Shown here: one piece after another, positions 1 through 42,057 of the stretch
Position numbering within the stretch: position 1 is the stretch's first letter
Layout of the letters: the number at the start of each line of letters is the position of its first letter
Source: a virus
UHGV virus genome: UHGV-0106421
Direction: 5' to 3' (one strand)
Length of the DNA stretch: 42,057 bases
The notes under the pieces: generated by a model
The model's input: only the letters and a program-made list of their open reading frames with translations
What the model was told of the DNA's origin: nothing
The model's database searches: none
Translations under genes and position numbers: made by a program

Positions 1-49
1 GATTATGCGAGCAGACTCGCACTCCTGCCAGTCTGCTGCAAAAGAAAGG

Positions 50-1222
50 TCAGGCCTTATGGTGGAAATAATCACTCAGGCGGGAAAACATGCCGCCTTC
101 CCCGACAGATTCCAGGGTAACCAGCGGCCAGTGCGCCACCTGTTTATCACGGTCGTAAAGTTCAATTTCCCCTACCCGCTGATGGGCGCTAATTGGCGCG
201 GTGAGCTCTTTACCATCAAGGGTATATTTGGCTTTGATATGTGGAATTTCGGCTTTCGGTAGCACCATCCAGAACTCTTGTTCCGTTCCCAGGTCGATAT
301 TTTCTTTATCGCCATACCAGATGCGTTCCGTTCCGACCTTTTTCCCACGGTGCAAAATTTGCACCGTAGTAAAGTTTTGTTGCCCCCAACGCAGTAATTT
401 TCTTGCCTCTTCCTCACGACCTTTTGCACTGTCAGCCCCCATTACCACTGCAATGAGACGACGCTGCCCATCTACAGCCGAAGCAATGAGATTAAACCCG
501 GCACCAGAAGTATGACCCGTTTTCAGGCCGTCAACATTCATGGTTTTATCCCACAACAACCCGTTACGGTTTTGCTGGGTGATACCGTTCCAGGTGAGAC
601 TTTTCTCACTGTACATATGATAAAACTCGGGCTCGCCGTGGATGATAGCGCGAGAAAGCACAGCTAAATCATAAGCCGAGCTATGCTGGCCAGGTGCATC
701 CAGACCATGCACTGTTTCAAAATGCGTATCCTTGAGATGCAGCTTCTCGGCATAGTTGTTCATCATTTCAACAAACTGCCGTTGCCCACCGGCAATATAG
801 TCAGCCAGAGCAACACAAGCGTCATTTCCGGAATCCACAATTAAACCACGGCTTAAATCACGTACCGATACGCGATCGCCCTCTTTCAAAAACATCAGTG
901 AAGAACCGACAAACACCGGATTATCTTTCGCCCACGCATCGCGCCCCACGGTGACAATATCGTCTGGCGTAATGCGATGACTATCGATAGCGCGATCCAC
1001 GACATAACCCGTCATCAGCTTTGTCAGGCTGGCGGGATTGCGCTGTTGATGCTCATTACCCGCGGTGAGGATCTGACCGGTGGTGTAATCCATCAATACC
1101 CAGGACCCGGCATGAATCTCTGGAGGCTGAGGTGAAAAAGGAATGTTTTCCGCCGCAAAACCAGACGATAAGTTAAAAACGAACAAAGAAGCAGCAATAA
1201 TAAGACGGCGTTTCAACAGCAA
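50..1222 (-). CDS. dacD: D-alanyl-D-alanine carboxypeptidase DacD (PBP6b), host gene
   Basis: 390-aa ORF with N-terminal signal peptide and class-A PBP motifs SxxK (SLTK), SxN (SGND) and KTG (KTGHT); sequence matches E. coli DacD as recalled. Confidence 0.9.
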   Translation of the reverse strand: MLLKRRLIIAASLFVFNLSSGFAAENIPFSPQPPEIHAGSWVLMDYTTGQILTAGNEHQQRNPASLTKLMTGYVVDRAIDSHRITPDDIVTVGRDAWAKDNPVFVGSSLMFLKEGDRVSVRDLSRGLIVDSGNDACVALADYIAGGQRQFVEMMNNYAEKLHLKDTHFETVHGLDAPGQHSSAYDLAVLSRAIIHGEPEFYHMYSEKSLTWNGITQQNRNGLLWDKTMNVDGLKTGHTSGAGFNLIASAVDGQRRLIAVVMGADSAKGREEEARKLLRWGQQNFTTVQILHRGKKVGTERIWYGDKENIDLGTEQEFWMVLPKAEIPHIKAKYTLDGKELTAPISAHQRVGEIELYDRDKQVAHWPLVTLESVGEGGMFSRLSDYFHHKA

Positions 1223-1424
1223 ACCCTCAGGAGTTTCAAATAGCTGTTCTTTTTACGGAAATACTTATGAACTGGCTGGAATAAAGTGCAAGAAAATGTG
1301 ACTACCCTCTCATTTTTATCTGACATGATCTGTTGCCACTCGCTGCCAAATTGTGGCGCTAAAGCTGATTAGCACGGTGATATTTGATACTCTGGCAGAC
1401 AGCAGAAATAACGGATTTAACCTA

Positions 1425-1487
1425 ATGATGAATGACGGTAAGCAACAATCTACCTTTTTGTTTCACGATTACGCGAAACACCCCTGA
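1425..1487 (+). pseudogene. sbcB: Truncated 5' fragment of exonuclease I gene sbcB, interrupted by prophage insertion
   Basis: ATG ATG AAT GAC GGT AAG ... encodes MMNDGKQQSTFLFHDY, the recalled N-terminus of E. coli SbcB, then diverges and hits a stop after 20 codons; divergent to dacD as in E. coli. Confidence 0.6.
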
Positions 1488-1527
1488 GAAGCGCCATGAA
1501 CAAGGGTTTCATGATTTGTGATTTTAG

Positions 1528-1550
1528 TTTGGTACGCAATTTGGTACACA
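1528..1550. repeat. Two direct copies of TTTGGTAC(G/A)C near the left prophage junction; candidate integrase arm-type sites
   Basis: tttggtacgc at 1528..1537 and tttggtacaca at 1540..1550; the same motifs recur next to int at 42015..42057. Confidence 0.4.
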
Positions 1551-2018
1551 ACACAATTTTCACTTCAGCGGGTAGTCATCAAACTCACCATAACGAGCAT
1601 CGTTAATGATGTATGTGATCACCACAAACATCACATCTGGACTAGTTCCGTTTTCATGCGCAGGTATTTGTTCACGCCTCCCTTTCTGCAAATCCTAAAG
1701 ATGAGATTTTGGGGTTTTGGGATATCTTTTATCCTCAGTTCTCTATCCATTATGCAAACCAGTAATGAACCATCACCATGTGATAGTGAGGCATCTGCCA
1801 CGATAAGCGCAGAGAAATGATGCAGTGGTGGGCGGACTGGATTGATGAAAAGGTGGAGTGATCCACCTTAAACACTATCGAAGAGCACAAAGCCTAGTAA
1901 TCCAGTACAAAGCTATGTGTGCCTCAGTTTTGTCTGAGTGTTCTACTGAAAACATAGTAAAATCGGTAACGGCTGGAAATCATTCAATACTCGCACTATC
2001 GAAAGTTCACCAGCCAAT

Positions 2019-2062
2019 CCGCAGCACGTCCTGCATACGGCGTGTCTGCGGTTTTTATTTTT
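2019..2062 (+). terminator. Putative rho-independent terminator facing rightward from the attL side
   Basis: Stem ccgcagcacg / cgtg(t)ctgcgg with one bulge, followed by tttttattttt; ends just before the tail fiber assembly stop codon. Confidence 0.35.
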
Positions 2063-2065
2063 CGC

Positions 2066-2626
2066 TTACATTGTGTCTGGTTTTGTCGGCCACTGAATAT
2101 CCGGAACCCCGGATGTATTTACTGTTTCCAGTGCATCCAGATAATCCAGCCACAAGTTATATTGCGCAAGCTCATCACCTTTCAGCCGGCCAATGGCAGC
2201 CTTTCCTGCCCACTGATGGCTGTTCATGAATTCATTTGCCTGACTGATTTTTGTTTGTTTTTCCATCTCAGCCAGGGTAATAAGCTCACTCCGGGTATAC
2301 TGTCTTGCAGATACCTTACCGTCCGAATAAACCCACCCGCCATAAATATCAATACCTTCAGGAATACTGGCAACCTCTGCCACACTGCACGATACAGGAA
2401 ACAGCGTGGAAACATCTCTGGTTATTGATTTCACAATACCTTCACTGTCATACATTATCTTGAATGTATCGTCCTTAAATAACTGCTGAGAGGTGTACCA
2501 CTCCCGGCCTTCTTCATCACGCAGAATAATGGCACCGAGTTCTGCCAGTAGCTTTTCTTCATCTGAAACAGGCTCAGAAATAACAAAATTTCTCATATCC
2601 ATCATGATAAACCTACCGTTACCCAT
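2066..2626 (-). CDS. Tail fiber assembly protein (Tfa-like chaperone)
   Basis: 186-aa ORF directly downstream of the tail fiber gene; overall Tfa-like sequence; true start probably an internal Met near 2605. Confidence 0.65.
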   Translation of the reverse strand: MGNGRFIMMDMRNFVISEPVSDEEKLLAELGAIILRDEEGREWYTSQQLFKDDTFKIMYDSEGIVKSITRDVSTLFPVSCSVAEVASIPEGIDIYGGWVYSDGKVSARQYTRSELITLAEMEKQTKISQANEFMNSHQWAGKAAIGRLKGDELAQYNLWLDYLDALETVNTSGVPDIQWPTKPDTM

Positions 2627-3690
2627 TGTGTGCCAATAAGCATCTGAAGCGGACGTACATTTACGCTCTGTGCGTTAGCGCTAAAATTGATACCACGAAC
2701 CATTAATCCGGTATCAATTGAAATAAAATTATTCGACGCATAAAGTGTCGAGACGGCCCCCTCCCGTAGCTTAATAACACCTTTTGCTGAGTCTGCGACA
2801 GTGACTGCAATATTTGCATCACCCCCACCATTGAACATGGCATAACCGCTGGCGTCACCAGAGAGGGAAATCTTTCTCGCTGTTGTAAGTTGTGCAACCG
2901 TTCGTTGAGGATTCCTTGCTGTATAAATTTCAATCCAGTCACTCTCAGTTTTTCCGCTTCTGTTCTTAATAAAGACTCGTGGGTTATCTGTCCCATTCAT
3001 GCTGAGCGCAAAACGGGAAGAGTAGAAACTTGTCCCGGCTAAATTGATATGAACATAATTCTGATAGGGTTCAGGGTTTCCAGGATCACCAATTGGCAAT
3101 GAGTAAACATTGGTAATCTCTGTGTTTTCAGAGGTGGCGCCAACCCCGCCAAAACCAAATGCACCAAGTAACATGAGAGCACCCGCAGTATTATCAAAGA
3201 CATTGGACTGCGCGTTCTTTTTAGCCGCTGTACCGGTTCCCAGATAATTCAACATTGAATCAGCGCTATCGCGTGCAAGTAAACTTCTGGCTGCCGATGT
3301 TAAGTCAGTCAGTGCAACTGTATCCACTCCCGTAAAATACGGGAACTTGTTTGCAGCAGTAGTTAATTGAGCGATAGCGGTAAGAGTTGCATCCAGCGGT
3401 TGGGATGTTTTATTCAGAGCGTTAGTGAATGCCGTAATAAACGCATTTAAATCACCGTTATCGAGTACATCAGCATTATTTTTGTTTGCCATAAACTGGG
3501 CTACAGCTGCTGCTACGAAAGTCGCCTGACGCAGAGCCTTATTAACCTGCGCACTGGAAGCTTTACCTGCGGTGAATCCGGATGCCAGCGCCGGAAGCGA
3601 TTCCCAGTCCGTCTGCGTAGTGACGTTTGCATTCTCTGCTGTCGCAAATGGTTTAAAGTTATTTATTGCCATTAGAGTAAAGTCCCCCAT
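2602..3690 (-). CDS. Tail fiber protein
   Basis: 362-aa Gly/Ala/Thr/Asn-rich ORF between baseplate genes and Tfa; start may be the Met at 3672. Confidence 0.6.
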   Translation of the reverse strand: MGDFTLMAINNFKPFATAENANVTTQTDWESLPALASGFTAGKASSAQVNKALRQATFVAAAVAQFMANKNNADVLDNGDLNAFITAFTNALNKTSQPLDATLTAIAQLTTAANKFPYFTGVDTVALTDLTSAARSLLARDSADSMLNYLGTGTAAKKNAQSNVFDNTAGALMLLGAFGFGGVGATSENTEITNVYSLPIGDPGNPEPYQNYVHINLAGTSFYSSRFALSMNGTDNPRVFIKNRSGKTESDWIEIYTARNPQRTVAQLTTARKISLSGDASGYAMFNGGGDANIAVTVADSAKGVIKLREGAVSTLYASNNFISIDTGLMVRGINFSANAQSVNVRPLQMLIGTQWVTVGLS

Positions 3691-4352
3691 GCTCCAACAT
3701 CGAACCCGCCGATGTATTCGTTATCCATGTCAAATCCAAAGAATTTTGTTCCTTCGGACGGTGTTTCGACTGAGGGTGTTTCAACGCCGCCAGCCCATAC
3801 ACCAGCAGCTTTAACGGTGAGATAACCCTGTTTGATAGCGGCTATCAGTTCGAGTGACACATCAGAAATATCAGTCTCGGGAAAAACCCAGACCGATATC
3901 GTCATGTCCTGGTTATCGACGATCTGCATCTTCAGTCCAGAGCCTGCGGTAGCAGCGTCAAGGATGGGAGGCAGAGAGTCGTTCCGACCATCCCAGTTGT
4001 TGATAGCGATTTTCGCTTTCAGAATGATGCGGTACGTCTCATCACTCAGCGTCGTATAGCCAGAATCAGGATCATATGGCCCTTGCCAGATGCCCTGGTC
4101 ATATCCGAGCCCGTCAGTGTCCCAGCTGAAATAAACGCCGCTAATTGGCTGGCTGACTATACGACTACGCCCAATCCACAGGCCGAGGATATCGAGTTGC
4201 ACGCCAACCGCCGTATCGATATCGAAGGCTGTTACAAGCCCTGACATAGTGCTGGACACATCAATCAGCGGGCGGGTGCTCAGATCTATATGGTCAAAAA
4301 AGAGTGGCTTGGTAGCATGGTAGTTAGTGATCAGTTCGGTGTATTTGCTCAT
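3672..4352 (-). CDS. Baseplate/tail protein (Mu gp48-like)
   Basis: ORF directly after the baseplate J-like gene; ATGA stop/start overlap with it at 4349..4352 if the internal Met is used. Confidence 0.45.
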   Translation of the reverse strand: MSKYTELITNYHATKPLFFDHIDLSTRPLIDVSSTMSGLVTAFDIDTAVGVQLDILGLWIGRSRIVSQPISGVYFSWDTDGLGYDQGIWQGPYDPDSGYTTLSDETYRIILKAKIAINNWDGRNDSLPPILDAATAGSGLKMQIVDNQDMTISVWVFPETDISDVSLELIAAIKQGYLTVKAAGVWAGGVETPSVETPSEGTKFFGFDMDNEYIGGFDVGAWGTLL

Positions 4353-5548
4353 GAGGTCACCGTGATAGTGACGTGACTCGCAACGCATGACGCAGATTCG
4401 TCATAAGCAATATCGATATTTCCGCTTGCGACTGAGTCAGAGGATTTGCCGATGAGCAGCTCCTGAATGTCGTAATAGCGAGCACTGCCTCCGCTTACCA
4501 CGCCAAGGTTTGCCGGGGAATAAATACGACTCAGCAGAACGTCATCGCCAATTGCCAGGCCATTTATATAATCGGCAACAGCCTGTTTAATCTGCTCGCC
4601 GATTTGAGAGGTATAGCCGGTAAAAACTTTCAGGGTAATGGCTACGAAAATTGGCACATCGGTAGAGCGCGAAAAACTGATGACGTGTGGATTACCGTAA
4701 GTATCCGGCACCGTGACAGAAGTTTTACCGTAAGTTGCGGTTCCCTGCCCTTTACTCCCCCGGATTGTTTGGGCTATCTCGGTAACATCCCCTCCATCGA
4801 CGATGGCGGAAATAGAGTGTGGCGGCAGCCCGTTGCTGTCGGTTGCCCCAGTGTCGTTCTCATATAGTTTGTGACGTGTCACGCCAGCAACATTAGCGAT
4901 AGCACCGTCGACACCTTCAAACGGTGTGATCGATGGTAGCGCGACGCTTTGCCCCTGCCGAATGCGCAGCTCTGCGTCGGTTTCGGCTGGTGAACCGACA
5001 GTAGCCGCAACTGGATTGGTTACCGACACCCAACCTCGGGTCGGGGTGTTGATAGTGGTAATAGTCCCGGCCAGCGCCGCAACCGAACCGCTATTCGCAC
5101 ATGTGGCCGTCACCAGCACAGTACCATCAACGCCGATCGCTACACTTGCGGGAAAATTCCAGATAATGCCGTTTTTATCCCGTGCGGAGCCATTCGTGAT
5201 AGTCGTGCCTGCCGTACCGGTTAACAGAAGGTCAGCAGTAGAGTTTGTCGCTACTTTTCGCGTGATCCCGTTAATTTTCACATTGTTGCTAAGCGCTGCG
5301 GCCTGCGCTGTCGTCGGTGAAAAAGAGTTGTAGATCTCGATAGCGGTATTGTTAGCGTCATGCACCGCAAGAGCCACCAGCGCGACCATTTGCCCATCTT
5401 TGCTGTCTGGTTCGAGGTAGGCATCACTACCGTAAATCTGCCTGAAATAGCTGGTCAGTGTATCAAGGATTGTCTGGTAATCAGGCGCACTAATCCCCTG
5501 GGCGGTTACCGTTGCCGATAGCCCCAGCGTGTCGAGGTTCAAAGCCAT
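4349..5548 (-). CDS. Baseplate J-like protein
   Basis: 399-aa ORF in the gene order expected for a Mu/P2-type baseplate wedge. Confidence 0.65.
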   Translation of the reverse strand: MALNLDTLGLSATVTAQGISAPDYQTILDTLTSYFRQIYGSDAYLEPDSKDGQMVALVALAVHDANNTAIEIYNSFSPTTAQAAALSNNVKINGITRKVATNSTADLLLTGTAGTTITNGSARDKNGIIWNFPASVAIGVDGTVLVTATCANSGSVAALAGTITTINTPTRGWVSVTNPVAATVGSPAETDAELRIRQGQSVALPSITPFEGVDGAIANVAGVTRHKLYENDTGATDSNGLPPHSISAIVDGGDVTEIAQTIRGSKGQGTATYGKTSVTVPDTYGNPHVISFSRSTDVPIFVAITLKVFTGYTSQIGEQIKQAVADYINGLAIGDDVLLSRIYSPANLGVVSGGSARYYDIQELLIGKSSDSVASGNIDIAYDESASCVASHVTITVTS

Positions 5549-5902
5549 TTATGCCTCGCTTGTTACAGTCGTCTGGCCGTAGATTGTGTCAATGGAGGAA
5601 GTGAAGGTGACGCGACGGCTGGTGCCGTCATAATTGGTATCGAAGGAAAGAATCGACAGAACGCCCGGTGTATCCTGTATGCGTTCGCGTATAGCCAGGA
5701 TGTAGACATCTGATCGCTGCTTCCCAAGCACTGACTGAACATACGGCGTGCCTTCCGTCAGATCGAGAAACCACTGACCGCGCCACAGCTCGAAACGGGT
5801 TTTTACGGCCTGGGCGACACATTCCGGACTGTCGATAAGGAAAGTATCGTCACCCTGGCCGAAAGTGTAATCGCCTTCAGTATCTTCGCGACGGTATCGC
5901 AT
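5549..5902 (-). CDS. Baseplate protein (gp25/GPW or Mu gp46-like)
   Basis: 117-aa ORF tightly coupled between the V-like and J-like genes. Confidence 0.45.
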   Translation of the reverse strand: MRYRREDTEGDYTFGQGDDTFLIDSPECVAQAVKTRFELWRGQWFLDLTEGTPYVQSVLGKQRSDVYILAIRERIQDTPGVLSILSFDTNYDGTSRRVTFTSSIDTIYGQTTVTSEA

Positions 5903-6642
5903 TATTGCGGCCCTCCGGTAGTTCCCCCGCCAGTCTGTACTCCGCCATGTTTATGCGTGGCGACACTGATACCAGAAGCTGTTACGTCATTCGTTACCGT
6001 CACCGGCCCAAGCATCGTCGCAGTACCGCCGCTTTCGCCCATTCCCTGAGACAAGTTGCCATTAATCGTTACGTTGCCGTTCAGCGTGATAGTCGGGGAT
6101 GTGATTGTCGTTCCACCTTCAGCCGTAGCTGTAAGCTGGCCCGGTGTTTTAATGGTGATGTTATGTCCTGCGGCGACTTCTACAAACGCCGCACCATCAT
6201 CGGTTCGCAGCTGCGCGGCGCTGGTACTGATACCGCTGATTTTCCGTGCTTGCGACTGTGGGCCAACGATGGCGAACGCATCAGATAAGTCATGCTGGCG
6301 CGGGTCGACGGTCTCCTGCACGCCGCCGCTCTGCCACCAGAAATCGATGCAACGGTCGGCAAAGAGCAGCAGGCACTCGTCGCCTTCTTTAACCGGAAAA
6401 GTCAGCGTACAACCGCCGCCACGCGGGAAGATAACCGGCACATCCACCAGCGGTTTTAATTCGGTGGAGCCATCGCCAACGATACCGCGAAGCGCTACCT
6501 CTACCGTGCAGGTAACAGTATCAGGATCGAACGACTGAATGATGCCGGGCATCGCTACGCGCATCTGGGTAGACACCGAATCGGCAATGGCCTGCGCGGT
6601 CTGCTGCTCACCGCCGATCTGTGATTGAGTTGGAATTGGCAT
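5902..6642 (-). CDS. Baseplate assembly/spike protein (gpV-like)
   Basis: 246-aa ORF with a Gly-rich C-terminus (GGVQTGGGTTGG); position upstream of the W/J-like genes. Confidence 0.55.
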   Translation of the reverse strand: MPIPTQSQIGGEQQTAQAIADSVSTQMRVAMPGIIQSFDPDTVTCTVEVALRGIVGDGSTELKPLVDVPVIFPRGGGCTLTFPVKEGDECLLLFADRCIDFWWQSGGVQETVDPRQHDLSDAFAIVGPQSQARKISGISTSAAQLRTDDGAAFVEVAAGHNITIKTPGQLTATAEGGTTITSPTITLNGNVTINGNLSQGMGESGGTATMLGPVTVTNDVTASGISVATHKHGGVQTGGGTTGGPQ

Positions 6643-6653
6643 AAAAACCCCAT

Positions 6654-6674
6654 AAAAAAACCAGCCGAAGCTGG
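6654..6674 (-). terminator. Putative terminator hairpin between the tail-operon island and the V-like gene
   Basis: ccagc-cgaa-gctgg hairpin (6661..6674) followed on the minus strand by a 7-nt T run (plus-strand A run 6654..6660). Confidence 0.4.
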
Positions 6675-6853
6675 TTTGGTATCAATTACTAAGCTACATC
6701 AGTGTGAAGTAAGGCTTTTCCGCTGCAATGGCACACATTCACAAGGTGTATTAGGATATGTTTGCAACAAGTAAGCATTAAAAATCAATTTCAGCCATGA
6801 AGCCGCCATAGAGTGGACCTGCACCATCGCATTCTTGACTACAGGAGTAACAA

Positions 6854-7144
6854 ATGGGATTTAGATTTCGCAAAAGAATCCGGATTGCGCCCGGACTCGC
6901 GATCAACATTAGCAAAAGCGGAGTAAGCACTTCGATTGGTGGTAAAGGTTCCACCATTAACATCGGGAAAAAAGGCGTAAAGATGACAAATGGCCTTCCC
7001 GGCACGGGGCTGTCGCATACCACTAACCTTTACTCTCCCGGGAAATCGACAGAAAAAAAACAACTTACTCATAAGCAAAAAATAATTAGAAACATCCTGT
7101 TCGTAATTATTGTGTTTATTATAATTAAAGCTCAATATTTTTGA
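6854..7144 (+). CDS. DUF4236-like small protein with C-terminal transmembrane anchor (moron, opposite to the tail operon)
   Basis: 96-aa ORF starting MGFRFRKRIRIAPGLAINISKSG; AGGAG RBS 7 nt upstream; hydrophobic C-terminus IIRNILFVIIVFIII; AT-rich by eye; own terminator downstream. Confidence 0.55.
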   Translation: MGFRFRKRIRIAPGLAINISKSGVSTSIGGKGSTINIGKKGVKMTNGLPGTGLSHTTNLYSPGKSTEKKQLTHKQKIIRNILFVIIVFIIIKAQYF

Positions 7145-7149
7145 CGCAT

Positions 7150-7180
7150 GCCCGCCTATCTGGCGGGCTATTTTACTTTT
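7150..7180 (+). terminator. Rho-independent terminator of the DUF4236-like gene
   Basis: gcccgcc-tatct-ggcgggc hairpin followed by tattttactttt; overlaps the 3' end of the convergent minus-strand gene. Confidence 0.45.
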
Positions 7181-7503
7181 CGGCAGTCGTATGTTGCATA
7201 CTGACGCGGCGAATCCATGCTGGCTTGCAGCCACTGAGCATTCAGGATTGCTTTACCATTACGGCCAATAAACTCCATTCCTACCCATCGCCCTGGTTGA
7301 TTGGTCGCTAAGCGCCATTCAATTTTGACGTTGTTATAATCACCGTCATTTTTAAGAAATGTCACTTTTTGCGATTCAGGTTTAGCTCCGTTTACGCGAG
7401 CGAAACCATCATCAGCCCAATGGATTTTGAAATCACCACACTGAGAATCAGCAATAGCTTGGAAAGAAAATAATGCTGCAATGATAAAAATTACGAGTTT
7501 CAC
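7168..7503 (-). CDS. Small secreted (periplasmic) protein of unknown function, moron inside the tail operon
   Basis: GTG start at 7503 preceded by GAGG; signal peptide (V)KLVIFIIAALFSFQAIA; two Cys in the mature part; AT-rich by eye compared with flanking tail genes. Confidence 0.5.
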   Translation of the reverse strand: MKLVIFIIAALFSFQAIADSQCGDFKIHWADDGFARVNGAKPESQKVTFLKNDGDYNNVKIEWRLATNQPGRWVGMEFIGRNGKAILNAQWLQASMDSPRQYATYDCRKVK

Positions 7504-7513
7504 GTCCCGTACC

Positions 7514-8578
7514 TCAGTAGTTTGTTTTTTGCATAGCACCAGCATTAACTAAATCACGACTGCCACGCGCAAAACACATCAAATCCATGTACCACGCCTG
7601 ACCTCTGGTGTCGCCAGTATAGTCGATAGCTTTGACGATATAAACGCCATCTGTCGCAATGCTGGCAGCCTGTGACGTTGTGCCGGTCAGTGCGCGGTTG
7701 CCGTTCTCTTCCGTTTCAGTGATACGCCCGGGCGACTGTGCGATTTCGCTATTGCCGAGCGCGGCGCGGTACACCGAAGCCTGATCGAGCTGGATAAGAC
7801 CATTAATGCGGATGTTTGGGTTTATCAGGCACCGCACGTTTACGCCGCCGCCCATTGTCTGTTGCGGCATACCGATCAGGCCAGTATTGGCATTCAACAC
7901 AATGGCTTCGTGAATATATTTATCCTCCGGCACCATCTGGACCTGACCATCCACCAGTTGCCATGTCGCTTTGCACTGCGCAGCAATATTATCCATCACG
8001 TTGCGGCTGGATGAGTAAATCGCGCGGCCACGAGGAAACACGGTATCAGGAAAATCGCCGGTAATGCCCTGTGTCACGCCGAACGCGTTGAAATCCTGCA
8101 TCGTCGCCCGGTGCAGATCCGCAACGGTATAGCCAGCGGCAAGCGTGGTGATGGTAGTCGCGTAGAGGAACGCTTCGTGGTTACTGATGGCCTGAATCAG
8201 CACCCAGGAATCGGTGATGTTGTCCTTCCCGGTGACGGTGAAGCGAATATCACCGTCAAATATCAGGCCGTAGTTCTGACCGTTCACCTGCCCTACCTGG
8301 TCTGGTGAAATCTCCAGGGCGACACCAACCTGGCTCGCATCAACATCCGGCGCTATACCGTCATACCCGGCAATGATGCGAATTTTGGCAAACTCCTGCC
8401 CAAGTATCTTGTTCGTGGTATCGGTCGAAAGGTTGTAAATTTTCACGTTCGCCACGCGCGGCCAGCGTGTGTCTGCCCACTCGATCTGGAACGTGACCTT
8501 AAAGTTAGACAGGGAAACGCCCTGCCCGTTCTGGTCCAACAGTTGCAGCTCAAAATGGCGCATCCAGTTAAGAGACAT
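7514..8578 (-). CDS. Tail/baseplate hub-like protein (Mu gpP or P2 gpD-like)
   Basis: 354-aa ORF downstream of the tape measure and small tail genes; assignment by position and size. Confidence 0.4.
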   Translation of the reverse strand: MSLNWMRHFELQLLDQNGQGVSLSNFKVTFQIEWADTRWPRVANVKIYNLSTDTTNKILGQEFAKIRIIAGYDGIAPDVDASQVGVALEISPDQVGQVNGQNYGLIFDGDIRFTVTGKDNITDSWVLIQAISNHEAFLYATTITTLAAGYTVADLHRATMQDFNAFGVTQGITGDFPDTVFPRGRAIYSSSRNVMDNIAAQCKATWQLVDGQVQMVPEDKYIHEAIVLNANTGLIGMPQQTMGGGVNVRCLINPNIRINGLIQLDQASVYRAALGNSEIAQSPGRITETEENGNRALTGTTSQAASIATDGVYIVKAIDYTGDTRGQAWYMDLMCFARGSRDLVNAGAMQKTNY

Positions 8579-8580
8579 TT

Positions 8581-8886
8581 CTACTCCTGTACGAAAATGA
8601 GGTGGCTGTATGTGCCGAGGTTGGTTTTGGTGGGCTCGTCTGGTGCGCCCTTATCGGTCGCCACCACCAGCGCGCCATCAATGCCAAGCTGTGGATATTG
8701 TCGTAAAAGGTTTACGCCGGTCAGTAGAGGTACGCCAGAGAGAAGCGCGGCACCGCCGCTATCCATCACGTCCATAATCCAGCCAGCCGCATCACGCCAG
8801 ATGATCCTGAGTGTATACGTGGTATTGCCCAGCAAAACGCGGAACTGCTGATTGTCAGGAGAAAGCGGTATTTCGTTAAACTGCAT
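8581..8886 (-). CDS. Tail protein (unassigned)
   Basis: 101-aa ORF tightly packed between tail genes. Confidence 0.4.
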   Translation of the reverse strand: MQFNEIPLSPDNQQFRVLLGNTTYTLRIIWRDAAGWIMDVMDSGGAALLSGVPLLTGVNLLRQYPQLGIDGALVVATDKGAPDEPTKTNLGTYSHLIFVQE

Positions 8887-8887
8887 A

Positions 8888-9490
8888 TCATCCCCCGAAT
8901 GCTGATGTAACGCTTCCGCCCAGCTGGCTCAGCAAGGATTCGTTTGGCGGTGTAGTGGATTTCATCCCGGAATTCTGCACCGCCGATGTGCTGACGCCAT
9001 CCTGCATATCTGATTTATCTGCAACGCTAACGCTCTGCGTCTGCGACATGATCATTTCACGCAGGGTAAGCGTGCAGTTCAGCACGTTCTCGCTGGTTTT
9101 ATCCGTTGTCACCTCGATGGCTCGCACCAGCATATTGCTGTAAACCCGCTTTCCGGTCACTACATCGAACGGCACCCGAGAGGACTGGAGATCCAGTAGT
9201 TGCTGATAGGTCTCTTTCGGGCTAAGTCCGGCGCTGAGGCCGATTGACGATGTATCAATGAAGTCCAGCAACGAACCGCCACCAGCGAAGCCGCATTCCA
9301 TTGTGACTTCGCTGGGGCGCTTATACGCATGATCGGCGATGAAGCCCGAAGCGCTATTCGTTGTTGGCTTCTCCACCGGGTGCTCAGTAATTTCGAGCGC
9401 ATCAGAATGCTTTTCGGAGACGACCACGCTGGGGATCAGCAGGCCAATTCGCCGGGATTGCTGGCGAAAAATCGCTGATAAAATATCCAT
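8888..9490 (-). CDS. Tail protein downstream of the tape measure (unassigned)
   Basis: 200-aa ORF abutting the tape measure stop. Confidence 0.4.
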   Translation of the reverse strand: MDILSAIFRQQSRRIGLLIPSVVVSEKHSDALEITEHPVEKPTTNSASGFIADHAYKRPSEVTMECGFAGGGSLLDFIDTSSIGLSAGLSPKETYQQLLDLQSSRVPFDVVTGKRVYSNMLVRAIEVTTDKTSENVLNCTLTLREMIMSQTQSVSVADKSDMQDGVSTSAVQNSGMKSTTPPNESLLSQLGGSVTSAFGG

Positions 9491-11505
9491 TATCTCGGTC
9501 CTGCGGGGAGTTGCTGGGTTAACTGTGAATTCACGCCCTTTTGACGATCAACAGTCAAACGGGCAGCCTCGCGCGGATCGGAAACGCCGTGGATGTTAAT
9601 ATTCGTTTCCTGCTGAATCACCGGGGCGCTGGTGGGCATGTTGCTCATTACTTTCGGAATGTAGTTACGCGTTTCCTGCGGCATTAACCCCATGCCATAG
9701 CGCTTAACATTCCCGATCCCCCAGTTATATGATGCCAGTGCTTTGCTAAGGTCTCCGCCGTTCTGCCGCAACAGCTGGCTGAGGTACTTAGCTGCGGCCT
9801 GAGCTGACTTTTGCGGGTCGAATACATCGTTTCCGCGAAGGCCCATGTCGCGCGCCGTACCATCCATAAACTGAAACAGACCTTTAGCGCCAGCGCCTGA
9901 AACGGCGAACTGATTACCGCCAGATTCCGTTATGGCCACACTGCGCAATAACCCCTCCGGAAGCCGGTAGAGCTGTTCCAGGTTGGTAAGCATCGGCTGC
10001 ATCCATCCCAGCAGTTCAGAGCCTGCTTTGGTTGGCTGTGGCCGCTTAACTGACTGGCCGAGCTGTTCAGGCTCATCATCACCGAACCAGCCGCGCACCG
10101 TTCGGCCCACGCTGCGAGGATCGAATCCCCAGTGCTCTTTAATCCAGTCGGCGGTACCGTTGGCGCTGTCTGTTACCATCGGCATCGCTGACGGATTTTC
10201 GCTGCCCTGATTTAGCAGCTGTTTGCCTATACTAGCGGCCTGCGCCCAGTTGCCATCTTTTATGGCATTCAGCAAATCAGCGATCATGTTCAGCATCTTG
10301 CCGAACTCACCCATTTGCGAAATGAAGTTGCTAAAATCCCACTTTAGGGACCATGACTTGGGGTCAATACCGAGCAACTTAGCCAGCGCTTTTGTCAGGT
10401 CCGTAACAGTCTTTTTCAGGTCACCAATCATTTTGACGGCCTGATCAATTTCAGTCTTCCATTTCCCCCAGTCAATCAGGCTTTTGCCACCTTCTTTCCA
10501 CGTCTGGTAATCATCCAAGAGCAGACCAAGTGCAATAATAAGCGTCGTTATCATGCCCAAGGGTGATGACATGAAAGCGGTATTTAGCAGCCGCCATGCA
10601 ACCAACAGCCCACTGAACAATGCGATAAGCTGCTGCGTGGCTGGGTTCAGCTTTTTGAACCAGGCGATCACACCCTCAACAGCTTGCCCAGTTCGCCATA
10701 ACACGCGGGTAATCGCGTCACCTGCCCAGAGAATTCCTTTGATGATCTTCGTGATGACCGCTTCAATCTTCGGCCAGTTGTCGAGTATCTGCCTGCGGAA
10801 GTTATCAATACTGCCAGCAAGGCCACCAGCTAGGTTAGAGCCAATCTTGTCTTTCGCCTGTCCAAGCGTCATCGTCAGATTACGCATGGAGGTCATGAAA
10901 ATATTGGACTGTTTAGCCGCTGACTCAGCATTAAAACCAATACGCTTTGCCGTCAACGCGTACTCAGAACTGAGCTGCCCCATCCCTCTGCGCATCGCCA
11001 TCAGCGTGTTTTCATCGATGCCAAGCATCTGCGCGTATTGTTTCGCGCGGTAATACGGCATGTTGTTGAGCTTTTGCCCAACGCCAGTAAAGATGGCCGC
11101 AGTATCACGCATCTTTCCGCTGGCATCGCGGGTCTGGACACCAAGACGGTTCAGGAACCCTTCCGCCCCCGGATTGCTACGCATGAAGCCAGCCAACCCT
11201 TCGAGGGAGGACATGGCCGACTCAGCGCTGGCGCCAGTTTGCGATGCGGCATAGCCCAGCGCTTTGATGCCCTGGACGCTGGCCCCCGTCCGCTGGGATG
11301 CCCAGTAAATTTTATCCAGACCATTCGCGATCTGGGTGGTAAATCCGACAATGCTCAGCGCTGCTCCTTCCACCACCGCGCCGACCTTCAGAACGTTCGC
11401 GGTAACGCCTTTCAGCACTGCTTCAAACTTATTAGCGCCAGCCTGATCGATATCGAATCCCAGCGAAACAAGGAAATCTTTAATCGTATCTGCGTTACCG
11501 CTCAT
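9490..11505 (-). CDS. Tail tape measure protein with C-terminal lytic transglycosylase (SLT) domain
   Basis: 671-aa ORF with hydrophobic central segments; C-terminal SLT-like motifs (ITESGGN, GAKGLFQFM, YNWG). Confidence 0.75.
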   Translation of the reverse strand: MSGNADTIKDFLVSLGFDIDQAGANKFEAVLKGVTANVLKVGAVVEGAALSIVGFTTQIANGLDKIYWASQRTGASVQGIKALGYAASQTGASAESAMSSLEGLAGFMRSNPGAEGFLNRLGVQTRDASGKMRDTAAIFTGVGQKLNNMPYYRAKQYAQMLGIDENTLMAMRRGMGQLSSEYALTAKRIGFNAESAAKQSNIFMTSMRNLTMTLGQAKDKIGSNLAGGLAGSIDNFRRQILDNWPKIEAVITKIIKGILWAGDAITRVLWRTGQAVEGVIAWFKKLNPATQQLIALFSGLLVAWRLLNTAFMSSPLGMITTLIIALGLLLDDYQTWKEGGKSLIDWGKWKTEIDQAVKMIGDLKKTVTDLTKALAKLLGIDPKSWSLKWDFSNFISQMGEFGKMLNMIADLLNAIKDGNWAQAASIGKQLLNQGSENPSAMPMVTDSANGTADWIKEHWGFDPRSVGRTVRGWFGDDEPEQLGQSVKRPQPTKAGSELLGWMQPMLTNLEQLYRLPEGLLRSVAITESGGNQFAVSGAGAKGLFQFMDGTARDMGLRGNDVFDPQKSAQAAAKYLSQLLRQNGGDLSKALASYNWGIGNVKRYGMGLMPQETRNYIPKVMSNMPTSAPVIQQETNINIHGVSDPREAARLTVDRQKGVNSQLTQQLPAGPR

Positions 11506-11682
11506 TGGCCGCTCTCCATTTATCTACCCGGGCGTCGTTATCCTCGCGCATGTCGAGGTAGTCATTGAGAAGCGCGATGCGGCAAAGGTCTACCGCACCG
11601 CTGTTAAGGTCTTTCTGGTCAATATGGAAGGCAAGCGCCGGGCGAAGAATAAAATCTTCACTGCCCGGCAGGCTGTTGAAGG

Positions 11683-12108
11683 TTATTCCGCTAGCGGGGT
11701 GGGCGTCTCGCTGGTAGGGAGTCCTTGCAAAAAATTTCCCAGCGAGTCGGCGACCACCCGCGCCACCAGTTGCAGCATGGTAAGCAGGTCGATATCGTCA
11801 AACGCCATTTCGCCATGCTGGCAGACCGGCACCCAGCCTTTCATGTGCTCGCGTGAAACAACGGAAAGACAGGGGAACAGGATAGCGTCCACGTCGCCAT
11901 CACTCAGATCGGACACAGCATTGGCAATCTTTGGCAGGATGGTAGCCATCGCGCCTTCGGTGTCTTTGCTGCTGATCTTCTCCTGAACGCTCCGGAAGTC
12001 CGAAACCATCCCGGCCAGAACCGGCAACAGCTTGCGGGACACCTTCAGCTGTTCGAAAACGCTGAGCTTTGCGGTGCGATATTTCACGCCTTTAATTTCG
12101 AATTCCAT
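11683..12108 (-). CDS. Tail assembly chaperone (between tube and tape measure)
   Basis: 141-aa acidic ORF in the canonical chaperone slot. Confidence 0.45.
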   Translation of the reverse strand: MEFEIKGVKYRTAKLSVFEQLKVSRKLLPVLAGMVSDFRSVQEKISSKDTEGAMATILPKIANAVSDLSDGDVDAILFPCLSVVSREHMKGWVPVCQHGEMAFDDIDLLTMLQLVARVVADSLGNFLQGLPTSETPTPLAE

Positions 12109-12111
12109 GCG

Positions 12112-12552
12112 TTAAAACTCCCCGAGAAGCTGGTCAATCTTGCCGCAGTCGAATACCCAGGCGACGGTTCCGCCCTCTTTAGCGTTATTGAAATCAGGCT
12201 GTTTCTGGAATGCACACGAACGCGCAGTAGAAATATCACCCGATGCCGTGTTGCGAATGACGATCACGTTATTGCCCCAGGTGGCAGAGGACTGGCTTTG
12301 CGCGTTATACGCCAGAGACAGCTTTTTATTCACCGGGGAGGTTTTGAGTAGCGTCACCGTAATGGTGCCTGACTTATCGGCGTGCAGGCTGTGCATCACC
12401 TCGCCATCGGCACCGATGGTCATGGTGTTTTTGTTGCCGCCCATGGTCTGGGTGATACCTTCCTCAGAGTTCGCAGAACCCTGACCAAGATCGATAACGC
12501 CGGTCGGCCCGGTGAGCGACGCGGTTACATCGAGAAAAGAATAAGTTGCCAT
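12112..12552 (-). CDS. Tail tube protein
   Basis: 146-aa ORF immediately downstream of the sheath gene. Confidence 0.6.
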   Translation of the reverse strand: MATYSFLDVTASLTGPTGVIDLGQGSANSEEGITQTMGGNKNTMTIGADGEVMHSLHADKSGTITVTLLKTSPVNKKLSLAYNAQSQSSATWGNNVIVIRNTASGDISTARSCAFQKQPDFNNAKEGGTVAWVFDCGKIDQLLGEF

Positions 12553-12562
12553 TTATCGCTCC

Positions 12563-13723
12563 TTAGCGAACCACGTTGATCTGCACATCGGCATAATGAA
12601 CTGCGCCAGCCAGCTTACAGGCCACCTGGATTAACGGTGCTTTGCGCGCTTCGCGGTCGGCCTGCGCCTGTTCGGACAGCGGTTGCGCATACACGTAATA
12701 GCCTTTGGTCAGCGTATCGCCGGAATTCAGCTGTCCGATAGGGCCACCATTCCACACGCCAGCAGCTACCAGACCGTTCGTGACGGACTGATCCATGGAC
12801 TGTTCAACGTTGGAAAGCAGACGGGTAACACCGGCATCAGTCTGCGGAATTTTGGTGGTGCTGGTGTAAAGCAGGTTATAGAGGTTGGTCTGAACGTAGT
12901 TCTGCAACCAGTCGAGCCCGTGGCGCTCGTCGAAGAAGTCACCGTTCGCCATGACACCCTGTTGCAGGATCGCCGTGTCGTTGGCGTAGTACACGAACAC
13001 GTTCGCATTCTTCGTATCCACCGCAGCCGCCTGGCCTACCGTCAACGTTTCGTAGGTTACGCTTGGTTCCTGTTTGAACTTCAGGGTAATGGTGGTATTG
13101 CTGCCGTTGAAATTGACAGTAAACGCACGACCGAAAGCAGAAACCGCTGCGTAAGGGCTGCTGGTGGAATACTGAATAAAGGTACGGGCATACTTGCCAG
13201 CCTTTAATTTCGACGCAACATCGGTCGTCGAAGTCGTGCTGATAATCTCGGCGTCGGCAGAGGTCACACCAAAGATACGGCTAAGGCTGGACGCTTCAAT
13301 AAGTTTGGCGACCTCAATCACGTCATCAGCATCAAGCACATCGCCACCAGCGACAACATCATCAGCGACAACCAGCCCATACCAGTTGGTATATTGCAGG
13401 CAGGCATTAACGGCTTGCACGATAGTTTCAGTATCTCCACTCTCGGAAGAACTCAGCGTCTTCGCCCAGCGACCAACATAAACCTGTGTCGGCTTCGGTG
13501 ACTGGCTGAAGAAAACCTGCGCTGCTTTATATTCCGGGCTGTCGACACCGAAGTCTTCGCCAATGTCCTCAATGGAAGCATATAGGCGAGTACGTTCTGT
13601 CACCGGAATGACAGTGGAAGAGCCAAGGATTAGCAATGCGCCGAAGTTACGACCAGTAGCCGCTTTCGGCGAGATGATCACATCAACGTTTACAACGTTG
13701 GATACAGGTAAGCCCTGCGTCAT
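12563..13723 (-). CDS. Contractile tail sheath protein
   Basis: 386-aa ORF upstream of the tube gene; sheath-like size and composition. Confidence 0.65.
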
Positions 13724-13726
13724 AGT

Positions 13727-14290
13727 TTATTCTCCAAAAAAGGTGACTGGCACTTCCACCAGCGATTTGATGCCATACTCGCGGACAACCTTCCGGCGCA
13801 GTCGCACCGTCATGTCGTAACGGCGAACCCATTGCTGGTTGATAAGTTCGGGGAAAGGGGTCAGAGCGGTATAGTCGCCAAGGGATAAACCAAGCGCGTT
13901 CAGCTCAGCATTGTTTTGCGGGACAGATATACCATCGCGAAAACGGGACGCATAAGACATACCAGCCGGACCATAGAACGACGCCATGCACTCGAACGTT
14001 TCATGCCTCCAGAGCTGAGCGCCCTCTTCAGTCTGCCCGATGAATGCAGGGTTGTTATCAATGAGCAACCCGGTAACGCCAAACGCGCACCAGTTCGTTT
14101 CAACGGGTGGCAGTGGCGGCTGATTTTTCTGCCAGCGCGGACGAACCATTCCAGACGGCAAGCCGGAAACATTGCGCATCCACTGGCTTAGCAGCCTGTC
14201 GAGCGCTTCGTCATAAGCCGGATCGCCGCTGGTGGGTGTCAGCCAGCCGCGCTCTGTGCTGGTGTTATTGCTCAATGGGAGTTCCCCCAT
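13727..14290 (-). CDS. Head-tail joining / tail completion protein (unassigned)
   Basis: ORF between head and sheath genes; start placed at an internal Met (MGELPLSNN). Confidence 0.35.
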   Translation of the reverse strand: MGELPLSNNTSTERGWLTPTSGDPAYDEALDRLLSQWMRNVSGLPSGMVRPRWQKNQPPLPPVETNWCAFGVTGLLIDNNPAFIGQTEEGAQLWRHETFECMASFYGPAGMSYASRFRDGISVPQNNAELNALGLSLGDYTALTPFPELINQQWVRRYDMTVRLRRKVVREYGIKSLVEVPVTFFGE

Positions 14291-14654
14291 CAAACGGCAG
14301 TAATTCACAATGAGCCTGGACGAAGCCAGCACCGTAAGCCGTATACGGGTCGACGAATGTCACGCGATAATCACGGTTCTGATACGTCACGATATCGGCA
14401 TCACGGCCAGTCTGCCCCTGCGTCAGCCGCTCAGTTGTCACGATGAGAATCGCGCCGCTGATAACCTGCCCGGCCTGCATGCGGCGGTTTTCCAGGGAGC
14501 GGTCAACAGTAACAACCCCGGCAAACTGCGTTTTAACTTCGCTGTCGCTGCCGATCCCGTCATCGTCCACCGTTTGCGCGCGACGCGTTACCCACAGGTT
14601 GAAGTCGCAAAAATCGGGGTCAAAAAGCACGTCTGTTACATCAAGAGTCGGCAT
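14265..14654 (-). CDS. Virion structural protein (head-tail connector region)
   Basis: 129-aa ORF in the head-tail joining block. Confidence 0.35.
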   Translation of the reverse strand: MPTLDVTDVLFDPDFCDFNLWVTRRAQTVDDDGIGSDSEVKTQFAGVVTVDRSLENRRMQAGQVISGAILIVTTERLTQGQTGRDADIVTYQNRDYRVTFVDPYTAYGAGFVQAHCELLPFDGGTPIEQ

Positions 14655-15195
14655 CTTTATCCCTCACAATATGGGTAATAGCTCTGCGATATTGCCCGGT
14701 GTCGATTAGCGGTTTCACCAGATCGGTTCCAGGAGACTCACCAGCAGCGCGCCGCGCAAGTTCCTCTTTTGCCCCTTTGCGCCCACGGCGTGCGCGTGCT
14801 TCAACGGTGCTATCAGCAAGCGGTGTAAAGCCGGTAATGGTCATGTAACGCCTGACGCCATTCGCGGCCAGCGTTCCGGCGCGGTTAAGCGCTCTTTCCG
14901 CACCCGCCGCATTTCCATCAAGCGCAGCCTGCGCCGCTGCTTTGAGCTGCGGCACCGTCTGTTCCTCTACGGATTTAACGCCGGGGATCAGGTGCGGGCG
15001 TGGGGGTATGTTTTGCGCTGGTGAGCCGTATTCGTTGACGTAACCGATCCCGGCATTACCAAACGGAACATCCTCACGCTCGCTGTCTTCTTCCGGGATG
15101 CCCACCAGCACATCCTTTTTGGTTAGCGACCGGAGCGCATCCAGAATGGCCTGAGCGTTATCAACCCTCGTTGTTACACCACTTTTGAAACTCAT
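14641..15195 (-). CDS. Virion structural protein (head completion/adaptor-like)
   Basis: 184-aa ORF in the head-tail joining block. Confidence 0.35.
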
Positions 15196-15599
15196 AGCTG
15201 GCGACCGCCCGCACCGAACATCGTGATCAGCTGATAAAATTCAGCGCCATATCGGGTGTTATTCCAGAAGCCTGCGTCAGGGTTTAGCGTCGCGCTGGTG
15301 TCATAGCTGACGCTTACCTTGTCAACGGACTTGGAGGACTGAACACCATTGGTTGAGCCACCCGGGCCGCCGACGAGCATTGCCCGGCTATCTGCCGCCC
15401 AGAGCGTCATGTAGTGAGCCACGAACAACTCGACAAAGTACGGAAACAACTCTTTGCCGGTGACGTTTTCGCTCAGCAGCACATCAGCCAGATTCAGACG
15501 AAACTGGATTTGTGCTTCGGGATATTTGGCAGGGTCAGCAAACTGTGGAAAGTCGCGCCGAAAATCACTTACTGTTGGCAGGCTTTGATTCTTTGGCAT
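15192..15599 (-). CDS. Virion structural protein (unassigned)
   Basis: Start placed at the internal Met ([10 protein letters not shown]) to limit overlap with the upstream gene. Confidence 0.35.
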
Positions 15600-15954
15600 C
15601 TTTCGCCCCATTACCGCCAGTCTGGGCGGCAGCAATCTGCGCTTGCAGGCTGTCGTTCTGCTCTTGCAGCTTAAGCAGCGCTTCTCGCAGATCGGCAATC
15701 AACTGATCTTTATCGATAATCTGCTTATCTTTGTCGGCAATCTGAGCTTGCAGGCTGTCGATAATGGGTTGCAGATCATCGGTGTCGCTAATCACGCTTT
15801 CGGAAAGCTCGGAGTGCGCCTGGGTGAACCAGTGCGACGCGACCTCTTCCGGTACGTTATGCCGTCCCCGGCCAAACTCCCTTTTTGACTGATCGCCGAG
15901 CGTCAGCGTAAACGGGGTGTGAACATGGATGGTAACCAGCTTTTCTTTCGCCAT
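15565..15954 (-). CDS. Coiled-coil phage protein downstream of the major capsid gene
   Basis: 129-aa ORF containing a duplicated SLQAQIA heptad segment. Confidence 0.4.
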
Positions 15955-15995
15955 TTTCAGTTCCCTTCTGGCCCTTTTCGGGGCCGTTCTGGTTA

Positions 15996-16937
15996 TCAGA
16001 TACCGTCCACGTAGGACAGGGTTTCTTTGTACACTGGCTCAACCGCACCGAGCTTGCCGTAGTAGGTCGCAATCTGATACAGACCGCGATACTGGACAGG
16101 AACGCTCTGCAACGGCACCAGCGGATAGCGCACGTATTTCTTGTCGTTGGTGTAGGCGATCATACGGTCTTTACCGCCAACCCCACGCCCTTTCAGCCAT
16201 TTGACCGCTTTGATTTCAAGCGGAACGCCGTTCTGGTGGAAAGCGATAGTGTTCACAGCCAGATAGGTCAGCAGTGACTGGTTACCCGCTTCGGAAACCT
16301 TACGGCTCGCCAGCAGTGAATACTGCTCTGGCGGAATGCGCAGATCAGAAGGCACGATGGAATAACCGGATGCTGCCCAGGCATTAGACAGAATGCTGTT
16401 CACGCTATCGAGGATCTCGTCGTTGGTTGAGTTCGCCCAGGTCTTCGGCGCGTTGTTCAGCGTCACACCGACGAGGTTTGCCAGACCTTTCAGGCCGAGT
16501 GCGTCATCACCGATGTAAACCTGCTCGTCGTTGTCCATCTGCCATTTGAGCTGCATCCCGTCGTACTTCTGGGTATCAATCGGGCGGCCTACCTGCTGAG
16601 CAGCTGCCAGCTCTACAACGGTCCAGCCCAGTTCCATACCCCAGAGGTTCAGTGGATTGCCGTCTTTGCTGATATCCACGTTCACGCCAGCAATAGCGGT
16701 GGAGTCTTTGCCTACCCAGTTTTTACCATTCGGATTTGCACCAGTACCCGCAGCGGCGAAGCTGGTATTCGTCCAGCTGGAAATGTCATCTGCGATAGAC
16801 ACGTCTTCACGCAGTTGAATATCTCGGGTCCAGGTGTACCCCACCAGAGGCAGGTTCAGCGTCTGGTCGAGTCGCTCCAGCTCCCCGATGAGAAAGGCAC
16901 CGGAGCTATCTACGGTTGCCTGATCAAAAGTAATCAT
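15996..16937 (-). CDS. Major capsid protein
   Basis: 313-aa ORF following the protease/scaffold and decoration-like genes; Mu-like head gene order. Confidence 0.55.
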   Translation of the reverse strand: MITFDQATVDSSGAFLIGELERLDQTLNLPLVGYTWTRDIQLREDVSIADDISSWTNTSFAAAGTGANPNGKNWVGKDSTAIAGVNVDISKDGNPLNLWGMELGWTVVELAAAQQVGRPIDTQKYDGMQLKWQMDNDEQVYIGDDALGLKGLANLVGVTLNNAPKTWANSTNDEILDSVNSILSNAWAASGYSIVPSDLRIPPEQYSLLASRKVSEAGNQSLLTYLAVNTIAFHQNGVPLEIKAVKWLKGRGVGGKDRMIAYTNDKKYVRYPLVPLQSVPVQYRGLYQIATYYGKLGAVEPVYKETLSYVDGI

Positions 16938-16948
16938 TTGTCTGTTCC

Positions 16949-17452
16949 TTAAATCTTCCAGGAGATTTCTGCATTACCGTTAGCGTCACCGGCACCAGTA
17001 AATTCAGCATTCGCGAGTACGACAGTTTTCCCTTCCACGCTTGAAGAGCAGAAACCACCCAGCGGCACTTTAATAGATTCATCAGTGGAGACAACAACGT
17101 ATACCGGGTCACCTTTTTTGATGGTGCTGGCATCAAAGTCAGAACCAAGGTTAACGGTCATGTAACCGCGCTTCATTGCATCGCCCGGGAAGTTCTTATC
17201 CGTCCCCACCTGGCGAACCATGTCCGGCTGTGATGTGGTCGGATACGGACGAACGTAGATCCCCTTCACTTTGTCGGAGGTGTCACCGTCCGCCAGCGGC
17301 ACAAAAAAGCCGTCAGCGTCGTATTTGCCAGCCAGACCATAGGCAGCGAAGGCGTTAGCGGATTTAAGGATCACCGGCTCGACGGTTAAATCCTGCGGGC
17401 GAGAGATAGCCCCGGCAATGCCAACAGGCATCCGGTACAAATATGCAGTCAT
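16949..17452 (-). CDS. Head structural protein (possible decoration protein)
   Basis: 167-aa ORF immediately upstream of the major capsid gene. Confidence 0.4.
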   Translation of the reverse strand: MTAYLYRMPVGIAGAISRPQDLTVEPVILKSANAFAAYGLAGKYDADGFFVPLADGDTSDKVKGIYVRPYPTTSQPDMVRQVGTDKNFPGDAMKRGYMTVNLGSDFDASTIKKGDPVYVVVSTDESIKVPLGGFCSSSVEGKTVVLANAEFTGAGDANGNAEISWKI

Positions 17453-17456
17453 TGGA

Positions 17457-18689
17457 TTATCCTTTGCGGTTAGACCAGAAGTCGGCGTTTTGTTTGTTCA
17501 GGGAAGCGATGCTGGTCATGCCCATATTTGGACGTTGTGCATCGCCCGTGGTGCTGCGGGTGTTTCGCCCTTTGGCAATCTCAGACACGGCGTTAAACGC
17601 CATATCGACCGATTGCTTGGGCAATTTGCGGATATCTGCATCACCGACAACCTGGCGAACCAGTGTTTTGTCAGCGGCGGACAGCACATCACGTTTGAAC
17701 GCGGTCGGTTTCACCTTACGGCTCAGATCGATACCCGGAACGATAACTTCGGCACGATAAGCAGCGTCACCGGTAATCGTGGTTTCCTCTTCGTCGTCCT
17801 CACCGTCGCCGGTAGGGTCTTTGTTATCTTTGCCGTCAGGCTTATCGTCGTTATCGCCCGTTGCAGTACCTTCCAGCTTAGCCAGCAGGGCTTTGAGCAA
17901 GGTTTTGATATCGTCCTCGCCGTCGCCGGTTGGCTCTCCGCCCATTTCCGGCTTTTTGTCCGGCAATGGTTGTTGCGGTGAAAGATTAATGTTGAGGTTA
18001 ACGCCGCTCGGCAGATCCCCTTCATCGCCCGTTACCGCCGCTGGCGCAGAGTCCAGCAGTTCGTTCATGGTGTCAGCATCACCCGTTTTGATGGCCGTGC
18101 GCATGCGGGTCCACCAGCTTTTCTTTTGATTTGCCATTGTGTCTCTGTCTCCAATTGCACAACGATTTCCGGCTCTGCCTTTAGGGACAAGAGCCACATG
18201 GTTTCCGGTAATATCGACCTGCTCGGCTTTTCCGGGTTCGGTCTGCTCGTACTCAGCGTCATAGCCGCACGACACTTCGCGCAGACCATCTTCGATCAGC
18301 TGAATGGCGCTTTCGTCTTTGACGATAAGGTCAGCCAGCATCAAATCAGACTGATCACCAGTCCCGCGCCGAACGTTCTGAAGATGCCCGACCGCAAGCT
18401 CTTTCCAGTTCTCGGGATTGACCAGCCGCACATTCCCGTTTTCATCTTCAGGATGCAGGATCGTGATGCTCATCCCTTCGAATGAGGCGAGCGTGGCCGG
18501 ATGGAATACCTGATCAGGAGAGCGCGTTACGACTATCTCGCCGAGCTTGTCGGGTTTGAGGTTTGGCAGATCGGCAGCGCCGTAAAGCTGCTTACCCGTT
18601 CGACCTATCGGCACGTCTTTGCACAGCAGCGAGCCGTCAGCCAGCTGATAGCGGGTTTCCCCCAGCCGGGTATTGAAAAAATATTTCAT
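17457..18689 (-). CDS. Prohead protease / scaffolding-like protein with acidic low-complexity C-terminal region
   Basis: 410-aa ORF; D/E/G-rich repeats (GDGEDD, DNDDKPDGKDNKD); position between the Mu F-like and capsid genes. Confidence 0.45.
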   Translation of the reverse strand: MKYFFNTRLGETRYQLADGSLLCKDVPIGRTGKQLYGAADLPNLKPDKLGEIVVTRSPDQVFHPATLASFEGMSITILHPEDENGNVRLVNPENWKELAVGHLQNVRRGTGDQSDLMLADLIVKDESAIQLIEDGLREVSCGYDAEYEQTEPGKAEQVDITGNHVALVPKGRAGNRCAIGDRDTMANQKKSWWTRMRTAIKTGDADTMNELLDSAPAAVTGDEGDLPSGVNLNINLSPQQPLPDKKPEMGGEPTGDGEDDIKTLLKALLAKLEGTATGDNDDKPDGKDNKDPTGDGEDDEEETTITGDAAYRAEVIVPGIDLSRKVKPTAFKRDVLSAADKTLVRQVVGDADIRKLPKQSVDMAFNAVSEIAKGRNTRSTTGDAQRPNMGMTSIASLNKQNADFWSNRKG

Positions 18690-18703
18690 GGTTTACCTGC
18701 GAT

Positions 18704-19477
18704 TCAGGCGAGATAAGAATGAGGGTTGGGGAAGACGATTTCTTTGTAACAGCGGCAGTTCGGGAGCTCGCCAGCGTGACCGGTCATGCCGTCAAGCGTT
18801 GGAGGTCGGCCCCATTCGACAAACTTCCCTTCCATCTCTCGATGAGAATGCCGGACGTCGCCATCTTCGGCTGTACGCCAGATATAACCATTCGAGCCGA
18901 TTGACAGCGCACGCGCCTGATCCAGTGCACCGGTTGCGCGCCCAAGCTCAGTCCGGGCGATAAGGTTCGCTCGTGAGCGTGACACGTCACCGGAAGCAGC
19001 TATCTCTTTCGCGAATGGCTCAGCGCGGCCACCAGTTACTACAGCCTCGATGGCCTTGTTCTGAATGTCATACACCCGATCGGCGGCCTCAAGAGGCAGA
19101 GATTTGATGTACTTAATTTGCTCGGCGACGATGGATTTCATCACCTGGCCTACCGGGGCGCGGTCGACCATGTTGCGTAGTTCTGCGCTGATGTTCCGAC
19201 TGTGCTGACGCCACTGCTTTTCATTCTGGTGCGCAATGTCGGCGGTGAAGCTCTCAGCAACCTTAGTCGCCCAGGGGGTGATGATTTCGCTGTAGCGCTC
19301 CAGCGCATTCATTATTTCGGTGACGCTATCGTTTGAACCATCGTAGCGACCATTTACGATATCCCCGACCGCCCGCGCTATCTGCCGTAGGCTCGTTCGA
19401 TATCGGATCTCCGCCTGGCGGCTCTGGCGGTTTGTCGCCAAGTTCGCCGATGCCTGGCGGCGCTTCGTCTTCGGCAT
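18704..19477 (-). CDS. Head morphogenesis protein (Mu gpF / SPP1 gp7 family)
   Basis: 257-aa ORF with the F-like C-terminus GRPPTLDGMTGHAGELPNCRCY; the annotated start overlaps the portal by about 150 nt, so the real start may be the internal Met near 19312. Confidence 0.6.
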   Translation of the reverse strand: MPKTKRRQASANLATNRQSRQAEIRYRTSLRQIARAVGDIVNGRYDGSNDSVTEIMNALERYSEIITPWATKVAESFTADIAHQNEKQWRQHSRNISAELRNMVDRAPVGQVMKSIVAEQIKYIKSLPLEAADRVYDIQNKAIEAVVTGGRAEPFAKEIAASGDVSRSRANLIARTELGRATGALDQARALSIGSNGYIWRTAEDGDVRHSHREMEGKFVEWGRPPTLDGMTGHAGELPNCRCYKEIVFPNPHSYLA

Positions 19478-20795
19478 TCTCGATATCCTCGTCGGTAATG
19501 GATGCCCCGATGCCGGTGACGTCAGAGTTTTCGCGCAGGTCGGTCATCGCCGCCTTACGCGTCATCAATCCGTCGCCCAGCGCGGTACTGATCGCGTTGG
19601 TGGTGTTTACGGCCACCGTTGATCGGTCAACGTCTGACATTTGCCATAGCGGGTTAAACTCAAACGTGAAATCGTCCGGCAGCGGCTTTCCGAGTTCCGA
19701 GCGGTGCATAATGTCCAGTATCCGGCGCATCGGCAGCCGTAAGCGGCGCTCCTGCAATGAGCTCACCCGGTCGTAATAGTTGGCGAGGTCTGCATCACCA
19801 GTAGAGAAGCCTTTCGGGGATTGACCGAACAGGCGTATCAGCGGGATACCAACGGCACCGCTGATCTGCTCAGCAAACTGCGAAAGAATGTCATCCAGAC
19901 CACTAAAGCTGTACTGGTGGGTTTCGAACTTATCCCGCGAGTCCATGAGCGTCATGCCTTCATTGCTCTGGAACTGGCGGATCAGGTCGATGTTCTTCAG
20001 CAACGCTTCGAACGCTGGGCCACCAAGCGCGATAATCTCGCGCAGCTTCTCCACGCTGTAGGTGCGCAGATGCGCTTTGTAGACCAGCTGAGCCGCGCCG
20101 ACAGTGGCGCTGTCGAACGCAGTAAGCCGATCCCAGATTCGCTCTACAACCGACATTCCCCATTCGTTTTCGGTCATCTTCTGCTGGAATGGCAGCGTGA
20201 CGCCATCGAAGCGAATCAGGCGGCTGTGATGGATGCGCCAGGCAGGAATTCCCGTTGCTGTGGTCACCACATCGTAAAACTCAGGTTTGCCGAGATCCGG
20301 CCCCATATCTTTAATGCGGCGGGTCAGCACCGGGTTAATCATCCAGCGGTCGAGTGGGAGAACGCCCTTAAACTTGCCTTCTCCAATGGTTTCGAGCCTC
20401 AGCGGGGTCATTGGTGCCTGCCCCTCAATCATGATGAAACCCACCGCGCCGCCGTAGAGACGCGACCATTTCAGCACGTCGTTCAGCGCATCCCAGATTT
20501 GCAACTCATCCAGTTGTGATTCGAGAATGCCGCGATCTTTTGCATCAATTTCCGAAGTGATGCGAATGCCTTTGCGGGTCATATCATCCGGGATAGCATC
20601 GACCGCTTCTCCGATGATCCAGGACGAACGATAGGACCATTCCACCAGCATGCGGTTGCGGCTGGTGAAGTTAGCCCGGTAGGTCGATGCTGAGTGCTGG
20701 TTAGGCGTCTGCATTCCCACGCGGGCGACAAAGTTCTCATAGCCATCAGCGGTGGCCTGTGCCGTTCGCCGCGTGGCTTGCTTGTTTCGTGCCAT
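19326..20795 (-). CDS. Portal protein
   Basis: 489-aa ORF directly after the large terminase and before the F-like gene. Confidence 0.6.
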   Translation of the reverse strand: MARNKQATRRTAQATADGYENFVARVGMQTPNQHSASTYRANFTSRNRMLVEWSYRSSWIIGEAVDAIPDDMTRKGIRITSEIDAKDRGILESQLDELQIWDALNDVLKWSRLYGGAVGFIMIEGQAPMTPLRLETIGEGKFKGVLPLDRWMINPVLTRRIKDMGPDLGKPEFYDVVTTATGIPAWRIHHSRLIRFDGVTLPFQQKMTENEWGMSVVERIWDRLTAFDSATVGAAQLVYKAHLRTYSVEKLREIIALGGPAFEALLKNIDLIRQFQSNEGMTLMDSRDKFETHQYSFSGLDDILSQFAEQISGAVGIPLIRLFGQSPKGFSTGDADLANYYDRVSSLQERRLRLPMRRILDIMHRSELGKPLPDDFTFEFNPLWQMSDVDRSTVAVNTTNAISTALGDGLMTRKAAMTDLRENSDVTGIGASITDEDIENAEDEAPPGIGELGDKPPEPPGGDPISNEPTADSAGGRGYRKWSLRWFKR

Positions 20796-22417
20796 CAGGC
20801 CTGTCTCCCTAGCAGCTCCCAGATGTTCAGGGCTGAATTCATTGGCGCGTAGCTGATCATCACCGAGTCGGCAAGGTTTGGCGACCGGGTTCCATCAGGC
20901 TGTTTATCAATAACGATTTTTCCCACACCATTAATGGAATAGGTCGGCTGCGAAAGCTCGATGATGAGTTTATCTTTGAGTGCCATGCTACTGCTGATTG
21001 AGATGATTTCGTCCGGGGTGTAAGCCATACCTTCAACCACGGCGCGCCAGGTATTCTGAAAAAGTTTACGTAACCGCCACCAGCTCTGGGCCTTGGCGTT
21101 GGCGAAGAAGTCCTTGTTCAGGCGTGCGGCCTGTCCGTTGTCCCCGCGCACCGCTTCGTCGTCCGGATCAAACACCGCGCCGCTACCGCGAAACGGTGTA
21201 GCGAGTATTGACGGTCGACGCGCAGCGTTACGCTGTTCGTTGATAGCGCGTGCATCGCCGCGAACGCCAGCACCCAGCCCGTCCTCATCAAAGCGAAACT
21301 CTTCGAGGTTGTCATGTTCGCAAAAACCGAAGACCTTCTCGACGGACTGATAAATGTCGCTGCCCACACCAGACCATTCCCGCACATTTTCCAGGAGGAA
21401 GCCATGACGGGTGGAAAAGGCATTTTTGTCCCTGCCTTCGTCGGCGACATCCATCGCGCCAAGTCGTTTGCCTGTTGGCTGGATCCCCAGTTTGATATGT
21501 GCATCAACGGCAGCCTGTACCCATTCGGATGGAATCAGGACGCCTTCCGCTGATGCGCTGTAGTTCAGATCAAGTTCCTGTGCCACCACCACCGGATTAT
21601 CGATTTTCTCGCATTCCCTGCGATACCACTCTTCATCCTTGCGAGGATCATCCCGCCAGTGGAATGTGAATACCGGTATCTTCCCGCCGTGACGCTTCTG
21701 CGCGAACGGGTTCGCCATGCCGTTAACCGAACTCAGGTCGATACGGCAACGCGTCGTTTGTGACAACGCCGCATCAATCAGCAGAGGACGCTGAAGGAAT
21801 GCAGCCTCATCAACCAGATAAAGCGTGGTACGGTCACCACGACCAATATTATCGCCAGCCTCGCCTTTGATAACGGCACCAGTTTCAGGAAACTCAACAC
21901 GCATATATGGCGCGTGCTTCTTCTCGCTCCACGAACCGCGAAACTCTACAGGTAGTGTCTCCACGAACTTGCGCGCCTTCCAGAACAATGCTTTCGGGTC
22001 ACCGGTGCTGTCGACGTATTCCTCTTTACGGGAGCCGAAACCGATAACCATTTCTTTGTTGAAGAGACAAAGCGAGCAGGCCAGTCCGATCGCGGTCCAA
22101 CTGAGCCCCATTTCACGGGATTTTTCGGTAATACCATTCTCCCGATTACTCCAGCGTTCCATAATCCAGTGGATCCACTCCTCCTGCTTAGGGAAGAGTA
22201 AAAACGGAATGGTCACCGGCAGGCCATAATCAATATTACGCGGGTCCGTTGTCATGCCCCAGTCGATGATGAACTGAGCCGGATTGGTTCGGTAAAACTG
22301 TTTTAGTGCTGGCAATATTTCAGGGTTCTGGCGAATGCGCTGTAAGCGTTCCATCCGCCATTCAAAAACCATCTGGTAATCAGGATGTTTAAAATCGAAG
22401 GGAAATGGTAACGGCAT
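20795..22417 (-). CDS. Terminase large subunit
   Basis: 540-aa ORF after the small terminase; ATPase/nuclease-sized, with a Walker-like region. Confidence 0.8.
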
Positions 22418-22419
22418 AC

Positions 22420-22971
22420 TTAGCCCATCATTTTTTTATACGCTTCTGCAGCCTGCTCCGGCGTTAAGTTGGTAATTTCTGTTCTGACTGGTCCTCCGTC
22501 AGCACCAGTCACTTCATTTTTGACATTGTCTTTAAACGCCTGAACAGAAACATGACGCCCGAGCAACTCAAGGTTTTTAACCTTATCAGGCCATTTGATT
22601 TTCTTCAGAAGTGCGGCGCTATCTGCGGATACCATCTCCACGACATCCATTCCTGATAGCGTTGTGCGCCATACCTTAGGCCAGTCTTTGATGGGTTTTA
22701 GCTCACCGTTTTGCAGGAGAATGTCAAGCACATCCATCTGGTCGATTTCAATAAGGCGATTAAGTACATATTCTGCATTAATACCAACAAGATCATTGCG
22801 TTGCGCTTTCAGTTCGGCGATTCTTAACTTGATGTCAGGTTTTGACAGGTTTTCGGATGCGGTACGGTTAGCTGTCTTTGCGCTGTACCCCGCCCGAATA
22901 GCCGCTTGCGTGGCGTTTAAATCGATGAGGTACTCGCGACAGAACATTTCTTGCTTGTCGGTGAGTGCCAT
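22420..22971 (-). CDS. Terminase small subunit
   Basis: 183-aa ORF starting [30 protein letters not shown], the conserved N-terminus of P27-type small terminases. Confidence 0.7.
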
Positions 22972-22994
22972 TTTTTGTTGCCGTAAGAGTTTAT

Positions 22995-23531
22995 ATGACT
23001 ATCTATTACACAGTAGACCGTGCTGGTCATCATGGCATGCCAAACCCGCTTTCCACTGGCTTAGTGATTACAGCATCGGAGAGCTTCAACCATTTGCCTC
23101 CCAATATTGCTACGCATCTGGCAGCGTTGCTACCAGGTAATTACTCTCGTCATGGAAAGCAATATTTGATTGATGACACTGCAATGACTGCTCACGCAGG
23201 ATATCCAATGGAGATAATACTTGAGTTGATTAGACAAAGAGATTATTCAACCAAACCATCAAGGTTAAAATCTGCATTTGGCTGCTTATCCCTATCAGAT
23301 GCAGATTCCTTTAGAAAGCTAGACAACAGGTTTGTTAACGCCCCCATTTTTGAGATTTCGCCATCAACTCAACAAGCTCATGTTGCAGATATGCACCTGT
23401 TGAATATCGCTTGCCCAGCCCATGAATATCTCAACAGATGCCATCTTTATTGGCAGGGACTGCCCGGGCAAAACCCTTTTTGGGAAGCAGTTATTCCATT
23501 ACCAGCAACAATAGGAAATCAAGTGGCTTGA
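22995..23531 (+). CDS. Opposite-strand moron of unknown function at the lambda bor position
   Basis: 178-aa ORF from ATG 22995 with AAGAG 5 nt upstream; no signal peptide; AT-rich by eye; antisense to the late operon between Rz and terS. Confidence 0.45.
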   Translation: MTIYYTVDRAGHHGMPNPLSTGLVITASESFNHLPPNIATHLAALLPGNYSRHGKQYLIDDTAMTAHAGYPMEIILELIRQRDYSTKPSRLKSAFGCLSLSDADSFRKLDNRFVNAPIFEISPSTQQAHVADMHLLNIACPAHEYLNRCHLYWQGLPGQNPFWEAVIPLPATIGNQVA

Positions 23532-23928
23532 TATAGAGTAGGCTCGTTAAGTTGATCCAATGACCTTTCAGCCCAATTTACTTATTCGTTACTCTGTTGC
23601 TTGGCCTGCCTTGCTTATTTTTACATACCCGGAATCACGGGTATGTAGAATTTTCGATGGTTCACCTGAATAAACCTCATCCAGAGCTCTAACGTATTCG
23701 AGAGTTTCAGCGTTGGATAACCAGTGATCCAGACGCTTACCGAACCGTTTGCAATATCAGTGTCATTTGAAGCGGATAGCTTCACCTTTGTAATTCAGTG
23801 GAACGATATTCATAACGTTTACCTACTCTTTGAAATGAACCTTTGCCGCACAGGAAACCAGCTCACCGAGGCTCGCCAGCACTAACTGGTATCCTCAAAG
23901 GCCCATTCCAAAGGGGCAGGTTCGGTGT

Positions 23929-23983
23929 AAAAAACATGCGTTGCGGTACGCATTTATTGCAAAAAGCCCCGCATCGCGAGGCT
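23929..23983 (-). terminator. Tandem rho-independent terminator hairpins downstream of Rz/Rz1
   Basis: agcctcgcgatgcggggct followed by TTTTT, then atgcgt-accgca-acgcat followed by gTTTTTT (minus-strand reading). Confidence 0.5.
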
Positions 23984-24014
23984 CATTAAATTGACTTTGT
24001 GATTTGCAAAAAAA

Positions 24015-24476
24015 TTATTTCAGGCATTGCGTCCTGATGTACTCTTGCAGGTAGTTAACCTGCGCGGTTATCCTGTCGATTCCACTTCGGAGACGGTAAT
24101 AATTGAGTTCAGCATCTGCTGTAAGTCTTGGGCTTTCTCCATCGCCCATGCTGCTGGCTCCGGTCGTTGACTTTGCACAGGTGGCGGCGACTTGCAGGCG
24201 CTTACGACCAGCAGAAACATCAGCACGGAGACTTTCGATAGTCGCGTTAGCATCAGCAAGCTCCTTTGTATATCTGGCATCGAGTTCTGCTACGTCACGT
24301 TGACGCTTCTGCATATCAGAGATCGTCGCCATAGCCGAATCTAATGCCATAGCGTTTTCGTCGCGCTGTTTTTTGTATTCAATGGCTTTATTGTGGTAAT
24401 GATTAGCTGACCAGACGAGAGAACCGAATAAAGTCAGGAGGAAAGCAGAAATAACCAGCTTATAGCGAAGTTTCAT
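24015..24476 (-). CDS. Rz: Rz i-spanin (lambda Rz-like)
   Basis: From the internal Met ([14 protein letters not shown]) gives 153 aa with N-terminal TM helix and coiled-coil periplasmic domain; close to lambda Rz as recalled. Confidence 0.75.
   Translation of the reverse strand: MKLRYKLVISAFLLTLFGSLVWSANHYHNKAIEYKKQRDENAMALDSAMATISDMQKRQRDVAELDARYTKELADANATIESLRADVSAGRKRLQVAATCAKSTTGASSMGDGESPRLTADAELNYYRLRSGIDRITAQVNYLQEYIRTQCLK
24068..24253 (-). CDS. Rz1: Rz1 o-spanin lipoprotein, embedded out of frame inside Rz
   Basis: +1-frame ORF inside Rz; lipobox VVSAC; Pro-rich segment (KSPPPVQSQRPEPAAW), as in lambda Rz1. Confidence 0.6.
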   Translation of the reverse strand: MLTRLSKVSVLMFLLVVSACKSPPPVQSQRPEPAAWAMEKAQDLQQMLNSIITVSEVESTG

Positions 24477-24936
24477 TAACCACCCCGCCAGCTTCTTTGA
24501 ATTTGGCAATCAGACTATCGATCTTGTGTTCATACTGACCGTAGCCAGCACCGGGCAATGAAGCCCAAATATTGCTGCAACGATCAATAGCCTGACGAAT
24601 ATCACCCCGATCAATCATCGGTAAAGCGCCACGCTCCTTAATCTGCTGCAATGCAACAGCATCCTGGCTTTTAGGAGAGAAGTCTTTCAGGCCAAGCTGC
24701 TTACGGTAGGCATCCCACCAACGGGAAAGAAGCTGATAGCGACCGGCTGCTGTTGATTTGAGTTTTGGGTTTAGCGTGACAAGTTTGCGAGGGTGATCTG
24801 AGTAATCAGTGAATAGCTCTCCGCCAACAATGACGTCATAACCATGATTTCTGGTTTTCTGACGTCCGTTATCAGTTCCCTCTGACCATGCCAGCATATC
24901 GAGGAACGCCTTACGTTGATTATTGATTTCCACCAT
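24460..24936 (-). CDS. R: Endolysin, lytic transglycosylase (lambda R-like)
   Basis: 158-aa ORF starting [45 protein letters not shown], near-identical to lambda R as recalled. Confidence 0.9.
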
Positions 24937-25243
24937 CTTCTACTCCGGCTTTTTTAGCAGCGAAGCGTTTGATAAGCGAACCAATCGAGTCAGTACCGAT
25001 GTAGCCGATAAACACGCTCGTTATATAAGCGAGATTGCTACTTAGTCCGGCGAAGCCGAGAAGGTCACGAATGAACCAGGCGATAATGGCGCACATCGTT
25101 GCGTCGATTACTGTTTTTGTAAACGCACCGCCATTATATCTGCCGCGAAGGTACGCCATTGCAAACGCAAGGATTGCCCCGATGCCTTGTTCCTTTGCCG
25201 CGAGAATGGCGGCTAACAGGTCATGTTTTTCTGGCATCTTCAT
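24920..25243 (-). CDS. S: Class I holin with dual-start motif (lambda S-like)
   Basis: 107-aa ORF starting [34 protein letters not shown]; Met1-Lys2-Met3 dual start (ATG 25243 and ATG 25237); near-identical to lambda S as recalled. Confidence 0.9.
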
Positions 25244-25249
25244 GTCTTA

Positions 25250-25263
25250 CCCCCAATAAGGGG
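25250..25263 (-). promoter_or_regulatory. sdi-like stem-loop in the S 5' leader
   Basis: cccc-ttatt-gggg hairpin a few nt upstream of the S dual start, as in lambda. Confidence 0.5.
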
Positions 25264-25707
25264 ATTTGCTCTATTTAATTAGGAATAAGGTCGATTACTG
25301 ATAGAACAAATCCAGGCTACTGTGTTTAGTAATCAGATTTGTTCGTGACCGATATGCACGGGCAAAACGGCAGGAGGTTGTTAGCGCAGCCTCTTGCCAC
25401 CCGCTTTCACGAAGGTCATGTGTAGAAGGCCGCAGCGTAACTATCACTGATGAATTCAGGATAGCCAGAGGCTACGGCTCAGTTTGGGGTGTGCTGTTGC
25501 TGGGCGGCGATGACGCCTGTACGCATTTGGTGATCCGGTTCTGCTTCCGGTATTCGCTTAATTAAGCACAACGGAAAGAGCACTGGCTAACCAGGCGCGC
25601 CGACTCTTCACGATTATCGACTCAATGCTCTTACCTGTTGTGCAAATAAAAAAAAGCCACCGTTGCAACTTAAGAGTCACTAACGGCAGCTTACCCTCTA
25701 ATTATGG

Positions 25708-26226
25708 CTAAATGGCTAATTGCATGTCAAGGCTTTTAACAGCAACATGCTTAACTTTCTCAACACGTTTACGCATTTTGAAAGCATTTTGCATTGGCTG
25801 GTATAAAACAAATAATGACGCTTTCAGGATGTCGTCAATTTCGTTTCTACAGGTTGCCAGTGAAGGTTTTCTCCATCCCTCGCCACCACGTCCACACATC
25901 TTGCGTGGCTTTGCAGTCGCGTGATAGTAGGATGCAATTGCTCGCTTAGATGAACCATGAGCGTAGTAGCTGAGGAGGATGCCAAAGGCTTTCTTGTCAA
26001 TGTACATGACGGAATCGACGACCTGAGAAATCAACATTCCATCATCATCATTGCACATTGGCCTTGTCATAACTCTTCCCGGCTCTACGCTCTCCATGAA
26101 CTTCGCTATTACGCTGCTCATGCGCTTTTCCAGACGACCTGAATAAACCCATGCGCCCCACAGTTCAAGCCAGCCATTCAGCCACTCGTGCTGCTCTTTG
26201 GTGAGGTTTAGTTCTCTTATGCTCAT
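25708..26226 (-). CDS. Q: Late-gene antiterminator Q (non-lambda Q family)
   Basis: 172-aa ORF immediately upstream of the lysis cassette, with WLELWGAW and Cys/Asp-rich motifs seen in Q-like antiterminators of the phage 82/21 type. Confidence 0.55.
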   Translation of the reverse strand: MSIRELNLTKEQHEWLNGWLELWGAWVYSGRLEKRMSSVIAKFMESVEPGRVMTRPMCNDDDGMLISQVVDSVMYIDKKAFGILLSYYAHGSSKRAIASYYHATAKPRKMCGRGGEGWRKPSLATCRNEIDDILKASLFVLYQPMQNAFKMRKRVEKVKHVAVKSLDMQLAI

Positions 26227-26411
26227 CGTCTTCCCCTCTTGCCCTGTTTGACCATCAGGACGCCGTTAACTATTACGTGAAGCTCGCCTTTGCTGTCTCG
26301 GTTGTACTTGAGCACTGTTCCTCTTGCGCAGGAAAGCATCCTCGCCACTTCGGTCTGATTGCCTCGTGTCTGGATAAGAAGCTCTGGTATCGTTTGAATT
26401 GTGGCGTTCAT
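26223..26411 (-). CDS. ninH: NinH-like protein
   Basis: 62-aa ORF with GNQTEVARMLSCARGTVLKY, similar to lambda NinH as recalled. Confidence 0.65.
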   Translation of the reverse strand: MNATIQTIPELLIQTRGNQTEVARMLSCARGTVLKYNRDSKGELHVIVNGVLMVKQGKRGRR

Positions 26412-26770
26412 GCGTTCTCCAGTTCGGTGATTTTTATTCCAAGCCGTCCGCCTGGTACTTTCACGCCACGAATTACGCGAATGTCATCGAATTGCTCGTC
26501 GTCTTCCGCAAATCCGGCGTGGATAAGGGAATCGAGTAAACCTTTCAGGATGTTGTCGAGGTCGCGGCGGCGGGAGTCTGGAACGTCTGCGATGACTTTG
26601 ATGCGGAGTCGTGATTTGGTGAAAATGTCTAACTTAAGTTGGCGGATGATTTGCTGAACGTCTTTTCGGTATTTCTGGCCTTTATCGCTGATGTAGTATT
26701 GGCTTCCTCGTCTTCGCCAGTAGGTGTTCACCGACGGCGGGTATGGAAGCACAAACTGATATTCGTTCAT
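26408..26770 (-). CDS. rusA: Holliday junction resolvase RusA
   Basis: 120-aa ORF with RusA motifs (PPSVNTYW, PDSRRRDLDN, GGRLGIKITE). Confidence 0.85.
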   Translation of the reverse strand: MNEYQFVLPYPPSVNTYWRRRGSQYYISDKGQKYRKDVQQIIRQLKLDIFTKSRLRIKVIADVPDSRRRDLDNILKGLLDSLIHAGFAEDDEQFDDIRVIRGVKVPGGRLGIKITELENA

Positions 26771-27057
26771 GGCTTAATCTTTCCCTCCTTCAGCAGTATC
26801 GCCTGCGTCCTGATCACGCCTTCGAGGTGGTAAAGTCTGGCGTCTTTGTTGTCGAGGTTATGGGTGCGTCGGTCGATTTCATCGTGACACGCGCTACAAG
26901 CCCATGCACCGATCAGGTCGTCAGGCTTCATTCCCGTTCCGCAAATTCCAGCCATCCGGTAATGTGCCAGAACTGTAGTTTCAGGATTACCATTGCATAC
27001 GCCGTAAATACGTACCTGGCATTCTCTGCCGCGCGCTTCTTTGCGTAGGTTAACCAT
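26767..27057 (-). CDS. YbcO-like Cys-rich nuclease (DUF1364)
   Basis: 96-aa ORF starting MVNLRKEARGRECQVRIYGVCNGNPETTVLAH with Cys/His motifs like E. coli YbcO; upstream of rusA as in DLP12-type nin regions. Confidence 0.65.
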   Translation of the reverse strand: MVNLRKEARGRECQVRIYGVCNGNPETTVLAHYRMAGICGTGMKPDDLIGAWACSACHDEIDRRTHNLDNKDARLYHLEGVIRTQAILLKEGKIKP

Positions 27058-27782
27058 TAAGCAGCCTCTCCTGTTACTTTCAGCATTCCGTTATCGAGCA
27101 GCTTTCTGGTCAGCCACTGTTGGCCACGTCCGGTGATTTTTGTAGTGAACGATATCTGTATTCCGTGATTTGTGTTGACCGCTGTTTCTTTCACTGTGAA
27201 ATAGCCGCGATCCATATATTCCTGCATTGGCACATTGCGCCGGGAACCTGAAGCAATAAGGATTTTGTGATCGCGCATCCACGCAAACAGTTTGTTTGGA
27301 CCAATTCCAACAACCTTTGCAAAGTTTCCAATCAAAATTCCACTGGCCTCGCCAACGCGATCGGCAAAATCAACTTTAGGTGCTGCGAGAGCAAGCTGTT
27401 TCTCCAGTTCAGCCTTCTGGTCTTCAAGGTCAGCCGCGAGGCGCAATGCTTCAGAGAAGGTTTGTGGGATTTTCGCGGTTGCCCCTTCAAGCTCTCGCCA
27501 GCGGTCAACAAGGCGAGCGGTGAACTCTGGCGACAACTGGGCGACGACAATAATGCTGTCTCGCTTTCCTTGTTCGCCCTCGAAGACGTAGAAATCACGC
27601 TTCCCGGTAATAACACCTAAATCATTGATTATGTTAGTGTGCTGCAATGCAGGAGGCTTGATAACGCCACGTTTCACCAATCTATCTATGGATACTTTTA
27701 CATTGCTATGGCGGCTTTCTACCAACTCAGCGATTTCAATGCTTGTCATTTTGATGGCATTGCCATTTATTAACTCATTCAT
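27057..27782 (-). CDS. Rha-family regulatory protein / antirepressor with KilA-C-like C-terminal domain
   Basis: 241-aa ORF with Rha-like N-terminus (MTSIEIAELVESRHSNVKVSIDRLVKRG); ATGA start/stop overlap with ninF. Confidence 0.55.
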   Translation of the reverse strand: MNELINGNAIKMTSIEIAELVESRHSNVKVSIDRLVKRGVIKPPALQHTNIINDLGVITGKRDFYVFEGEQGKRDSIIVVAQLSPEFTARLVDRWRELEGATAKIPQTFSEALRLAADLEDQKAELEKQLALAAPKVDFADRVGEASGILIGNFAKVVGIGPNKLFAWMRDHKILIASGSRRNVPMQEYMDRGYFTVKETAVNTNHGIQISFTTKITGRGQQWLTRKLLDNGMLKVTGEAA

Positions 27783-27945
27783 CGTCTTCTTCCTCGTACA
27801 TTGAGCTATTCGGATCGCTCATCAGTTCTGCGCAGTAATCGGAGCACACGTGAACTTCAAGCACATGCAGCTTCTGACCGCAGTTAGCGCACGTTAAAGC
27901 CCGCTCTACGCTTTCTTGTTCGTAACTTCGATTTGGGTCAATCAC
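27775..27945 (-). CDS. ninF: NinF-like protein (below the ORF-track size cutoff)
   Basis: Hand translation from GTG 27945: [56 protein letters not shown]; matches lambda NinF as recalled; GTGA overlap with ninE stop. Confidence 0.6.
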
Positions 27946-28124
27946 CTTGTTTTCCTCGCACGTTCTCTAAGCCACCGGATATCCCACAGGTGAGCCGTGT
28001 AGTTGAAGGTTTTTACGTCAGATTCTTTTGGAATTGGCTTGCGTTTATTTCTGGAGCGTTTCGTTGGAAGGTAATTGCAGTTTTCGCAGATGATATCGGT
28101 GAAACTTCGTCGCTGTCGTCTCAT
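27942..28124 (-). CDS. ninE: NinE-like protein
   Basis: 60-aa [63 protein letters not shown], near-identical to lambda NinE as recalled. Confidence 0.75.
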
Positions 28125-28531
28125 TCGTACCTCCTGTCGGTAAATCTGACACCCTGACCAATAGCCCAGGCTGTTGTGTACTCGATCAGACTTGCCATAC
28201 GCTTCACGCTCATCTGCGCGCTGCTTTCGCGAATGTTGACGAATTCGCCTTCAAGGCCGCGCAAAACATCAGCTTCCTGTTTTGTTGCCACTGCATGACC
28301 GCTAATCAACAAAACCTTCCACTGTTCCGGTTTTAACCATTTGCCGCACCATTGAACCTGACGAGCGATATCCGCCAGCATCGCGTGAAATTTTGCGTTC
28401 TGGTCAAGATTGCGCTTGTAGTCAGTAATGCGGATGGTGACTGGCTTGTCTTTATCGAGTGGTGTTGCGAGGATGGCATTTATTGCGGCTTGCTGTTGTT
28501 GCTTACTTCGGAGGAAGATTGTTTGCTTCAT
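28121..28531 (-). CDS. ninB: NinB/Orf recombination mediator
   Basis: Start at the internal Met (MKQTIFLRS) preceded by AGGAG at 5-nt spacing; NinB-like motifs ([25 protein letters not shown]). Confidence 0.75.
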
Positions 28532-28533
28532 CG

Positions 28534-28722
28534 TTACTCCTTCACTTTGACTCCGGCGGCGCGAACTGCGGCCATCCAAGCCCTGTATCTCTTGTTTATT
28601 TCAACTCGTTTATACTCAATCACGCCCAAAATATTCTTGCTTCGCATTTGTCGAATGAAGTAAGCGGAGACACCAAGTTCATCAGCGCACCACTCTTCAA
28701 ATATCTCTAAGCTATCGTCCAT
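28534..28722 (-). CDS. Hypothetical small protein (ren-position cluster)
   Basis: 62-aa ORF tightly packed between ninB and the next small gene. Confidence 0.35.
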   Translation of the reverse strand: MDDSLEIFEEWCADELGVSAYFIRQMRSKNILGVIEYKRVEINKRYRAWMAAVRAAGVKVKE

Positions 28723-28733
28723 ATCAATCCCCG

Positions 28734-28934
28734 TTATGACAGGTTAATTTTCACCCAACCCTTCCCACGCACATTTGCAACAAGCCCTTTCTTTCTCAGG
28801 TATTGCATACGACGATCGATGGTTTCGATATACATTCCATTGCTCCGCCATTTAAGCCAGATATCAAAAACAGGTGTTGGTCTTTCACTCAGCATTGAAA
28901 GAATGTTTTGATCTAATTTTTCGTACTTGCTCAC
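28734..28934 (-). CDS. Hypothetical small basic protein (possible winged-helix)
   Basis: 66-aa ORF overlapping the upstream gene stop (translational coupling). Confidence 0.35.
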   Translation of the reverse strand: MSKYEKLDQNILSMLSERPTPVFDIWLKWRSNGMYIETIDRRMQYLRKKGLVANVRGKGWVKINLS

Positions 28935-29257
28935 AAATACCCTCTCTCACTTAATCGCGCCCACGCTTCGTTAAACTCTTCTCGGGTTGCGCCGGATTTT
29001 CTTTCTTCAAACATCATGCATTCGCTGATGTCTCCCCATGACTTTGGTCGCTTTTCAGCAAACAGATCATCCCATTCGAATACCCAGCGTCCTGATTTTC
29101 GGTAGTGGTAAATGGTCAGCCATGTTGTGCTGTTCGCTGGATACCCATAGAGAACTTCGACTTTTTGATCACGGTCTTTATGCTTTTTCAGCAGGATAAA
29201 GCCAGCAACCAGCGAAGCTCCGGCAAGAATGATGATTGGTATTTGCCAGTCAGCCAC
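28931..29257 (-). CDS. Hypothetical membrane-anchored protein
   Basis: 108-aa ORF with N-terminal TM helix (IPIIILAGASLVAGFILL) followed by a soluble domain. Confidence 0.4.
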   Translation of the reverse strand: MADWQIPIIILAGASLVAGFILLKKHKDRDQKVEVLYGYPANSTTWLTIYHYRKSGRWVFEWDDLFAEKRPKSWGDISECMMFEERKSGATREEFNEAWARLSERGYL

Positions 29258-29329
29258 ACCTCCCTCTCCCCCAAATAAAAAGGCCTGCGATTACCAGCAG
29301 GCCTGTTATTAGCTCAGTGATGTAGATGG

Positions 29330-30706
29330 TCATACGTCAGCCCCTTGTGCATATCGTCTGCCACGTGCAGCGGGTGCATTTGATGTTGTGCAAATCTGTC
29401 TGGCTTCATCCTGGTCACATGCAACAAAGTGTCCGTTGCAGAACCGCTGGTAAACCGTACCAAGCGAGCCAAAACGGTTTTTCGTCACGATGATTTCAGC
29501 AAATGGCGCGGCGCTACTGTTCTCGTCATATACCGCTTCCCGATAGAGCATGATGATTGAGTCTGCGTCCTGCTCAATGCTTCCTGAATCACGCAAATCT
29601 GCGTTTGTCGGGCGTTTGTTTGGTCGCTTCTCAACATCGCGCGAAAGCTGACTTAGGGAGATAACTGGCGTTTTCAGGTCTTTCGCCATCGCCTTCAGGC
29701 TTCCTGAGATGTGAGCAATTGCGAGGTCGTTGCGGTCTGCTTTCGGCTTCTCAATCAGGCCAAGATAATCCGCCATGATGAGTGACAGGTTTGGATTTTC
29801 CTGTTTGTGCCGTTCTGCGATTGAGCGTATTTCTTCGACCGATAACCGCGATGCATCGACTACCCATACATCCAAATCCGCAAGCTGATTCATGCCGTTA
29901 GCAACGCGCGCCCAGCCTTCGTCATCCATCGATGCAGGATTTCGTAGCACGCTAACCGACATCCTCCCGGCGTTGGCAATGCTTCGCTCTGCAATCTGCA
30001 ATGCGCTCATTTCCATCGAGAAAATCAACACTCCGCGCCGGACGTCAGAACCAGGAATAACACGACTTGCAACGCCTTCGGCAATCTTCAGCGCCAGTTC
30101 GGTTTTCCCCATACCAGGACGAGCAGCGATTATCACCAGGTCTTCCGCGTTCATCCCTCCGGTGATGGCATCAAGTTCTTCGATTCCGGTCTTCAGGGTA
30201 TCGGACTCTTCTCCGTTCCTCAGACGCCTGTCAAGCGTGTCAGTGTAGTCGGTGATGATTTCCCCTAACCGTACCGGTTTAACCTCGTCACGGGGCTTTC
30301 TGATGGCTGAAAGACGCTTTACAAGTTCATCCATCGCCTGACTCGATGTATCGATGGTTCCGCTCTGAATTGGTTCACGCATTTCATCCATGATTTCCAG
30401 CACCAGACGGCGGTGATAGTTATCCGCGACCATTCCGGCATATCCCTTCAGGTTTGCGGCACTCGGGCAGTTTTTGCTGGTCATCAGGATTGACGTGAAA
30501 TGCTCCTCTCCGCACGCCTCGGCAACCATCAGCGCGTCGATTAGGTTTCTGTTTCTCGCCTGCTTGCGGATAACCTCAAAGGCTTTCCGGTAGAGCGGAA
30601 TTGAAAACGCTTCCGGCTCCAGCGTTGCCAGAACGTCGCTGGCAGTTGGCGTTAATCCACCAATCAGCAGGCCACCGATAACGCTCGCTTCGATATCCTG
30701 TCTCAT
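29330..30706 (-). CDS. Replicative DNA helicase (DnaB-like)
   Basis: 458-aa ORF with Walker A ([12 protein letters not shown]) and DnaB-family C-terminal motifs. Confidence 0.85.
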
Positions 30707-31650
30707 GCAATCCCCCTGTCTGCAAACTTCCCTTCCCGTACCCCCGTTAACGAGTCTTCCCTCAGCAGGTAATCAAAATCAGCTGTCCAGCCCGTGTCGT
30801 TGTCTCCGAAGTAAAACGGCTTGGCCTGATGCACAAACGCCCTGACATACGCTCTGAAACCGTCCACGTTTGGCGTTTTCAGTTGCGGGATGATTTTCTT
30901 CAGGCGGCGTTTGCGTTTCTCGTTGACCGCAACAGCGTGTGGAAGTCTGTCACCGACTTCGGTGTTGTAGGCGTTCAGGAAGGATTCGTAGTCGATTCGT
31001 TCTGCCTTGCGACGTTCAGGTTTAACCTGCCCATCGCCTCCCCCATTGGGGGGTAGGGGGGTATTATTTATATTCTTGTTAATACCTTCTTGTTCATGAT
31101 GTGCGGTTGTTTGTGCGGCTTCATGTGCGGCTTCATGTGCGGCATGTACGCTGAAAGCCGCGCCATTACTGGCTTCATCATGTGCGGCATCATGTGCGGT
31201 TGTTTGTGCGGCTTCATGTGCGGGTGAATTGTCCATTTTTTGAGCGTATTCATGGTAATTTGTGATGGTGATCACACGACCTTTTTGCTTCTCTCCATCA
31301 ATGGTGATCATCCCCTCTTTCACAAAAACCTGAAGCATCCGCTCAACCTGATCACGGCTTGCCGGCTTGCCATGCCTGTCGCATAACTGAAGACCTAAAT
31401 CAGCTGCTGTCACAACCAGTTGACCGGGTTGCAGATGCCATTCATGACCTTTGAAATTCGCTTTGTATGGCTTTCTGGCGGCATTCAGGAGAAGGTTTTC
31501 CCACAGGGTGCGAAGATAAACATCTTTCGCCCATGACTGTTTCAGAATGCTCCGGTACAACGGAATGTAACCAGTTTTCTGGTTCTCCATCCTGTTGCTC
31601 CTGCGCTCGTGTGCGGCGCTGAAATCGTAGATTTTTGCTGTATTGCTCAT
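30703..31650 (-). CDS. Replication initiator (lambda O-like N-terminus) containing the origin iterons
   Basis: 315-aa ORF starting [13 protein letters not shown] (compare lambda O MTNTAKILNF, recalled); internal His/Ala/Glu-rich repeat encoded by the iteron DNA. Confidence 0.7.
31062..31226. repeat. Candidate replication origin: TGTGCGG-type iterons plus adjacent AT-rich tract inside the O-like gene
   Basis: About nine copies of (t)catgtgcgg / ttgtgcggc in two clusters (31097..31150 and 31168..31226), next to tattatttatattcttgttaata (31062..31085). Confidence 0.6.
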
Positions 31651-31652
31651 AA

Positions 31653-31925
31653 CTACCTGCCTTGACGAAAGACCTTAAGAACATCGTTAAACTGACTTAC
31701 GGATATGTCTTCTTTGAGAAGCTTTTCCAGAAATGCGTTTGGAATGAACGTATATCCCTCCTCTTTTGGTAGAGACGGGAGCAACGCCCTCGCCTCAGCC
31801 TTCAGAAGCTCAGTTCTGGCAACTTTCACAAAAGAGATTTGAGTTCTTTCATCAATGGAACGAAGGAAGCGCAAACGCTTAGCTTCTTTGTGTGTATCAG
31901 GTGGATTAAAGCCTTTGTTTCGCAT
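31653..31925 (-). CDS. Hypothetical protein between cII and the O-like gene
   Basis: 90-aa ORF from the internal Met (MRNKGFNPPD) with GAGG RBS at 7-nt spacing; the longer track ORF overlaps cII. Confidence 0.4.
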   Translation of the reverse strand: MRNKGFNPPDTHKEAKRLRFLRSIDERTQISFVKVARTELLKAEARALLPSLPKEEGYTFIPNAFLEKLLKEDISVSQFNDVLKVFRQGR

Positions 31926-31947
31926 ATAATTACCTCGTTGGATGTTG

Positions 31948-32241
31948 TTAAAATTCCATCTGGATTTGATCAGAACGCTCGGTTGCCGCCGGGCGTTTTT
32001 TATTGGTGAGAATCGAAGCAACTTGTCGTGCCAATCGAGCCATATCGTCGTCGACGACGCCCCATTCAAGAACAGCAAGCAGCATTGAGAACTTTGGAAT
32101 CCAGTCCCTCTTCCACCTGCTGATCTGCGACTTATCAACTCCAACAGCTTCCGCTGTCTTCTCAGTTCCAAGCATTGCGATTTTGTTAAGCAACGCACTC
32201 TCGATTCTTAGAGCCTCGTTGCGTTTGTTTGCACGAACCAT
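31948..32241 (-). CDS. cII: Transcriptional activator CII
   Basis: From the Met at 32241: MVRANKRNEALRIESALLNKIAMLGTEKTAEAVGVDKSQISRWKRDWIPKFSMLLAVLEWGVVDDDMARLARQV..., essentially lambda CII as recalled (97 aa). Confidence 0.85.
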   Translation of the reverse strand: MVRANKRNEALRIESALLNKIAMLGTEKTAEAVGVDKSQISRWKRDWIPKFSMLLAVLEWGVVDDDMARLARQVASILTNKKRPAATERSDQIQMEF

Positions 32242-32300
32242 ATGTAAGTATTTCCTTAACAAATAAGAAGTTATGCGCATCAACTTATGCGCGTTGTATT

Positions 32301-32342
32301 CCCGCATTTCGGCGGGAATGAGGACCATGACTGTTAAAGAGC
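32301..32342 (-). promoter_or_regulatory. nutR-like site (boxA plus boxB hairpin) between cro and cII
   Basis: Minus-strand boxA gctctttaac (32342..32333) and boxB hairpin cccgc-cgaaat-gcggg (32316..32301); identical elements recur on the plus strand upstream of N. Confidence 0.55.
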
Positions 32343-32349
32343 AATTTGC

Positions 32350-32565
32350 TTATGCGGCGTTCTTACGCGGCGGGAACAAGCCATCTAGCGTTGTCTTGCT
32401 CCCCAATTTATTCAGCGCCTTTACCAGGCGACGGCACGACTCTAAATCTGGAGTCCGGATACCTGACTCGTAGTTAGCTAAGCGGGACTGGTTCCAGCCA
32501 CACGCGCCTGCTAACGCAGATTGAGTGATGCCAAGCTTTTTCCGTTCGTTGGCAATGTTGTTCAT
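32350..32565 (-). CDS. cro: Cro-like HTH repressor
   Basis: 71-aa HTH ORF divergent from cI; AAGGA RBS; recognition-helix region (GWNQSRLANYESG) resembles that of the adjacent cI (GWASQSRIGNYESG). Confidence 0.6.
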   Translation of the reverse strand: MNNIANERKKLGITQSALAGACGWNQSRLANYESGIRTPDLESCRRLVKALNKLGSKTTLDGLFPPRKNAA

Positions 32566-32589
32566 AGGTTTCCTTAAGAGCTAGTTCAC

Positions 32590-32660
32590 TCAGTCTTTAT
32601 TAAACACATATTGTGATTGATAGTCAACACAAATCGTGTAAAGCCTTAAACCACGGAATG
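32590..32660. promoter_or_regulatory. OR-like operator/promoter region between cro and cI
   Basis: Near-palindromic sites built on ACAC/GTGT (aacacatattgtgatt 32603..32618; aacacaaatcgtgt 32626..32639) and a TTGACT -35-like hexamer on the minus strand. Confidence 0.45.
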
Positions 32661-32669
32661 TGATATAAA

Positions 32670-33311
32670 ATGCGCATGAACAGAACAGAAACTATCGCCG
32701 CGCGTATCAAGCGATTACGGGAAGATAAAGGGCTTTCACAGAAGGCTCTGGCGGAGCTTTGCGGCTGGGCTTCACAATCTCGGATCGGCAACTATGAATC
32801 AGGAACCAGAAGCGTTAGTGTTGATGACGCAGAGGTAATAGCTAAAGCTTTGGGCGTCGCTCCGGCAGAACTGCTTTTTGGCGACAACTATCAGGGACAA
32901 TACAAGCCAGGGGAAAAGTTTCCGTTGATTAGCTGGGTTAGCGCAGGTGCATGGAGTGAGGCCGTAGAGCCGTACAACCCTCAGGCAGTGGATGAGTGGT
33001 ATGAATCAGATTGTCACGTTGTCGGTGACGCCTTCTGGCTCAGGGTTCAGGGCGACTCAATGACAGCTCCTACCGGCCTTAGCGTTCCTGAGGGTATGCT
33101 GGTTCTGTTCGACACTGGAAAGGAAGCCGTTAATGGAAGCCTGGTAGTTGCGAAGCTGACAGATGCTAATGAAGCCACGTTCAAGAAGCTAATCATTGAT
33201 GGCGGTAACAAATACCTGAAAGGGCTTAACCCTGCCTATCCGTTGATCCCAATCGACGGCAACTGCAAGATAATCGGCGTAGCAGTGCAGATGATGATGA
33301 AATTCTCCTGA
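32670..33311 (+). CDS. cI: CI-type repressor (HTH_XRE plus S24 LexA-like peptidase domain)
   Basis: 213-aa ORF with N-terminal HTH, Ala-Gly self-cleavage site (VSAGAW), catalytic Ser (GDSM) and Lys (VVAKL); almost no leader before the ATG. Confidence 0.8.
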   Translation: MRMNRTETIAARIKRLREDKGLSQKALAELCGWASQSRIGNYESGTRSVSVDDAEVIAKALGVAPAELLFGDNYQGQYKPGEKFPLISWVSAGAWSEAVEPYNPQAVDEWYESDCHVVGDAFWLRVQGDSMTAPTGLSVPEGMLVLFDTGKEAVNGSLVVAKLTDANEATFKKLIIDGGNKYLKGLNPAYPLIPIDGNCKIIGVAVQMMMKFS

Positions 33312-33335
33312 TATACCCGCCACTTAAAAACATCA

Positions 33336-33358
33336 AACCCGCTTCGGCGGGTTTTTTG
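33336..33358 (+). terminator. Rho-independent terminator immediately after cI
   Basis: cccgc-ttcg-gcggg hairpin followed by TTTTTT; no rexAB-like genes between cI and OL. Confidence 0.6.
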
Positions 33359-33396
33359 TTGCCCAAAGAAAATTAAATTACCTTAAAAATCAATGA

Positions 33397-33461
33397 AAAC
33401 ACGTGTTGTGATAAAAACAATCACATTTCGTGTTGACAGCACGAACACAATTTGTGATTAT
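33397..33461 (+). promoter_or_regulatory. OL/PL-like operator-promoter region
   Basis: TTGACA (33433..33438), 17-nt spacer, GATTAT (33456..33461); overlapping inverted repeats TGTGAT-N7-ATCACA (33407..33425) and aacacaatttgtgatt (33444..33459). Confidence 0.5.
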
Positions 33462-33507
33462 CTAGCCATCAGCAGGAAGCTGGTAGCCAAACGGAACAGA
33501 TTGGCAG

Positions 33508-33547
33508 GCTCTTTAACATTGATGGGATTGTCCCGCCGAAATGCGGG
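33508..33547 (+). promoter_or_regulatory. nutL-like site (boxA plus boxB hairpin) upstream of N
   Basis: boxA gctctttaac (33508..33517) and boxB hairpin cccgc-cgaaat-gcggg (33532..33547), identical to the elements between cro and cII. Confidence 0.55.
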
Positions 33548-33655
33548 AACCAAAGAGTAGTTGGCTTTGGGGTGACGTGAAGTGCAGCTGCACGACAGCA
33601 ACCGGAAGATAAGCACCCGGCGCGTCACCGCCAAAGTCAATCATCGGAGGTCAAC

Positions 33656-33928
33656 ATGACAGTAGTCATTACATATCTGGCTGACGATAACGCCAGAAAT
33701 CGCCGCAGAGCACGCAGACAGGCTCAACGTGAACAGGCAATGCAAGAACAGCGACTGGCGCGAAAAATTGCGCTAAAGCTCTCTGGTTGCGTCAGAGCAG
33801 ACAAAGCAGCATCACTCGGAAGCCTTCGCTGCAAGAAGGCAGATGAATGCAGTGGAAGTATTTGCCTGCCAAACGTAGCCATTTACGCGGCAGGATACCG
33901 GAAATCAAAACAACTGACAGCGAGGTAA
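33656..33928 (+). CDS. N-like transcription antiterminator (arginine-rich motif)
   Basis: 90-aa ORF with ARM NARNRRRARRQAQREQAMQEQ; GGAGG RBS; first gene of the PL operon, downstream of nutL. Confidence 0.55.
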   Translation: MTVVITYLADDNARNRRRARRQAQREQAMQEQRLARKIALKLSGCVRADKAASLGSLRCKKADECSGSICLPNVAIYAAGYRKSKQLTAR

Positions 33929-33931
33929 GTG

Positions 33932-34156
33932 ATGAATCAGACATACATTCCATCATGCTTGAGAAATCTGCCAAAGCAGAAAGCAAAGCCCCGCAAGCAA
34001 GCCATAAAGGACGCTAAGGCAGAGGTTATTGATCAAGCAATACAATTGCTCAGGGAGGAGTTAAGAAGTGGCAAGCTCGAAGGAATGATGATGCCTTATC
34101 AGCGCGGATATCTATCGGCTATTAGTAAGTTGGAAGTATTGAAGAGTGAATTATGA
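33932..34156 (+). CDS. Hypothetical small basic protein downstream of N
   Basis: 74-aa ORF from ATG 33932 with GAGG at 6-nt spacing; AT-rich by eye. Confidence 0.4.
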   Translation: MNQTYIPSCLRNLPKQKAKPRKQAIKDAKAEVIDQAIQLLREELRSGKLEGMMMPYQRGYLSAISKLEVLKSEL

Positions 34157-34218
34157 ACTATCTGGAATTTCCGGATGGTTCATTGTTTTGGCAGCAAACC
34201 ACTTATTTGAGGTGAGAT

Positions 34219-34689
34219 ATGACAATATCATGGAGCGTACCTTTTCCTGAATCAGAAACTGAACATGATGGAATGCCTGTTTTCTGGAGATTCCAGGCGA
34301 CAGTTGAAGAAGATGGAATCAAAATATTCGCACTTCAATATATAGCTTTTCATCAGACAGAGCATTATGCATGGTTGGTTCCTGCGCATTGGATTGTTAA
34401 TTTTAAACCAGCACCAAATCAGTGGTTACAGGAATGGAAACAAAAGAGAAATAGATATGCAATTAAGAAAGTAGCAAAAAATGCAGAAAGATCTTTTGCA
34501 TTCCCAACGAAGAAACTTGCCATTGAAAGTTTATTGCGCCGGAAGAAATACCATTTAATGAGAATCAAACAAGATTTGGCTGTTGTATCAACTCTTGTTG
34601 ATGGGATGAAGAATATTGATACATCAACACCAGATATTGAATATAACTTTGGACACAACCAAGAAACAGAAAACTGGGTGTTTTATTAG
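34219..34689 (+). CDS. Hypothetical protein, AT-rich moron at the ral/sieB position
   Basis: 156-aa ORF with GAGGTGAG RBS; markedly AT-rich by eye; followed by hairpins and a terminator before cIII. Confidence 0.5.
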   Translation: MTISWSVPFPESETEHDGMPVFWRFQATVEEDGIKIFALQYIAFHQTEHYAWLVPAHWIVNFKPAPNQWLQEWKQKRNRYAIKKVAKNAERSFAFPTKKLAIESLLRRKKYHLMRIKQDLAVVSTLVDGMKNIDTSTPDIEYNFGHNQETENWVFY

Positions 34690-34793
34690 TACGAATAAGC
34701 ACTGTGTATTCATTCCAACGAGTGAATACACGGAGCAATGTCGCTCGTAACTAAACAGGAGCCGACTTGTTCTGATTATTGGAAATCTTCTTT

Positions 34794-34818
34794 GCCCTCC
34801 AGTGTGAGGGCTTTTTTA
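34794..34818 (+). terminator. Rho-independent terminator between the AT-rich insert and cIII
   Basis: gccctc-cagtgt-gagggc hairpin followed by TTTTTT. Confidence 0.5.
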
Positions 34819-34883
34819 TATGCATACCAATAACGCTTCACTTGAGGCGTTTTCGTTATGCAATCAAATATAAGGAGTTACCC

Positions 34884-35018
34884 ATGATGCACTTTCAGCT
34901 CGCTGGTAGCGGCGTCATGTCCGCTTTCTACCCGCACGAATCTGAATTATCACGCCGAGTTAAACAATTAATCAGAGCAGCAAAGAAACAACTGGAGGCG
35001 TTATGCGCAATGAAATAG
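34884..35018 (+). CDS. cIII: CIII-like protease (FtsH) inhibitor
   Basis: 44-aa ORF MMHFQLAGSGVMSAFYPHESELSRRVKQLIRAAKKQLEALCAMK with AAGGAG RBS; resembles the central helix of lambda CIII as recalled. Confidence 0.55.
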   Translation: MMHFQLAGSGVMSAFYPHESELSRRVKQLIRAAKKQLEALCAMK

Positions 35019-35155
35019 CCATTAATCACCAGATGCTTCGTGCTGCACAGAACAAAGCAGTAATAGCCAGATTTATTGGTGATTCAAAAATGTGGCTTGA
35101 AGCAAATAAAGCGATGAAATCAGCTATCAACCTTCCGTGGTATCGCAGGAAATGA
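35003..35155 (+). CDS. kil: Kil-like small protein (possible FtsZ inhibitor)
   Basis: 50-aa ORF MRNEIAINHQMLRAAQNKAVIARFIGDSKMWLEANKAMK...; GGAGG RBS; overlaps the cIII end; IA(R/T)FIGD motif resembles lambda Kil as recalled. Confidence 0.4.
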   Translation: MRNEIAINHQMLRAAQNKAVIARFIGDSKMWLEANKAMKSAINLPWYRRK

Positions 35156-35236
35156 GTTTTACAGATAACTGGTCAGACGAAGAATTCATTCGTCAGATGA
35201 ACAAAATGCTCAATCAGCACAAAGAACAGGAGAAAG

Positions 35237-35548
35237 ATGATGATTCTGACTCTGAATGATAAGCGTGAAATATCGCAAATCATCGCAAGTTTTACCGATG
35301 ATGATTACGAACGAATCAACAGTGAAGTTGATCGCCTCTGCAAACGTTGCGACCCAATAAGCGAAATGCTTCGCTCATATAAACCAGATGAACACACTAA
35401 GGACGCTATCGACTGGCTGGAAGATGATGACTGTAACTATCAGGAAAAAGCCGCTGAATGGTTCTGGGATGCAATAACCGAAAGAGTTAAGGCTGAATAT
35501 GCCTTCGCAATATTCAAACGCAGACATATTTATGGAGAAGCTGCATGA
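35237..35548 (+). CDS. Hypothetical acidic protein in the gam/abc position upstream of recT
   Basis: 103-aa ORF with AGGAGAAAG RBS; no recognisable Gam similarity. Confidence 0.4.
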   Translation: MMILTLNDKREISQIIASFTDDDYERINSEVDRLCKRCDPISEMLRSYKPDEHTKDAIDWLEDDDCNYQEKAAEWFWDAITERVKAEYAFAIFKRRHIYGEAA

Positions 35549-36447
35549 GCAATATCGTTGAATTCGTTAAACAGCAAGAGCAGTTATTCTGCGGAGCATT
35601 GACTGAACAGACGGTGACATGGGCTAAGGAAAGCCAGTTTGCAATTCAGTATTTCCAGAAAAATGATTACCTGGCTAAAACAGCACTGGCAAATCCAACC
35701 AGCGCACAGAACGCCATCATCAATGTTGCGGCGATCGGCATCACCTTAAACCCGGCCAGCAAACTGGCTTATCTGGTTCCTCGCGACGGCATGGTGTGCC
35801 TTGATATCAGTTACATGGGATTACTTCATCTTGCGCAATCGACAGGATCAATTAAGTGGGGGCAATGCAAACTGGTGTACTCAAACGACACCTATGAATC
35901 AAATGGCCTTGATTCGGCACCAACCCACAAATACAACGCATTTGGTGAGCGAGGCTCTATTGTTGGAGGTTATTGCACGGTTAAAACAGCAGATGGTGAC
36001 TACCTGACTGAAGAAATGAGTCTGGCAGAAATTAAAGCTGTGGAAGCAACGAGCAAGGCAAAGAATGGACCGTGGAAGACATTCTGGGAAGAGATGGCGC
36101 GTAAAACCATAGTTAAACGCGCCAGCAAATACTGGCCTAAAGCCCAGCGACTGGATAATGCCATTCACCTGCTTAACGAAGATGAGGGTATGCATCAGGA
36201 ACCGGTTATGCCGCACAAATCAGAGGAAGATATCCGCGAAGATGAACGGAAACGCCAGCAGGAAATAATGGAAAAAGCACAACTTCTTTGTGATGAAATG
36301 GCTCAGGCTGAAAACATGGATGATTTGAAGAGGTATTTTGCAGAAGCATATCGCCTGACATCTGGAATGAAATTGCAGCAGAACGTACAAGCCATTTACG
36401 CAGAATGCAAAGCGAAACTGGAGGTTGCCAGTGAGCAAACTGTATGA
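35545..36447 (+). CDS. recT: RecT-family single-strand annealing recombinase
   Basis: 300-aa ORF with the RecT signature NGPWKTFWEEMARKTIVKRASKYWP. Confidence 0.8.
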   Translation: MSNIVEFVKQQEQLFCGALTEQTVTWAKESQFAIQYFQKNDYLAKTALANPTSAQNAIINVAAIGITLNPASKLAYLVPRDGMVCLDISYMGLLHLAQSTGSIKWGQCKLVYSNDTYESNGLDSAPTHKYNAFGERGSIVGGYCTVKTADGDYLTEEMSLAEIKAVEATSKAKNGPWKTFWEEMARKTIVKRASKYWPKAQRLDNAIHLLNEDEGMHQEPVMPHKSEEDIREDERKRQQEIMEKAQLLCDEMAQAENMDDLKRYFAEAYRLTSGMKLQQNVQAIYAECKAKLEVASEQTV

Positions 36448-36913
36448 AATTGCCAATGAATACGCAAAATTGATGGATTCAGATTTAGAACCAGAGATGA
36501 TTGCTGACACAATAGAAGGCATGGAAGGAGAATTTACCGATAAAATAGAGCAACTTCTTTCCGTCATTAAAAATGAATCTGGTTATGCTGAACGCCTCAA
36601 GGAAGAGGCAAAGTCACTAAATGAGCGAGCCGCAGTAATTCAAAATAAGATTGACAGCATTATGGCGTATATAGCGTCATCGCTTGAAATGGTTGGCAAG
36701 AAAAAGATTCGAGCAGGTATTCACCAGGTAACAATCCGCAAACCGTCAGAAACTGTAGAAATCATCGACTCAGGCGCCCTTCCTCCTGAATACGTTGAGT
36801 TTGAAACGATAATTAAAGCCGACAAGTTGGCAATCAAACACCAACTAAAAGCAGGAATAAATATCCCCGGCGCTCAACTCAAAGTTGGGAAACCTTCACT
36901 TCTTATCAAATAA
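36431..36913 (+). CDS. Gp157-like phage protein (family often found next to RecT)
   Basis: About 160-aa ORF from GTG 36431 with GGAGG at 7-nt spacing; coiled-coil-rich. Confidence 0.4.
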   Translation: MSKLYEIANEYAKLMDSDLEPEMIADTIEGMEGEFTDKIEQLLSVIKNESGYAERLKEEAKSLNERAAVIQNKIDSIMAYIASSLEMVGKKKIRAGIHQVTIRKPSETVEIIDSGALPPEYVEFETIIKADKLAIKHQLKAGINIPGAQLKVGKPSLLIK

Positions 36914-36924
36914 CGGTATCGACT

Positions 36925-37239
36925 ATGAAAAAGACTCCATGGGAGAAATGGGAAGTCGATTTCTTGCGCGAAGTAGCGGCAACAATGCCAGTTGAAGTTA
37001 TCGCTGAAAAACTGGAAAGGACTGAGAAAGCAGTAATGGCGAAAGCAACAAGGATTGGCGCTGACATTGTTAGCCGACTTCGTGGAAGACGATGGACAAG
37101 AGCCGAAGTATCACTTTTCGGTAAGTTCTCCGCAGAAGAAATAGCAATTGCAACCTGCCGCTCAATTTATTCAGTAAGAGCTATGCGATACAAGCTAAAA
37201 AAACTCGATGAAGAAAGAGAAGGCATACGAATAAATTAA
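36925..37239 (+). CDS. Hypothetical protein with two tandem helix-rich repeats (possible DNA-binding)
   Basis: 104-aa ORF; repeats WEKWEVDFLREVAATMPVEVIAEKLERT and RWTRAEVSLFGKFSAEEIAIATCRS. Confidence 0.4.
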   Translation: MKKTPWEKWEVDFLREVAATMPVEVIAEKLERTEKAVMAKATRIGADIVSRLRGRRWTRAEVSLFGKFSAEEIAIATCRSIYSVRAMRYKLKKLDEEREGIRIN

Positions 37240-37255
37240 CATGGAGTAATTAACA

Positions 37256-37537
37256 ATGAAGCTAAACATCGACCTTGGAAAATACGTTATTACCGGAACC
37301 AAACACGACCTGATTCTTAGCGAAAGAGGAATTATCAAAGAAGGTGAGAATGCAGGGAAAGAAACACTAAGCCGTATCGGTTATTACAGCAAGTTTGAGC
37401 ATCTGGTTAAAGAGTTATGCAACCGTGAAATTCTGTTATCTCAAGCGCGGACGCTACAGGATATTCAGCAGCATATCGAGACTTTAGGTGTGTCACTTAG
37501 CATGGCCGTTGACCAGTTCGTGGAGAGTAAATCATGA
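37256..37537 (+). CDS. Hypothetical protein
   Basis: 93-aa ORF within the tightly packed early-left operon. Confidence 0.4.
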
Positions 37538-37698
37538 GAGGACTTGCATACAATCCCGGAATTCTTCCGGCAGAAATGATTATTCGCCAACGCGTAAAGC
37601 CAATGCCATCGAGAGAGGAATTGCTTAAAAGAAATTCTTTTCCATCAGTAAATCAAAACAAATATCTGAATGCGATGTGGCGGAGTGGGAAGAAATGA
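37534..37698 (+). CDS. Hypothetical small protein (54 aa)
   Basis: ATGA start/stop overlaps at both ends (37534 and 37695), suggesting translational coupling; below the ORF-track cutoff. Confidence 0.3.
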
Positions 37699-38237
37699 AA
37701 CAAATGTCACTAATTGAGATGGATGGATTTCTGAAAGGTCAATGCATCCCACGAGATTTAAAGGTCAACGAAACAAGCGCTGAATATCTGGTGCGTAAAT
37801 TTGCTGAGATTGAATCAAATCTGGAAACGGCGTTGCGTGAGTGTCGCTCTTCTGGAATCACGATTGACAACCTTGAGGCCAAGTGTGCGGCGCTGGCTGC
37901 GGAGCAAGAAATCGTAAATGCCGACAACGCATATTTGCGCGATCAAATTATGTTCTGGGCTAGGGAGTGTGACCGAATCACCTACAACCACACCAACAAA
38001 GTGACAGATGCGCATCAGTCTGAAGCTGAGCGGGTTTTGGCAAACACATATCCAGCCTCATCCTCCTTCCTGACTGAAGTGCGGGCGCAGGGGTTAGAGA
38101 TGCACGCAGATAACCTCGATAACGCAGCAGACGACGCAGAACGATGTGGTTTTGATTATGCCGTTAAGTTTCTACGCAGTGAAGCGTCTAGTGTACGTTT
38201 GTTCGCCGACCAGCTTCGCAAAGGAGGCAACCAGTGA
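37695..38237 (+). CDS. Hypothetical protein
   Basis: About 180-aa ORF from ATG 37695 ([15 protein letters not shown]). Confidence 0.4.
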
Positions 38238-38503
38238 GTGAGTCAAAATGCCAAATTAATGGCAATAAGATAGAACCGTGCGCGGTGTTGGCAAAATCTC
38301 TCGAATATGGAAATCCAACATTCAAGAGTAAAGGCATATTTATCCCGGAGCGTGTGAACATAAACACCGGCGAGTCAGGCATAGATATTGCTCAAATTCA
38401 CTCTGGGAAATATATCGGTCGTGGCGTTGCAATGTGCTTTTGCCCGTTCTGTGGTGAAAGTTTGAAAACGTGGGAAGCGGAGGCAGCCAGTGAGCAAGAT
38501 TGA
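38234..38503 (+). CDS. Hypothetical protein with C-terminal CxCPFCG motif
   Basis: 89-aa ORF; Cys-x-Cys-P-F-Cys-G near the C-terminus suggests metal binding. Confidence 0.35.
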   Translation: MSESKCQINGNKIEPCAVLAKSLEYGNPTFKSKGIFIPERVNINTGESGIDIAQIHSGKYIGRGVAMCFCPFCGESLKTWEAEAASEQD

Positions 38504-39089
38504 CTATCAGGCACTACGTGCTAAGGCAGAAAAAGCAACGTGTGGCGAGTGGTCGCTCGAATATGGAGAGGGCCGATTTGATGGTGATGATGCGCTAATT
38601 CATCGCGAGGCTGCTGGATATATTCCCATTTGCAGAATTGAAGGAGCGCATCCTGAAAGCGGTTTCGATGAAGATTTCCAAATGGAACAGCAGGCCAATG
38701 CTGAATTCATCGCTGCAGCCAATCCGGCTACTGTGCTGGCACTACTGGATGAACGGGAAAGAAACCAGCAATACATCAAACGCCGCGACCAGGAGAACGA
38801 GGATATTGCGCTAACGGTAGGGAAACTGCGTGTTGAGCTGGAAGCAACAGAGAACAACCTCATTGATAGTGAATGCCATGTTGCTGAACTAGAAGAAGCA
38901 CTACGCGACAAGCAGGCGTTACTTGAAGCCTCAGAAAAGCGCATAGCAGAACAAAGCGCGATTGTTACAGCCGCTGAAAAACTGGTTCGCTGTAAAGGCC
39001 GCTATCACAGTGAGCAAAACTATCGTGCGCTGGCTGCATTGTTTGGCGTAACAGTGCCGGATTTACCACCACTGCAAGCAGATGATTAA
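38490..39089 (+). CDS. Ead/Ea22-like protein
   Basis: 199-aa ORF with the conserved N-terminus MSKIDYQALRAKAEKATCGEW and a coiled-coil C-terminal half. Confidence 0.55.
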   Translation: MSKIDYQALRAKAEKATCGEWSLEYGEGRFDGDDALIHREAAGYIPICRIEGAHPESGFDEDFQMEQQANAEFIAAANPATVLALLDERERNQQYIKRRDQENEDIALTVGKLRVELEATENNLIDSECHVAELEEALRDKQALLEASEKRIAEQSAIVTAAEKLVRCKGRYHSEQNYRALAALFGVTVPDLPPLQADD

Positions 39090-39099
39090 GGACTAACCT

Positions 39100-39750
39100 A
39101 TGACCACTATTACCAAAGAGCGACTACTGACAATCAGGCAGTGGCGCGAAACATACGGACCTGGTAGCAACGTTGTACTGCCAGCAGAAGAAGCGGAAGA
39201 GCTGGCACGGATTGCGCTGGCATCGCTGGAAGCAGAACCAGTTGCTTATATTTTCAAACATCCGGCTGGAAAATTATTCTGGGCTTTAACGGATGAAAGC
39301 AATAAAGATCAATCGGACGTTATTCCTGTTTATGCCGCCCCTCCAGTGCCAGTAGTACCTGCTGCATTACCTGAGAACGACGATGAGGACGGGCATGACA
39401 TTGATTATCTTGAGCCATCTGAAGTTTACTCGCTTGGGCGAACAGCTGGCTGGAACGCCTGCCGTGCTGCCATGCTTCATGGTGCCGAACCTGTAAGCCA
39501 AACTTACAAGTTGAACGAGCTATCTGGCAACTCTCCGGTAACTCCTGATGGTTGGATAAGCTGTAGTAAGCGAATGCCGGAGAAATACGATTTCGATATC
39601 TGGGTATTCTCTCTATCCAGAGGTGTTCTTGACGGGCTACAGTGGGATGGCTCGATGTTTACTGATGATGAATATCAGTTCGTTATTCATGACGCCACGC
39701 ATTGGATGAGAAAAGCATATCCAGCAGCACCACAGCAGGAGGTCGAATGA
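39100..39750 (+). CDS. DUF551 domain protein
   Basis: 216-aa ORF whose C-terminus carries the THWM hallmark (VIHDATHWMRKAYP). Confidence 0.5.
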   Translation: MTTITKERLLTIRQWRETYGPGSNVVLPAEEAEELARIALASLEAEPVAYIFKHPAGKLFWALTDESNKDQSDVIPVYAAPPVPVVPAALPENDDEDGHDIDYLEPSEVYSLGRTAGWNACRAAMLHGAEPVSQTYKLNELSGNSPVTPDGWISCSKRMPEKYDFDIWVFSLSRGVLDGLQWDGSMFTDDEYQFVIHDATHWMRKAYPAAPQQEVE

Positions 39751-40022
39751 GCAGGGTGAACGGGAGCAAGCCGCCTAAGTACATGCCGGTAATGAACTCC
39801 GCCAAGCCAGTAAAGCTAACCTATGAGCAAGTAATGGCGCTTCCGTTGATGTCGGATGTTTATGTAAGGATGAATGACGGTAAAATTTTGAATGGTAAGC
39901 TCGCTTCGCACTCAGATTATCTCGTCGGATGTCCGGTAGTCGACATAGGTGAATCGAGGAGCATTGGAATTGGATACGAGGGGGAAATTATCGCAGCAGC
40001 ACCGAAGCAGGAGGTGAAGTGA
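39747..40022 (+). CDS. Hypothetical protein
   Basis: ORF from ATG 39747 (MSRVNGSKPP), overlapping the upstream stop by ATGA. Confidence 0.35.
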   Translation: MSRVNGSKPPKYMPVMNSAKPVKLTYEQVMALPLMSDVYVRMNDGKILNGKLASHSDYLVGCPVVDIGESRSIGIGYEGEIIAAAPKQEVK

Positions 40023-40300
40023 TGTACTCCTTCGCGAAATATACGGTTATTGACTGGATAGCATTCCTTCAGGTTTTGCTCATCTGGTTTTATATGGCTT
40101 ACAGGAGTGGACAGTGGATTGTCAGTGTAGCCTGTAGCAAGGGATGGCGTTGGTGGAACAGAAAGAATAAAAAAGCACTGGCATTGGATTCGTTTTACGA
40201 AGCATTCAATCTTAACAGCCTTCAGCCTGGTTCTGTCGTTGTAGTCACCACTCAAAGCGGCATGACCATTCAGATTCATAAACCAAAAGAGGAAAAATGA
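40019..40300 (+). CDS. Hypothetical small membrane protein
   Basis: 93-aa ORF with a hydrophobic N-terminal segment (IAFLQVLLIWFYMAY). Confidence 0.35.
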   Translation: MMYSFAKYTVIDWIAFLQVLLIWFYMAYRSGQWIVSVACSKGWRWWNRKNKKALALDSFYEAFNLNSLQPGSVVVVTTQSGMTIQIHKPKEEK

Positions 40301-40616
40301 TGTGGCCTATATGTGTTAATTGCGGACGGATGTGCCTATCTGGATGGTGCCGAAAGTGCGACAAATGCACGAAGAAAAGACAATAACAATCCTCGCACTC
40401 GCGGGGATTTCTTTTATCTGAACTCGCTACGGCGGGTTTTGTTTTATGGAGATGATAAATGCACTTCCGAGTCACATGTGAATGGAATGGAGAACCATTC
40501 AACAGAGTTATCGAAGCAGAGAACATCAACGACTGCTACGACCACTGGATGATATGGGCGCAGATAGCACATGCAGACGTAACCAATATTCGAATTGAAG
40601 AACTGAAAGAACACCA

Positions 40617-40641
40617 AGCCGCCTGATGGCGGTTTCTTTTT
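40617..40641 (+). terminator. Rho-independent terminator upstream of xis
   Basis: agccgcc-tgat-ggcggtt hairpin followed by TCTTTTT. Confidence 0.45.
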
Positions 40642-40656
40642 GCCTGGAGAATTAAG

Positions 40657-40848
40657 ATGACCGATACCAGCCTGATTCCTGAGAAAGAAGTGATGAACAA
40701 GCTCGGTGTTTCATCACGTCAGACAATCTGGAACTATACCAAACGGCACGGATTTCCGAAGCCAGTCAGAACCCACCCCAAATCATACCTTCGTGAAGCT
40801 GTTGAGGGGTGGATTCTTAACGGTGGCGTTAATCAGAAATGCTCCTGA
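40657..40848 (+). CDS. AlpA-family excisionase / transcriptional regulator
   Basis: 63-aa ORF with AlpA-like motif (LGVSSRQTIWNYTKRHGFPKPV); adjacent to int. Confidence 0.6.
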   Translation: MTDTSLIPEKEVMNKLGVSSRQTIWNYTKRHGFPKPVRTHPKSYLREAVEGWILNGGVNQKCS

Positions 40849-42007
40849 TGTGCCAGAACAATTTATCAGCGTGAAGCTCATACGCTTTGCGCTGAGCCTC
40901 TATCCAATCGTGTTTATTGTATACTGACATTATCCCGCCAAGTTCATGACCGAGCATTCGCTCAGTAACATGAGGCTCGACATTCATCTCGGACAGACGT
41001 GTAACAAGCGTTCTTCTGAAATCATGTGTTCGCCAGTAACCTAGGTCCACCCCTCCCCTTATTCGATTTACGAATCGGTTGGCTGCAGCGATGCTGATCG
41101 GTTTGTTTATGTCTTCTCCAGGGAAAAGAACATCATTGTACGTTGTCATGGCCTTTTCGAGGAAAGGCTTAATTTGTTCGAAGATTGGACGGCGGATAAC
41201 ATTACCCATCTTGCTATGCTCTTTCGGTACGGTCCATACGTTGTCCAGCAGGTCAAACTCTGTCTTTGTTGCCAGCCTAAGCTCTGAGAGCCTCGCCCCC
41301 CACAGCATAAGCATCTGATGAAGTAGCTTATTTGACGTAGACGCACGGCTTCTTTCAATAGCAAGCCAAATCTTAGCCAGTTCGTGATACGACAGTACCC
41401 GATCCCCTACCTCAGCGCGGGAGCCGAAGTCCCTTGGCTGGATGCTCATAATTGCGCAACTATCTATCAACTGACGCCGCATGCACCAACTTATTGCTGA
41501 TCTTAGTTGACTTAGCACCTGCCTTGCTCGGCGTGGATTATCTCTTTCTTCTTCGGTAAGCAGGTCAACCCATTGCTTAACCGTGATAGAAGATGCCGGA
41601 CGATTAGGAAATGCGTCATGCATGCGCTTCATAACCGTTGATCGGTAAAGTGCCTGGGTCTTTTCTCTGAGAGTTGTAGAGACGTAGTTGTCGAACCAGT
41701 AGTCGAGACACTGGGCGACCGTCATGGAGTTCTCCACCTTCTCTTCAAAATAAGTGCGTGGATCCGTTCCTGAGAAATAGAGCTTTCGCAAGTCAGCAGT
41801 GATCTGTCTGGCATCCTTCAAAGACAGGGATGGGTATCGACCAAGCCCAAGTCGATTAGGCTTGCCATGCCAGCGATAGCGGTACTGGAACTGGATGACC
41901 CCCTTCGGTGAAATTCGCACGCTGAGGCCATCTGCATCAGCCACTTCTTGTGGGCCCGAATATGGTTTACCATAAATAGTACGAAGTTTTGTGTCGCTTA
42001 TAGCCAT
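40829..42007 (-). CDS. int: Tyrosine integrase
   Basis: 392-aa ORF with C-terminal catalytic region (HDFRRT, LGH, SVYNKH); at the prophage edge beside arm-type repeats. Confidence 0.85.
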   Translation of the reverse strand: MAISDTKLRTIYGKPYSGPQEVADADGLSVRISPKGVIQFQYRYRWHGKPNRLGLGRYPSLSLKDARQITADLRKLYFSGTDPRTYFEEKVENSMTVAQCLDYWFDNYVSTTLREKTQALYRSTVMKRMHDAFPNRPASSITVKQWVDLLTEEERDNPRRARQVLSQLRSAISWCMRRQLIDSCAIMSIQPRDFGSRAEVGDRVLSYHELAKIWLAIERSRASTSNKLLHQMLMLWGARLSELRLATKTEFDLLDNVWTVPKEHSKMGNVIRRPIFEQIKPFLEKAMTTYNDVLFPGEDINKPISIAAANRFVNRIRGGVDLGYWRTHDFRRTLVTRLSEMNVEPHVTERMLGHELGGIMSVYNKHDWIEAQRKAYELHADKLFWHIRSISD

Positions 42008-42014
42008 AAATAAT

Positions 42015-42057
42015 ATTTGGTACGCTCAAAAATAATGGTTTGGTACACATCTGGTAC
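42015..42057. repeat. Direct TTTGGTAC(G/A)C repeats upstream of int; candidate arm-type integrase sites
   Basis: atttggtacgc (42015..42025), gtttggtacaca (42038..42049), ctggtac (42051..42057); same motifs as at 1528..1550. Confidence 0.4.

Follow-up and report, generated by a model that had tools for sequence, protein, structure and literature searches.

The window analysed here, that is, the whole stretch of 42,057 nucleotides from the virus genome UHGV-0106421, begins in host chromosomal DNA and passes into a prophage. The left flank is formed by the host gene dacD (50..1222, minus strand; an ORF of 390 aa), which stands in the place where it is annotated beside sbcB in K-12 and in lysogens. 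Positions 1223..1424 (plus strand), between dacD and sbcB, include the 5' untranslated region of native sbcB and are 100% identical to K-12. The native sbcB promoter presumably lies within this interval, where we infer its position, and is now parted from the body of its gene. The start of the native gene follows as a displaced stub at 1425..1487 (plus strand), in which an ATG at 1425 opens a frame that reads MMNDGKQQSTFLFHDY, runs on through AKHP and ends with a TGA at 1485..1487. Sixteen of its codons belong to sbcB, as seen by comparison with the N-terminus of K-12 SbcB (MMNDGKQQSTFLFHDYETFG), and the remaining four (AKHP) are derived from the phage. No Pfam domain was detected in this 20-codon stub (1425..1487), and the equivalent mini-ORF in free phages reads MTDTDKQPTFLFHDYAKHP followed by a stop codon.

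The end of the host DNA was located by a megablast search with window positions 1223..1900 as the query against 5,426 complete E. coli genomes, among which those with an uninterrupted sbcB give the endpoint. Query bases 1..251 match, and identity to sbcB stops at 1473, the first base of codon 17. The initial annotation had placed a prophage inside the 5' end of sbcB, after codon 16, and had read the ORF at 1425..1487 as derived from sbcB; the alignment bears it out on both points. The core of the left attachment site (attL), TTTCACGATTACG, occupies 1461..1473 (13 bp, plus strand) and comprises codons F13-H14-D15-Y16 and the first base of E17.

To the right of the core lies the P' arm of the attachment site (1474..1640, plus strand), which is kept in all nine attL and attP sequences aligned. 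It contains two arm-type integrase sites, TGGTACGC at 1530..1537 and TGGTACAC at 1542..1549. The motif TGGTACRC occurs five times in the 42 kb compared with 1.66 occurrences expected, and four of the five copies (1530, 1542, 42018 and 42041) are on the plus strand about 90 bp or less from the prophage ends. These repeats at both ends of the prophage are retained in diverged relatives of the integrase, and the arm-like repeats mentioned in the initial annotation are real. The attachment site is not of the tRNA type, given that ARAGORN detected no tRNA gene anywhere in the window. The interval 1223..2100 yielded no Rfam match, and the stretch from the stub to the first tail gene contained no intrinsic terminator; the lone plus-strand candidate (2097..2116) is located inside the tail-fibre assembly gene.

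Some 590 bp between attL and the first tail gene (1474..2063) are devoid of a convincing gene. The region is 92.9% identical in the Stx phages 2851 and 1717 and 91.7% identical in mEp234, and it is unannotated in those phages; only its first ~180 bp are conserved across all relatives. A 43-aa ORF on the minus strand (1560..1691) looks like the 3' remnant of a humD/umuD-like gene. The last ~25 codons of this ORF (1563..1640) vary at every third base among attachment modules of the 2851 type, and phage HK140 has a complete UmuD-like gene whose end falls at this very point. Hence a variable cargo gene seems to end within the P' arm.

Prophage body and integrase module

The prophage body occupies 1474..42057 and extends 164 bp past the window, with a core-to-core length of 40,761 bp when the end position is taken from L104, a Logan contig of run ERR1190794. 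The initial annotation had the far right end of the prophage outside the window; in fact nearly the whole prophage, including the integrase gene (int), is inside it. The prophage is a lambdoid mosaic with a contractile-tail structural module. The tail genes that were expected to follow the arm-type repeats do so, as indicated by Pfam matches to Caudo_TAP (2066..2626), DUF2612 (3672..4388) and Baseplate_J (4349..5548), all on the minus strand. The structural module (2066..24000) encodes a contractile tail and baseplate, with a DUF1073 portal, DUF2213, a DUF3383 sheath and Baseplate_J, and is 94% identical to Citrobacter phage Omnitron and ~85% identical to Salmonella phage SEN34. The lambdoid early region includes N, CI (an S24 repressor), CII, O, DnaB, NinB, an antirepressor (ANT), Q, a holin, Rz and RecT. 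We saw no stx or oacB genes in the prophage.

The right end carries the integration genes. The integrase (40829..42007, minus strand) is a tyrosine integrase of the 2851/Sf101/mEp234/HK544 type with 392 aa, and its N-terminal arm-binding domain (Arm-DNA-bind_3, 64.8 bits) and C-terminal catalytic domain (Phage_integrase, 61.6 bits) match the arrangement of lambda Int at the level of domains. A small helix-turn-helix protein of AlpA/HTH_17-like type, encoded at 40657..40848 (plus strand), is a candidate excisionase; its matches to Phage_AlpA (E = 0.003) and HTH_17 (E = 0.008) are both weak and below the curated cut-offs, and its counterpart in mEp234 is annotated as similar to excisionase. The candidate gene is convergent with int, and the 3' ends of the two genes overlap by 20 nt. 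The start of the P arm (42008..42057, plus strand) contains two arm-type sites, 42018..42025 and 42041..42048, and the window end cuts through a third at 42051..42057.

A similar prophage at the same site is present in E. coli strain S1, where dacD is followed by tail genes, early genes, int, an sbcB annotated as full-length, and then tsuB and tsuA. Among the 5,426 complete E. coli genomes the best match reached 95% identity over 85% of the query, so the source genome is not one of them. Eight contigs with an identical integrase are mosaics that match the window exactly only around int. The contractile-tail structural module, the lambdoid early region and the 2851-type integrase, found together here, show that this integration module is passed among phages whose virions are quite unlike one another. 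E. coli O112ab:H8 (CP062910; contigs L002 and L004) has the same attL and attR sites around a P22-like prophage, not one of myovirus type, with a head-binding tailspike and an antirepressor-like protein of the P22 AR C-terminal-domain kind. This prophage is a further illustration of module exchange at the sbcB site.

The attachment core and sbcB at the right junction

We compared attB of K-12, attL of the window and three other lysogens, attR of eleven lysogens, and attP of the phages mEp234, HK140, HK544, EC.P3 and Sf101. The sole stretch common to attB, attL, attP and attR is the core at 1461..1473. To the left of it, attB and attL share ...CAATCTACCTTTTTG, and attP and attR share ...CAACCTACCTTCCTC; to the right, attB and attR continue as AAACCTTTGG..., and attP and attL as CG(A/C)AA(C/T)ACCCCTGAGAA... 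Because host and phage flanks switch at the 13-bp core, strand exchange took place within 1461..1473. The crossover, which the initial annotation had left unfixed while proposing an alignment to an uninterrupted sbcB and a search for a duplicated core, is hereby confined to these bases. The core is duplicated at the dacD-side attL in the window and at the sbcB-side attR in L104, a layout matched by strain S1. An attP rebuilt from the left half of attR and the right half of the window sequence is contiguous, at 94–98% identity, in the free phages mEp234, HK544, HK140, EC.P3, E212 and Sf101, and the DNA over the int 5' end and attP is 94–99% identical to phages of the 2851 type. The genomes of mEp234 and HK544 bear the annotation "prophage attachment site (type 2851)" at this position.

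Reverse-complemented, the core in the window equals the 13-bp attP that has been published for phages 2851 and Sf101, CGTAATCGTGAAA (PMC4159516). Integration of Shigella phage Sf101 in the sbcB 5' end was shown by PCR (PMC4159516), and sbcB is one of four standard Stx-phage sites scored in O157 surveys (PMC8309913), in keeping with the earlier remark that the gene is a recognised site for lambdoid and Stx phages. The active site of exonuclease I (ExoI) includes Asp15 and Glu17 as metal ligands (PMC3675492), and the rebuilt SbcB described below keeps both residues. The target was probably chosen because the bases of the core encode an invariant catalytic motif, which would keep attB conserved.

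In attP and attR the core is immediately preceded by the sequence ATG ACA GAC ACA GAT AAA CAA CCT ACC TTC CTC, which is in frame with it and reads MTDTDKQPTFL-FHDY. At attR it is continued by the host codons ETFGTHPALD... to give an ORF of 474 codons, one codon below the native length. The in-frame restoration that had been suggested as a check is thus found at the level of the ORF, with a phage ATG and 11 codons fused in frame to the host codons. In the free phages mEp234, HK140, HK544, EC.P3 and Sf101, attP reads ATGACAGACACAGATAAACAACCTACCTTCCTC followed by the core; since the surrogate 5' end is contiguous with the core in these free phages, it is phage-borne.

The window stops 165 bp before the attR core, and the claim for the present genome rests on L104 being the same prophage. 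L104 encodes exactly the DUF551 protein of the window (39100..39750), is 100.000% identical to window positions 34100..42057 over 7,958 bp with 0 mismatches and no gap, and extends 2.7 kb further. Beyond the window it contains an ATG 132 bp past the window end, then MTDTDKQPTFLFHDYETFG, an intact 474-codon sbcB, tsuB and tsuA. In window-equivalent coordinates the surrogate sbcB start is at 42189 and the attR core at 42222..42234, as read in L104; the continuation of the P arm is also present in L004. The RNase_T domain scores 108.4 bits in the rebuilt protein (residues 12–187) compared to 108.8 bits in the native one (13–188), and the Exonuc_X-T_C score is the same in both.

The same arrangement is widespread. 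Besides L104, sbcB linked to attR was intact in all 12 complete loci that we extracted, with pN/pS values of 0.03–0.09 for these 12 genes relative to K-12, a divergence that mostly predates lysogeny. A gene for a 474-aa ExoI lies 181 bp from int and divergent from it in each of the eight long contigs with an identical integrase. Of the 5,426 complete E. coli genomes, 582 (~11%, about one in nine) contain a contiguous attR junction, and the int 5' end is likewise present in 582. Among the matches listed, RefSeq names the junction-bearing gene of the lysogens sbcB, exodeoxyribonuclease I. In FORC_031 int is cut by IS100 and the sbcB ORF is still intact.

Integrase relatives, control of the rebuilt gene and competing readings

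Relatives of the integrase in IMG/VR at 94, 90, 74, 73, 71, 70 and 59% identity all have a start codon 179–183 nt from the int ATG. It is followed by 10–11 surrogate codons that vary in sequence and, after these, by TFLFHDYETFG and sbcB genes belonging to other hosts; the surrogate N-termini include MADTDKQP, LNNSEQQP, VKNESNQP, LKNDCEQP, LKNDLVQP, LKNDREQL and MSNEIQK. These 59–94% relatives also retain the three arm-type sites, as well as several sequence blocks that precede the start codon. The conservation of start codon, frame and spacing over such divergence argues that restoration of sbcB is selected. No such start or surrogate motif was found among IMG/VR integrase relatives of ≤57% identity, which presumably use other sites.

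Two further loci show variations of this arrangement. In a MAG of an uncultured Enterobacteriaceae from rabbit gut (L024, 6050..6400), a fossil attR consists of an intact sbcB with a TTG start and the surrogate N-terminus MNNSAQQPTFLFHDY, adjoined only by a fragment coding for the integrase N-terminus and by a YhgA-like transposase gene; here the phage-derived 5' end of sbcB has outlived the prophage. In the free-phage attP upstream of the 73%-identical integrase (L053, IMG/VR 3300013307_000035), the mini-ORF reads VKNESNQPTFLFHDYETLLFKPRQD followed by a stop codon, and identity to sbcB extends two codons beyond that of the E. coli module (through E and T). The core may be longer in this lineage.

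How the junction is built, that the surrogate end comes from the phage, and that the ORF is intact in a contig identical to the prophage are direct observations, and we regard it as very probable that 1425..1560 is the attL of a complete lambdoid prophage with a phage-supplied sbcB start, the intact sbcB ORF being rebuilt at attR. On this reading the tyrosine integrase recombined at the 13-bp core in sbcB codons 13–17, which is the published "2851-type" attB. The incoming attP brought its own ATG and 11 codons (MTDTDKQPTFL), mimicking SbcB residues 2–12, directly upstream of the core, along with a 181-bp stretch of phage DNA that the divergent int gene shares. Integration stranded the native promoter and the first 16 codons at attL as the 20-codon stub, and fused the phage-borne start at attR to codon 13 onward, giving an intact 474-codon sbcB with the whole DnaQ-type nuclease domain. 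Transcription of the rebuilt gene from the phage-derived upstream DNA, and the production of active ExoI from it, are what this arrangement would predict.

The initial annotation read the locus differently, with the prophage truncating exonuclease I after about 16 codons in a case of negative lysogenic conversion that would make the lysogen effectively an sbcB mutant. The native frame is indeed broken at codon 17 with a stop at 1485..1487, and papers call the sbcB site "disrupted", but we consider this reading very improbable given that L104 has, at attR, an intact sbcB of 474 codons whose start is supplied by the phage, that the 12 other complete loci are intact as well, and that the score of the nuclease domain is unchanged. 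Insertional inactivation leaves no intact target gene in the lysogen; here an intact sbcB is found at the same locus. Since the sbcB ORF is rebuilt, the suggestion that loss of ExoI changes recombination and phage sensitivity in the host finds no support. At the other extreme, the MTDTDKQP-type 5' end might be a natural sbcB allele unrelated to phages, with a prophage beside sbcB and not within it. The native sbcB of Pantoea anthophila, which has an identical run of 28 nt, CAACCTACCTTCCTCTTTCACGATTACG, and no integrase nearby, could be cited for such an allele. We reject it as scarcely credible, because free phages carry the ATG, the 11 codons and the core within attP and continue into phage DNA, not into sbcB. 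A host allele is also at odds with the contiguous attR junction and the int 5' end, each found in 582 complete E. coli genomes, and with the native stub and its promoter, which the window has at attL. In P. anthophila LMG 2558 (L022, 7496..7523), dacD-like and type VI secretion genes lie upstream of the native sbcB, and the 28-nt match could be a trace of the origin of the surrogate end or a coincidence in a strongly constrained motif.

It is also conceivable, if unlikely, that the frame is restored and sbcB is nevertheless functionally altered, being silent, weakly expressed or differently regulated in lysogens. A promoter scan and a looser hexamer scan of the 181 bp that precede the surrogate ATG revealed no consensus sigma-70 promoter. 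Identical scans gave none upstream of native sbcB (1223..1424) either, a region that scores no better, and for this reason the negative result carries little weight. The 181-bp region is common to the divergent int and contains three arm-type sites and, on the opposite strand, an extended -10 element (TGtTATAAT) directed toward int, ~45 nt from the surrogate ATG and outside the window (about 3846..3854 in L004). Since int is transcribed from the att side, its promoter must lie within the 181 bp shared with the rebuilt sbcB, and TGtTATAAT is a plausible candidate for it; if so, sbcB and int would share a compact divergent control region holding the Int arm sites. The first 8–9 residues of the rebuilt SbcB differ from the native ones, which may be added in favour of altered function. 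Against it, the ORF, start codon, frame and spacing are kept in relatives down to 59% identity and beside decayed prophages, and blocks upstream of the start are also conserved; such conservation would be hard to explain were the rebuilt gene useless.

Known systems and biological meaning

The Stx2c phage 2851, the serotype-converting phage Sf101, and mEp234, HK544 and HK140 resemble the prophage described here in having the identical 13-bp core and the same arm-type repeats, and their integration module lies at the same place in the chromosome, between dacD and sbcB. At the protein level the integrase is 99% identical to those of IMG/VR contigs taken as Sf101 (38,742 bp), HK544 (40,155 bp) and HK140 (40,710 bp). 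The difference lies in the rest of the genome, which has a SEN34/Omnitron-like contractile-tail module here and a Stx short-tailed, P22-like or siphovirus body in the 2851-type phages.

Attachment sites that restore their target gene are known from icd, where phage 21 and e14 use the 3' end, and from phages and islands that duplicate tRNA 3' ends, as discussed in Campbell's reviews. As in the module at sbcB, a diverged copy of the target gene's end stands beside the core in the phage, and integration swaps this end and leaves the gene intact. However, it is the 5' end that is replaced here, not a C-terminal tail with its stop codon, and the phage must therefore also supply a start codon, a ribosome-binding region and a promoter. 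In negative lysogenic conversion, exemplified in Staphylococcus aureus by Sa3int phages in hlb and by L54a in geh, no intact copy of the target remains. These phages likewise insert into a protein-coding gene by means of a tyrosine integrase; the difference is that an intact ORF is rebuilt in the present case.

Full-text literature searches, the scope of which did not extend to the original phage 2851 paper (Strauch 2008), found no statement that the sbcB frame is restored. The site, core and integrase are already published and annotated in GenBank, restoring attachment sites are a long-known principle, and the locus does not represent a new kind of system; a possible change in ExoI levels is the only part of it with potential for novelty. 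The immediate consequence is a correction, as surveys that score sbcB as "occupied" or "disrupted" could make lysogens pass for exonuclease I mutants. The locus is also a clean example of target-gene restoration by a phage at the 5' end, on the promoter side as well, a harder task than restoration at a 3' end, and the integrase lineage has kept this arrangement while diverging to 59% identity.

These observations lead us to a more speculative suggestion, which we put forward tentatively and consider rather doubtful, namely that the swap is not neutral. The phage cassette, which has 181 bp in common with the int promoter and three Int arm-binding sites, replaces the native promoter, the 5' untranslated region and the first 8–9 residues of SbcB and could place ExoI under phage-influenced control. 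If this were true, the level of ExoI might be altered in lysogens or, upon induction, at the time that Int and Xis bind. It would affect ~11% of sequenced E. coli and relatives in other Enterobacterales, with possible effects on the processing of ssDNA ends, on recombination or on ssDNA-based defence systems.

Follow-up and report, generated by a model that had tools for sequence, protein, structure and literature searches.

The window (the whole stretch of 42,057 bp that was analysed) carries a prophage inserted in sbcB, and its main features are collected in Table 1. At the left end, next to dacD, the native start of sbcB (1425-1473) is now joined to phage DNA, which begins at 1474, and the resulting frame stops at 1485-1487. 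Comparison of both prophage junctions with the attB of MG1655 yields a single block of identity, TTTCACGATTACG. For Sf101 and phage 2851 the same 13-bp core is in the literature as CGTAATCGTGAAA (PMC4159516), and the records of mEp234 and HK544 annotate it as attP 'type 2851'. The presence of the core CGTAATCGTGAAA after sbcB codon 16 and next to a 2851-type int identifies the attP studied here as one of the phage 2851 type.

The window ends 50 bp upstream of int, and the right prophage/host junction was consequently taken from 99%-identical relatives. The order in E. coli genomes with a 99%-identical int region is int, three repeats, approximately 130 bp of phage DNA and a replacement sbcB start, MTGTDKQPTFLFHDY, which is phage-borne and after which the rest of sbcB continues. 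The phage supplies a promoter region together with this new sbcB 5′ end, MTGTDKQPTFLFHDY instead of MMNDGKQQSTFLFHDY (L001 4459-4635), and sbcB is after integration still annotated as an intact gene of 474 codons. Since both the promoter region and the start of the gene are phage-borne, sbcB expression in the lysogen is presumably under phage-supplied signals.

A pattern search for TTTGGTACRC in the whole window returned four exact matches, all on the plus strand, which start at 1528, 1540, 42016 and 42039 and occur nowhere else, and tolerating one mismatch revealed no extra site in the window. The mean expectation is 0.18 matches, and none of 100 dinucleotide-preserving shuffles gave four. 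The hexamer TGGTAC is not rare by itself (13 observed versus 10.2 expected in the window), and the signal therefore resides in the full 10-mer and in its clustering. Searching for the hexamer also exposed an additional copy at 42052-42057, the last bases of the window. Because this outermost copy reads TCTGGTACAC in full in the 99%-identical relatives L001 and L002, the copy at the window end is a complete third site, and the inventory comprises a pair at the left prophage end and a triplet adjoining int.

The sequence-only reading had described two copies on the left and two to three on the right, in the same order and orientation at both prophage ends. The counts are borne out, with the third right-hand copy complete in the relatives, and the exact matches confirm that a GC variant precedes an AC variant at either end on the same strand. 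The same reading had named a genome-wide abundance of the motif as an observation that would speak against it, and this is not what was found, since the four matches are confined to the ends. That a 10-mer should have come up four times by chance has nothing in its favour beyond the shortness of the motif, and the low expectation, the failure of all shuffles to reach four and the recurrence of the layout in 72 of the 79 loci compared below make its probability practically negligible.

Table 1. Features of the prophage ends in the window, with strand and remarks
Feature	Position	Strand	Remarks
dacD	50-1222	-	
Displaced native sbcB 5′ end, 16 codons and one base (MMNDGKQQSTFLFHDY)	1425-1473	+	identical to MG1655 sbcB
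Crossover core, 13-bp identity block TTTCACGATTACG, left prophage/host junction	1461-1473	+	common to attP and attB
Putative int-distal arm site 1, TTTGGTACGC (GCGTACCAAA on the int-sense strand)	1528-1537	+	exact motif match, GC variant
Putative int-distal arm site 2, TTTGGTACAC	1540-1549	+	AC variant; 2 bp after site 1 (12 bp start to start)
Small AlpA/HTH_17-like gene	40657-40848	+	overlaps int 3′ end; weak Pfam matches below curated cutoffs
Tyrosine integrase gene (int), 392 aa	40829-42007	-	N-terminal arm-DNA-binding domain and catalytic domain
Putative int-proximal arm site nearest int, TTTGGTACGC	42016-42025	+	GC variant; 8 bp upstream of int start codon
Putative int-proximal middle arm site, TTTGGTACAC	42039-42048	+	AC variant; 23 bp GTAC-to-GTAC from the site nearest int
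Putative int-proximal outermost arm site, TCTGGTAC(AC)	42050-42057	+	cut by window end; 11 bp from middle site

To assemble the attP of the free phage, 177 bp of L001 were used to bridge the gap between the right window end and the phage DNA that begins at 1474. The assembly aligns over its full 435 nt to contiguous DNA in the free phages EC.P3, E212, mEp234 and Sf101, and HK544, HK140 and APC_JM3.2 match it over 91-92% of its length; identity to the free phage genomes is 95.4-97.9%. As this attP is found contiguous in free phages, the reconstruction is correct. Counted outwards from the ATG of int, its layout is 8 bp, site, 13 bp, site, 1 bp, site, approximately 162 bp, core, 54 bp, site, 2 bp, site, so that the sites start at −206, −183, −172, +67 and +79 relative to the start of the core and the attP with all five sites spans approximately 295 bp. 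The five copies are the top direct-repeat families in the attP of mEp234. Several copies of a motif distinct from the core thus lie on both sides of the crossover within one attP, and the rejoining of the right and left ends and comparison with attB, which had been proposed from the sequence alone, places the repeats in positions flanking the core and within about 300 bp.

It had also been suggested, on account of a resemblance to the sbcB sequence near the crossover, that the repeats could be explained by the att core, that is, as homology derived from sbcB in the form of a remnant or duplicate of the target. The resemblance as such is a fact: sbcB of E. coli MG1655 (L003 2804-2813) has TTTGGCACGC, which matches the motif at 9 of 10 bases and is separated by 5 bp from the core on its left. 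A further likeness is found at 1506-1516 of the window, where GTTTCATGATT matches the core region GTTTCACGATT at 10 of 11 bases. The functional meaning read into the resemblance, however, did not stand. The core TTTCACGATTACG is located 54 bp from the nearest repeat, attP/attB identity is limited to this block, and TTTGGCACGC falls outside it. Moreover, every GTAC-type site has an intact GTAC, and the one mismatch in the sbcB look-alike destroys it. At the look-alike position the sbcB of O111 (L002 4638-4647) reads TTTGGAACGC, and the sbcB genes of other hosts read TTCGGTAAAAGC, TTCGGCAAAAGC and similar, including those of Buttiauxella and P. dispersa, which are hosts of GGTAC-type phages. Conversely, TTTGGTACAC is present in the sbcB of Rosenbergiella nectarea, whose prophage has sites of the TGTAC type. 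Phages of other hosts have arm motifs unlike the sbcB sequence of those hosts, and the clade of phages that targets argW retains the motif without any sbcB. The possibility that the int-distal arm is a diverged copy of attB was considered as well and rejected, as the best local match, GTTTCAtGATT, is not significant (shuffle p ~0.055) and is missing in the relatives L118 and SEN34. We treat the look-alike TTTGGCACGC as a coincidence specific to E. coli, which the comparison of hosts would suggest, and the att-core explanation is rejected; an origin of the repeats in the target appears scarcely credible.

The integrase itself has a composition that is informative in this context. It displays the Pfam domain PF13356 (Arm-DNA-bind_3) at residues 4-85 (E 8e-18) and PF00589 (Phage_integrase) at residues 204-366, and hence possesses an N-terminal arm-DNA-binding domain separate from its core-binding and catalytic domains. 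Residues 1-77 match the N-domains of CP4-like integrases (PDB 3jtz and 3ju0), residues 42-364 match the arm- and core-bound complexes of lambda Int (PDB 5j0n and 1z1b), and the protein as a whole is 99.2% identical to the Int of phage 1717. Judged by these matches, the combination of an arm-binding N-domain with a lambda-Int-like catalytic region marks the protein as a heterobivalent integrase and as a member of the P4/CP4 branch, and such an integrase needs arm sites. The relatives of the small HTH gene at its 3′ end are annotated as AlpA family or excisionase-like, and its product is a probable excisionase, or recombination directionality factor.

The conservation of the repeats was assessed in 79 usable loci with Int homologues of 42-99% identity, one per species, by inspection of the 100 bp upstream of each start codon. 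Three direct repeats in a common layout precede int in 72 of these loci. In 57, three GTAC-centred sites are spaced by 10-12 and 20-25 bp and the series stops 12-18 bp short of the start codon, and 15 loci, all from Vibrionaceae and with Int identities of 45-49%, have TGYGTCCAAA three times in an unchanged layout. GTAC sites at other spacing were found in three loci, and no triplet in four. The distance of 11 bp from the middle to the outermost site is kept in 56 of 60 GTAC-type loci, that of 22-25 bp between the middle site and the one nearest int in 57 of the 79 loci, and the background rate of GTAC elsewhere in the 79 loci is 2.6 per kb, from which approximately 0.3 would be expected per 110 bp. 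An alignment of 20 lineages made with MAFFT shows that, outside the sbcB-like coding part, the three GTAC sites are invariant together with a few flanking A/G positions and a short GTCCATG block; the DNA between these invariant sites is without conservation. Down to about 45% Int identity the sites accordingly keep their number, spacing and orientation, and the motif variant (GGTAC, TGTAC or GTCC) changes with the integrase clade.

The four loci without a triplet are L064, L066, L079 and L084. In L079, from Erwinia tracheiphila, one site is mutated to GCAC and the N-terminal reading frame is disrupted, which gives this locus the appearance of a prophage in decay. A fourth motif variant is possibly represented by the TGTGTATATA-like repeats of L084.

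Sites of the GTAC type differ in the base that comes next. The lineage of the window has C there, as do Buttiauxella, Pantoea dispersa, Tatumella and Paraglaciecola, and most other lineages have A. In the N-domain, GTACC and GTACA lineages tend to differ at the residue that follows 'GVI' (Q/R/L/N as opposed to T/S/A), with L086 and L016 as exceptions, and this is only suggestive of a residue that may read the difference. The GTCC type coincides with a change from RYRW to RCRF in the N-domain, which makes the residues concerned candidates for base reading.

A tblastn search with E. coli SbcB located sbcB on the strand opposite to int in 48 loci, and in most of these its 5′ end is approximately 180 bp upstream of int. 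The distance from the start of int to the core is 215-217 bp in the sbcB loci from IMG/VR, which cover 68-100% identity, and is similar in loci from genomes. A clade at 53-56% Int identity adjoins tRNA-Arg(CCT) instead of sbcB and has retained the triplet, and the motif thus follows the integrase lineage and not the target, be it sbcB or tRNA-Arg. The family targets one point in sbcB, the HDYE codons in the conserved HDYETFG region of the SbcB N-terminus, and the hosts in which this target is used span Enterobacterales, Orbaceae, Vibrionaceae, Shewanella, Aeromonas and Alteromonadales.

The int-distal arm is visible only where an intact attP, or both prophage ends, are contained in one record, and this applies to four lineages. 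Given in sbcB sense, with the number of intervening bases between the two sites, the pair is TTTGGTACGC-2-TTTGGTACAC at 54 nt from the core in the window, TTATGTACAC-2-TTTTGTACAT at 54 nt in the IMG/VR phage L118 (Int 73%), AAATGTACTT-2-TTATGTACTC at 55 nt in the Salmonella phage SEN34, which has the same sbcB core (Int 60%), and ATCAGTACCC-2-TTATGTACAC at 58 nt in the attR of the argW phage VT2phi_272 (Int 57%). The spacer sequences between core and pair are unrelated among the four. Pair and triplet share one motif variant within each lineage: position 5 of the motif is G in all five sites of the window and T in 14 of the 15 sites of the other three lineages, and position 9 is T in all five sites of SEN34. 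Since both arms carry one variant per lineage, one protein per lineage evidently reads both. Taken together, the comparison shows a target in sbcB (codons 12-16) and a site geometry that are old and conserved, and an arm motif that has drifted; sbcB is the widespread target of the family, with one switch to argW.

Which protein this is cannot be told from co-variation alone, as Int and the adjacent excisionase are inherited together. One may therefore consider that the repeats are bound by a protein other than the integrase, either the AlpA-like excisionase or a host factor. The small HTH gene always adjoins int and so co-varies with the motif too, and directionality factors are known to bind phased direct repeats. 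The sites of lambda Xis, P2 Cox and KplE1 TorI are, however, normally on one arm and near the core, while the motif described here is on both arms, 54 and approximately 162 bp from the core, in a lambda-like 2+3 pattern. Binding by another protein would also leave the arm-binding domain of Int without candidate sites. We regard this alternative as very unlikely, although it is the strongest of those considered.

The reading that we prefer, with a probability of roughly 85%, is that the five repeats are arm-type binding sites of the phage-2851-type integrase of this prophage. The sequence-only reading had seen in them integrase sites on both arms of attP, and the follow-up supports this by their occurrence on both sides of the core, by the arm-binding domain and by a motif that follows the integrase. 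The analysis establishes the sites, their geometry and conservation, their co-variation with Int and the domains of Int; that Int is the binder, and that an intasome is assembled, is inferred from homology and geometry. In the free phage, a single attP of about 295 bp carries the triplet by the int start codon, then the core and then the distal pair. Integration into codons 12-16 of sbcB splits this attP at the core, leaving the pair at the dacD-side junction (1528-1549) and the triplet at the int/sbcB-side junction (from 42016 onward), an arrangement that is found in the window. By analogy with lambda Int, the N-domain of each protomer would hold an arm site and the C-terminal domains would hold and cut the core TTTCACGATTACG, and the 2+3 arrangement and the distances may let the arms fold back on the core into an intasome, as in lambda. 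Occupancy of the arm sites, together with the AlpA-like excisionase, could then set the direction of the reaction. A search for the IHF consensus WATCAANNNNTTR between core and arms gave only one match, with 1 mismatch, and this overlaps an arm site.

The position of the triplet raises the question of its influence on int expression. The three copies occupy the 60 bp immediately upstream of int, and 182 bp separate int from the phage-borne sbcB start. In the lysogen int, which faces away from the junction, is cut off from upstream phage transcription, and its promoter must lie in those 182 bp. A sigma-70 scan of the int-proximal arm upstream of int gave no match of at least 9/12, and a scan of the left prophage end gave none at the threshold of the tool. 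The left-end minus-strand genes, judged by the orientation of their ORFs, point through attP to int, and read-through transcription via attP towards int is thus possible in the free phage. With the triplet filling the 60 bp before int, bound Int should repress int. For IntS of KplE1 and several other prophage integrases, the arm sites overlap the int promoter and negative autoregulation has been shown (PMC2951348), and such autoregulation has been predicted to be general (Panis et al., PMC2951348). From its position and from this analogy, we would give even odds to the prediction that Int bound at the triplet also represses its own gene.

The location of three copies in the 60 bp upstream of the start codon could in addition be taken to mean that the repeats are purely transcriptional elements of int, operators or parts of its promoter, and have no role in recombination. 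Such elements would not account for the conserved pair on the far side, which stays 54-55 nt away from the core even though the spacers of the sbcB lineages are unrelated, and no consensus promoter was found upstream of int. This explanation is even less probable than binding by another protein. A wider reading, to which we would give slightly less than even odds, is that the triplet combines a recombination element with the operator of a negatively autoregulated int, in a family with at least three arm-site specificities (GGTAC, TGTAC and GTCC) and one attP geometry.

Two other sequence elements in the int-proximal arm deserve mention. The block GTCCATGYRATATTG (int sense), located immediately outside the right end of the window, adjoins the outermost arm site and is conserved across sbcB-type lineages (L001 4459-4480; alignment A2 columns 147-171). 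It contains a TGn-NATATT element resembling an extended −10, and could be the int promoter or a binding site of another protein. Furthermore, several lineages have TGTY(C/A) elements every 10-11 bp or so between core and triplet (L001 4480-4620; alignment A2 columns 20-65 and 125-160), as exemplified by the series GTTCACATCT GTTCATTCTG GTTCATTGCG GTTCGCTTTA GTCCATG in Erwinia. These elements are candidate binding sites for the AlpA-like excisionase, in a region that is partly sbcB-like coding sequence.

Among the phages with this type of att, 2851, 1717 and several Stx1a, Stx2a and Stx2c phages have genes for Shiga toxin, and Sf101 carries Shigella serotype-conversion genes. An attP of approximately 295 bp with five arm sites would define the smallest substrate needed in assays of integration and excision and in tools based on the integrase, and knowledge of its full extent may help to predict which degraded prophages still excise. 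The arm-site layout also suggests how int expression stays low in lysogens. If the interpretation is true, the GGTAC, TGTAC and GTCC series would supply arm domains and DNA sites that already form orthogonal pairs, and would provide a handle on the base-reading residues of the N-domain.

The best-known relative in kind is lambda Int, likewise a heterobivalent tyrosine integrase with 10-bp non-core sites on both arms, two of them (P1, P2) on one arm and three (P′1, P′2, P′3) on the int-adjacent arm, in an attP of a few hundred bp in total; its complexes 5j0n and 1z1b are matched by the present integrase over the catalytic region and part of the N-domain. In contrast to lambda, the N-domain here is of the P4/CP4 type (Arm-DNA-bind_3), the five sites have one orientation and an unrelated motif, and att is upstream of the int 5′ end. 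The att site of lambda is beyond the 3′ end of int.

KplE1 (CPS-53), with IntS and TorI, is closer in this respect, having its att upstream of int, an int transcribed away from the junction, arm sites just before the start codon, a P4-like Int and a small HTH directionality factor (PMC2951348). It differs in that the two integrases are only about 22% identical, and in that the repeats upstream of intS are TTTTACCC-like and not GTAC.

Phages 2851, 1717, Sf101, mEp234 and HK544 represent the same type of element, with an Int of 99% identity, the same 13-bp core and an attP of 95-98% identity. Database records and the Sf101 paper (PMC4159516) describe only the 13-bp core of the 2851-type attP and not the five repeats, and these are also absent from the literature found, a body of work that does not extend to the original phage 2851 paper (PMC2583581). 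A literature search for the four 10-mers returned unrelated primers only, and one on arm-type sites of Stx-phage or P4-like integrases returned nothing specific for this integrase family, binding and mutational data included. Prophages of the 2851 type in sbcB are thus already known, as is their 13-bp core, and the kind of feature is textbook; what is added here are the putative arm sites, their conserved 2+3 geometry, an old sbcB target with a switch to argW, and three variants of the motif.

Follow-up and report, generated by a model that had tools for sequence, protein, structure and literature searches.

Two AT-rich genes on opposite strands lie between the baseplate hub and central spike genes of the virus genome UHGV-0106421, and their presence within a tail operon raises the question of what such DNA is and what it does there. 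We analyzed the locus within the whole 42,057-nucleotide stretch of DNA (here, the window) and in its relatives. An original prediction, made from the sequence and its open reading frames, had described a single two-gene island with its own terminators in a Mu-like tail operon, coding for a membrane protein and a periplasmic protein as envelope-acting cargo such as receptor masking or superinfection exclusion. We found that the stretch is compositionally foreign accessory DNA within the tail operon: the AT-rich 0.9 kb is an accessory ("moron") locus between the hub and spike genes, and it consists of two independent units. We hold the architectural part of this explanation with high confidence, and the explanation as a whole, which adds an inferred protection of the envelope, is rather probable.

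Architecture of the hub–spike locus

The features of the locus, and the late antiterminator gene of the same phage, are the following:

5902..6642, minus strand: central spike gene V (246 aa), with Phage_base_V N-domain (E=1.7e-41) and Apex motif in Pfam; downstream boundary
6650..6677, minus strand: tail-strand intrinsic terminator, hairpin 6677-6658 and T run; downstream boundary of the slot
6678..6853, plus strand: AT-rich noncoding leader of the DUF4236 gene, with AGGAG at 6843-6847
6854..7144, plus strand: DUF4236 gene (96 aa, tail-anchored membrane protein), PF14020, E=1.8e-20
7150..7180, plus strand: intrinsic terminator of the DUF4236 gene, placed where the stop codons of this gene and sp converge
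7168..7503, minus strand: sp, the gene for a secreted protein (111 aa), GTG start, PHROG 3443
7514..8578, minus strand: hub gene (baseplate hub, 354 aa), Pfam E217_GP41, E=2.1e-6; upstream boundary
25708..26226, minus strand: Q-type late antiterminator, PF06530, E=1.1e-25

Both open reading frames, both terminator hairpins and the two ribosome-binding sites of the original prediction (AGGAG for the DUF4236 gene, GAGG before the GTG start of sp) are present, and its hub-like and V-like neighbors carry the E217_GP41 domain and the Phage_base_V N-domain with Apex, respectively. The AT-richness, judged by eye at the time, is confirmed by GC contents of 0.40-0.43 in the locus versus 0.54-0.57 in the flanks. 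The intergenic region 6643-6853 has a GC content of 0.412, the DUF4236 gene 0.402 and sp 0.426, compared with 0.537 for the hub gene and 0.572 for V, and GC3 is 0.37-0.42 in the locus and 0.59-0.64 in the flanks; the locus thus has the deviant composition relative to flanking genes that is expected of a moron. Its features are no chance pattern, and sp and the DUF4236 protein each belong to a protein family with many homologues.

This SEN34-like prophage is a myovirus that combines lambda-type regulation with a simple baseplate of the E217/Pam3 type, and the label "Mu-like" was right only in a loose sense. The holin gene, Rz and the late genes of the minus strand are located downstream of its Q gene. 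The SEN34 paper, examined for virion proteomics, contains none.

The plus-strand hairpin at 7150-7168 consists of seven G–C pairs followed by TATTTTACTT (−16.7 kcal/mol, z=−3.0), with a T run on the plus-strand side only, and a terminator is placed likewise in three relatives (L013, L020 and L022). The T run of the minus-strand hairpin at 6677-6658 ends 15 nt ahead of the V start codon. Each of the five close relatives examined has this V-proximal hairpin irrespective of the cargo it carries, and differences in the stem preserve base pairing; homology between relatives breaks inside it. We surveyed 70 relative loci at species level; a similar hairpin and T run precede V in 36 of 54 cargo-bearing loci (about two thirds). 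The locus therefore has terminators of its own, as morons do, with 7150-7168 serving the DUF4236 gene and 6677-6658 standing before V. That late transcription can pass internal terminators would be explained by the phage-encoded Q antiterminator: in lytic growth, polymerase modified by Q would not stop at either hairpin and could thus reach V and the baseplate genes downstream of it. The sp gene would then be read as part of the late tail operon, and late transcription would be antisense to the DUF4236 gene, which is convergent to the operon.

In these respects, the locus resembles the phage morons HK97 gp15, lambda bor and lom (PMC3594210), which are extra DNA of deviant composition between essential late genes, with a terminator of their own, patchy presence among relatives and envelope proteins as products. 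In both cases, the added DNA is tolerated because late transcription is antiterminated. The present locus differs from known morons in its site, which separates hub and spike within the baseplate cluster of a myovirus, and in that a promoter scan upstream of the DUF4236 gene gave no plus-strand sigma-70-like site. The leader at 6678..6853 presumably holds the promoter of this gene, and it contains a motif, TTGACTACAGGAG, common to three cassettes (L013, L022 and L024). For sp, the scan gave only a weak site at 7644-7616, inside the hub gene.

A predicted secreted protein encoded next to the hub

The GAGG of sp (7515-7512) is overlapped by the hub stop codon and precedes the GTG start. The same 336-nt coding sequence is called by PGAP in a 97%-identical Escherichia coli prophage (WP_040062296.1); a longer reading from an ATG at 7545 (125 aa) was rejected on this annotation and on the alignment of homologues, which have equivalent starts. 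As originally proposed, a signal peptide is predicted; it is of the Sec type, and its cleavage is expected behind AIA (residue 19). This peptide, its AxA motif for cleavage and residues Cys22 and Cys107 are kept across 40 homologues, both cysteines being invariant. The predicted fold is an eight-stranded beta-barrel (models at pLDDT 84-93), and its best fold matches are avidins and uncharacterized barrels. Export would be through the Sec pathway, and in the periplasm the product is predicted to take the form of a barrel closed by a disulfide.

The protein is a full-length member of PHROG 3443 (E=2.2e-44; residues 3-111 on profile positions 6-114 of 115), and a 63%-identical homologue at the same position bears the RefSeq name "STY1065/STY2022 family phage-derived protein." The family has no Pfam model and no NCBIfam HMM match (release 20), our literature search on STY1065/STY2022 found nothing relevant, and no sequence similarity to solved structures was found. 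Functional matches were likewise absent from PADLOC, NCBIfam and Pfam for both sp and the DUF4236 protein. The family is narrow, with 65 clusters among 1.84 billion representative proteins, and an exhaustive profile search returned the same small family and two lipoprotein fusions only; long repetitive matches of that search were spurious, being adhesin or SH3 repeat proteins.

The position of the hub gene is identical across all relatives, and sp is intact and directly follows it in 53 of the 70 species-level loci (76%). Even in relatives with sp identities as low as 32-47%, the start of the gene overlaps the stop codon of the hub gene or lies immediately beside it, and in six loci the sp stop codon, a ribosome-binding site and the V start codon fall within about 20 nt, with no terminator. 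From the fixed place after the hub, the frequent overlap with its stop codon and the six terminator-less loci, it follows that sp behaves as a conserved late-operon gene. The tight packing is also an argument for late expression, a timing less suited to an exclusion factor that protects the lysogen than expression from the prophage would be.

A gene conserved in all related tails would have been at odds with the cargo proposal, and sp comes near to that state. However, collinear tails without the insert do exist: in 8 of 70, the hub gene is joined directly to V. Nine further loci lack an intact sp, so that the gene is absent or broken in 17 of the 70 collinear loci and is not, as expected of a structural baseplate component, present in every E217/Pam3/SEN34-type tail.

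The strict synteny with the hub, the overlap with its stop codon, the packing in the six loci and the high frequency of the gene are what one might expect if sp took part in tail assembly or in the tail tip, for example as a chaperone of the baseplate or as a tip protein that inserts into the membrane, with an N-terminus that is not a cleaved signal peptide. It would fit as well that, in E. coli relatives, sp, the hub C-terminus and V are exchanged together as a block. On the other hand, an oxidizing periplasm is indicated by the n/h/c regions of Sec type, the AxA motif and the pair of invariant cysteines, and the gene is missing from the 8 collinear tails and not intact in the nine others. 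In one locus (L021), an unrelated secreted protein of 158 aa takes its place. Serratia aquatilis carries tandem sp paralogs, four intact and one broken, and lipoprotein-fused forms occur. Furthermore, sp evolves faster than its structural neighbors (34-59% identity vs. 45-82%), and in two Pseudomonas phages with a hub of the same type, E217 and Pa193, the product of the hub-to-tail-tip gene is not among the virion-structure proteins. A tail component is, with this evidence, quite improbable. We conclude that sp is a conserved late-operon gene and not an essential structural one; from sequence comparison, its product appears to be accessory and no part of the virion. The gene is unusual in being nearly fixed yet dispensable, and it fits the moron definition of Juhala and Hendrix poorly because it is almost fixed in the lineage and operonic.

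Co-divergence with sp was highest for the hub (r=0.67), followed by Dit (0.56), V (0.43) and the tape-measure C-terminus (0.23). As a pointer to a partner of sp, these values were rejected as nondiagnostic: the structural genes correlate more strongly among themselves, and the sp–hub correlation identifies no partner because it is explained by physical linkage, falling with physical distance.

The accessory slot and its DUF4236 cargo

The variable slot extends from the end of sp to the terminator just before V, and the DUF4236 gene is its cargo in the present phage. The 54 cargo-bearing loci contain 108 cargo ORFs, all of lower GC than the hub gene and 53 of them with a TM-like segment. Pfam and PADLOC identified YafO, Phd/Doc, HicB, HEPN-like pairs, an Mrr nuclease and, in one relative, a protein of the T4 Imm family (Imm_superinfect, PF14373). 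PD-Lambda-1/SNIPE was found with E=5e-83, and further defense matches were to PDC-S57, PDC-S42, PDC-S02 and mREase_IV. The PD-Lambda-1/SNIPE gene, the T4 Imm-like one, the toxin-antitoxin modules and the nuclease are known anti-phage genes of the entry stage; many lipoproteins or secreted proteins of the slot are without defense annotation. The fixed core-gene position, the diverse cargo and the presence of validated systems are those of a prophage defense hotspot, and the slot shares with the P2/P4-type hotspots (Rousset et al. 2022) and the E. coli prophage defense arsenal (Brenes and Laub 2025) both its fixed position and a highly diverse AT-rich cargo that includes the validated PD-Lambda-1/SNIPE, toxin-antitoxin modules and an Mrr-type nuclease. 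It differs from the P2/P4-type sites in belonging to a SEN34-like lineage, in lying inside a baseplate operon and in having a conserved secreted protein, sp, at its upstream edge. The kind of site, phage moron or defense hotspot, is already known. No description of a hub–spike accessory site was found in the searchable literature, and the slot is a previously undescribed accessory hotspot in a common temperate myovirus group of Enterobacterales.

The original assignment of the plus-strand gene as DUF4236-like with a C-terminal membrane anchor proved correct. The N-terminal 55 residues match PF14020 (73.6 bits against a cutoff of 27; model positions 1-54 of 55), the ATG stands 6 nt after the AGGAG, and residues 73-96, at the extreme C-terminus, are hydrophobic (Kyte-Doolittle 2.05). 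The AlphaFold2 model (pLDDT 80.5) has six strands and a helix at 73-95, giving an N-terminal beta-meander domain, a polar linker and an extreme C-terminal TM helix. Because the protein lacks a signal peptide and has the topology of a tail anchor, a cytoplasmic location is predicted for the DUF4236 domain; the C-terminal helix would fix the product in the inner membrane, and the beta-rich domain would lie on the cytoplasmic side. Of the proposed pairing of a membrane with a periplasmic protein, what stands is one exported and one membrane protein, but the DUF4236 domain does not appear to face the periplasm.

Of the 40 E. coli matches listed (42 in total), 19 have the gene, as does 1 of the 70 species-level loci. 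Other cargo replaces it in the remaining 21 of the 40 listed, which lack a DUF4236 annotation, and in 69 of the 70 loci, so that among close relatives the gene shows the presence and absence typical of morons, being replaced or lost with the whole insert. In the same slot and orientation, it occurs in Klebsiella, Hafnia, Pluralibacter, E. coli and Serratia phages, and it is also found within lambda-like tail-tip gene clusters of Leclercia and Pseudomonas syringae; the comparison of positions left out Acinetobacter and Pasteurella phages, the records of which are poorly annotated. The convergent pair with sp recurs in Klebsiella, Hafnia, Pluralibacter and E. coli phages. Nevertheless, an obligate pair was rejected because each gene occurs without the other: DUF4236 without sp in L021 and in two lambda-like tails (L016 and L019), and sp without DUF4236 in 52 of 53 species-level loci. 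The single two-gene island is in this way replaced by two units. DUF4236 is a very widespread phage domain of an uncharacterized family with a single passing mention in the literature, and longer DUF4236 proteins carry SH3b domains beyond it. The short tail-anchored form and the recurrent placement in tail-tip clusters are observations new here.

The convergent orientation and the antisense late transcription could also mean that the DUF4236 protein is a small membrane toxin or abortive-infection effector instead of a blocker of DNA entry, with a beta-meander that oligomerizes at the membrane and convergent late transcription keeping the gene in check. Its very basic N-terminus, combined with an amphipathic beta-meander and a tail anchor, and the frequency of toxin-antitoxin modules in the slot agree with this. 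We nevertheless consider such a toxin unlikely, as the slot contains no partner antitoxin ORF, PADLOC gave no match, and the SH3b domains of the longer proteins suggest a structural or anchoring role.

Possible roles at the envelope

By context, an envelope-acting anti-phage role is plausible, and that at least one of the two proteins has such a role is possible at somewhat less than even odds. Both products would most likely protect the envelope of the lysogen against incoming phages, sp having as its periplasmic target the tail-tip complex or the degradation of the cell wall by it, and the DUF4236 protein acting at the inner membrane during DNA entry. HK97 gp15 is an inner-membrane protein that blocks DNA entry. 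It is also the superinfection-exclusion protein of a tail-operon moron (Cumby 2012), and neither sp nor the DUF4236 protein has sequence kinship to gp15, Bor or Lom. The DUF4236 protein was not assigned to the T4 Imm (PF14373), HK97 gp15 or P22 SieA families, Pfam giving only PF14020 and PADLOC nothing.

T4 Spackle, a helical protein and the product of an early gene, is a periplasmic inhibitor of the gp5 tail lysozyme. Like it, sp is small, has a signal peptide and belongs to a phage whose tail has a cell-wall-degrading domain, the activity of sp being putative; unlike it, sp is an all-beta barrel, is encoded in the late operon and has no sequence similarity to Spackle. As a specific version of the exclusion idea, sp could be a Spackle-like or PliC-like periplasmic inhibitor of the tape-measure lytic transglycosylase of incoming related phages. 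A tape-measure SLT domain is encoded beside the module in most relatives examined, an SLT-like motif can be seen by eye in the window's tape-measure protein, and the tandem sp paralogs look like arrays of immunity genes. Searches against MliC/PliC, Ivy and Spackle gave no sequence match, however, and placed sp in neither MliC/PliC nor Ivy by sequence or close fold; together with best fold matches that are not inhibitors and the poor co-divergence with the tape-measure C-terminus, this leaves the inhibitor a doubtful candidate.

The avidin/lipocalin-like fold of the sp model may instead indicate a pocket for a small ligand, and sp, the DUF4236 protein or both might then be lysogenic-conversion factors for host physiology (binding of a ligand in the calycin-like barrel, envelope stress tolerance or virulence; cf. 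lambda Bor). This would be in line with the many lipoprotein and secreted cargos that have no defense annotation and with the occurrence of the sp family in prophages of Enterobacterales, some of which are pathogens. Conversion genes, in turn, are not usually coupled to a late tail operon as tightly as sp is, and the identifiable slot cargo is mostly anti-phage and toxin-antitoxin; we regard conversion as having a low probability.

Returning to envelope protection, a bolder form of it, which we put forward tentatively and think more likely wrong than right, is that sp founds a new periplasmic anti-phage family tied to tail-tip genes and that DUF4236 is a second, inner-membrane family of tail-cluster morons. 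During the passage of incoming SEN34-type tails through the periplasm, the sp barrel would intercept their hub, spike and tape-measure complex or their cell-wall-degrading domain; sp, the hub C-terminus and the spike gene would travel together as a single block, and tandem paralogs would widen the range of tails recognized. The widespread DUF4236 tail-anchored proteins would act at the inner membrane during DNA entry.

The hub–spike slot is a new place to look for defense genes. Its unannotated secreted and membrane proteins are good candidates for defense at the entry stage because the slot holds SNIPE/PD-Lambda-1 and toxin-antitoxin modules, and the present locus provides two concrete candidate families, the narrow sp and the very widespread DUF4236. 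If neither protein blocks infection, the locus is an ordinary moron site; if sp or the DUF4236 protein does, it would represent a new periplasmic or inner-membrane mechanism of exclusion.

Anatomy of the locus and its two products

Both small ORFs that the original prediction had placed between the hub-like and V-like tail genes were found, and their flanks have Pfam matches. The features of the locus are:

5902-6642, central spike gene V (Phage_base_V N-domain and Apex)
6677-6658, minus strand, terminator-like hairpin, its T run ending 15 nt before the V start codon
6854-7144, plus strand, DUF4236 protein, 96 aa
7150-7168, plus strand, terminator-like hairpin, seven G-C pairs then a T run (-16.7 kcal/mol, z = -3)
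7168-7503, minus strand, predicted secreted protein (sp), 111 aa from GTG
7514-8578, baseplate hub gene (E217_GP41)

The AT-richness noted by eye was borne out by computation: GC is 0.40-0.43 in both ORFs and in the intergenic stretch 6643-6853, against 0.54 in the hub gene and 0.57 in V, and GC3 is 0.37-0.42 against 0.59-0.64 in the flanks. Hairpins were confirmed where terminators had been proposed. The GTG start of sp agrees with the homologue alignment, in which homologues begin at this position and not at the upstream ATG, and with the PGAP annotation of the same two CDS in a 97%-identical E. coli prophage.

Nearly all of the window is prophage. It encodes an integrase (40829-42007), a Q antiterminator (25708-26226; PF06530, E = 1e-25), a CI-like S24 repressor, RusA, holin S and Rz, and its minus-strand late genes form a long run after the regulatory and lysis genes. 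The tail is of the E217/Pam3 simple-baseplate type, with an SLT-bearing tape-measure protein, Dit-like protein, plug, hub, V, sheath initiator and J. Among its phage relatives are Omnitron of Citrobacter (95% DNA identity), Mulock and RCIP0034 of Klebsiella, and SEN34 of Salmonella, which is in the genus Brunovirus and has been described as a myovirus regulated in lambda-like fashion (PMC5261728). At the left end, 50-1222, a D-alanyl-D-alanine carboxypeptidase gene of host type (PBP5/6-like) places the prophage boundary near 1.2-2 kb. The stretch 1200-3700 is likewise AT-rich (GC 0.41-0.47), with several plus-strand ORFs at 1518-2428; a 362-aa ORF within it had no Pfam match.

The anticipated signal peptide of sp appears to be of Sec type, ending in AIA followed by DSQCG, and is kept across 40 aligned homologues together with a small-x-small cleavage motif and with C22 and C107, two cysteines at opposite ends of the mature chain. 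Over its full length sp belongs to PHROG 3443, a family of no known function, and it had no match in Pfam, NCBIfam or PADLOC; RefSeq gives the name "STY1065/STY2022 family phage-derived protein" to a homologue located in the same place. The family is narrow. A word-indexed search returned 89 clusters, every named one from Enterobacterales, and an exhaustive profile search of 1.84 billion proteins gave 65 representatives, two of them lipoprotein-fused forms at the same locus. In two fetched loci (L105:5001-5879 and L106:4625-5503) a 292-aa lipoprotein, with the sp domain C-terminal and an unknown ~190-aa domain ahead of it, directly follows the hub gene, as sp does. sp has diverged faster than its neighbours (34-59% identity, against 45-82% for other tail genes).

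The first 55 residues of the plus-strand protein match PF14020; beyond them come a polar linker and, at the very C-terminus, a hydrophobic helix, an architecture common to 43 short homologues and consistent with the membrane anchor proposed for it. Homologues with 51-69% identity occupy the same site in the same convergent orientation in Klebsiella, Hafnia, Pluralibacter and E. coli phages. Short DUF4236 genes are also found inside lambda-like siphovirus tail-tip clusters. In Leclercia (L016:5001-6175) the tape-measure gene and gpM have a tail-anchored DUF4236 gene between them, convergent to an adjoining 130-aa N-terminally anchored protein and so mirroring the arrangement of the window, and in P. 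syringae B728a (L019:4529-5294) one lies between gpK and gpJ.

A nearly fixed, predicted secreted protein beside an exchangeable slot

The relatives examined first, some with as little as 32-47% sp identity, all had sp directly behind the hub gene, with the sp start often overlapping the hub stop codon by 1-4 nt. For a wider survey we scored 79 hub-encoding loci, from a collection in which each bacterial species has a single genome, against hub, sp, DUF4236 and V profiles; 70 were complete from hub to V.

Arrangements in the 70 complete loci, with the number having a comparable hairpin and T run before V
Arrangement; loci; hairpin before V; remarks
Hub, sp, cargo, V; 45; 31/45; arrangement of the window
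Hub, sp, V; 8; 1/8; in 6, sp stop, RBS and V start within ~20 nt, no terminator
Hub, other insert, V; 9; 5/9; no intact sp, sp remnants in 4
Hub joined directly to V; 8; 3/8; hub 42-50% identical to that of the window

On the proposed check of whether the island is missing from otherwise collinear tails, the insert is absent from 8 of the 70 loci; sp is kept in 53 and is thus nearly fixed in the lineage. From these arrangements, sp appears to be part of the late operon and yet dispensable for building this tail type. The DUF4236 gene was found in only one of the 70 species-level loci and in 19 among 40 listed E. coli genomes with this tail, of 42 matched. Because each gene occurs without the other, an obligate pair is ruled out, and the single two-gene island originally proposed dissolves into two genes that occur independently.

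Several observations speak against sp being a structural or assembly component, which we consider unlikely: it carries predicted export signals, some collinear tails lack it, an unrelated 158-aa secreted protein stands in for it in one locus (L021), and paralog arrays exist. Behind the hub gene of Serratia aquatilis (L065:5092-7745), four intact sp paralogs and one frameshifted copy stand in tandem, each with signal peptide and cysteine pair, their N-terminal halves differing and their C-terminal halves alike; at 6005-6100 of this locus lies a duplicated short piece of the hub 3' end. The virion structures of Pseudomonas phages E217 and Pa193 were built with no protein from the gene that lies between hub and tail tip.

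The slot between sp and V is hypervariable. It holds a 128-aa secreted protein in Omnitron, a 106-aa secreted protein in L004, Phd/Doc in L005, a three-TM protein with a 70-aa protein in L006, a HEPN-like pair in L007, an HExxH protein in L011 and N-terminally anchored proteins in Mulock and SEN34. Across 54 species-level loci we called 108 cargo ORFs, 91 on the tail strand and 53 with a TM-like segment, and slot GC (0.28-0.46) was below hub GC in every locus. Pfam matches among them include YafO, Phd/Doc, HicB, HEPN, Mrr nucleases, T5orf172/MUG113, DUF2335 and a T4 Imm-type superinfection immunity protein, and PADLOC matches are PD-Lambda-1 (E = 5e-83), PDC-S57, PDC-S42, PDC-S02 and mREase_IV. 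PD-Lambda-1, renamed SNIPE, is a nuclease, bound to the membrane, that cleaves phage DNA in the course of injection (PMC13190303).

Two cassettes recur. One, in nine slots from Photorhabdus, Rahnella and other Enterobacterales prophages (L036, L039, L047, L060, L061, L067, L071, L074, L098), pairs a ~143-164-aa protein with a glycine-rich ~108-180-aa protein bearing a C-terminal TM helix. The other (L007:6433-7577, L035, L046, L049, L053, L055, L056) pairs proteins of ~243-273 and ~123-142 aa, the smaller with an SRAYY...YH motif resembling the HEPN R-x(4-6)-H motif, and is probably a toxin-antitoxin or defence module; L040 has a related larger protein without the smaller partner. In some copies of a Pantoea prophage (L008:6629-6706, L009:732-1879) an IS element (HTH_Tnp_1 and rve transposase) directly follows sp, further evidence that the site tolerates insertions.

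Block exchange and proposed transcription through the locus

Comparison of window 5902-8578 with the E. coli relatives L005 and L006 revealed a mosaic breakpoint within the hub gene. The first 290 hub residues are 98-99% and the sheath initiator 97% identical, against 78-82% for the last 60 hub residues, 63-71% for sp and 71-76% for V, all exchanged together; this pattern indicates that hub C-terminus, sp, cargo and spike move as one block. In phage Mu, the hub C-terminus and the spike touch each other (PMC11915804).

In the window, as in L013, L020 and L022, the hairpin between the convergent genes is followed by a T run on the DUF4236 strand but not on the other, which indicates that it ends the DUF4236 transcript; it should not be an efficient stop for tail-operon transcription. 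The hairpin before V points the same way as the tail operon and is present in five of five close relatives examined, whatever their cargo. Its stems differ by changes that preserve base pairing (CCAGC/GCTGG, GCCGC/GCGGC, CCCGC/GCGGG), the T run is kept, and sequence homology between relatives breaks inside it. The ACCCGC-loop-GCGGGT hairpin with T run (window 6650-6677) also occurs at three "empty" sites (L090, L091, L099) with a hub-V gap of ~60-70 nt, where it may be left over from lost cargo or may serve as a recombination landing pad in cargo exchange.

This terminator precedes V as well as every downstream baseplate gene, and the Q-type antiterminator gene lies upstream of the late genes. 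In the lambda model, Q-modified polymerase ignores terminators throughout the late operon. By analogy, it would read through the terminator before V, which would thus be tolerated, and the same transcription would run antisense to DUF4236. A promoter scan found no plus-strand promoter for DUF4236 and, for sp, one weak site only, inside the hub gene.

Possible functions and significance

Accessory DNA occupies a fixed site here between two baseplate genes that are co-adapted. It consists of a nearly fixed protein, predicted to be an exported barrel, and an exchangeable slot rich in envelope proteins and toxin-antitoxin or defence genes; we regard this architectural account as highly probable. 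The locus resembles a classical moron site in variable presence, deviant composition and its own terminator, and the P2/P4 and E. coli prophage defence hotspots in the validated defence cargo of its slot.

Both products may act on the cell envelope against incoming phages. For the slot, this reading draws on recognisable cargo such as the entry-stage defences SNIPE and the T4 Imm family, on the recurrence of DUF4236 proteins in tail-tip clusters of three tail types, and on precedents for exclusion genes beside their related tail genes. Such precedents are HK97 gp15, as well as T5 llp and cor. For sp, the reading draws on the predicted periplasmic location, the fast divergence, the tandem paralog array and the exchange of alleles along with the spike. 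Against it, the matches of the modelled sp fold are generic, and the packing of sp in the late operon would suit a factor of lytic growth better than a protector of the lysogen. That one or other of the two proteins, or both, has an anti-phage or exclusion function is a serious but tentative possibility. A specific, testable form of exclusion, in which sp inhibits the tape-measure lytic transglycosylase in the manner of Spackle or PliC, is unlikely, and neither protein belongs to any known exclusion or inhibitor family. We likewise give little weight to a host-directed role in lysogenic conversion, and it is improbable that DUF4236 is a toxin or abortive-infection protein.

The searchable literature yielded no account of a hub-spike hotspot or of a role for either protein, and neither PHROG 3443 nor Pfam DUF4236 has an assigned function. 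What makes the locus valuable is a pair of well-defined candidate families and a slot whose cargo would repay mining.

What the first reader, a model, noticed from the sequence alone, without database searches (positions are those of the whole stretch)
22972..24014. Opposite-strand moron at the bor position, followed by an ORF-poor AT-rich stretch
Between Rz/Rz1 and the small terminase, a 178-aa ORF (22995..23531) is encoded antisense to the late operon, as lambda bor is, but it is twice the size of Bor and has no lipoprotein signal. The next 480 bp has no ORF of 60 aa or more. On the minus strand it shows a short ORF (MNIVPLNYKGEAIRFK) that stops and continues in another frame (…FGKRLDHWLSNAETLEYVRALDEVYSGEPSKILHTRDSGYVK…), which looks like a frameshifted gene remnant. 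An opposite-strand gene in a late-operon gap is the classic arrangement for lysogen-expressed cargo.
Basis: partly seen in the sequence, partly recalled or inferred. Interest (0 to 1): 0.65.

Follow-up and report, generated by a model that had tools for sequence, protein, structure and literature searches.

The report
Prophage cargo gene: ADP-ribosyltransferase-like protein
A small, well-conserved gene of unknown function, whose protein is shaped like an ADP-ribosylating enzyme, sits backwards in a swap-in slot between the lysis and DNA-packaging genes of an E. coli prophage, next to the wreck of an older gene; it is a credible but untested candidate for a phage-versus-phage weapon.

Summary
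ORF 22995-23531 (+, 178 aa) lies antisense to the late operon between Rz/Rz1 and terS, and the next 483 bp has no ORF over 54 aa. One detail is wrong: the minus-strand remnant continues in the same frame. It is a KilA-N gene with 17-bp and 1-bp deletions (two in-frame TGA stops), cut at about codon 75 and fused to the tail of a small late gene.

It is exchangeable cargo. The insert starts at the base after the terS start codon. Sister prophages carry a 35%-identical DUF2441 allele, an unrelated 72-aa ORF, or nothing there. The same gene, dragging a terS 5' fragment, occurs in phages with other terminases.

Best reading: a moron encoding a probable NAD+-using enzyme active in phage-phage or phage-host conflict. 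Expression and activity are untested, and no clear promoter was found. It is a new member of a known kind, of moderate interest.

The parts
22995..23531 (+). Cargo gene: 178-aa DUF2441 / BC2332-like protein of the ADP-ribosyltransferase (ART) superfamily fold
22972..22994 (.). 23-bp spacer between the divergent start codons. It holds the cargo gene's Shine-Dalgarno TAAGAG (22984-22989) and, on the other strand, the terS ribosome-binding region. The left edge of the insert is at 22971|22972.
   Evidence: The window, L049 and E. coli LWY24 are identical up to the terS ATG and unrelated from the next base on.
22914..22971 (+). terS 5' coding DNA that always travels with the gene. This is the minimal co-inherited segment (the fragment retained in Salmonella phages corresponds to window 22717-22971). 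It is the candidate location of the cargo promoter, by inference only.
   Evidence: A frameshifted terS fragment of 88 codons lies next to the gene in Salmonella GpA-terminase phages. Only 26 codons remain in the Sf6-terminase phage L032. No consensus promoter was found.
23532..23606 (-). Tail derived from the last codons and 3' flank of a small late-strand gene (phrog_6581, called 'small72' here). The fused reading frame ends at TAA 23591-23589.
   Evidence: Window '...SKAGQATE*RISKLG*' compared with L032 '...AEETAE*RVSKPG*'. phrog_6581 E 2.6e-38 for the intact gene.
23607..23813 (-). KilA-N gene remnant. ATG at 23813-23811; 17-bp deletion near 23767; 1-bp deletion near 23750; in-frame TGA stops at 23765-23763 and 23759-23757. 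The 3' two-thirds are lost.
   Evidence: Alignment with intact 173-aa KilA-N genes of E. coli LWY24 and UTAK-1. BLAST edge at 23607. Pfam KilA-N E 2.8e-24 for the intact relative.
23619..23650 (+). 13-bp hairpin followed by UUUU, 88 nt after the cargo stop codon. Candidate one-way terminator for the cargo transcript.
   Evidence: Terminator scan. Fold energy -19.4 kcal/mol, z -4.85. On the minus strand the hairpin is followed by an A-run, not a U-run.
23814..24014 (-). Rz to KilA-N intergenic region with terminator-like hairpins on the late strand (23953-23936 and 24037-24020)
   Evidence: About 97-98% identical over window 23781-24100 in many E. coli prophages.
22420..22971 (-). Small terminase (Terminase_2), the fixed left neighbour of the slot
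   Evidence: Pfam E 6.8e-40.
24015..24509 (-). Rz spanin (Rz1 embedded at 24068-24280), the end of the lysis cassette and right neighbour of the variable interval
   Evidence: Pfam Phage_lysis E 5.3e-40. ORFs.

Best explanation
SHOWN.
- 22972-23606 is a horizontally exchanged single-gene cargo cassette in the lysis-terminase interval of a lambdoid/P22-like E. coli prophage.
- Its gene (22995-23531, antisense to the late operon) encodes an intact, selectively maintained member of the DUF2441/BC2332-like family. This family is a functionally uncharacterised branch of the ADP-ribosyltransferase (ART) fold superfamily.
- The ORF-poor stretch beyond it is debris of older late-strand accessory genes. 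It is a KilA-N gene with two small deletions, fused by a larger deletion to the last codons of a small phrog_6581 gene.

INFERRED.
- The gene is transcribed on its own from within or near the terS 5' coding DNA that always accompanies it, and ends at the + strand hairpin 23619-23650. It would therefore be made when the late operon is silent (in the lysogen, or immediately on entry).
- The protein binds NAD+ in an ART-type cleft lined by the family's near-invariant residues: S51-x-H53-G54, E77, R80, P88-S89-R90, F/Y95, D132, Y152-W153 and E164. It would transfer ADP-ribose to, or cleave NAD+ in response to, a non-self target.
- That target most likely belongs to a competing phage or mobile element, which would give the lysogen superinfection immunity.

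Confidence is about 0.85 for the shown part, about 0.5 for enzyme activity and about 0.3 for the defence role.
For: Real gene:
- dN/dS 0.17 (21 non-synonymous and 30 synonymous differences) against the Salmonella copy.
- phrog_5663 E 4.5e-42. The family has 3166 clusters at 50% identity. Model pLDDT 93.3.

ART fold:
- Pfam places DUF2441 in the ART clan (PMC7955679). SCOP lists BC2332-like among ADP-ribosylation folds (PMC3000352). Local 3D residue-template matching (ProFunc) matched the BC2332 active site to diphtheria toxin (PMC3024214).

Cargo:
- The left edge lies exactly at the terS ATG. Alternative occupants in sister prophages are a 35%-identical DUF2441 allele in L049 (terS 96%, TerL 99%), an unrelated 72-aa ORF in LWY24 and S1, and none in E89.
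- The gene is 100% identical in nucleotides among five of the six carriers examined, and differs by one synonymous base in the sixth (L007). In four of these carriers the flanks differ from the window by 1.3-3.2%.
- It has transferred with a terS pseudogene scrap into phages with GpA-type and Sf6-type terminases.
- All 13 close IMG/VR loci place it between lysis and terminase genes on the opposite strand.

Conflict flavour:
- Relatives sit in a conjugative element beside an AAA_15 ATPase and beside McrBC.
- Others lie in the Q-lysis moron gap and in the Gordonia phage region between the tail and integrase genes.
- One is fused to a CHAT protease.

Terminator.
Against: - No sigma-70 consensus promoter lies upstream (none found by eye in 22800-22994). 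Independent or lysogenic expression is therefore unproven.
- There are no hits in PADLOC or NCBIfam, and no paper tests any DUF2441 protein.
- The catalytic residues could not be mapped. hhalign to Arr and to diphtheria toxin was insignificant. Both D132 and E164 are candidates for the catalytic acid, and H53 is Q in one subclade.
- The Pfam model itself scores the window protein below its cut-off (16.3 bits against 25).
- Relatives in Cronobacter phiES15 and in Mu-like Klebsiella phages lie on the late strand. That placement fits a role during lytic growth.
- The gene is rare. None of 5426 complete E. coli genomes carries this allele.
Confidence: 0.45

Rival explanations
1. The protein is a phage-offence factor. 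It would be an ART-like enzyme used by the phage itself at infection or during lytic growth to disarm host immunity or re-programme the host, in the way AcrF11 ADP-ribosylates Cas8f or T4 Alt/ModA/ModB modify host proteins.
- The protein is small and solitary, with no immunity partner, as expected for an enzyme that is harmless to its producer.
- Homologues in phiES15 and the KP12-type phages sit inside the late transcription unit.
- Rapid allele replacement at one slot also fits counter-defence genes.
Against: - In the window and in all close relatives the gene is antisense to the late operon. Late transcription would oppose its expression.
- The slot is not in the early region where anti-defence genes usually lie.
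- The AcrF11 similarity is weak and shared with many other ARTs.
- Relatives occur in non-phage elements next to defence genes.
Confidence: 0.2
2. The protein is a host-benefit enzyme acting on a small molecule or on the NAD+ pool. It would be Arr-like (inactivating an antibiotic or toxin by ADP-ribosylation) or a regulated NADase. This would be lysogenic conversion unrelated to phage defence.
- The family is large and mostly stand-alone.
- Some members lie outside obvious mobile elements, such as Paraburkholderia L025 and chromosomal BC2332 of B. cereus.
Against: - hhalign to Arr is insignificant.
- The strong tie to phage cargo slots, and the allele turnover there, is more typical of conflict genes.
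- The invariant R80 and R90 suggest a phosphate-bearing macromolecular substrate, though this is inference only.
Confidence: 0.1
3. The protein is a catalytically inert ART-fold protein that works by binding. It could be a decoy, sensor or regulator that recognises NAD+/ADP-ribose or a protein partner.
For: - The canonical H-Y-E or R-S-E triad cannot be assigned with confidence.
- H53 is replaced by Q in a subclade.
- The CHAT-protease fusion P0125 could use the domain as a sensor.
- In the 171-aa subclade a small convergent ORF co-diverges with the gene, which hints at a protein partner.
Against: R80, Y152 and E164 are invariant, and G54, E77, S89 and R90 nearly so, across 134-178 divergent members. 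They are shared with BC2332. Its local geometry matched the diphtheria-toxin active site (PMC3024214).
Confidence: 0.15
4. The gene is a functionless hitchhiker, carried along by recombination at a hotspot and on its way to decay like its neighbours.
For: The adjacent KilA-N and phrog_6581 genes have decayed. The allele is absent from all 5426 complete E. coli genomes. No promoter was found.
Against: - dN/dS is 0.17.
- The ORF is intact in every carrier examined. It is identical in nucleotides in five of the six, with one synonymous change in L007.
- The family-wide invariant residues are kept.
- The exact protein is indexed in 128 blocks of the assembly collection.
Confidence: 0.05

Closest known systems
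BC2332 of Bacillus cereus (PDB 2AUA); Pfam DUF2441 (PF10386); SCOP 'BC2332-like'; PHROG 5663
   Different: Only 17% identity to BC2332. The window protein is shorter (178 aa; the BC2332 chains are 210-224 aa), and its N-terminal 60 residues do not align by sequence. It is prophage-borne in Enterobacteria rather than chromosomal in a Firmicute. No member has a tested function.
AcrF11 (PDB 6KYF), a phage anti-CRISPR mono-ADP-ribosyltransferase
   Different: Only 72 residues align, at 10% identity. There is no sequence homology. AcrF11 genes sit in anti-CRISPR loci with an aca gene, not in the lysis-terminase slot. No CRISPR link was seen here.
Arr rifampin ADP-ribosyltransferase
   Different: The profile comparison is insignificant (probability 0.8%). 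Nothing here indicates a small-molecule substrate.
Lambda bor (and lom), the classic lysogen-expressed morons
   Same: Same map interval (after Rz, before the packaging genes), opposite strand to the late operon, and present or absent among related phages. These properties of bor are from my own knowledge, not checked here.
   Different: There is no sequence or fold relation, no lipoprotein signal, and the protein is about twice the size of Bor. Expression from the prophage is established for bor but untested here.
ART toxins of defence systems: DarT (DarTG), CmdT (CmdTAC), RES/ParT
   Different: Those toxins need an adjacent antitoxin (a macrodomain, a chaperone pair or an Xre regulator). The window gene has no co-oriented partner, and PADLOC gives no hit.

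Membership tests
DUF2441 / BC2332-like (PF10386, phrog_5663) | Significant match to the family's sequence model | tested here: met
   phrog_5663 E 4.5e-42 over the full length. A family profile hits 2AUA at E 4e-15. Homologues of 83-89% identity carry PF10386. Caveat: Pfam hmmscan on the window protein alone gives 16.3 bits, below the 25-bit cut-off.
DUF2441 / BC2332-like (PF10386, phrog_5663) | Same three-dimensional fold as BC2332 | tested here: met
DUF2441 / BC2332-like (PF10386, phrog_5663) | Family-invariant residues present | tested here: met
   D8-R9, S51, H53-G54, Y57, E77, R80, P88-S89-R90, F95, D132-M133, Y152-W153, E164 and P170 are all present in the window protein. Each is conserved in 82-100% of 178 members.
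Catalytically active ADP-ribosyltransferases (ART superfamily) | ART split beta-sheet fold | tested here: met
Catalytically active ADP-ribosyltransferases (ART superfamily) | Recognisable catalytic triad (H-Y-E or R-S-E) in the canonical strands | tested here: inconclusive
   Candidates exist: H53-G54, F/Y95 and E164 or D132; alternatively R9, S89/S93 and E164. hhalign to Arr and to diphtheria toxin was insignificant, and the model coordinates could not be inspected.
Catalytically active ADP-ribosyltransferases (ART superfamily) | NAD+ binding and ADP-ribosyl transfer | not testable with these tools
   This needs biochemistry.
Moron (independently transcribed cargo gene in a phage operon gap) | Present or absent between otherwise near-identical phages, with sharp boundaries | tested here: met
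   The left edge is at 22971|22972 and the right edge at about 23606|23607. Sister prophages with 92-99% identical terS/TerL carry other contents.
Moron (independently transcribed cargo gene in a phage operon gap) | Base composition differs from the surrounding genes | tested here: met
   GC is 0.436 against 0.50 for the window and 0.53 for terL. The difference from terS (0.466) is small.
Moron (independently transcribed cargo gene in a phage operon gap) | Own promoter | tested here: inconclusive
   No sigma-70 consensus site lies upstream. Only 20-23 bp separate the cargo ATG from the conserved terS DNA in three different cassettes. Any promoter must therefore lie inside terS.
Moron (independently transcribed cargo gene in a phage operon gap) | Own terminator | tested here: inconclusive
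   Hairpin 23619-23650 has -19.4 kcal/mol and z -4.85, with a U-run on the + strand only. It lies inside former KilA-N coding sequence and has only four U residues.
Moron (independently transcribed cargo gene in a phage operon gap) | Expressed from the repressed prophage | not testable with these tools
   This needs RNA-seq or 5'-RACE of a lysogen.
Lambda Bor lipoprotein family | Sequence homology and a lipoprotein signal peptide | tested here: not met
   The only Pfam hit is DUF2441. The N-terminus has no hydrophobic stretch or lipobox cysteine (sequence).
Known anti-phage defence systems (PADLOC-DB v2) | Match to any defence-protein model | tested here: not met
   No hit at E up to 1.
Toxin-antitoxin ART modules (DarTG, RES-Xre, CmdTAC) | Adjacent co-transcribed antitoxin or immunity gene | tested here: not met
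   No + strand ORF of 60 aa or more lies next to the gene. The downstream DNA is minus-strand gene debris.
KilA-N domain proteins (for the remnant at 23607-23813) | Intact KilA-N coding sequence | tested here: not met
   The DNA is 83-86% identical to intact KilA-N genes, whose product hits Pfam KilA-N at 2.8e-24. The window copy has two deletions, two stops and lacks codons from about 76 to 173.

The most novel reading that the evidence does not exclude
DUF2441 proteins may be a previously unrecognised class of single-gene ART-based conflict effectors that need no antitoxin. They could act in anti-phage defence or in counter-defence. In enterobacterial lambdoid phages they would be plugged, as interchangeable and fast-replacing alleles, into a fixed 'cargo slot' that begins at the base after the terS start codon. 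A promoter buried antisense in the terS 5' coding sequence would drive them. That would explain why a scrap of terS follows the gene into phages with unrelated terminases.
Probability: 0.25. Interest if true: 0.7.

Novelty: new member of a known kind. Interest (0 to 1): 0.42.

Why it matters
- If the protein is an active ADP-ribosyltransferase with a phage or host target, it would give a function to a family of over 3000 sequence clusters. That family has had a crystal structure since 2005 but no known role.
- It would add a solitary enzyme with no antitoxin to the list of ADP-ribosylation-based immunity or counter-immunity mechanisms.
- The exact-boundary slot at the terS start codon holds at least three alternative contents in one phage lineage. 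It is a handy natural place to look for further prophage accessory genes.
- It may also be an example of a promoter embedded in an essential packaging gene.
- If the gene has no phenotype, the locus remains an ordinary example of mosaic cargo turnover and gene decay in lambdoid prophages.

Tried and rejected
- PADLOC and NCBIfam scans of the protein gave no hits.
- An Rfam scan of 22500-25800 gave nothing credible.
- Literature searches for DUF2441, PF10386, BC2332 and 2AUA found only classification and structural-genomics mentions, and no functional test. Two defence-discovery papers mention only DarT and CmdT.
- hhalign of the family profile against Arr-2 and against the catalytic domain of diphtheria toxin was insignificant. 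The catalytic triad stays unassigned.
- The promoter scan, and reading by eye of 22800-22994, found no convincing -35/-10 pair. The best is TTGACA at 22842-22847 with TACGGT after a 15-bp spacer, and this lies outside the 81 bp retained in L032.
- I considered that the 72-aa + strand ORF in LWY24/S1 might be a truncated DUF2441. I rejected this because the sequence is unrelated.
- I considered that the small convergent gene (phrog_6581) might be a dedicated partner. I rejected this because it occurs in 14 phage records, none of which has a DUF2441 match.
- The scan of GTDB representative genomes returned only one locus, in Pantoea deserta. Alignment A3 was too diverse for that tool.
- The afdb50 fold library was unavailable.
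- DNA searches of 5426 complete E. coli genomes gave no copy of this allele, even at blastn sensitivity.
Full report
SETTING. The window is a lambdoid/P22-like prophage. Its structural half (1-22971) matches 11 complete E. coli genomes over at least 80% of its length at 93-96% identity, and part of that stretch matches all 5426 complete E. coli genomes, so the host is most likely E. coli. The late operon runs on the minus strand: Q 25708-26226, holin 24920-25243, lysozyme 24460-24936, Rz 24015-24509 with Rz1 24068-24280, then terS 22420-22971 (Pfam Terminase_2, E 6.8e-40), TerL 20795-22417 and portal 19326-20795. The finding concerns the 1043 bp between Rz and terS.

THE OBSERVATION. The + strand ORF 22995-23531 (178 aa) exists as described. 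A GTG at 22965 could extend it to 188 aa. However, the PHROG alignment starts at residue 11 of that form, and every homologue begins M-x-x-[YF]-[YF]-T-V-D-R at the ATG. A Shine-Dalgarno TAAGAG lies 5 nt upstream. The start codons of the ORF and of terS face away from each other and are 23 bp apart.

The interval 23532-24014 has no ORF above 54 aa. GC is 0.436 in the ORF and 0.439 in the gap, against 0.50 for the window and 0.53 for TerL, but 0.466 for terS. 'AT-rich' is therefore true but mild. The N-terminus has no signal or lipobox (from the sequence).

The minus-strand peptide MNIVPLNYKGEAIRFK is there, with its ATG at 23813-23811.

THE ORF-POOR STRETCH IS GENE DEBRIS. Many E. coli prophages have an intact 173-aa KilA-N gene directly after Rz on the late strand (Pfam KilA-N E 2.8e-24). 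Aligned to those, the window copy shows three lesions:
- A 17-bp deletion after codon 15. This shifts the frame and creates the stops.
- A 1-bp deletion 17 nt later. This restores the frame.
- Complete loss of homology after GYVK-x-SKA, at window 23607.

The 75 bp between that point and the cargo stop codon are not random. Read in the same frame they give '...SKAGQATE*RISKLG*', which matches the C-terminus and 3' flank of a small late-strand gene in relatives: L032 has '...AEETAE*RVSKPG*' (phrog_6581). So a deletion fused KilA-N codon ~75 to the last five or so codons of that gene. The small gene is not a dedicated partner of the cargo gene. It occurs in 14 phage records, none of which appears among the DUF2441 matches.

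All carriers of the exact cargo protein whose contigs span the whole gap share the same debris at 99.6-100% identity. The decay therefore predates their spread.

THE ORF IS A REAL, MAINTAINED GENE. The exact protein is indexed in 128 blocks of the assembly collection. Of the six contigs shown, five have the full arrangement (terS, gene, 483-bp gap, Rz) and one (L007) is truncated beyond the gene. The five have different lysis cassettes and Q types. The gene is 100% identical in nucleotides in five of the six carriers, and one synonymous change is seen in the sixth (L007). In four of them the flanks differ from the window by 1.3-3.2%; L006 is identical to the window throughout. Against an 89%-identical Salmonella copy, dN/dS is 0.17, from 21 non-synonymous and 30 synonymous differences.

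WHAT THE PROTEIN IS.
- Pfam gives only a sub-threshold DUF2441 hit (16.3 bits against a cut-off of 25).
- phrog_5663 (unknown function) matches end to end at E 4.5e-42.
- All homologues found carry PF10386.
- A profile of 134 family members hits the single solved structure, BC2332 of Bacillus cereus (2AUA), at E 4e-15. The conserved E..E.VR, PSR, [FY]A, D..LL, YW.G and E motifs align.
- The family is large: 3166 clusters at 50% identity at E below 1e-3. Almost all are stand-alone proteins of 165-200 aa.
- An AlphaFold2 model built on 35 sequences is confident (pLDDT 93.3, pTM 0.88).
- This agrees with Pfam's placement of DUF2441 in the ART clan (PMC7955679) and with SCOP's BC2332-like family among ADP-ribosylation folds (PMC3000352). 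ProFunc, a local 3D residue-template method, matched BC2332 to the diphtheria-toxin active site (PMC3024214).
- No paper in the searchable library tests any member.
- PADLOC and NCBIfam give nothing.

Residues conserved in 82-100% of 178 members are D8-R9, S51, H53-G54, Y57, E73, E77, R80, P88-S89-R90, S93, F95, F106, D132-M133, Y152-W153, E164 and P170. S-x-H-G followed by a helix, an aromatic residue in the next core strand and an invariant Glu at the start of a late strand resemble an H-Y-E arrangement. A strand-loop-D132 hairpin also resembles the catalytic hairpin of Arr. Enzyme activity is therefore inferred, not shown.

IT IS EXCHANGEABLE CARGO IN A FIXED SLOT.
- The window, E. coli LWY24 and IMG/VR locus L049 are identical through the terS start codon and unrelated from the very next base.
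- In that position the window has this gene. L049-51 have the same head module (terS 96%, TerL 99%, portal 95%) but a DUF2441 allele only 35% identical. LWY24 and S1 have an unrelated 72-aa + strand ORF. E89 has no + strand gene.
- In all three occupied cases the cargo ATG lies 20-23 bp from the boundary. This leaves room only for a ribosome-binding site.
- The window-type gene is also found in Salmonella phages with lambda-type GpA terminases and in a phage with an Sf6-type terS. In each case it is still attached to a dead fragment of the Terminase_2 terS: 88 frameshifted codons, and 26 codons, respectively.
- All 13 close IMG/VR loci place it between a lysis cassette and a terminase on the opposite strand.
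- More distant homologues (29-45% identity) occupy the same junction next to Terminase_4/HNH, Nu1-like/GpA and Sf6-type terminases. Others occupy the other classic moron gap between Q and the lysis genes, again on the opposite strand.
- There are exceptions on the late strand: Cronobacter phiES15 (Rz, DUF2441, terS) and Mu-like Klebsiella phages (dam, DUF2441, holin).
- Outside lambdoid phages, relatives sit between the tail genes and the integrase/repressor genes in Gordonia phages, as cargo of a conjugative element next to an AAA_15 ATPase, and next to McrBC. One is fused to a CHAT protease that resembles SAVED-CHAT and Borvo models.
- The alleles are rare in E. coli. The window type is in 0, the L049 type in 4 and the P0028 type in 0 of 5426 complete genomes.

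TRANSCRIPTION SIGNALS. No sigma-70 consensus promoter was found upstream. By eye the best is TTGACA at 22842-22847 with a poor -10 after a 15-bp spacer, and L032 does not retain that segment. The cargo ATG is always 20-23 bp from conserved terS DNA, and a terS scrap follows the gene. A promoter antisense within the first ~80 bp of terS is therefore the economical inference, but it is unproven.

Downstream, a 13-bp hairpin at 23619-23650 (-19.4 kcal/mol, z -4.85) is followed by UUUU on the + strand and by an A-run on the minus strand. It could stop the cargo transcript without stopping late transcription. It lies within former KilA-N coding sequence, so it may be fortuitous.

HOW IT MOST LIKELY WORKS. 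Shown: this is a selectively maintained, horizontally mobile cargo gene for an ART-fold protein, beside decayed accessory genes. Inferred: it is transcribed independently of the late operon, which must read through it in antisense to reach terS. It would then use NAD+ to modify, or be triggered by, a non-self target. The placement in cargo slots of phages and other mobile elements, the replacement by distant alleles at one site, the neighbours in defence-type contexts and the CHAT fusion all point to inter-element conflict. Superinfection defence by the lysogen is the most likely version.

The rivals are:
- A counter-defence or host-takeover enzyme like AcrF11 or T4 Alt. This is favoured by the late-strand homologues and by the lack of an immunity partner.
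- An Arr-like or NADase activity that benefits the host.
- A non-catalytic binding role.
- A functionless hitchhiker. The dN/dS value argues against this.

COMPARISON AND NOVELTY. The protein is a member of a known but uncharacterised family (DUF2441/BC2332-like, phrog_5663), and the arrangement is a textbook moron. It is not a Bor homologue, not a known defence protein and not a toxin-antitoxin ART module. The new points are modest. The first is the recurrent, orientation-biased occupation of the lysis-terminase and Q-lysis gaps by this ART-like family. The second is the base-exact cargo slot at the terS start codon. The third is the reconstruction of the neighbouring debris. I rate it a new member of a known kind, with moderate interest as a candidate for functional testing.

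Noticed in passing
window 22971|22972; L049:4980-5001; L001:1588-1611: Three unrelated + strand cargo genes start 20-23 bp after the identical terS start codon in prophages that share the same terS/TerL. They are this DUF2441 gene, a 35%-identical DUF2441 allele, and a 72-aa ORF (WP_053903632.1). A fourth relative (E89) has none. This looks like a base-exact cargo slot, with any promoter necessarily inside terS.
   Followed up: partly
L013:6517-6771 and 11364-11564; L014-16; L027:6520-6771; L028; L043-45: In the 171-172-aa DUF2441 subclade, an 83-84-aa convergent ORF abuts the stop codon in every locus. One prophage (L013) has two DUF2441 paralogues (45% identical). Each is followed by a distantly related copy of this small ORF (34% identity over 35 aa, pairwise E 7e-6). 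This may be a co-diverging partner. It has no Pfam, PHROG or PADLOC hit and is absent from the window.
   Followed up: partly
protein P0125 (572 aa, from the representative search): A fusion of an N-terminal CHAT caspase-like protease (Pfam E 1.7e-28; PADLOC SAVED_CHAT 1.4e-13, BovA 5e-4) with a C-terminal DUF2441 domain. This suggests that the domain can act as an effector or sensor in a defence-type protein.
   Followed up: partly
L009:5723-5977; L033-L040; L032:4901-4978: Dead fragments of a Terminase_2 terS lie beside the DUF2441 gene in phages that package with GpA-type or Sf6-type terminases. The fragments are 88 codons with a frameshift and a stop, or only 26 codons. They are a fossil of how the cassette moved.
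   Followed up: yes
window 22972-22994, minus strand: Because the variable cassette begins right at the terS ATG, the terS ribosome-binding site is supplied by the cargo cassette. In the window it reads CTTACGGCAACAAAAAATG, a weak Shine-Dalgarno. L049 has AAGGAAAAACAATG and LWY24 has AAAGGTAATTTATG. The cargo may therefore influence terS translation.
   Followed up: no
window 25244-25707 (about 25485-25642): Relatives S1 and UTAK-1 carry tRNA-Asn and tRNA-Thr between Q and the holin gene. The window has an unrelated segment of about 158 bp there, and ARAGORN finds no tRNA anywhere in the window.
   Followed up: partly
L009:10830-11555: The Salmonella prophage that carries the 89%-identical DUF2441 gene also carries a Pertussis_S1 (ArtA-like) ADP-ribosylating toxin gene downstream of Q. 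One prophage thus has two different ART-fold cargo genes.
   Followed up: no
window 20795-22417: The large terminase (540 aa) has no Pfam-A hit at all and only a moderate PHROG match (phrog_2, E 2.7e-32). It is a divergent TerL lineage that NCBI annotates simply as 'TerL protein'.
   Followed up: no
window 22995-23531 compared with L003, L004, L005, L008: The cargo gene is 100% identical in nucleotides in prophages whose flanking 5 kb differ by 1.3-3.2% and whose lysis and Q modules differ. This suggests recent spread of the cassette by recombination.
   Followed up: partly
L024:142-675 and 2247-5658; L020:6001-6534 and 7510-9381: Distant DUF2441 genes lie next to McrBC and, in a conjugative element, next to an AAA_15 (OLD/Gabija-like) ATPase. 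These are defence-island-like surroundings.
   Followed up: no

Follow-up and report, generated by a model that had tools for sequence, protein, structure and literature searches.

The boxA element and adjoining hairpin that occur on both sides of the immunity region of virus genome UHGV-0106421 are, with high confidence, nutL and nutR of an HK620-class lambdoid system for early-gene antitermination. Both sites are base-for-base identical to the features recorded as "putative nutL/nutR" in phage HK620 (GenBank AF335538, features 7753-7794 and 9423-9468), and the identity spans boxA, spacer and boxB at each site. The reading as nut sites is supported by comparison with related phages, and binding by the N protein and antitermination are predicted from lambda, P22 and phi21. 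Below, the window is the whole stretch of DNA that was analysed, 42,057 nucleotides long.

We found two copies of GCTCTTTAAC followed by the hairpin UCCCGC-CGAAAU-GCGGGA in the 42 kb, where the chance expectation is zero. A search of the whole window for the pattern GCTCTTTAAC-N(5-30)-CCCGCCGAAATGCGGG returned only 32301..32342 on the minus strand and 33508..33547 on the plus strand, and none of 100 dinucleotide-preserving shuffles contained a match. With up to three mismatches permitted, no further match to the 16-nt hairpin core was found in the window. A preliminary description of this DNA had placed an identical boxA and boxB at exactly these positions, on both sides of the immunity region, between cro and cII and upstream of an N-like gene, and all of this was borne out; only the extent of the identity had been given slightly short, since it reaches GCTCTTTAACA in boxA and TCCCGCCGAAATGCGGGAA in boxB. 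Between GCTCTTTAAC and CCCGC, nutR has a spacer of 16 nt and nutL one of 14 nt, and the two differ in sequence as well.

RNA folding, which the same description had proposed as a check, gave stable hairpins at both sites: eight pairs at -12.5 kcal/mol (z = -4.1) for nutR and six pairs at -10.5 kcal/mol (z = -2.8) for nutL, with the common core occupying 32300..32317 in nutR. For the minimal 18-mer boxB the folding energy is -9.7 kcal/mol, while lambda boxB reaches -7.9 and phi21 boxB -7.3. Stems of six to eight pairs, a 6-nt loop and energies of -9.7 to -12.5 kcal/mol are in keeping with a boxB, a short stable hairpin with a loop of 5-7 nt. In the transcript sense, boxA lies 5' of the hairpin at both sites, and its sequence, GCUCUUUAACA, agrees at both with the rrn-type consensus, UGCUCUUUAACAA (the boxA elements of lambda, P22 and phi21 were read directly for comparison). 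Neither hairpin is followed by a U-tract, the following sequences being GGGAAUACAACG and GGGAACCAAAG, and neither was called by a terminator scan. A permissive Rfam search of 31000..35000 yielded chance-level matches only (E > 0.3) and no nut or boxB family; Rfam evidently holds no model for nut sites. The features of the region are collected in Table 1.

Table 1. Features of the early control region, in window coordinates.
Feature	Coordinates	Strand	Evidence
Strong intrinsic-terminator-like site after helicase gene, rightward operon, tR2-like position; 8-pair stem then UUUUUAUUU	29281..29304	-	
cII, first gene downstream of nutR	31948..32241	-	Pfam Phage_CII 162 bits, full length
tR1-region hairpin GCGCAU-AAGUUG-AUGCGC, just downstream of nutR	32275..32292	-	fold -9.0 kcal/mol, z = -1.6
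nutR boxB hairpin AUUCCCGC-CGAAAU-GCGGGAAU, 8 pairs	32298..32319	-	fold, conservation
nutR boxA GCUCUUUAAC, identity with nutL to GCUCUUUAACA	32333..32342	-	exact repeat; same as HK620-annotated nutR
cro-type HTH gene, between pR and nutR	32350..32565	-	Pfam HTH_3, 48 bits
pR: TTGACT, 17 nt, TG-TTTAAT	32599..32627	-	read from sequence
OR operator repeats, three	32604..32616, 32627..32639, 32651..32663		operator motif search
cI-type repressor (HTH + S24 peptidase)	32670..33311	+	Pfam Peptidase_S24 89 bits, HTH_3 53 bits
Terminator after cI-type repressor	33335..33354		terminator scan
OL operator repeats, three	33399..33411, 33421..33433, 33445..33457		operator motif search
pL: TTGACA, 17 nt, TG-GATTAT	33433..33461	+	promoter scan, 10/12 matches
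nutL boxA GCUCUUUAAC	33508..33517	+	exact repeat
nutL boxB hairpin UCCCGC-CGAAAU-GCGGGA	33531..33548	+	fold; identical to HK620-annotated nutL
Hairpin CCAAAG/CUUUGG and boxC-like GGGGUGACGUG after nutL boxB	33550..33579	+	N leader comparison
N-family antiterminator gene, 90 aa	33656..33928	+	Pfam PF25694 N_peptide, PHROG 271
Arginine-rich motif, about residues 10-31, DDNARNRRRARRQAQREQAMQE	33683..33748	+	
Intrinsic-terminator-like site downstream of N, tL-like position, GCCCUC-loop-GAGGGC then UUUUUU	34794..34811	+	terminator scan
Second terminator-like site, leftward operon	34832..34851	+	

The nut sites lie between pL and N and between cro and cII, each in the transcript sense and 3' of divergent promoters with six operator repeats. 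The operator motif WCACRNNNYGTGD is confined to OL and OR (11 strand-matches versus 1.5 expected). Homology with the lambda AUCAGCAGGACGC leader start suggests that the pL transcript begins near 33468, which would put the nutL boxA about 40 nt past the start; from there to boxA, the leader has 96% identity with phi21-type leaders. Beyond boxB, direct comparison of the N leaders showed the hairpin and boxC-like element to be homologous to lambda CAAAG..CUUUGGGGUGUGUG, and no boxC-like element was evident after nutR in the leader comparison. On the rightward arm, boxA lies 8 nt past the stop codon of the cro-type gene, the position of which agrees with HK620 cro. The promoter scan missed pR because it demands an A at position 2 of the -10 hexamer.

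Terminator-like sites were found downstream in both operons, with folds of -16.7 kcal/mol (z = -3.3) after the helicase gene and -11.1 kcal/mol (z = -2.5) at the first of the two sites downstream of N. The HK620 record places tR1 directly after nutR; the hairpin in that region of the window is weak and lacks a clean U-tract, so termination there would need Rho. Coding explanations for the same stretches were rejected. An ORF at 32273..32473 (+) is antisense to nutR and cro, and one at 33393..33560 (+), over the operators, pL and nutL, requires a start upstream of the promoter needed for its transcription. An upstream extension of cII to 32328 was set aside since the Pfam CII alignment begins at the ATG at 32241.

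The gene that starts 108 nt downstream of nutL was assigned to the N family by Pfam N_peptide (58 bits, cutoff 27.9) and PHROG 271 (119 bits), and residues 12-27 of its product carry the arginine-rich motif NARNRRRARRQAQREQ. The protein is 97.8-100% identical to N of HK140, HK630 and JEP4 and differs from HK620 N at 3 of 90 residues, none of them among the first 32. It had been described as a non-lambda N with an arginine-rich motif of its own, and our comparison agrees: outside the motif, no similarity to lambda N (107 aa) was detectable, and tblastn reached lambda N solely via a C-terminal motif common to some relatives. A PDB sequence search with the protein returned spurious RNF168 matches only, because solved N peptides lack the length and similarity that such a search needs.

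Comparison with phi21 (N-boxB complex PDB 1NYB), whose type is also found in HK629, VT1-Sakai and mEp235, separates shared from exchanged parts. The leader flanks are homologous, boxA is identical, and the phi21 and window N proteins have 96% identity over residues 37-64. By contrast, boxB is only 39% identical between the phi21 type and the window, and N codons 1-32 only 45%, compared with about 98% DNA identity over codons 33-90 with the N genes of HK629 and VT1-Sakai. The format of boxB is alike, with a six-pair stem and a hexaloop whose first base is C and whose third and fourth are AA, yet the loop is CUAACC in phi21 and CGAAAU in the window, and the motifs are GTAKSRYKARRAELIAERRS and DDNARNRRRARRQAQREQAM, respectively. 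The nutL and nutR stems of phi21 are also unlike each other, whereas those of the window are identical. In the phi21 hexaloop, C-UAAC-C, a C-C pair flanks a GNRA-like tetraloop (PMC12550061), and the window loop, C-GAAA-U, fits this format in length and composition. By analogy, CGAAAU possibly folds with a C.U pair around a GAAA tetraloop, which would give it a specificity class of its own.

Lambda has the same architecture, with one boxA-spacer-boxB unit per early operon, nutR following cro and preceding cII, nutL following pL and preceding N, and its mechanism is presumed to be alike. A hairpin and boxC-like GGGGUG element follows nutL in both, both N motifs contain an RRRxRR core, and both loops are A-rich and contain GAAA. 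The differences are in the details of the sites. Lambda boxB has a five-pair stem and a pentaloop, GAAAA or GAAGA, so that the loop is unlike that of the window, as had been claimed; lambda boxA, CGCUCUUA, departs from the rrn type; and the spacer between boxA and boxB, counted from the 8-nt boxA core, is 8-9 nt in lambda versus 15-17 nt in the window. Lambda Trp18, which stacks on the boxB loop, has no equivalent in the window motif, where Ala aligns. P22 has the same boxA type and layout as the window, and its gp24 (boxB complex PDB 1A4T) shares the C-terminal motif LYAAGHRKSKQITAR with the window N, with 57% identity over residues 47-90; it differs in its nutL pentaloop, GACAA, and its motif, GNAKTRRHERRRKLAIERDT. 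The comparison with phage 21, P22 and HK-type phages that had been suggested for boxB returned identity with HK620 and different loops in phi21 and P22.

The same module is present in HK630, HK140, CUS-3, N7, JEP4 and ECP1, and a match to it occurs in prophages of 511 out of 5426 complete E. coli genomes (about 9%). When the flanks alone were held fixed, boxB was unchanged in 240/241 copies (120/120 nutR, 120/121 nutL), and 101/102 nutL copies in viral contigs were followed by the arginine-rich N-terminus DDNARNRRRARRQAQREQ, though neither count represents independent observations because the samples are mostly closely related E. coli prophages. In the same flank-anchored copies, six of the seven positions of the adjacent spacer vary. 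Among stem variants, aligned as seven hand-picked sequences, the loop is kept, 89% of pairs are kept, and three pairs are changed on both sides; in two nutR variants (L014 and L050) the third stem pair is mismatched, and the loop on these variant stems is the same. One nutL-type and one nutR-type copy, divergent, were observed in 90 of 120 viral loci. The spacings between the two take 20 different values in about 11 length classes, from 1152 to 2990 bp, which indicates that the nut pair brackets many different immunity cassettes. Loci with a single copy, examined as possible counter-examples, were mostly cut off near the site; L014 and L050, with their variant stems, are among these loci, and one (L096) has a boxB insertion and a truncated N. 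A boxB string match in another locus (L036), without boxA, N or cII context, was taken as chance or unrelated.

Natural recombinants connect the motif with both boxB copies. At least four different C-terminal parts of N are found fused behind the DDNARNRRRARRQAQREQ N-terminus. In HK629 and VT1-Sakai, N is the same as in the window from residue 33 on but carries the phi21 arginine-rich motif, and both nut sites have phi21 boxB; mEp213 and Bas106 have the window's cro-cI-pL cassette but lambda N, nutL and nutR. These combinations show that the motif changes in step with both boxB copies. On a shared backbone or immunity cassette, the HK620, phi21, lambda and L178 motifs are each found with their own boxB at both sites, so that motif and boxB vary together in this comparative evidence. 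The earlier proposal that the boxB loop and the N motif belong together is supported by this co-variation and by the 101/102 association, which would make them a cognate pair.

A functional pair of nut sites need not have a distinct specificity, and HK620-class and lambda-class N could instead cross-react on each other's boxB, given that the loop contains GAAA and the motif keeps the lambda RRRxRR core. The two motifs align (A-x-x-RRR-x-RR, then QAQ), the GAAA core resembles lambda GAAAA and GAAGA, and the title of Cocozaki et al. 2008 (via PMC8022706) reports overlapping boxB requirements for P22 and lambda. We nevertheless consider cross-reaction unlikely. In nature, at both sites and even around the same immunity cassette, lambda boxB always accompanies the lambda motif and CGAAAU the HK620 motif; Ala stands in place of Trp18; and the loop has six bases, not five. 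The further proposition, that DDNARNRRRARRQAQREQ and UCCCGC-CGAAAU-GCGGGA form a pair orthogonal to those of lambda, P22 and phi21, with a GAAA tetraloop closed by C.U and a motif-to-loop rule across classes, is one to which we give even chances. Such a boxB would join the hexaloop frame of phi21 to the GNRA loop of lambda. Under the rule, RRRxRR-type motifs may go with G-starting GNRA-like loops (lambda, HK620 class, P22 and Pantoea L146), and R-Y-[KR]-ARR motifs may go with C-UA.. loops (phi21 and L178).

It is very improbable that the inverted repeats act as DNA without an RNA function, either as protein-binding palindromes or as boundary sequences for recombination. Breakpoints of module exchange do adjoin the sites, with the Bas106 match ending at 32349 and 33480, just inside both, and the CUS-3 record annotates a boundary sequence in the region. 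However, the CGAAAU loop is asymmetric, the repeat has the same transcript-sense reading at both sites and is always 3' of boxA, the N-terminal motif with which the sites co-vary belongs to a protein from an RNA-binding family, and compensatory stem changes around a fixed loop are the pattern expected of an RNA hairpin. A role in recombination could exist besides the RNA role. Least credible of all, and close to negligible, is that these G+C-rich hairpins, although located in early-transcript leaders, are N-independent terminators, attenuators or RNA-stability elements, as they have no U-tract, are not called as terminators, and under this explanation the linked boxA and the co-variation with the N motif are left unexplained.

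As nut sites, the two copies would work as in the lambda N mechanism (PMC3177189). In the absence of repressor, RNA polymerase would start at the divergent pL and pR and transcribe each nut site into RNA. The single-stranded boxA, of rrn-type consensus, would recruit host NusB-NusE (S10), and the boxB hairpin, with its six-pair stem and CGAAAU hexaloop, would be bound by the arginine-rich N-terminus of N, whose gene closely follows nutL. These contacts, with NusA and NusG, would make the polymerase resistant to termination. On the pR arm it would then pass the tR1 region and the terminator that follows the replication genes, and on the pL arm the terminators that lie beyond N.

HK620-type nut sites are already known, having been annotated in HK620 in 2001, and the sites themselves are not new; this annotation and the prevalence of about 9% in E. 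coli make them an ordinary and well-understood kind of feature. Our literature search returned no binding, antitermination or biochemical study of the HK620-type N/boxB class, and the boxA sequence string had no match in the text of PMC2800207. The window and HK620 have 98% identical N leaders and place the sites alike with respect to pL, N, cro and cII. Their immunity cassettes differ: that of HK620 comprises a cI, cro and operators of its own and separates the boxB copies by 1696 bp, whereas the window has an mEp213/Bas106-type cassette and, measured in the same way, 1231 bp between the copies. The late genes of the window are of myovirus type, unlike those of HK620.

As a discovery, the result carries little weight, since it confirms the standard lambda-type early antitermination switch for this phage. 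It has a practical use in annotation, because ORFs that overlap nutL receive hypothetical-protein labels from automated pipelines, as was observed in E. coli genomes and in HK630. If tested, the HK620-class N and boxB could join the natural peptide-RNA pairs of lambda, P22 and phi21 that already serve RNA tethering and synthetic biology. For the biology of these phages, the region is a clear natural illustration of how an N-terminal motif and two boxB copies are inherited together, as a set of three that spans an exchangeable immunity cassette.

The two nut sites that the preliminary description had placed on either side of the immunity region, with matched boxA and boxB, were recovered as written. 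Across the 42,057 bases, exactly two matches to GCTCTTTAAC followed by 14–16 nt and CCCGCCGAAATGCGGG were found, one between pL and N and the other between cro and cII, with none in shuffled sequences and no third copy of the hairpin core in the window at up to 3 mismatches. Aligned in transcript sense, nutL and nutR have the identical blocks GCTCTTTAACA and TCCCGCCGAAATGCGGGAA; few spacer bases (A-T-ATGG) are common to both, and one spacer is 2 nt longer than the other. As RNA, each site folds into a hairpin (nutR: 8 pairs, -12.5 kcal/mol, z = -4.1; nutL: 6 pairs, -10.5 kcal/mol, z = -2.8), and the minimal boxB 18-mer, at -9.7 kcal/mol against -7.9 for lambda boxB and -7.3 for phi21 boxB, is at least as stable as either. 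The window boxA is GCUCUUUAACA, the rrn-type consensus and not the lambda variant CGCUCUUA; phi21 and P22 nutL have a boxA of the same type. Its 8-nt core lies 15–17 nt from the boxB stem, compared with 8–9 nt in lambda. As in lambda, a hairpin (CCAAAG/CUUUGG) and a boxC-like GGGGUGACGUG follow the nutL boxB, with no comparable element 3' of nutR in the window.

In lambda, boxA RNA is the binding site of NusB–NusE and boxB that of the N motif, with NusA in contact with both the spacer and N; once this complex has assembled, together with NusG, RNA polymerase becomes resistant to terminators (PMC3177189). The sequence-level requirements for nut sites are all present in the window, and comparison with relatives supports reading the two elements as, very probably, the nut sites of a lambdoid antitermination system. 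By homology, HK620-class N would bind the boxB RNA and downstream terminators would be read through.

The boxB loop does differ from lambda's, being the hexaloop C-GAAA-U with a lambda-like GAAA core. In a survey of GNRA-like motifs, the phi21 boxB hexaloop CUAACC (PDB 1NYB) is described as containing a tetraloop-like turn, UAAC, with a non-canonical C-C pair on its flanks (PMC12550061). If C-GAAA-U folded in the same manner, a C.U pair would enclose a true GNRA tetraloop, giving a phi21 frame with a lambda-like loop. The window's N motif, which keeps the lambda RRRxRR core (A-R-N-RRR-A-RR-QAQ versus A-Q-T-RRR-E-RR-AEKQAQW) and has Ala at the lambda Trp18 position, appears to fit this picture. 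Among the classes compared, RRRxRR-type motifs occur with G-starting loops and R-Y-[KR]-ARR motifs with C-UA loops; motif type and loop type may be linked across classes. Cross-reactivity, such that HK620-class specificity is not truly separate from lambda's, seems to us unlikely.

To assess constraint, flanks were fixed and boxB was left free. The 18-nt boxB was unchanged in 120 of 120 nutR and 120 of 121 nutL copies, the exception being the viral contig L178. Six of the 7 nutR spacer positions adjoining boxB were polymorphic versus 0 of 18 in boxB (Fisher p = 4e-5, which overstates independence as the sequences are related). In rarer nutR partners (loci L014 and L050) and in other variants it is the stem that varies, with the loop CGAAAU and its closing C-G pair retained. 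In a small, hand-picked sample of seven distinct boxB variants, 89% of cells pair, against 29–59% in slid controls, and three pairs are changed on both sides with the loop invariant. In the locus L096, an insertion whose end, TGAACCGCCCCGGGTTTCCTGGAGAGTGT, is presumably of the IS3 family interrupts the nutR boxB (about 6560..6600, minus strand) following UUCCCGCC; N is truncated in the same locus, so that it resembles a decayed prophage rather than a counter-example.

An exact boxB scan of viral contigs returned at least 120 loci, at least 90 of them with one nutL-type and one nutR-type copy, divergent. Among the matches listed, at least 20 different nutL–nutR spacings (about 11 length classes, 1152 to 2990 bp) were observed, so one nut pair brackets many different immunity cassettes. 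Also among the matches listed, the motif R[NS][RS]RRARR is encoded in the ORF after 101 of the 102 nutL-type copies whose contigs extend far enough downstream, and cII follows 96 of 102 nutR-type copies, 4 of the other 6 ending too soon downstream. The motif-bearing N-terminus MTVVITYLADDNARNRRRARRQAQREQAMQ is fused to at least 4 different middle/C-terminal N segments. Over codons 33–90, N of HK629 and VT1-Sakai has ~98% DNA identity to the window; their first 32 codons have 45% and encode the phi21 motif GTAKSRYKARRAELIAERRS, and phi21 boxB is present at their nutL (CUCAAC-CUAACC-GUUGAG) and nutR (CACCU-CUAACC-GGGUG). From transcript start through boxA, leader identity to the window is still 96% for both HK629 and phi21, and 89% for VT1-Sakai. 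The window's cro-cI-OL/pL cassette is common to mEp213 and Bas106 (the latter 99.3% over 32349..33480, with each end of the match just on the inner side of a nut site), which have the lambda N motif and lambda nutL (GCCCUGAAGAAGGGC) and nutR (GCCCUGAAAAAGGGC). L178, a fourth class for which we saw no annotation, has the window's nutL flanks with the N motif SDNSKNRYRARRAAKREQ and a different boxB, whose loop is CUAGCA at both sites and whose two stems are distinguished by a compensatory replacement of C-G by A-U. In every case compared, motif, left boxB and right boxB change as a set, which is what a cognate peptide–RNA pair predicts; the proposal that boxB and the arginine-rich motif belong together is thus supported by comparison. 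A DNA-only palindrome or recombination boundary sequence would suit the cassette-exchange breakpoints directly adjoining the nut sites, but gives no reason why an asymmetric loop is preserved in transcript sense, why stem changes compensate each other or why the sites co-vary with a protein motif. Given those breakpoints, the nut sites could possibly act as recombination joints in addition.

Another N class, with motif GKDNAKSRRNARRAEE, was seen in L146, a Pantoea septica locus (3601.., plus strand, and 530.., minus strand), where nutL GGUGC-CGAGAAC-GCACC and nutR GCCAC-CGAGAAC-GUGGC have an identical 7-nt loop and fully different compensating stems. Across Enterobacterales prophages, both N motifs and boxB loops show great diversity.

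The surroundings of the nut sites form a lambdoid immunity/early-control region in orientation opposite to the lambda map. Within the window, the 13-nt operator motif WCACRNNNYGTGD is confined to six sites (11 strand-matches versus 1.5 expected). With promoters and operators upstream, each candidate nut site lies downstream of a repressor-controlled promoter, in transcript sense, and both operons have terminator-like sites beyond it. That the nut hairpins are themselves terminators or attenuators is excluded, as they are linked to boxA and no U-tract follows them.

Coordinates of the nut sites and early-region features
Feature	Coordinates	Strand	Basis
nutR unit	32301..32342	-	pattern match
nutL unit	33508..33547	+	pattern match
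DnaB-type helicase	29330..30706	-	
O-type initiator	30703..31650	-	
cII	31948..32241	-	Phage_CII, 162 bits
Cro-type HTH protein	32350..32565	-	
cI-type repressor (HTH + S24)	32670..33311	+	
N-family protein	33656..33928	+	Pfam N_peptide 58 bits; PHROG 271, 119 bits
pL	33433..33461	+	TTGACA, 17 nt, TG-GATTAT
pR	32627..32599	-	TTGACT, 17 nt, TG-TTTAAT; read from sequence
Operators overlapping pR (3)	32604, 32627, 32651		motif WCACRNNNYGTGD
Operators overlapping pL (3)	33399, 33421, 33445		motif WCACRNNNYGTGD
Terminator-like site directly 3' of helicase gene	29304..29281	-	-16.7 kcal/mol, z = -3.3
Terminator-like site downstream of N	34794..34811	+	
Second terminator-like site downstream of N	34832..34851	+	
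L178 sites (viral contig)	5706..5757; about 4388..4431	+; -	

Directly after nutR, where the HK620 record places tR1, is a weaker hairpin without a U-tract (32275..32292). A strong terminator-like hairpin at 31939..31999 (plus strand) is antisense to the cII 3' end, where HK629 has an oop-like RNA annotated; Rfam gave only sub-threshold chance matches there. At 31112..31223 the O-type replication gene contains 12-nt tandem repeats, TGTGCGGCTTCA and CATCATGTGCGG, which are translated as a repeat rich in His and Ala and are possible origin iterons. In the N leader, a helix GUGACGUG/CGCGUCAC (33572..33579 with 33621..33628, plus strand), which may match the processed stem of the lambda N leader, is kept in phi21-type leaders with 1 compensatory and 2 one-sided changes (two lineages, weak evidence). 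Overlapping ORFs were rejected as a coding explanation of the nut sites on gene calls and domain search. One ORF, 33393..33560 (plus strand), spans the operators, pL and nutL; its HK630 counterpart (HK630_043) is annotated as a hypothetical protein, and hypothetical proteins also cover the equivalent region in RefSeq E. coli genomes; a regulatory RNA site has probably been mistaken here for coding sequence. In mEp235 (L128, 3701..4039), the annotated gene directly 3' of a phi21-type N gene is that of a Nun-like termination factor; it has no counterpart in the window, where the ORF right after N (33929..34156) is PHROG 5305, function unassigned.

The closest phage over 32200..34000 is ECP1 (98.8% over 98%), and the N gene and leader are ~98% identical to those of HK620, HK630, HK140, CUS-3, N7, JEP4 and others. 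In the HK620 GenBank record (AF335538), two features, "nutL; putative N-utilization leftward" and "nutR; putative N-utilization rightward", cover sequence identical to the window's sites, and boxA elements are marked in HK630 and related records. The nutL–leader–motif segment was matched in 511 of 5426 complete E. coli genomes (413 at ≥80% coverage). No paper with an experimental test of HK620-class N/boxB was found in the literature searched. The sites belong to a common module that is known and was annotated before, HK620-class N/nutL/nutR; it is accompanied here by an immunity cassette of mEp213 type and late genes of myovirus type. The nearest relatives of the late/structural half (1..25000) are Citrobacter phage Omnitron (93.9% over 73%) and SEN34-like myovirus-type temperate phages, so that a lambdoid early region is joined to a non-lambda virion module.

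Follow-up and report, generated by a model that had tools for sequence, protein, structure and literature searches.

Organization of the Interval between N and cIII

The DNA analyzed (the window) is the 42,057-nucleotide virus genome UHGV-0106421, in which the region studied lies between an antiterminator gene and the cIII gene. In this region the plus strand corresponds to the direction of the lambdoid leftward early operon. The N antiterminator gene (33656–33928, plus strand; Pfam N_peptide, E = 1.1e-15; phrog_271), which forms the left flank, is preceded by a cI-type repressor gene (32670–33311) and a strong PL-like promoter (33433–33461, a 10/12 match with an extended TG). The right flank consists of cIII (34884–35018, plus strand; Pfam cIII, 2e-30) and kil (35003–35155, plus strand; Pfam Lambda_Kil, 1.7e-20), with recombination genes downstream of both. 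A weak promoter-like site is found just past kil (35158–35185, plus strand; TTTACA, 16 nt, AAGAAT; 9/12).

Two plus-strand genes occupy the interval, ORF-A (33932–34156, 74 aa) and ORF-B (34219–34689, 156 aa). Both had been noticed in a preliminary description made from the sequence alone, and the coordinates given there were confirmed; the ribosome binding sites are GAGG for ORF-A and GAGGTGA for ORF-B. The assignment of the pair to the ral/sieB slot is also correct: the place of the two genes in the PL operon, from N to cIII-kil, is the one that holds sieB, orf28, ral, and ea10 in lambda. The further statement that both genes are far more AT-rich than their flanks holds for ORF-B (GC 0.361, GC3 0.287, z = −2.85, 0.17th percentile among 471-bp windows), which is the AT-richest stretch of the whole window, and only weakly for ORF-A, which is mildly AT-rich (GC 0.427, 11th percentile). 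The mean GC content of the window is 0.50, and the contrast is chiefly with N and cI because the early genes downstream of the ORF-B region also have a GC content of 0.40–0.46.

Four hairpins on the plus strand accompany the two genes. The first (HP1, 34153–34183; −20.8 kcal/mol, z = −4.5) overlaps the ORF-A stop codon and is terminator-like because UUGUUUUGG lies directly 3′ of it. The second (HP2, 34702–34733; −23.9 kcal/mol, z = −5.6) is a perfect 14-bp stem without a U-tract that might serve as a processing site or transcript stabilizer. It is followed by an intrinsic terminator (GCCCTC-loop-GAGGGC, 34794–34811, with U6 to 34817), so that the hairpin and clean terminator described earlier are indeed present, and a weak terminator-like hairpin (34832–34851) is located at the start of the cIII-kil module. 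A comparison of the window with Rfam returned no RNA family at the gathering threshold; within 33300–35100 there are two sub-threshold matches (20.7 and 18.5 bits, E about 0.3).

Two Modules in a Variable Slot

BLAST comparisons with related loci divide the region into sharp blocks. The homology block containing N ends at 33928, exactly at the N stop codon, and is followed by an ORF-A block (33932 to ~34211) that includes HP1, an ORF-B block (~34190 to 34817–34819), and the cIII-kil block (from 34822). The two middle blocks are distributed separately. ORF-B DNA was found in 598 of 5,426 complete Escherichia coli genomes and ORF-A DNA in 149, and the two lie close together in at most 62. Phage HK97 carries ORF-B without ORF-A, and mEp213, mEpX2, and ECP1 carry ORF-A without ORF-B. 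In other prophages, ral, a gene for an Nmad5 protein or an ORF on the opposite strand is lodged between ORF-A and ORF-B, or a DUF2528 gene, a PF17420 (GP17) gene or a 138-aa ORF is lodged between ORF-B and cIII. The N and cIII-kil flanks are 97–99% identical, and each of the inspected loci has a different content between them. The exact N/ORF-A/ORF-B/cIII arrangement, taken as the full 1.5 kb from 33600 to 35100, was found in none of 50,697 phage records and 5,426 E. coli genomes; the best match covers 94% of this segment in four pieces with extra genes between them.

Overall, ORF-A and ORF-B are independent, exchangeable single-gene cargo, accessory genes in a variable region between conserved flanks, and the earlier view of a single two-gene insert is abandoned on the grounds of the separate distribution and the sharp module boundaries. 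The alignment of related prophages that had been proposed as a check finds the slot hypervariable and neither gene part of the core. Besides orf184, a gene discussed below, the slot in relatives contains ral, the PF17420 GP17 protein, an Nmad5 nucleotide-modification protein, and a DUF2528 protein, the last taken as Ea10-like from its size and position. In O26 prophages the PF17420 match is a separate 103-aa cargo gene between ORF-B and cIII. The O26 prophages also contain, between the gene that follows N and ORF-B, a 164-aa ORF (L004 2225–2719, minus strand) with no Pfam match, which may be an analogue of sieB.

Constant Joints around the ORF-B Site

The ORF-B site is bracketed by two constant segments. 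Its 5′ joint is a 26-nt leader, AAACCACTTATTTGAGGTGAGATATG (34196–34221, plus strand), that contains the ribosome binding site and the ATG. The same leader, with 0–2 substitutions, precedes five different ORFs: ORF-B (156 aa), orf184 (107 aa), a DUF7167 gene (62 aa), a 60-aa ORF, and an acidic 28-aa ORF. The 28-aa ORF is placed like lambda orf28, just 5′ of ral, and relatives of the window phage have ral and the 28-aa ORF at the ORF-B position, as in the lambda region. Leader copies are present in six other loci (L001 2507–2532, L002 2597–2622, L003 2540–2565, L010 1097–1122, L011 1088–1113, and L012 1097–1122), and the sequence can be used as a search handle in the form AAACCACTTATTTGAGGTGAKATATG. 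The leader looks like a fixed recombination joint combined with a translation-start cassette for the swapping of cargo. A 34-aa GTG ORF (34146–34250) runs across the ORF-A/ORF-B junction and overlaps HP1 and the leader. The equivalent stretch of phi367 has been called as a gene, and the ORF probably does not represent one.

On the 3′ side, the segment of ~120 bp that contains HP2 and the terminator (34699–34817, to about 34822) is 97.6% identical to lambda (NC_001416, 33920–34045), where its counterpart lies between ral and ea10. It is 97–100% conserved behind different cargo, being found 3′ of ORF-B, orf184, and the 60-aa ORF and 5′ of ral in ECP1 (copies at L010 1483–1603, L011 1343–1465, and L012 1328–1449). 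The conservation behind different cargo and the identity with lambda mark it as a constant 3′ joint. HK97 has the same terminator, annotated as a putative terminator, and we take the terminator after ORF-B to correspond to the lambda tL2 terminator cluster. The segment also occurs in lambda and behind other cargo. The terminator is therefore an element of the operon backbone and not a signal of the cassette, and the statement that it closes a two-gene block was not upheld. Other cargo (DUF2528, GP17, and the 138-aa ORF) is inserted right behind it, at 34818–34821. Because the constant leader and the constant 3′ segment bracket ORF-B, the DNA specific to ORF-B amounts to approximately the ORF alone. 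In mEp213, a second copy of 68 bp of this region (window 34733–34800, 100% identical) is located upstream of N (L010 120–187).

Protein Families and Homology Searches

ORF-A and ORF-B are genuine genes and not chance ORFs. Their protein families show 55–99% identity, conserved columns, and in-frame indels only, with members in Escherichia, Enterobacter, Citrobacter, Leclercia, Cronobacter, Pectobacterium, Brenneria, and Rosenbergiella. Both are already catalogued, ORF-A in phrog_5305 (E = 4.6e-38, 71 of 71 profile positions) and ORF-B in phrog_1636 (E = 3e-111, 156 of 156 positions), and ORF-B corresponds to gp45 of HK97. The genes are thus not new as sequences. Both PHROGs are families of unknown function, and no paper on a function of HK97 gp45, ORF-A or ORF-B was found in the searchable literature.

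The profile and fold searches that had been proposed were run on both proteins and gave no significant match to a characterized protein, in agreement with the initial impression that neither belongs to a recognizable family. Neither protein has a match at E ≤ 1 in Pfam or NCBIfam. Neither matches the Ral family (PF11058) or the P22 gp17-type family (PF17420, GP17), nor, in Pfam and PHROG, the SieB family, and the sequences are also unlike those of lambda Orf28 and Ea10. The PADLOC-DB defense models returned only noise (E = 0.015 and 0.0097 over 14–46 residues), and sequence searches of the PDB with the single sequences and a family profile returned nothing below E = 0.12.

ORF-A and Its Position behind N

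ORF-A starts with an ATG 3 nt past the N stop codon, with the GAGG motif 6 nt upstream of the ATG, and is probably translationally coupled to N. Its product is basic (pI 9.7) with a Lys/Arg-rich N-terminal tail (PKQKAKPRKQ), and it is soluble, without a membrane segment (top Kyte–Doolittle hydropathy 0.32 in a 19-residue window). The AF2 model (mean pLDDT 86) predicts a helical hairpin with helices at residues 21–45 and 54–73. Foldseek searches with this model found no significant match in the PDB (best E = 0.87) or among viral models, where the best hit was an uncharacterized Aeromonas phage protein (E = 0.07). A helical hairpin gives weak matches to many structures, and a match to T4 Vs.4, a cGAMP-binding phage protein (E = 2.6–3.4), was dropped as non-specific.

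ORF-A lies directly 3′ of N in mEp213, mEpX2, ECP1, and phi367, and immediately behind N in every inspected lambdoid locus that carries it. This constancy, together with the 3-nt spacing, is what could be expected if ORF-A were tied to the function of N, for example by modulating N stability or antitermination. However, other prophages combine the same N allele with an unrelated ORF of 120 aa behind it, and the ORF-A family extends to phages beyond the lambdoid group. Relatives with 38–55% identity occur in phages of Erwinia, Salmonella, Escherichia, Pseudomonas, and Vibrio, several of them non-lambdoid, and the non-lambdoid ones (Sasha, swi2, Bas81/82, and Vibrio phages) share 38–42% identity. 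A role linked to N is regarded as very improbable.

ORF-B, the HK97 gp45 Family

The ORF-B product shares 98% identity with HK97 gp45 (AAF31125.1), which has the same position, leader, and downstream terminator and differs from ORF-B in nothing of substance; the HK97 record (AF069529.1) lists it as a hypothetical protein. ORF-B is also present in H-19B, BP-4795, Min27, the EDL933 Stx phage, and many Stx1 and Stx2 phages. An equation of ORF-B with H-19B gp17 was rejected, as the ORF-B sequence of H-19B is unannotated and gp17 is the neighboring gene.

The protein has acidic ends, a basic center (net +13 over residues 61–120), and seven Trp residues, and it is soluble, without a hydrophobic segment (top Kyte–Doolittle hydropathy 0.56). 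Its structure model is poor (pLDDT 58), with a beta-strand followed by long helices predicted in the basic center, and a known fold could stay hidden in a model of this quality. When 1.84 billion representative sequences were searched with a profile, 87 proteins were found. They define a wider family that consists of HK97 gp45 and phrog_1636 together with about 80 distant relatives of 130–160 aa in gammaproteobacterial prophages. Two further candidates (P0103, with seven matched stretches, and P0121, with three) were discarded as repetitive, low-complexity false positives. The members share a pattern (hET ... K..K...RFAF.T...A...L..RK..Q..HL) and a C-terminal aromatic-acidic tail, and only G33, T47, K87, and A101 are nearly invariant in the wide family; these four residues are not a catalytic signature. 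A Pfam scan of 73 family members identified no common domain, and the family profile had no significant match among PDB sequences.

All ORF-B relatives are phage-borne. Most of the distant relatives examined lie co-directionally within phage early or leftward operons, among small ORFs, with neighbors that include genes for Lar restriction alleviation, orphan DNA methylases, RdgC, YqaJ exonuclease, SSB, and xis/int. Orthologues with 58–63% identity from prophages of Pectobacterium and Brenneria (L018 and L019, 4001–4477) are located directly upstream of xis-int, with no adjoining N/cIII pair, indicating that ORF-B moves within the early leftward operon. One distant relative adjoins an AlpA-type excisionase gene, and another opens the operon divergent from the replication genes in a metagenomic phage. 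These three neighborhoods, as well as the basic center with its predicted strand and long helices, would suit a regulator that binds nucleic acid and controls the development of the phage itself, acting for example in excision, integration, recombination or early transcription, and not a factor directed at host immunity. We consider such a role for ORF-B unlikely, if worth keeping in view. The only relative with a different layout is found in a 40-kb metagenomic phage contig (L007 2919–3365), where it lies by itself on the opposite strand, flanked by the tail-terminator gene and other virion genes. This layout is moron-like, as for a moron expressed in the lysogen.

Expression and the Hypothesis of Superinfection Exclusion

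Promoters were sought with sigma-70 consensus scans, which can miss promoters that are weak or depend on an activator, and likewise lysogen expression. No site of at least 9/12 was found between PL and cIII, and a relaxed scan of 33650–34900 gave 8/12 matches only, which is the chance level for AT-rich DNA, none of them well placed. The sole strong sigma-70-like site upstream of the two genes is PL. Because neither gene has a promoter-like site of its own, transcription would be from PL only, and we infer that ORF-A and ORF-B are expressed after infection or induction through N-dependent readthrough of HP1 and the terminator.

The mode of expression bears on the suggestion, made in the preliminary description, of an exclusion, defense or counter-defense function. 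The hypervariable slot with ral, GP17, Nmad5, and orf184 agrees with this range of functions as a whole, and the exclusion/defense half has become less likely since the genes have no promoter-like site of their own, no membrane segment, and no significant PADLOC match. If one or both genes were expressed from the prophage and acted in superinfection exclusion or defense in the manner of sieB or rex, their location would be apt, as lambda sieB lies directly behind N and O26 prophages have a PF17420 “superinfection exclusion gp17” gene in the same slot. The moron-like opposite-strand insert in the metagenomic contig and the strongly AT-deviant composition of ORF-B, which is typical of morons, point in the same direction. 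Against this, a terminator-like hairpin stands between PL and ORF-B, and the ORF-B leader is common to other cargo, leaving ORF-B no control region of its own. Lambda SieB (L020 1583–2137) is hydrophobic (Kyte–Doolittle 1.73) and is annotated opposite to PL, whereas the products of ORF-A and ORF-B are soluble (0.32 and 0.56) and their genes co-directional with PL. Taken together, a prophage-expressed exclusion or defense function is improbable for either gene.

The comparison with morons, promoter-gene-terminator insertions for which HK97 gp15 is a case where the concept has been used, gives a mixed result. ORF-A and ORF-B are likewise single-gene additions that are present or absent among relatives, and ORF-B shares the deviant AT-rich composition, whereas the composition of ORF-A is not deviant. 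Unlike morons, neither gene has a promoter-like site as far as a consensus scan can tell, the terminator behind ORF-B is part of the backbone common to lambda and other cargo, and both genes are co-oriented within the early operon and are not autonomous units expressed in the prophage.

A Possible Counter-Defense or Host-Takeover Function

Accessory regions of enterobacterial phages that contain counter-defense genes have been described, and the slot analyzed here is among those listed (Silas et al. 2023, bioRxiv 10.1101/2023.04.06.535777). One of the genes from the accessory region that contains ral, orf184, triggers cell death by the gop-beta-cII abortive-infection system (Silas et al., bioRxiv 10.1101/2023.04.06.535777). 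The orf184 product (AFM76385.1, mEp213_045) is an acidic 107-aa protein unrelated to ORF-A and ORF-B. In mEp213, orf184 (L010 1120–1443) is placed precisely at the cassette site of ORF-B: the 26-nt leader precedes it, the hairpin-terminator segment follows it, and it lies directly 3′ of an ORF-A gene with a product identical to that of the window. The ORF-A and ORF-B peptides are absent from the 200 genes tested in that study (bioRxiv 10.1101/2023.04.06.535777), and the supplements of a follow-up paper do not contain them either.

The explanation favored here, with a confidence that falls a little short of even, is that ORF-A and ORF-B are two independent cargo cassettes that encode PL-driven, binding-type early proteins of the counter-defense or host-takeover class. 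The modular anatomy is the well-supported part of this explanation, and the functional class is a best guess. ORF-A would use a site directly behind N and ORF-B a second site between the constant leader and the hairpin-terminator segment, and homologous recombination in the shared flanks would swap the cargo among phages. Once N has carried RNA polymerase through HP1 and the terminator following infection or induction, PL would supply transcripts of both genes. The two small, soluble proteins, which have no conserved catalytic motif, would then bind a macromolecule of the host or of a competitor: ORF-A as a helical-hairpin protein that may form an oligomeric bundle, and ORF-B by means of the strongly basic helices at its center, with nucleic acid as a plausible target. 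Both would thus belong to the functional class of their slot-mates ral and orf184 rather than to the defense genes expressed from prophages.

A counter-defense role is suggested by the genetic context, namely the slot-mates and the neighbors of the ORF-B relatives, with several points on the other side. Neither protein has similarity to known anti-defense proteins, and the association with the slot is a weak argument for counter-defense, since exclusion genes such as lambda sieB are likewise found in regions of this type. The opposite-strand relative of ORF-B lodged in a virion gene region also counts against the favored explanation, as do the poor ORF-B model and the limits of the consensus promoter scans. 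A more specific proposal, that the ORF-B family is a new family of early proteins that either neutralize a bacterial immune system or are recognized by it, is possible but doubtful; ORF-A, a helical hairpin unrelated in sequence to ORF-B, could then be a second inhibitor.

Implications for Lambdoid Phages

Both the accessory region and the sequences of the two genes are on record already. The present outcome is the addition of two candidates to a known hotspot and not a new kind of system. The constant leader and the hairpin-terminator segment offer a sequence handle with which all lambdoid cargo at the ORF-B site could be harvested, and the presence of ORF-B in HK97, a tractable model phage that lends itself to clean deletions, gives a direct experimental entry point. 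If either protein does prove to be a counter-defense factor or a trigger of abortive infection, it would add a new family to the anti-defense catalogue. Because ORF-B is present in approximately one ninth of the complete E. coli genomes and in many phages that convert their hosts to Stx1 or Stx2 production, for which host range is a public-health matter, it could, if its family does act on bacterial immunity, affect which strains Stx phages are able to infect.
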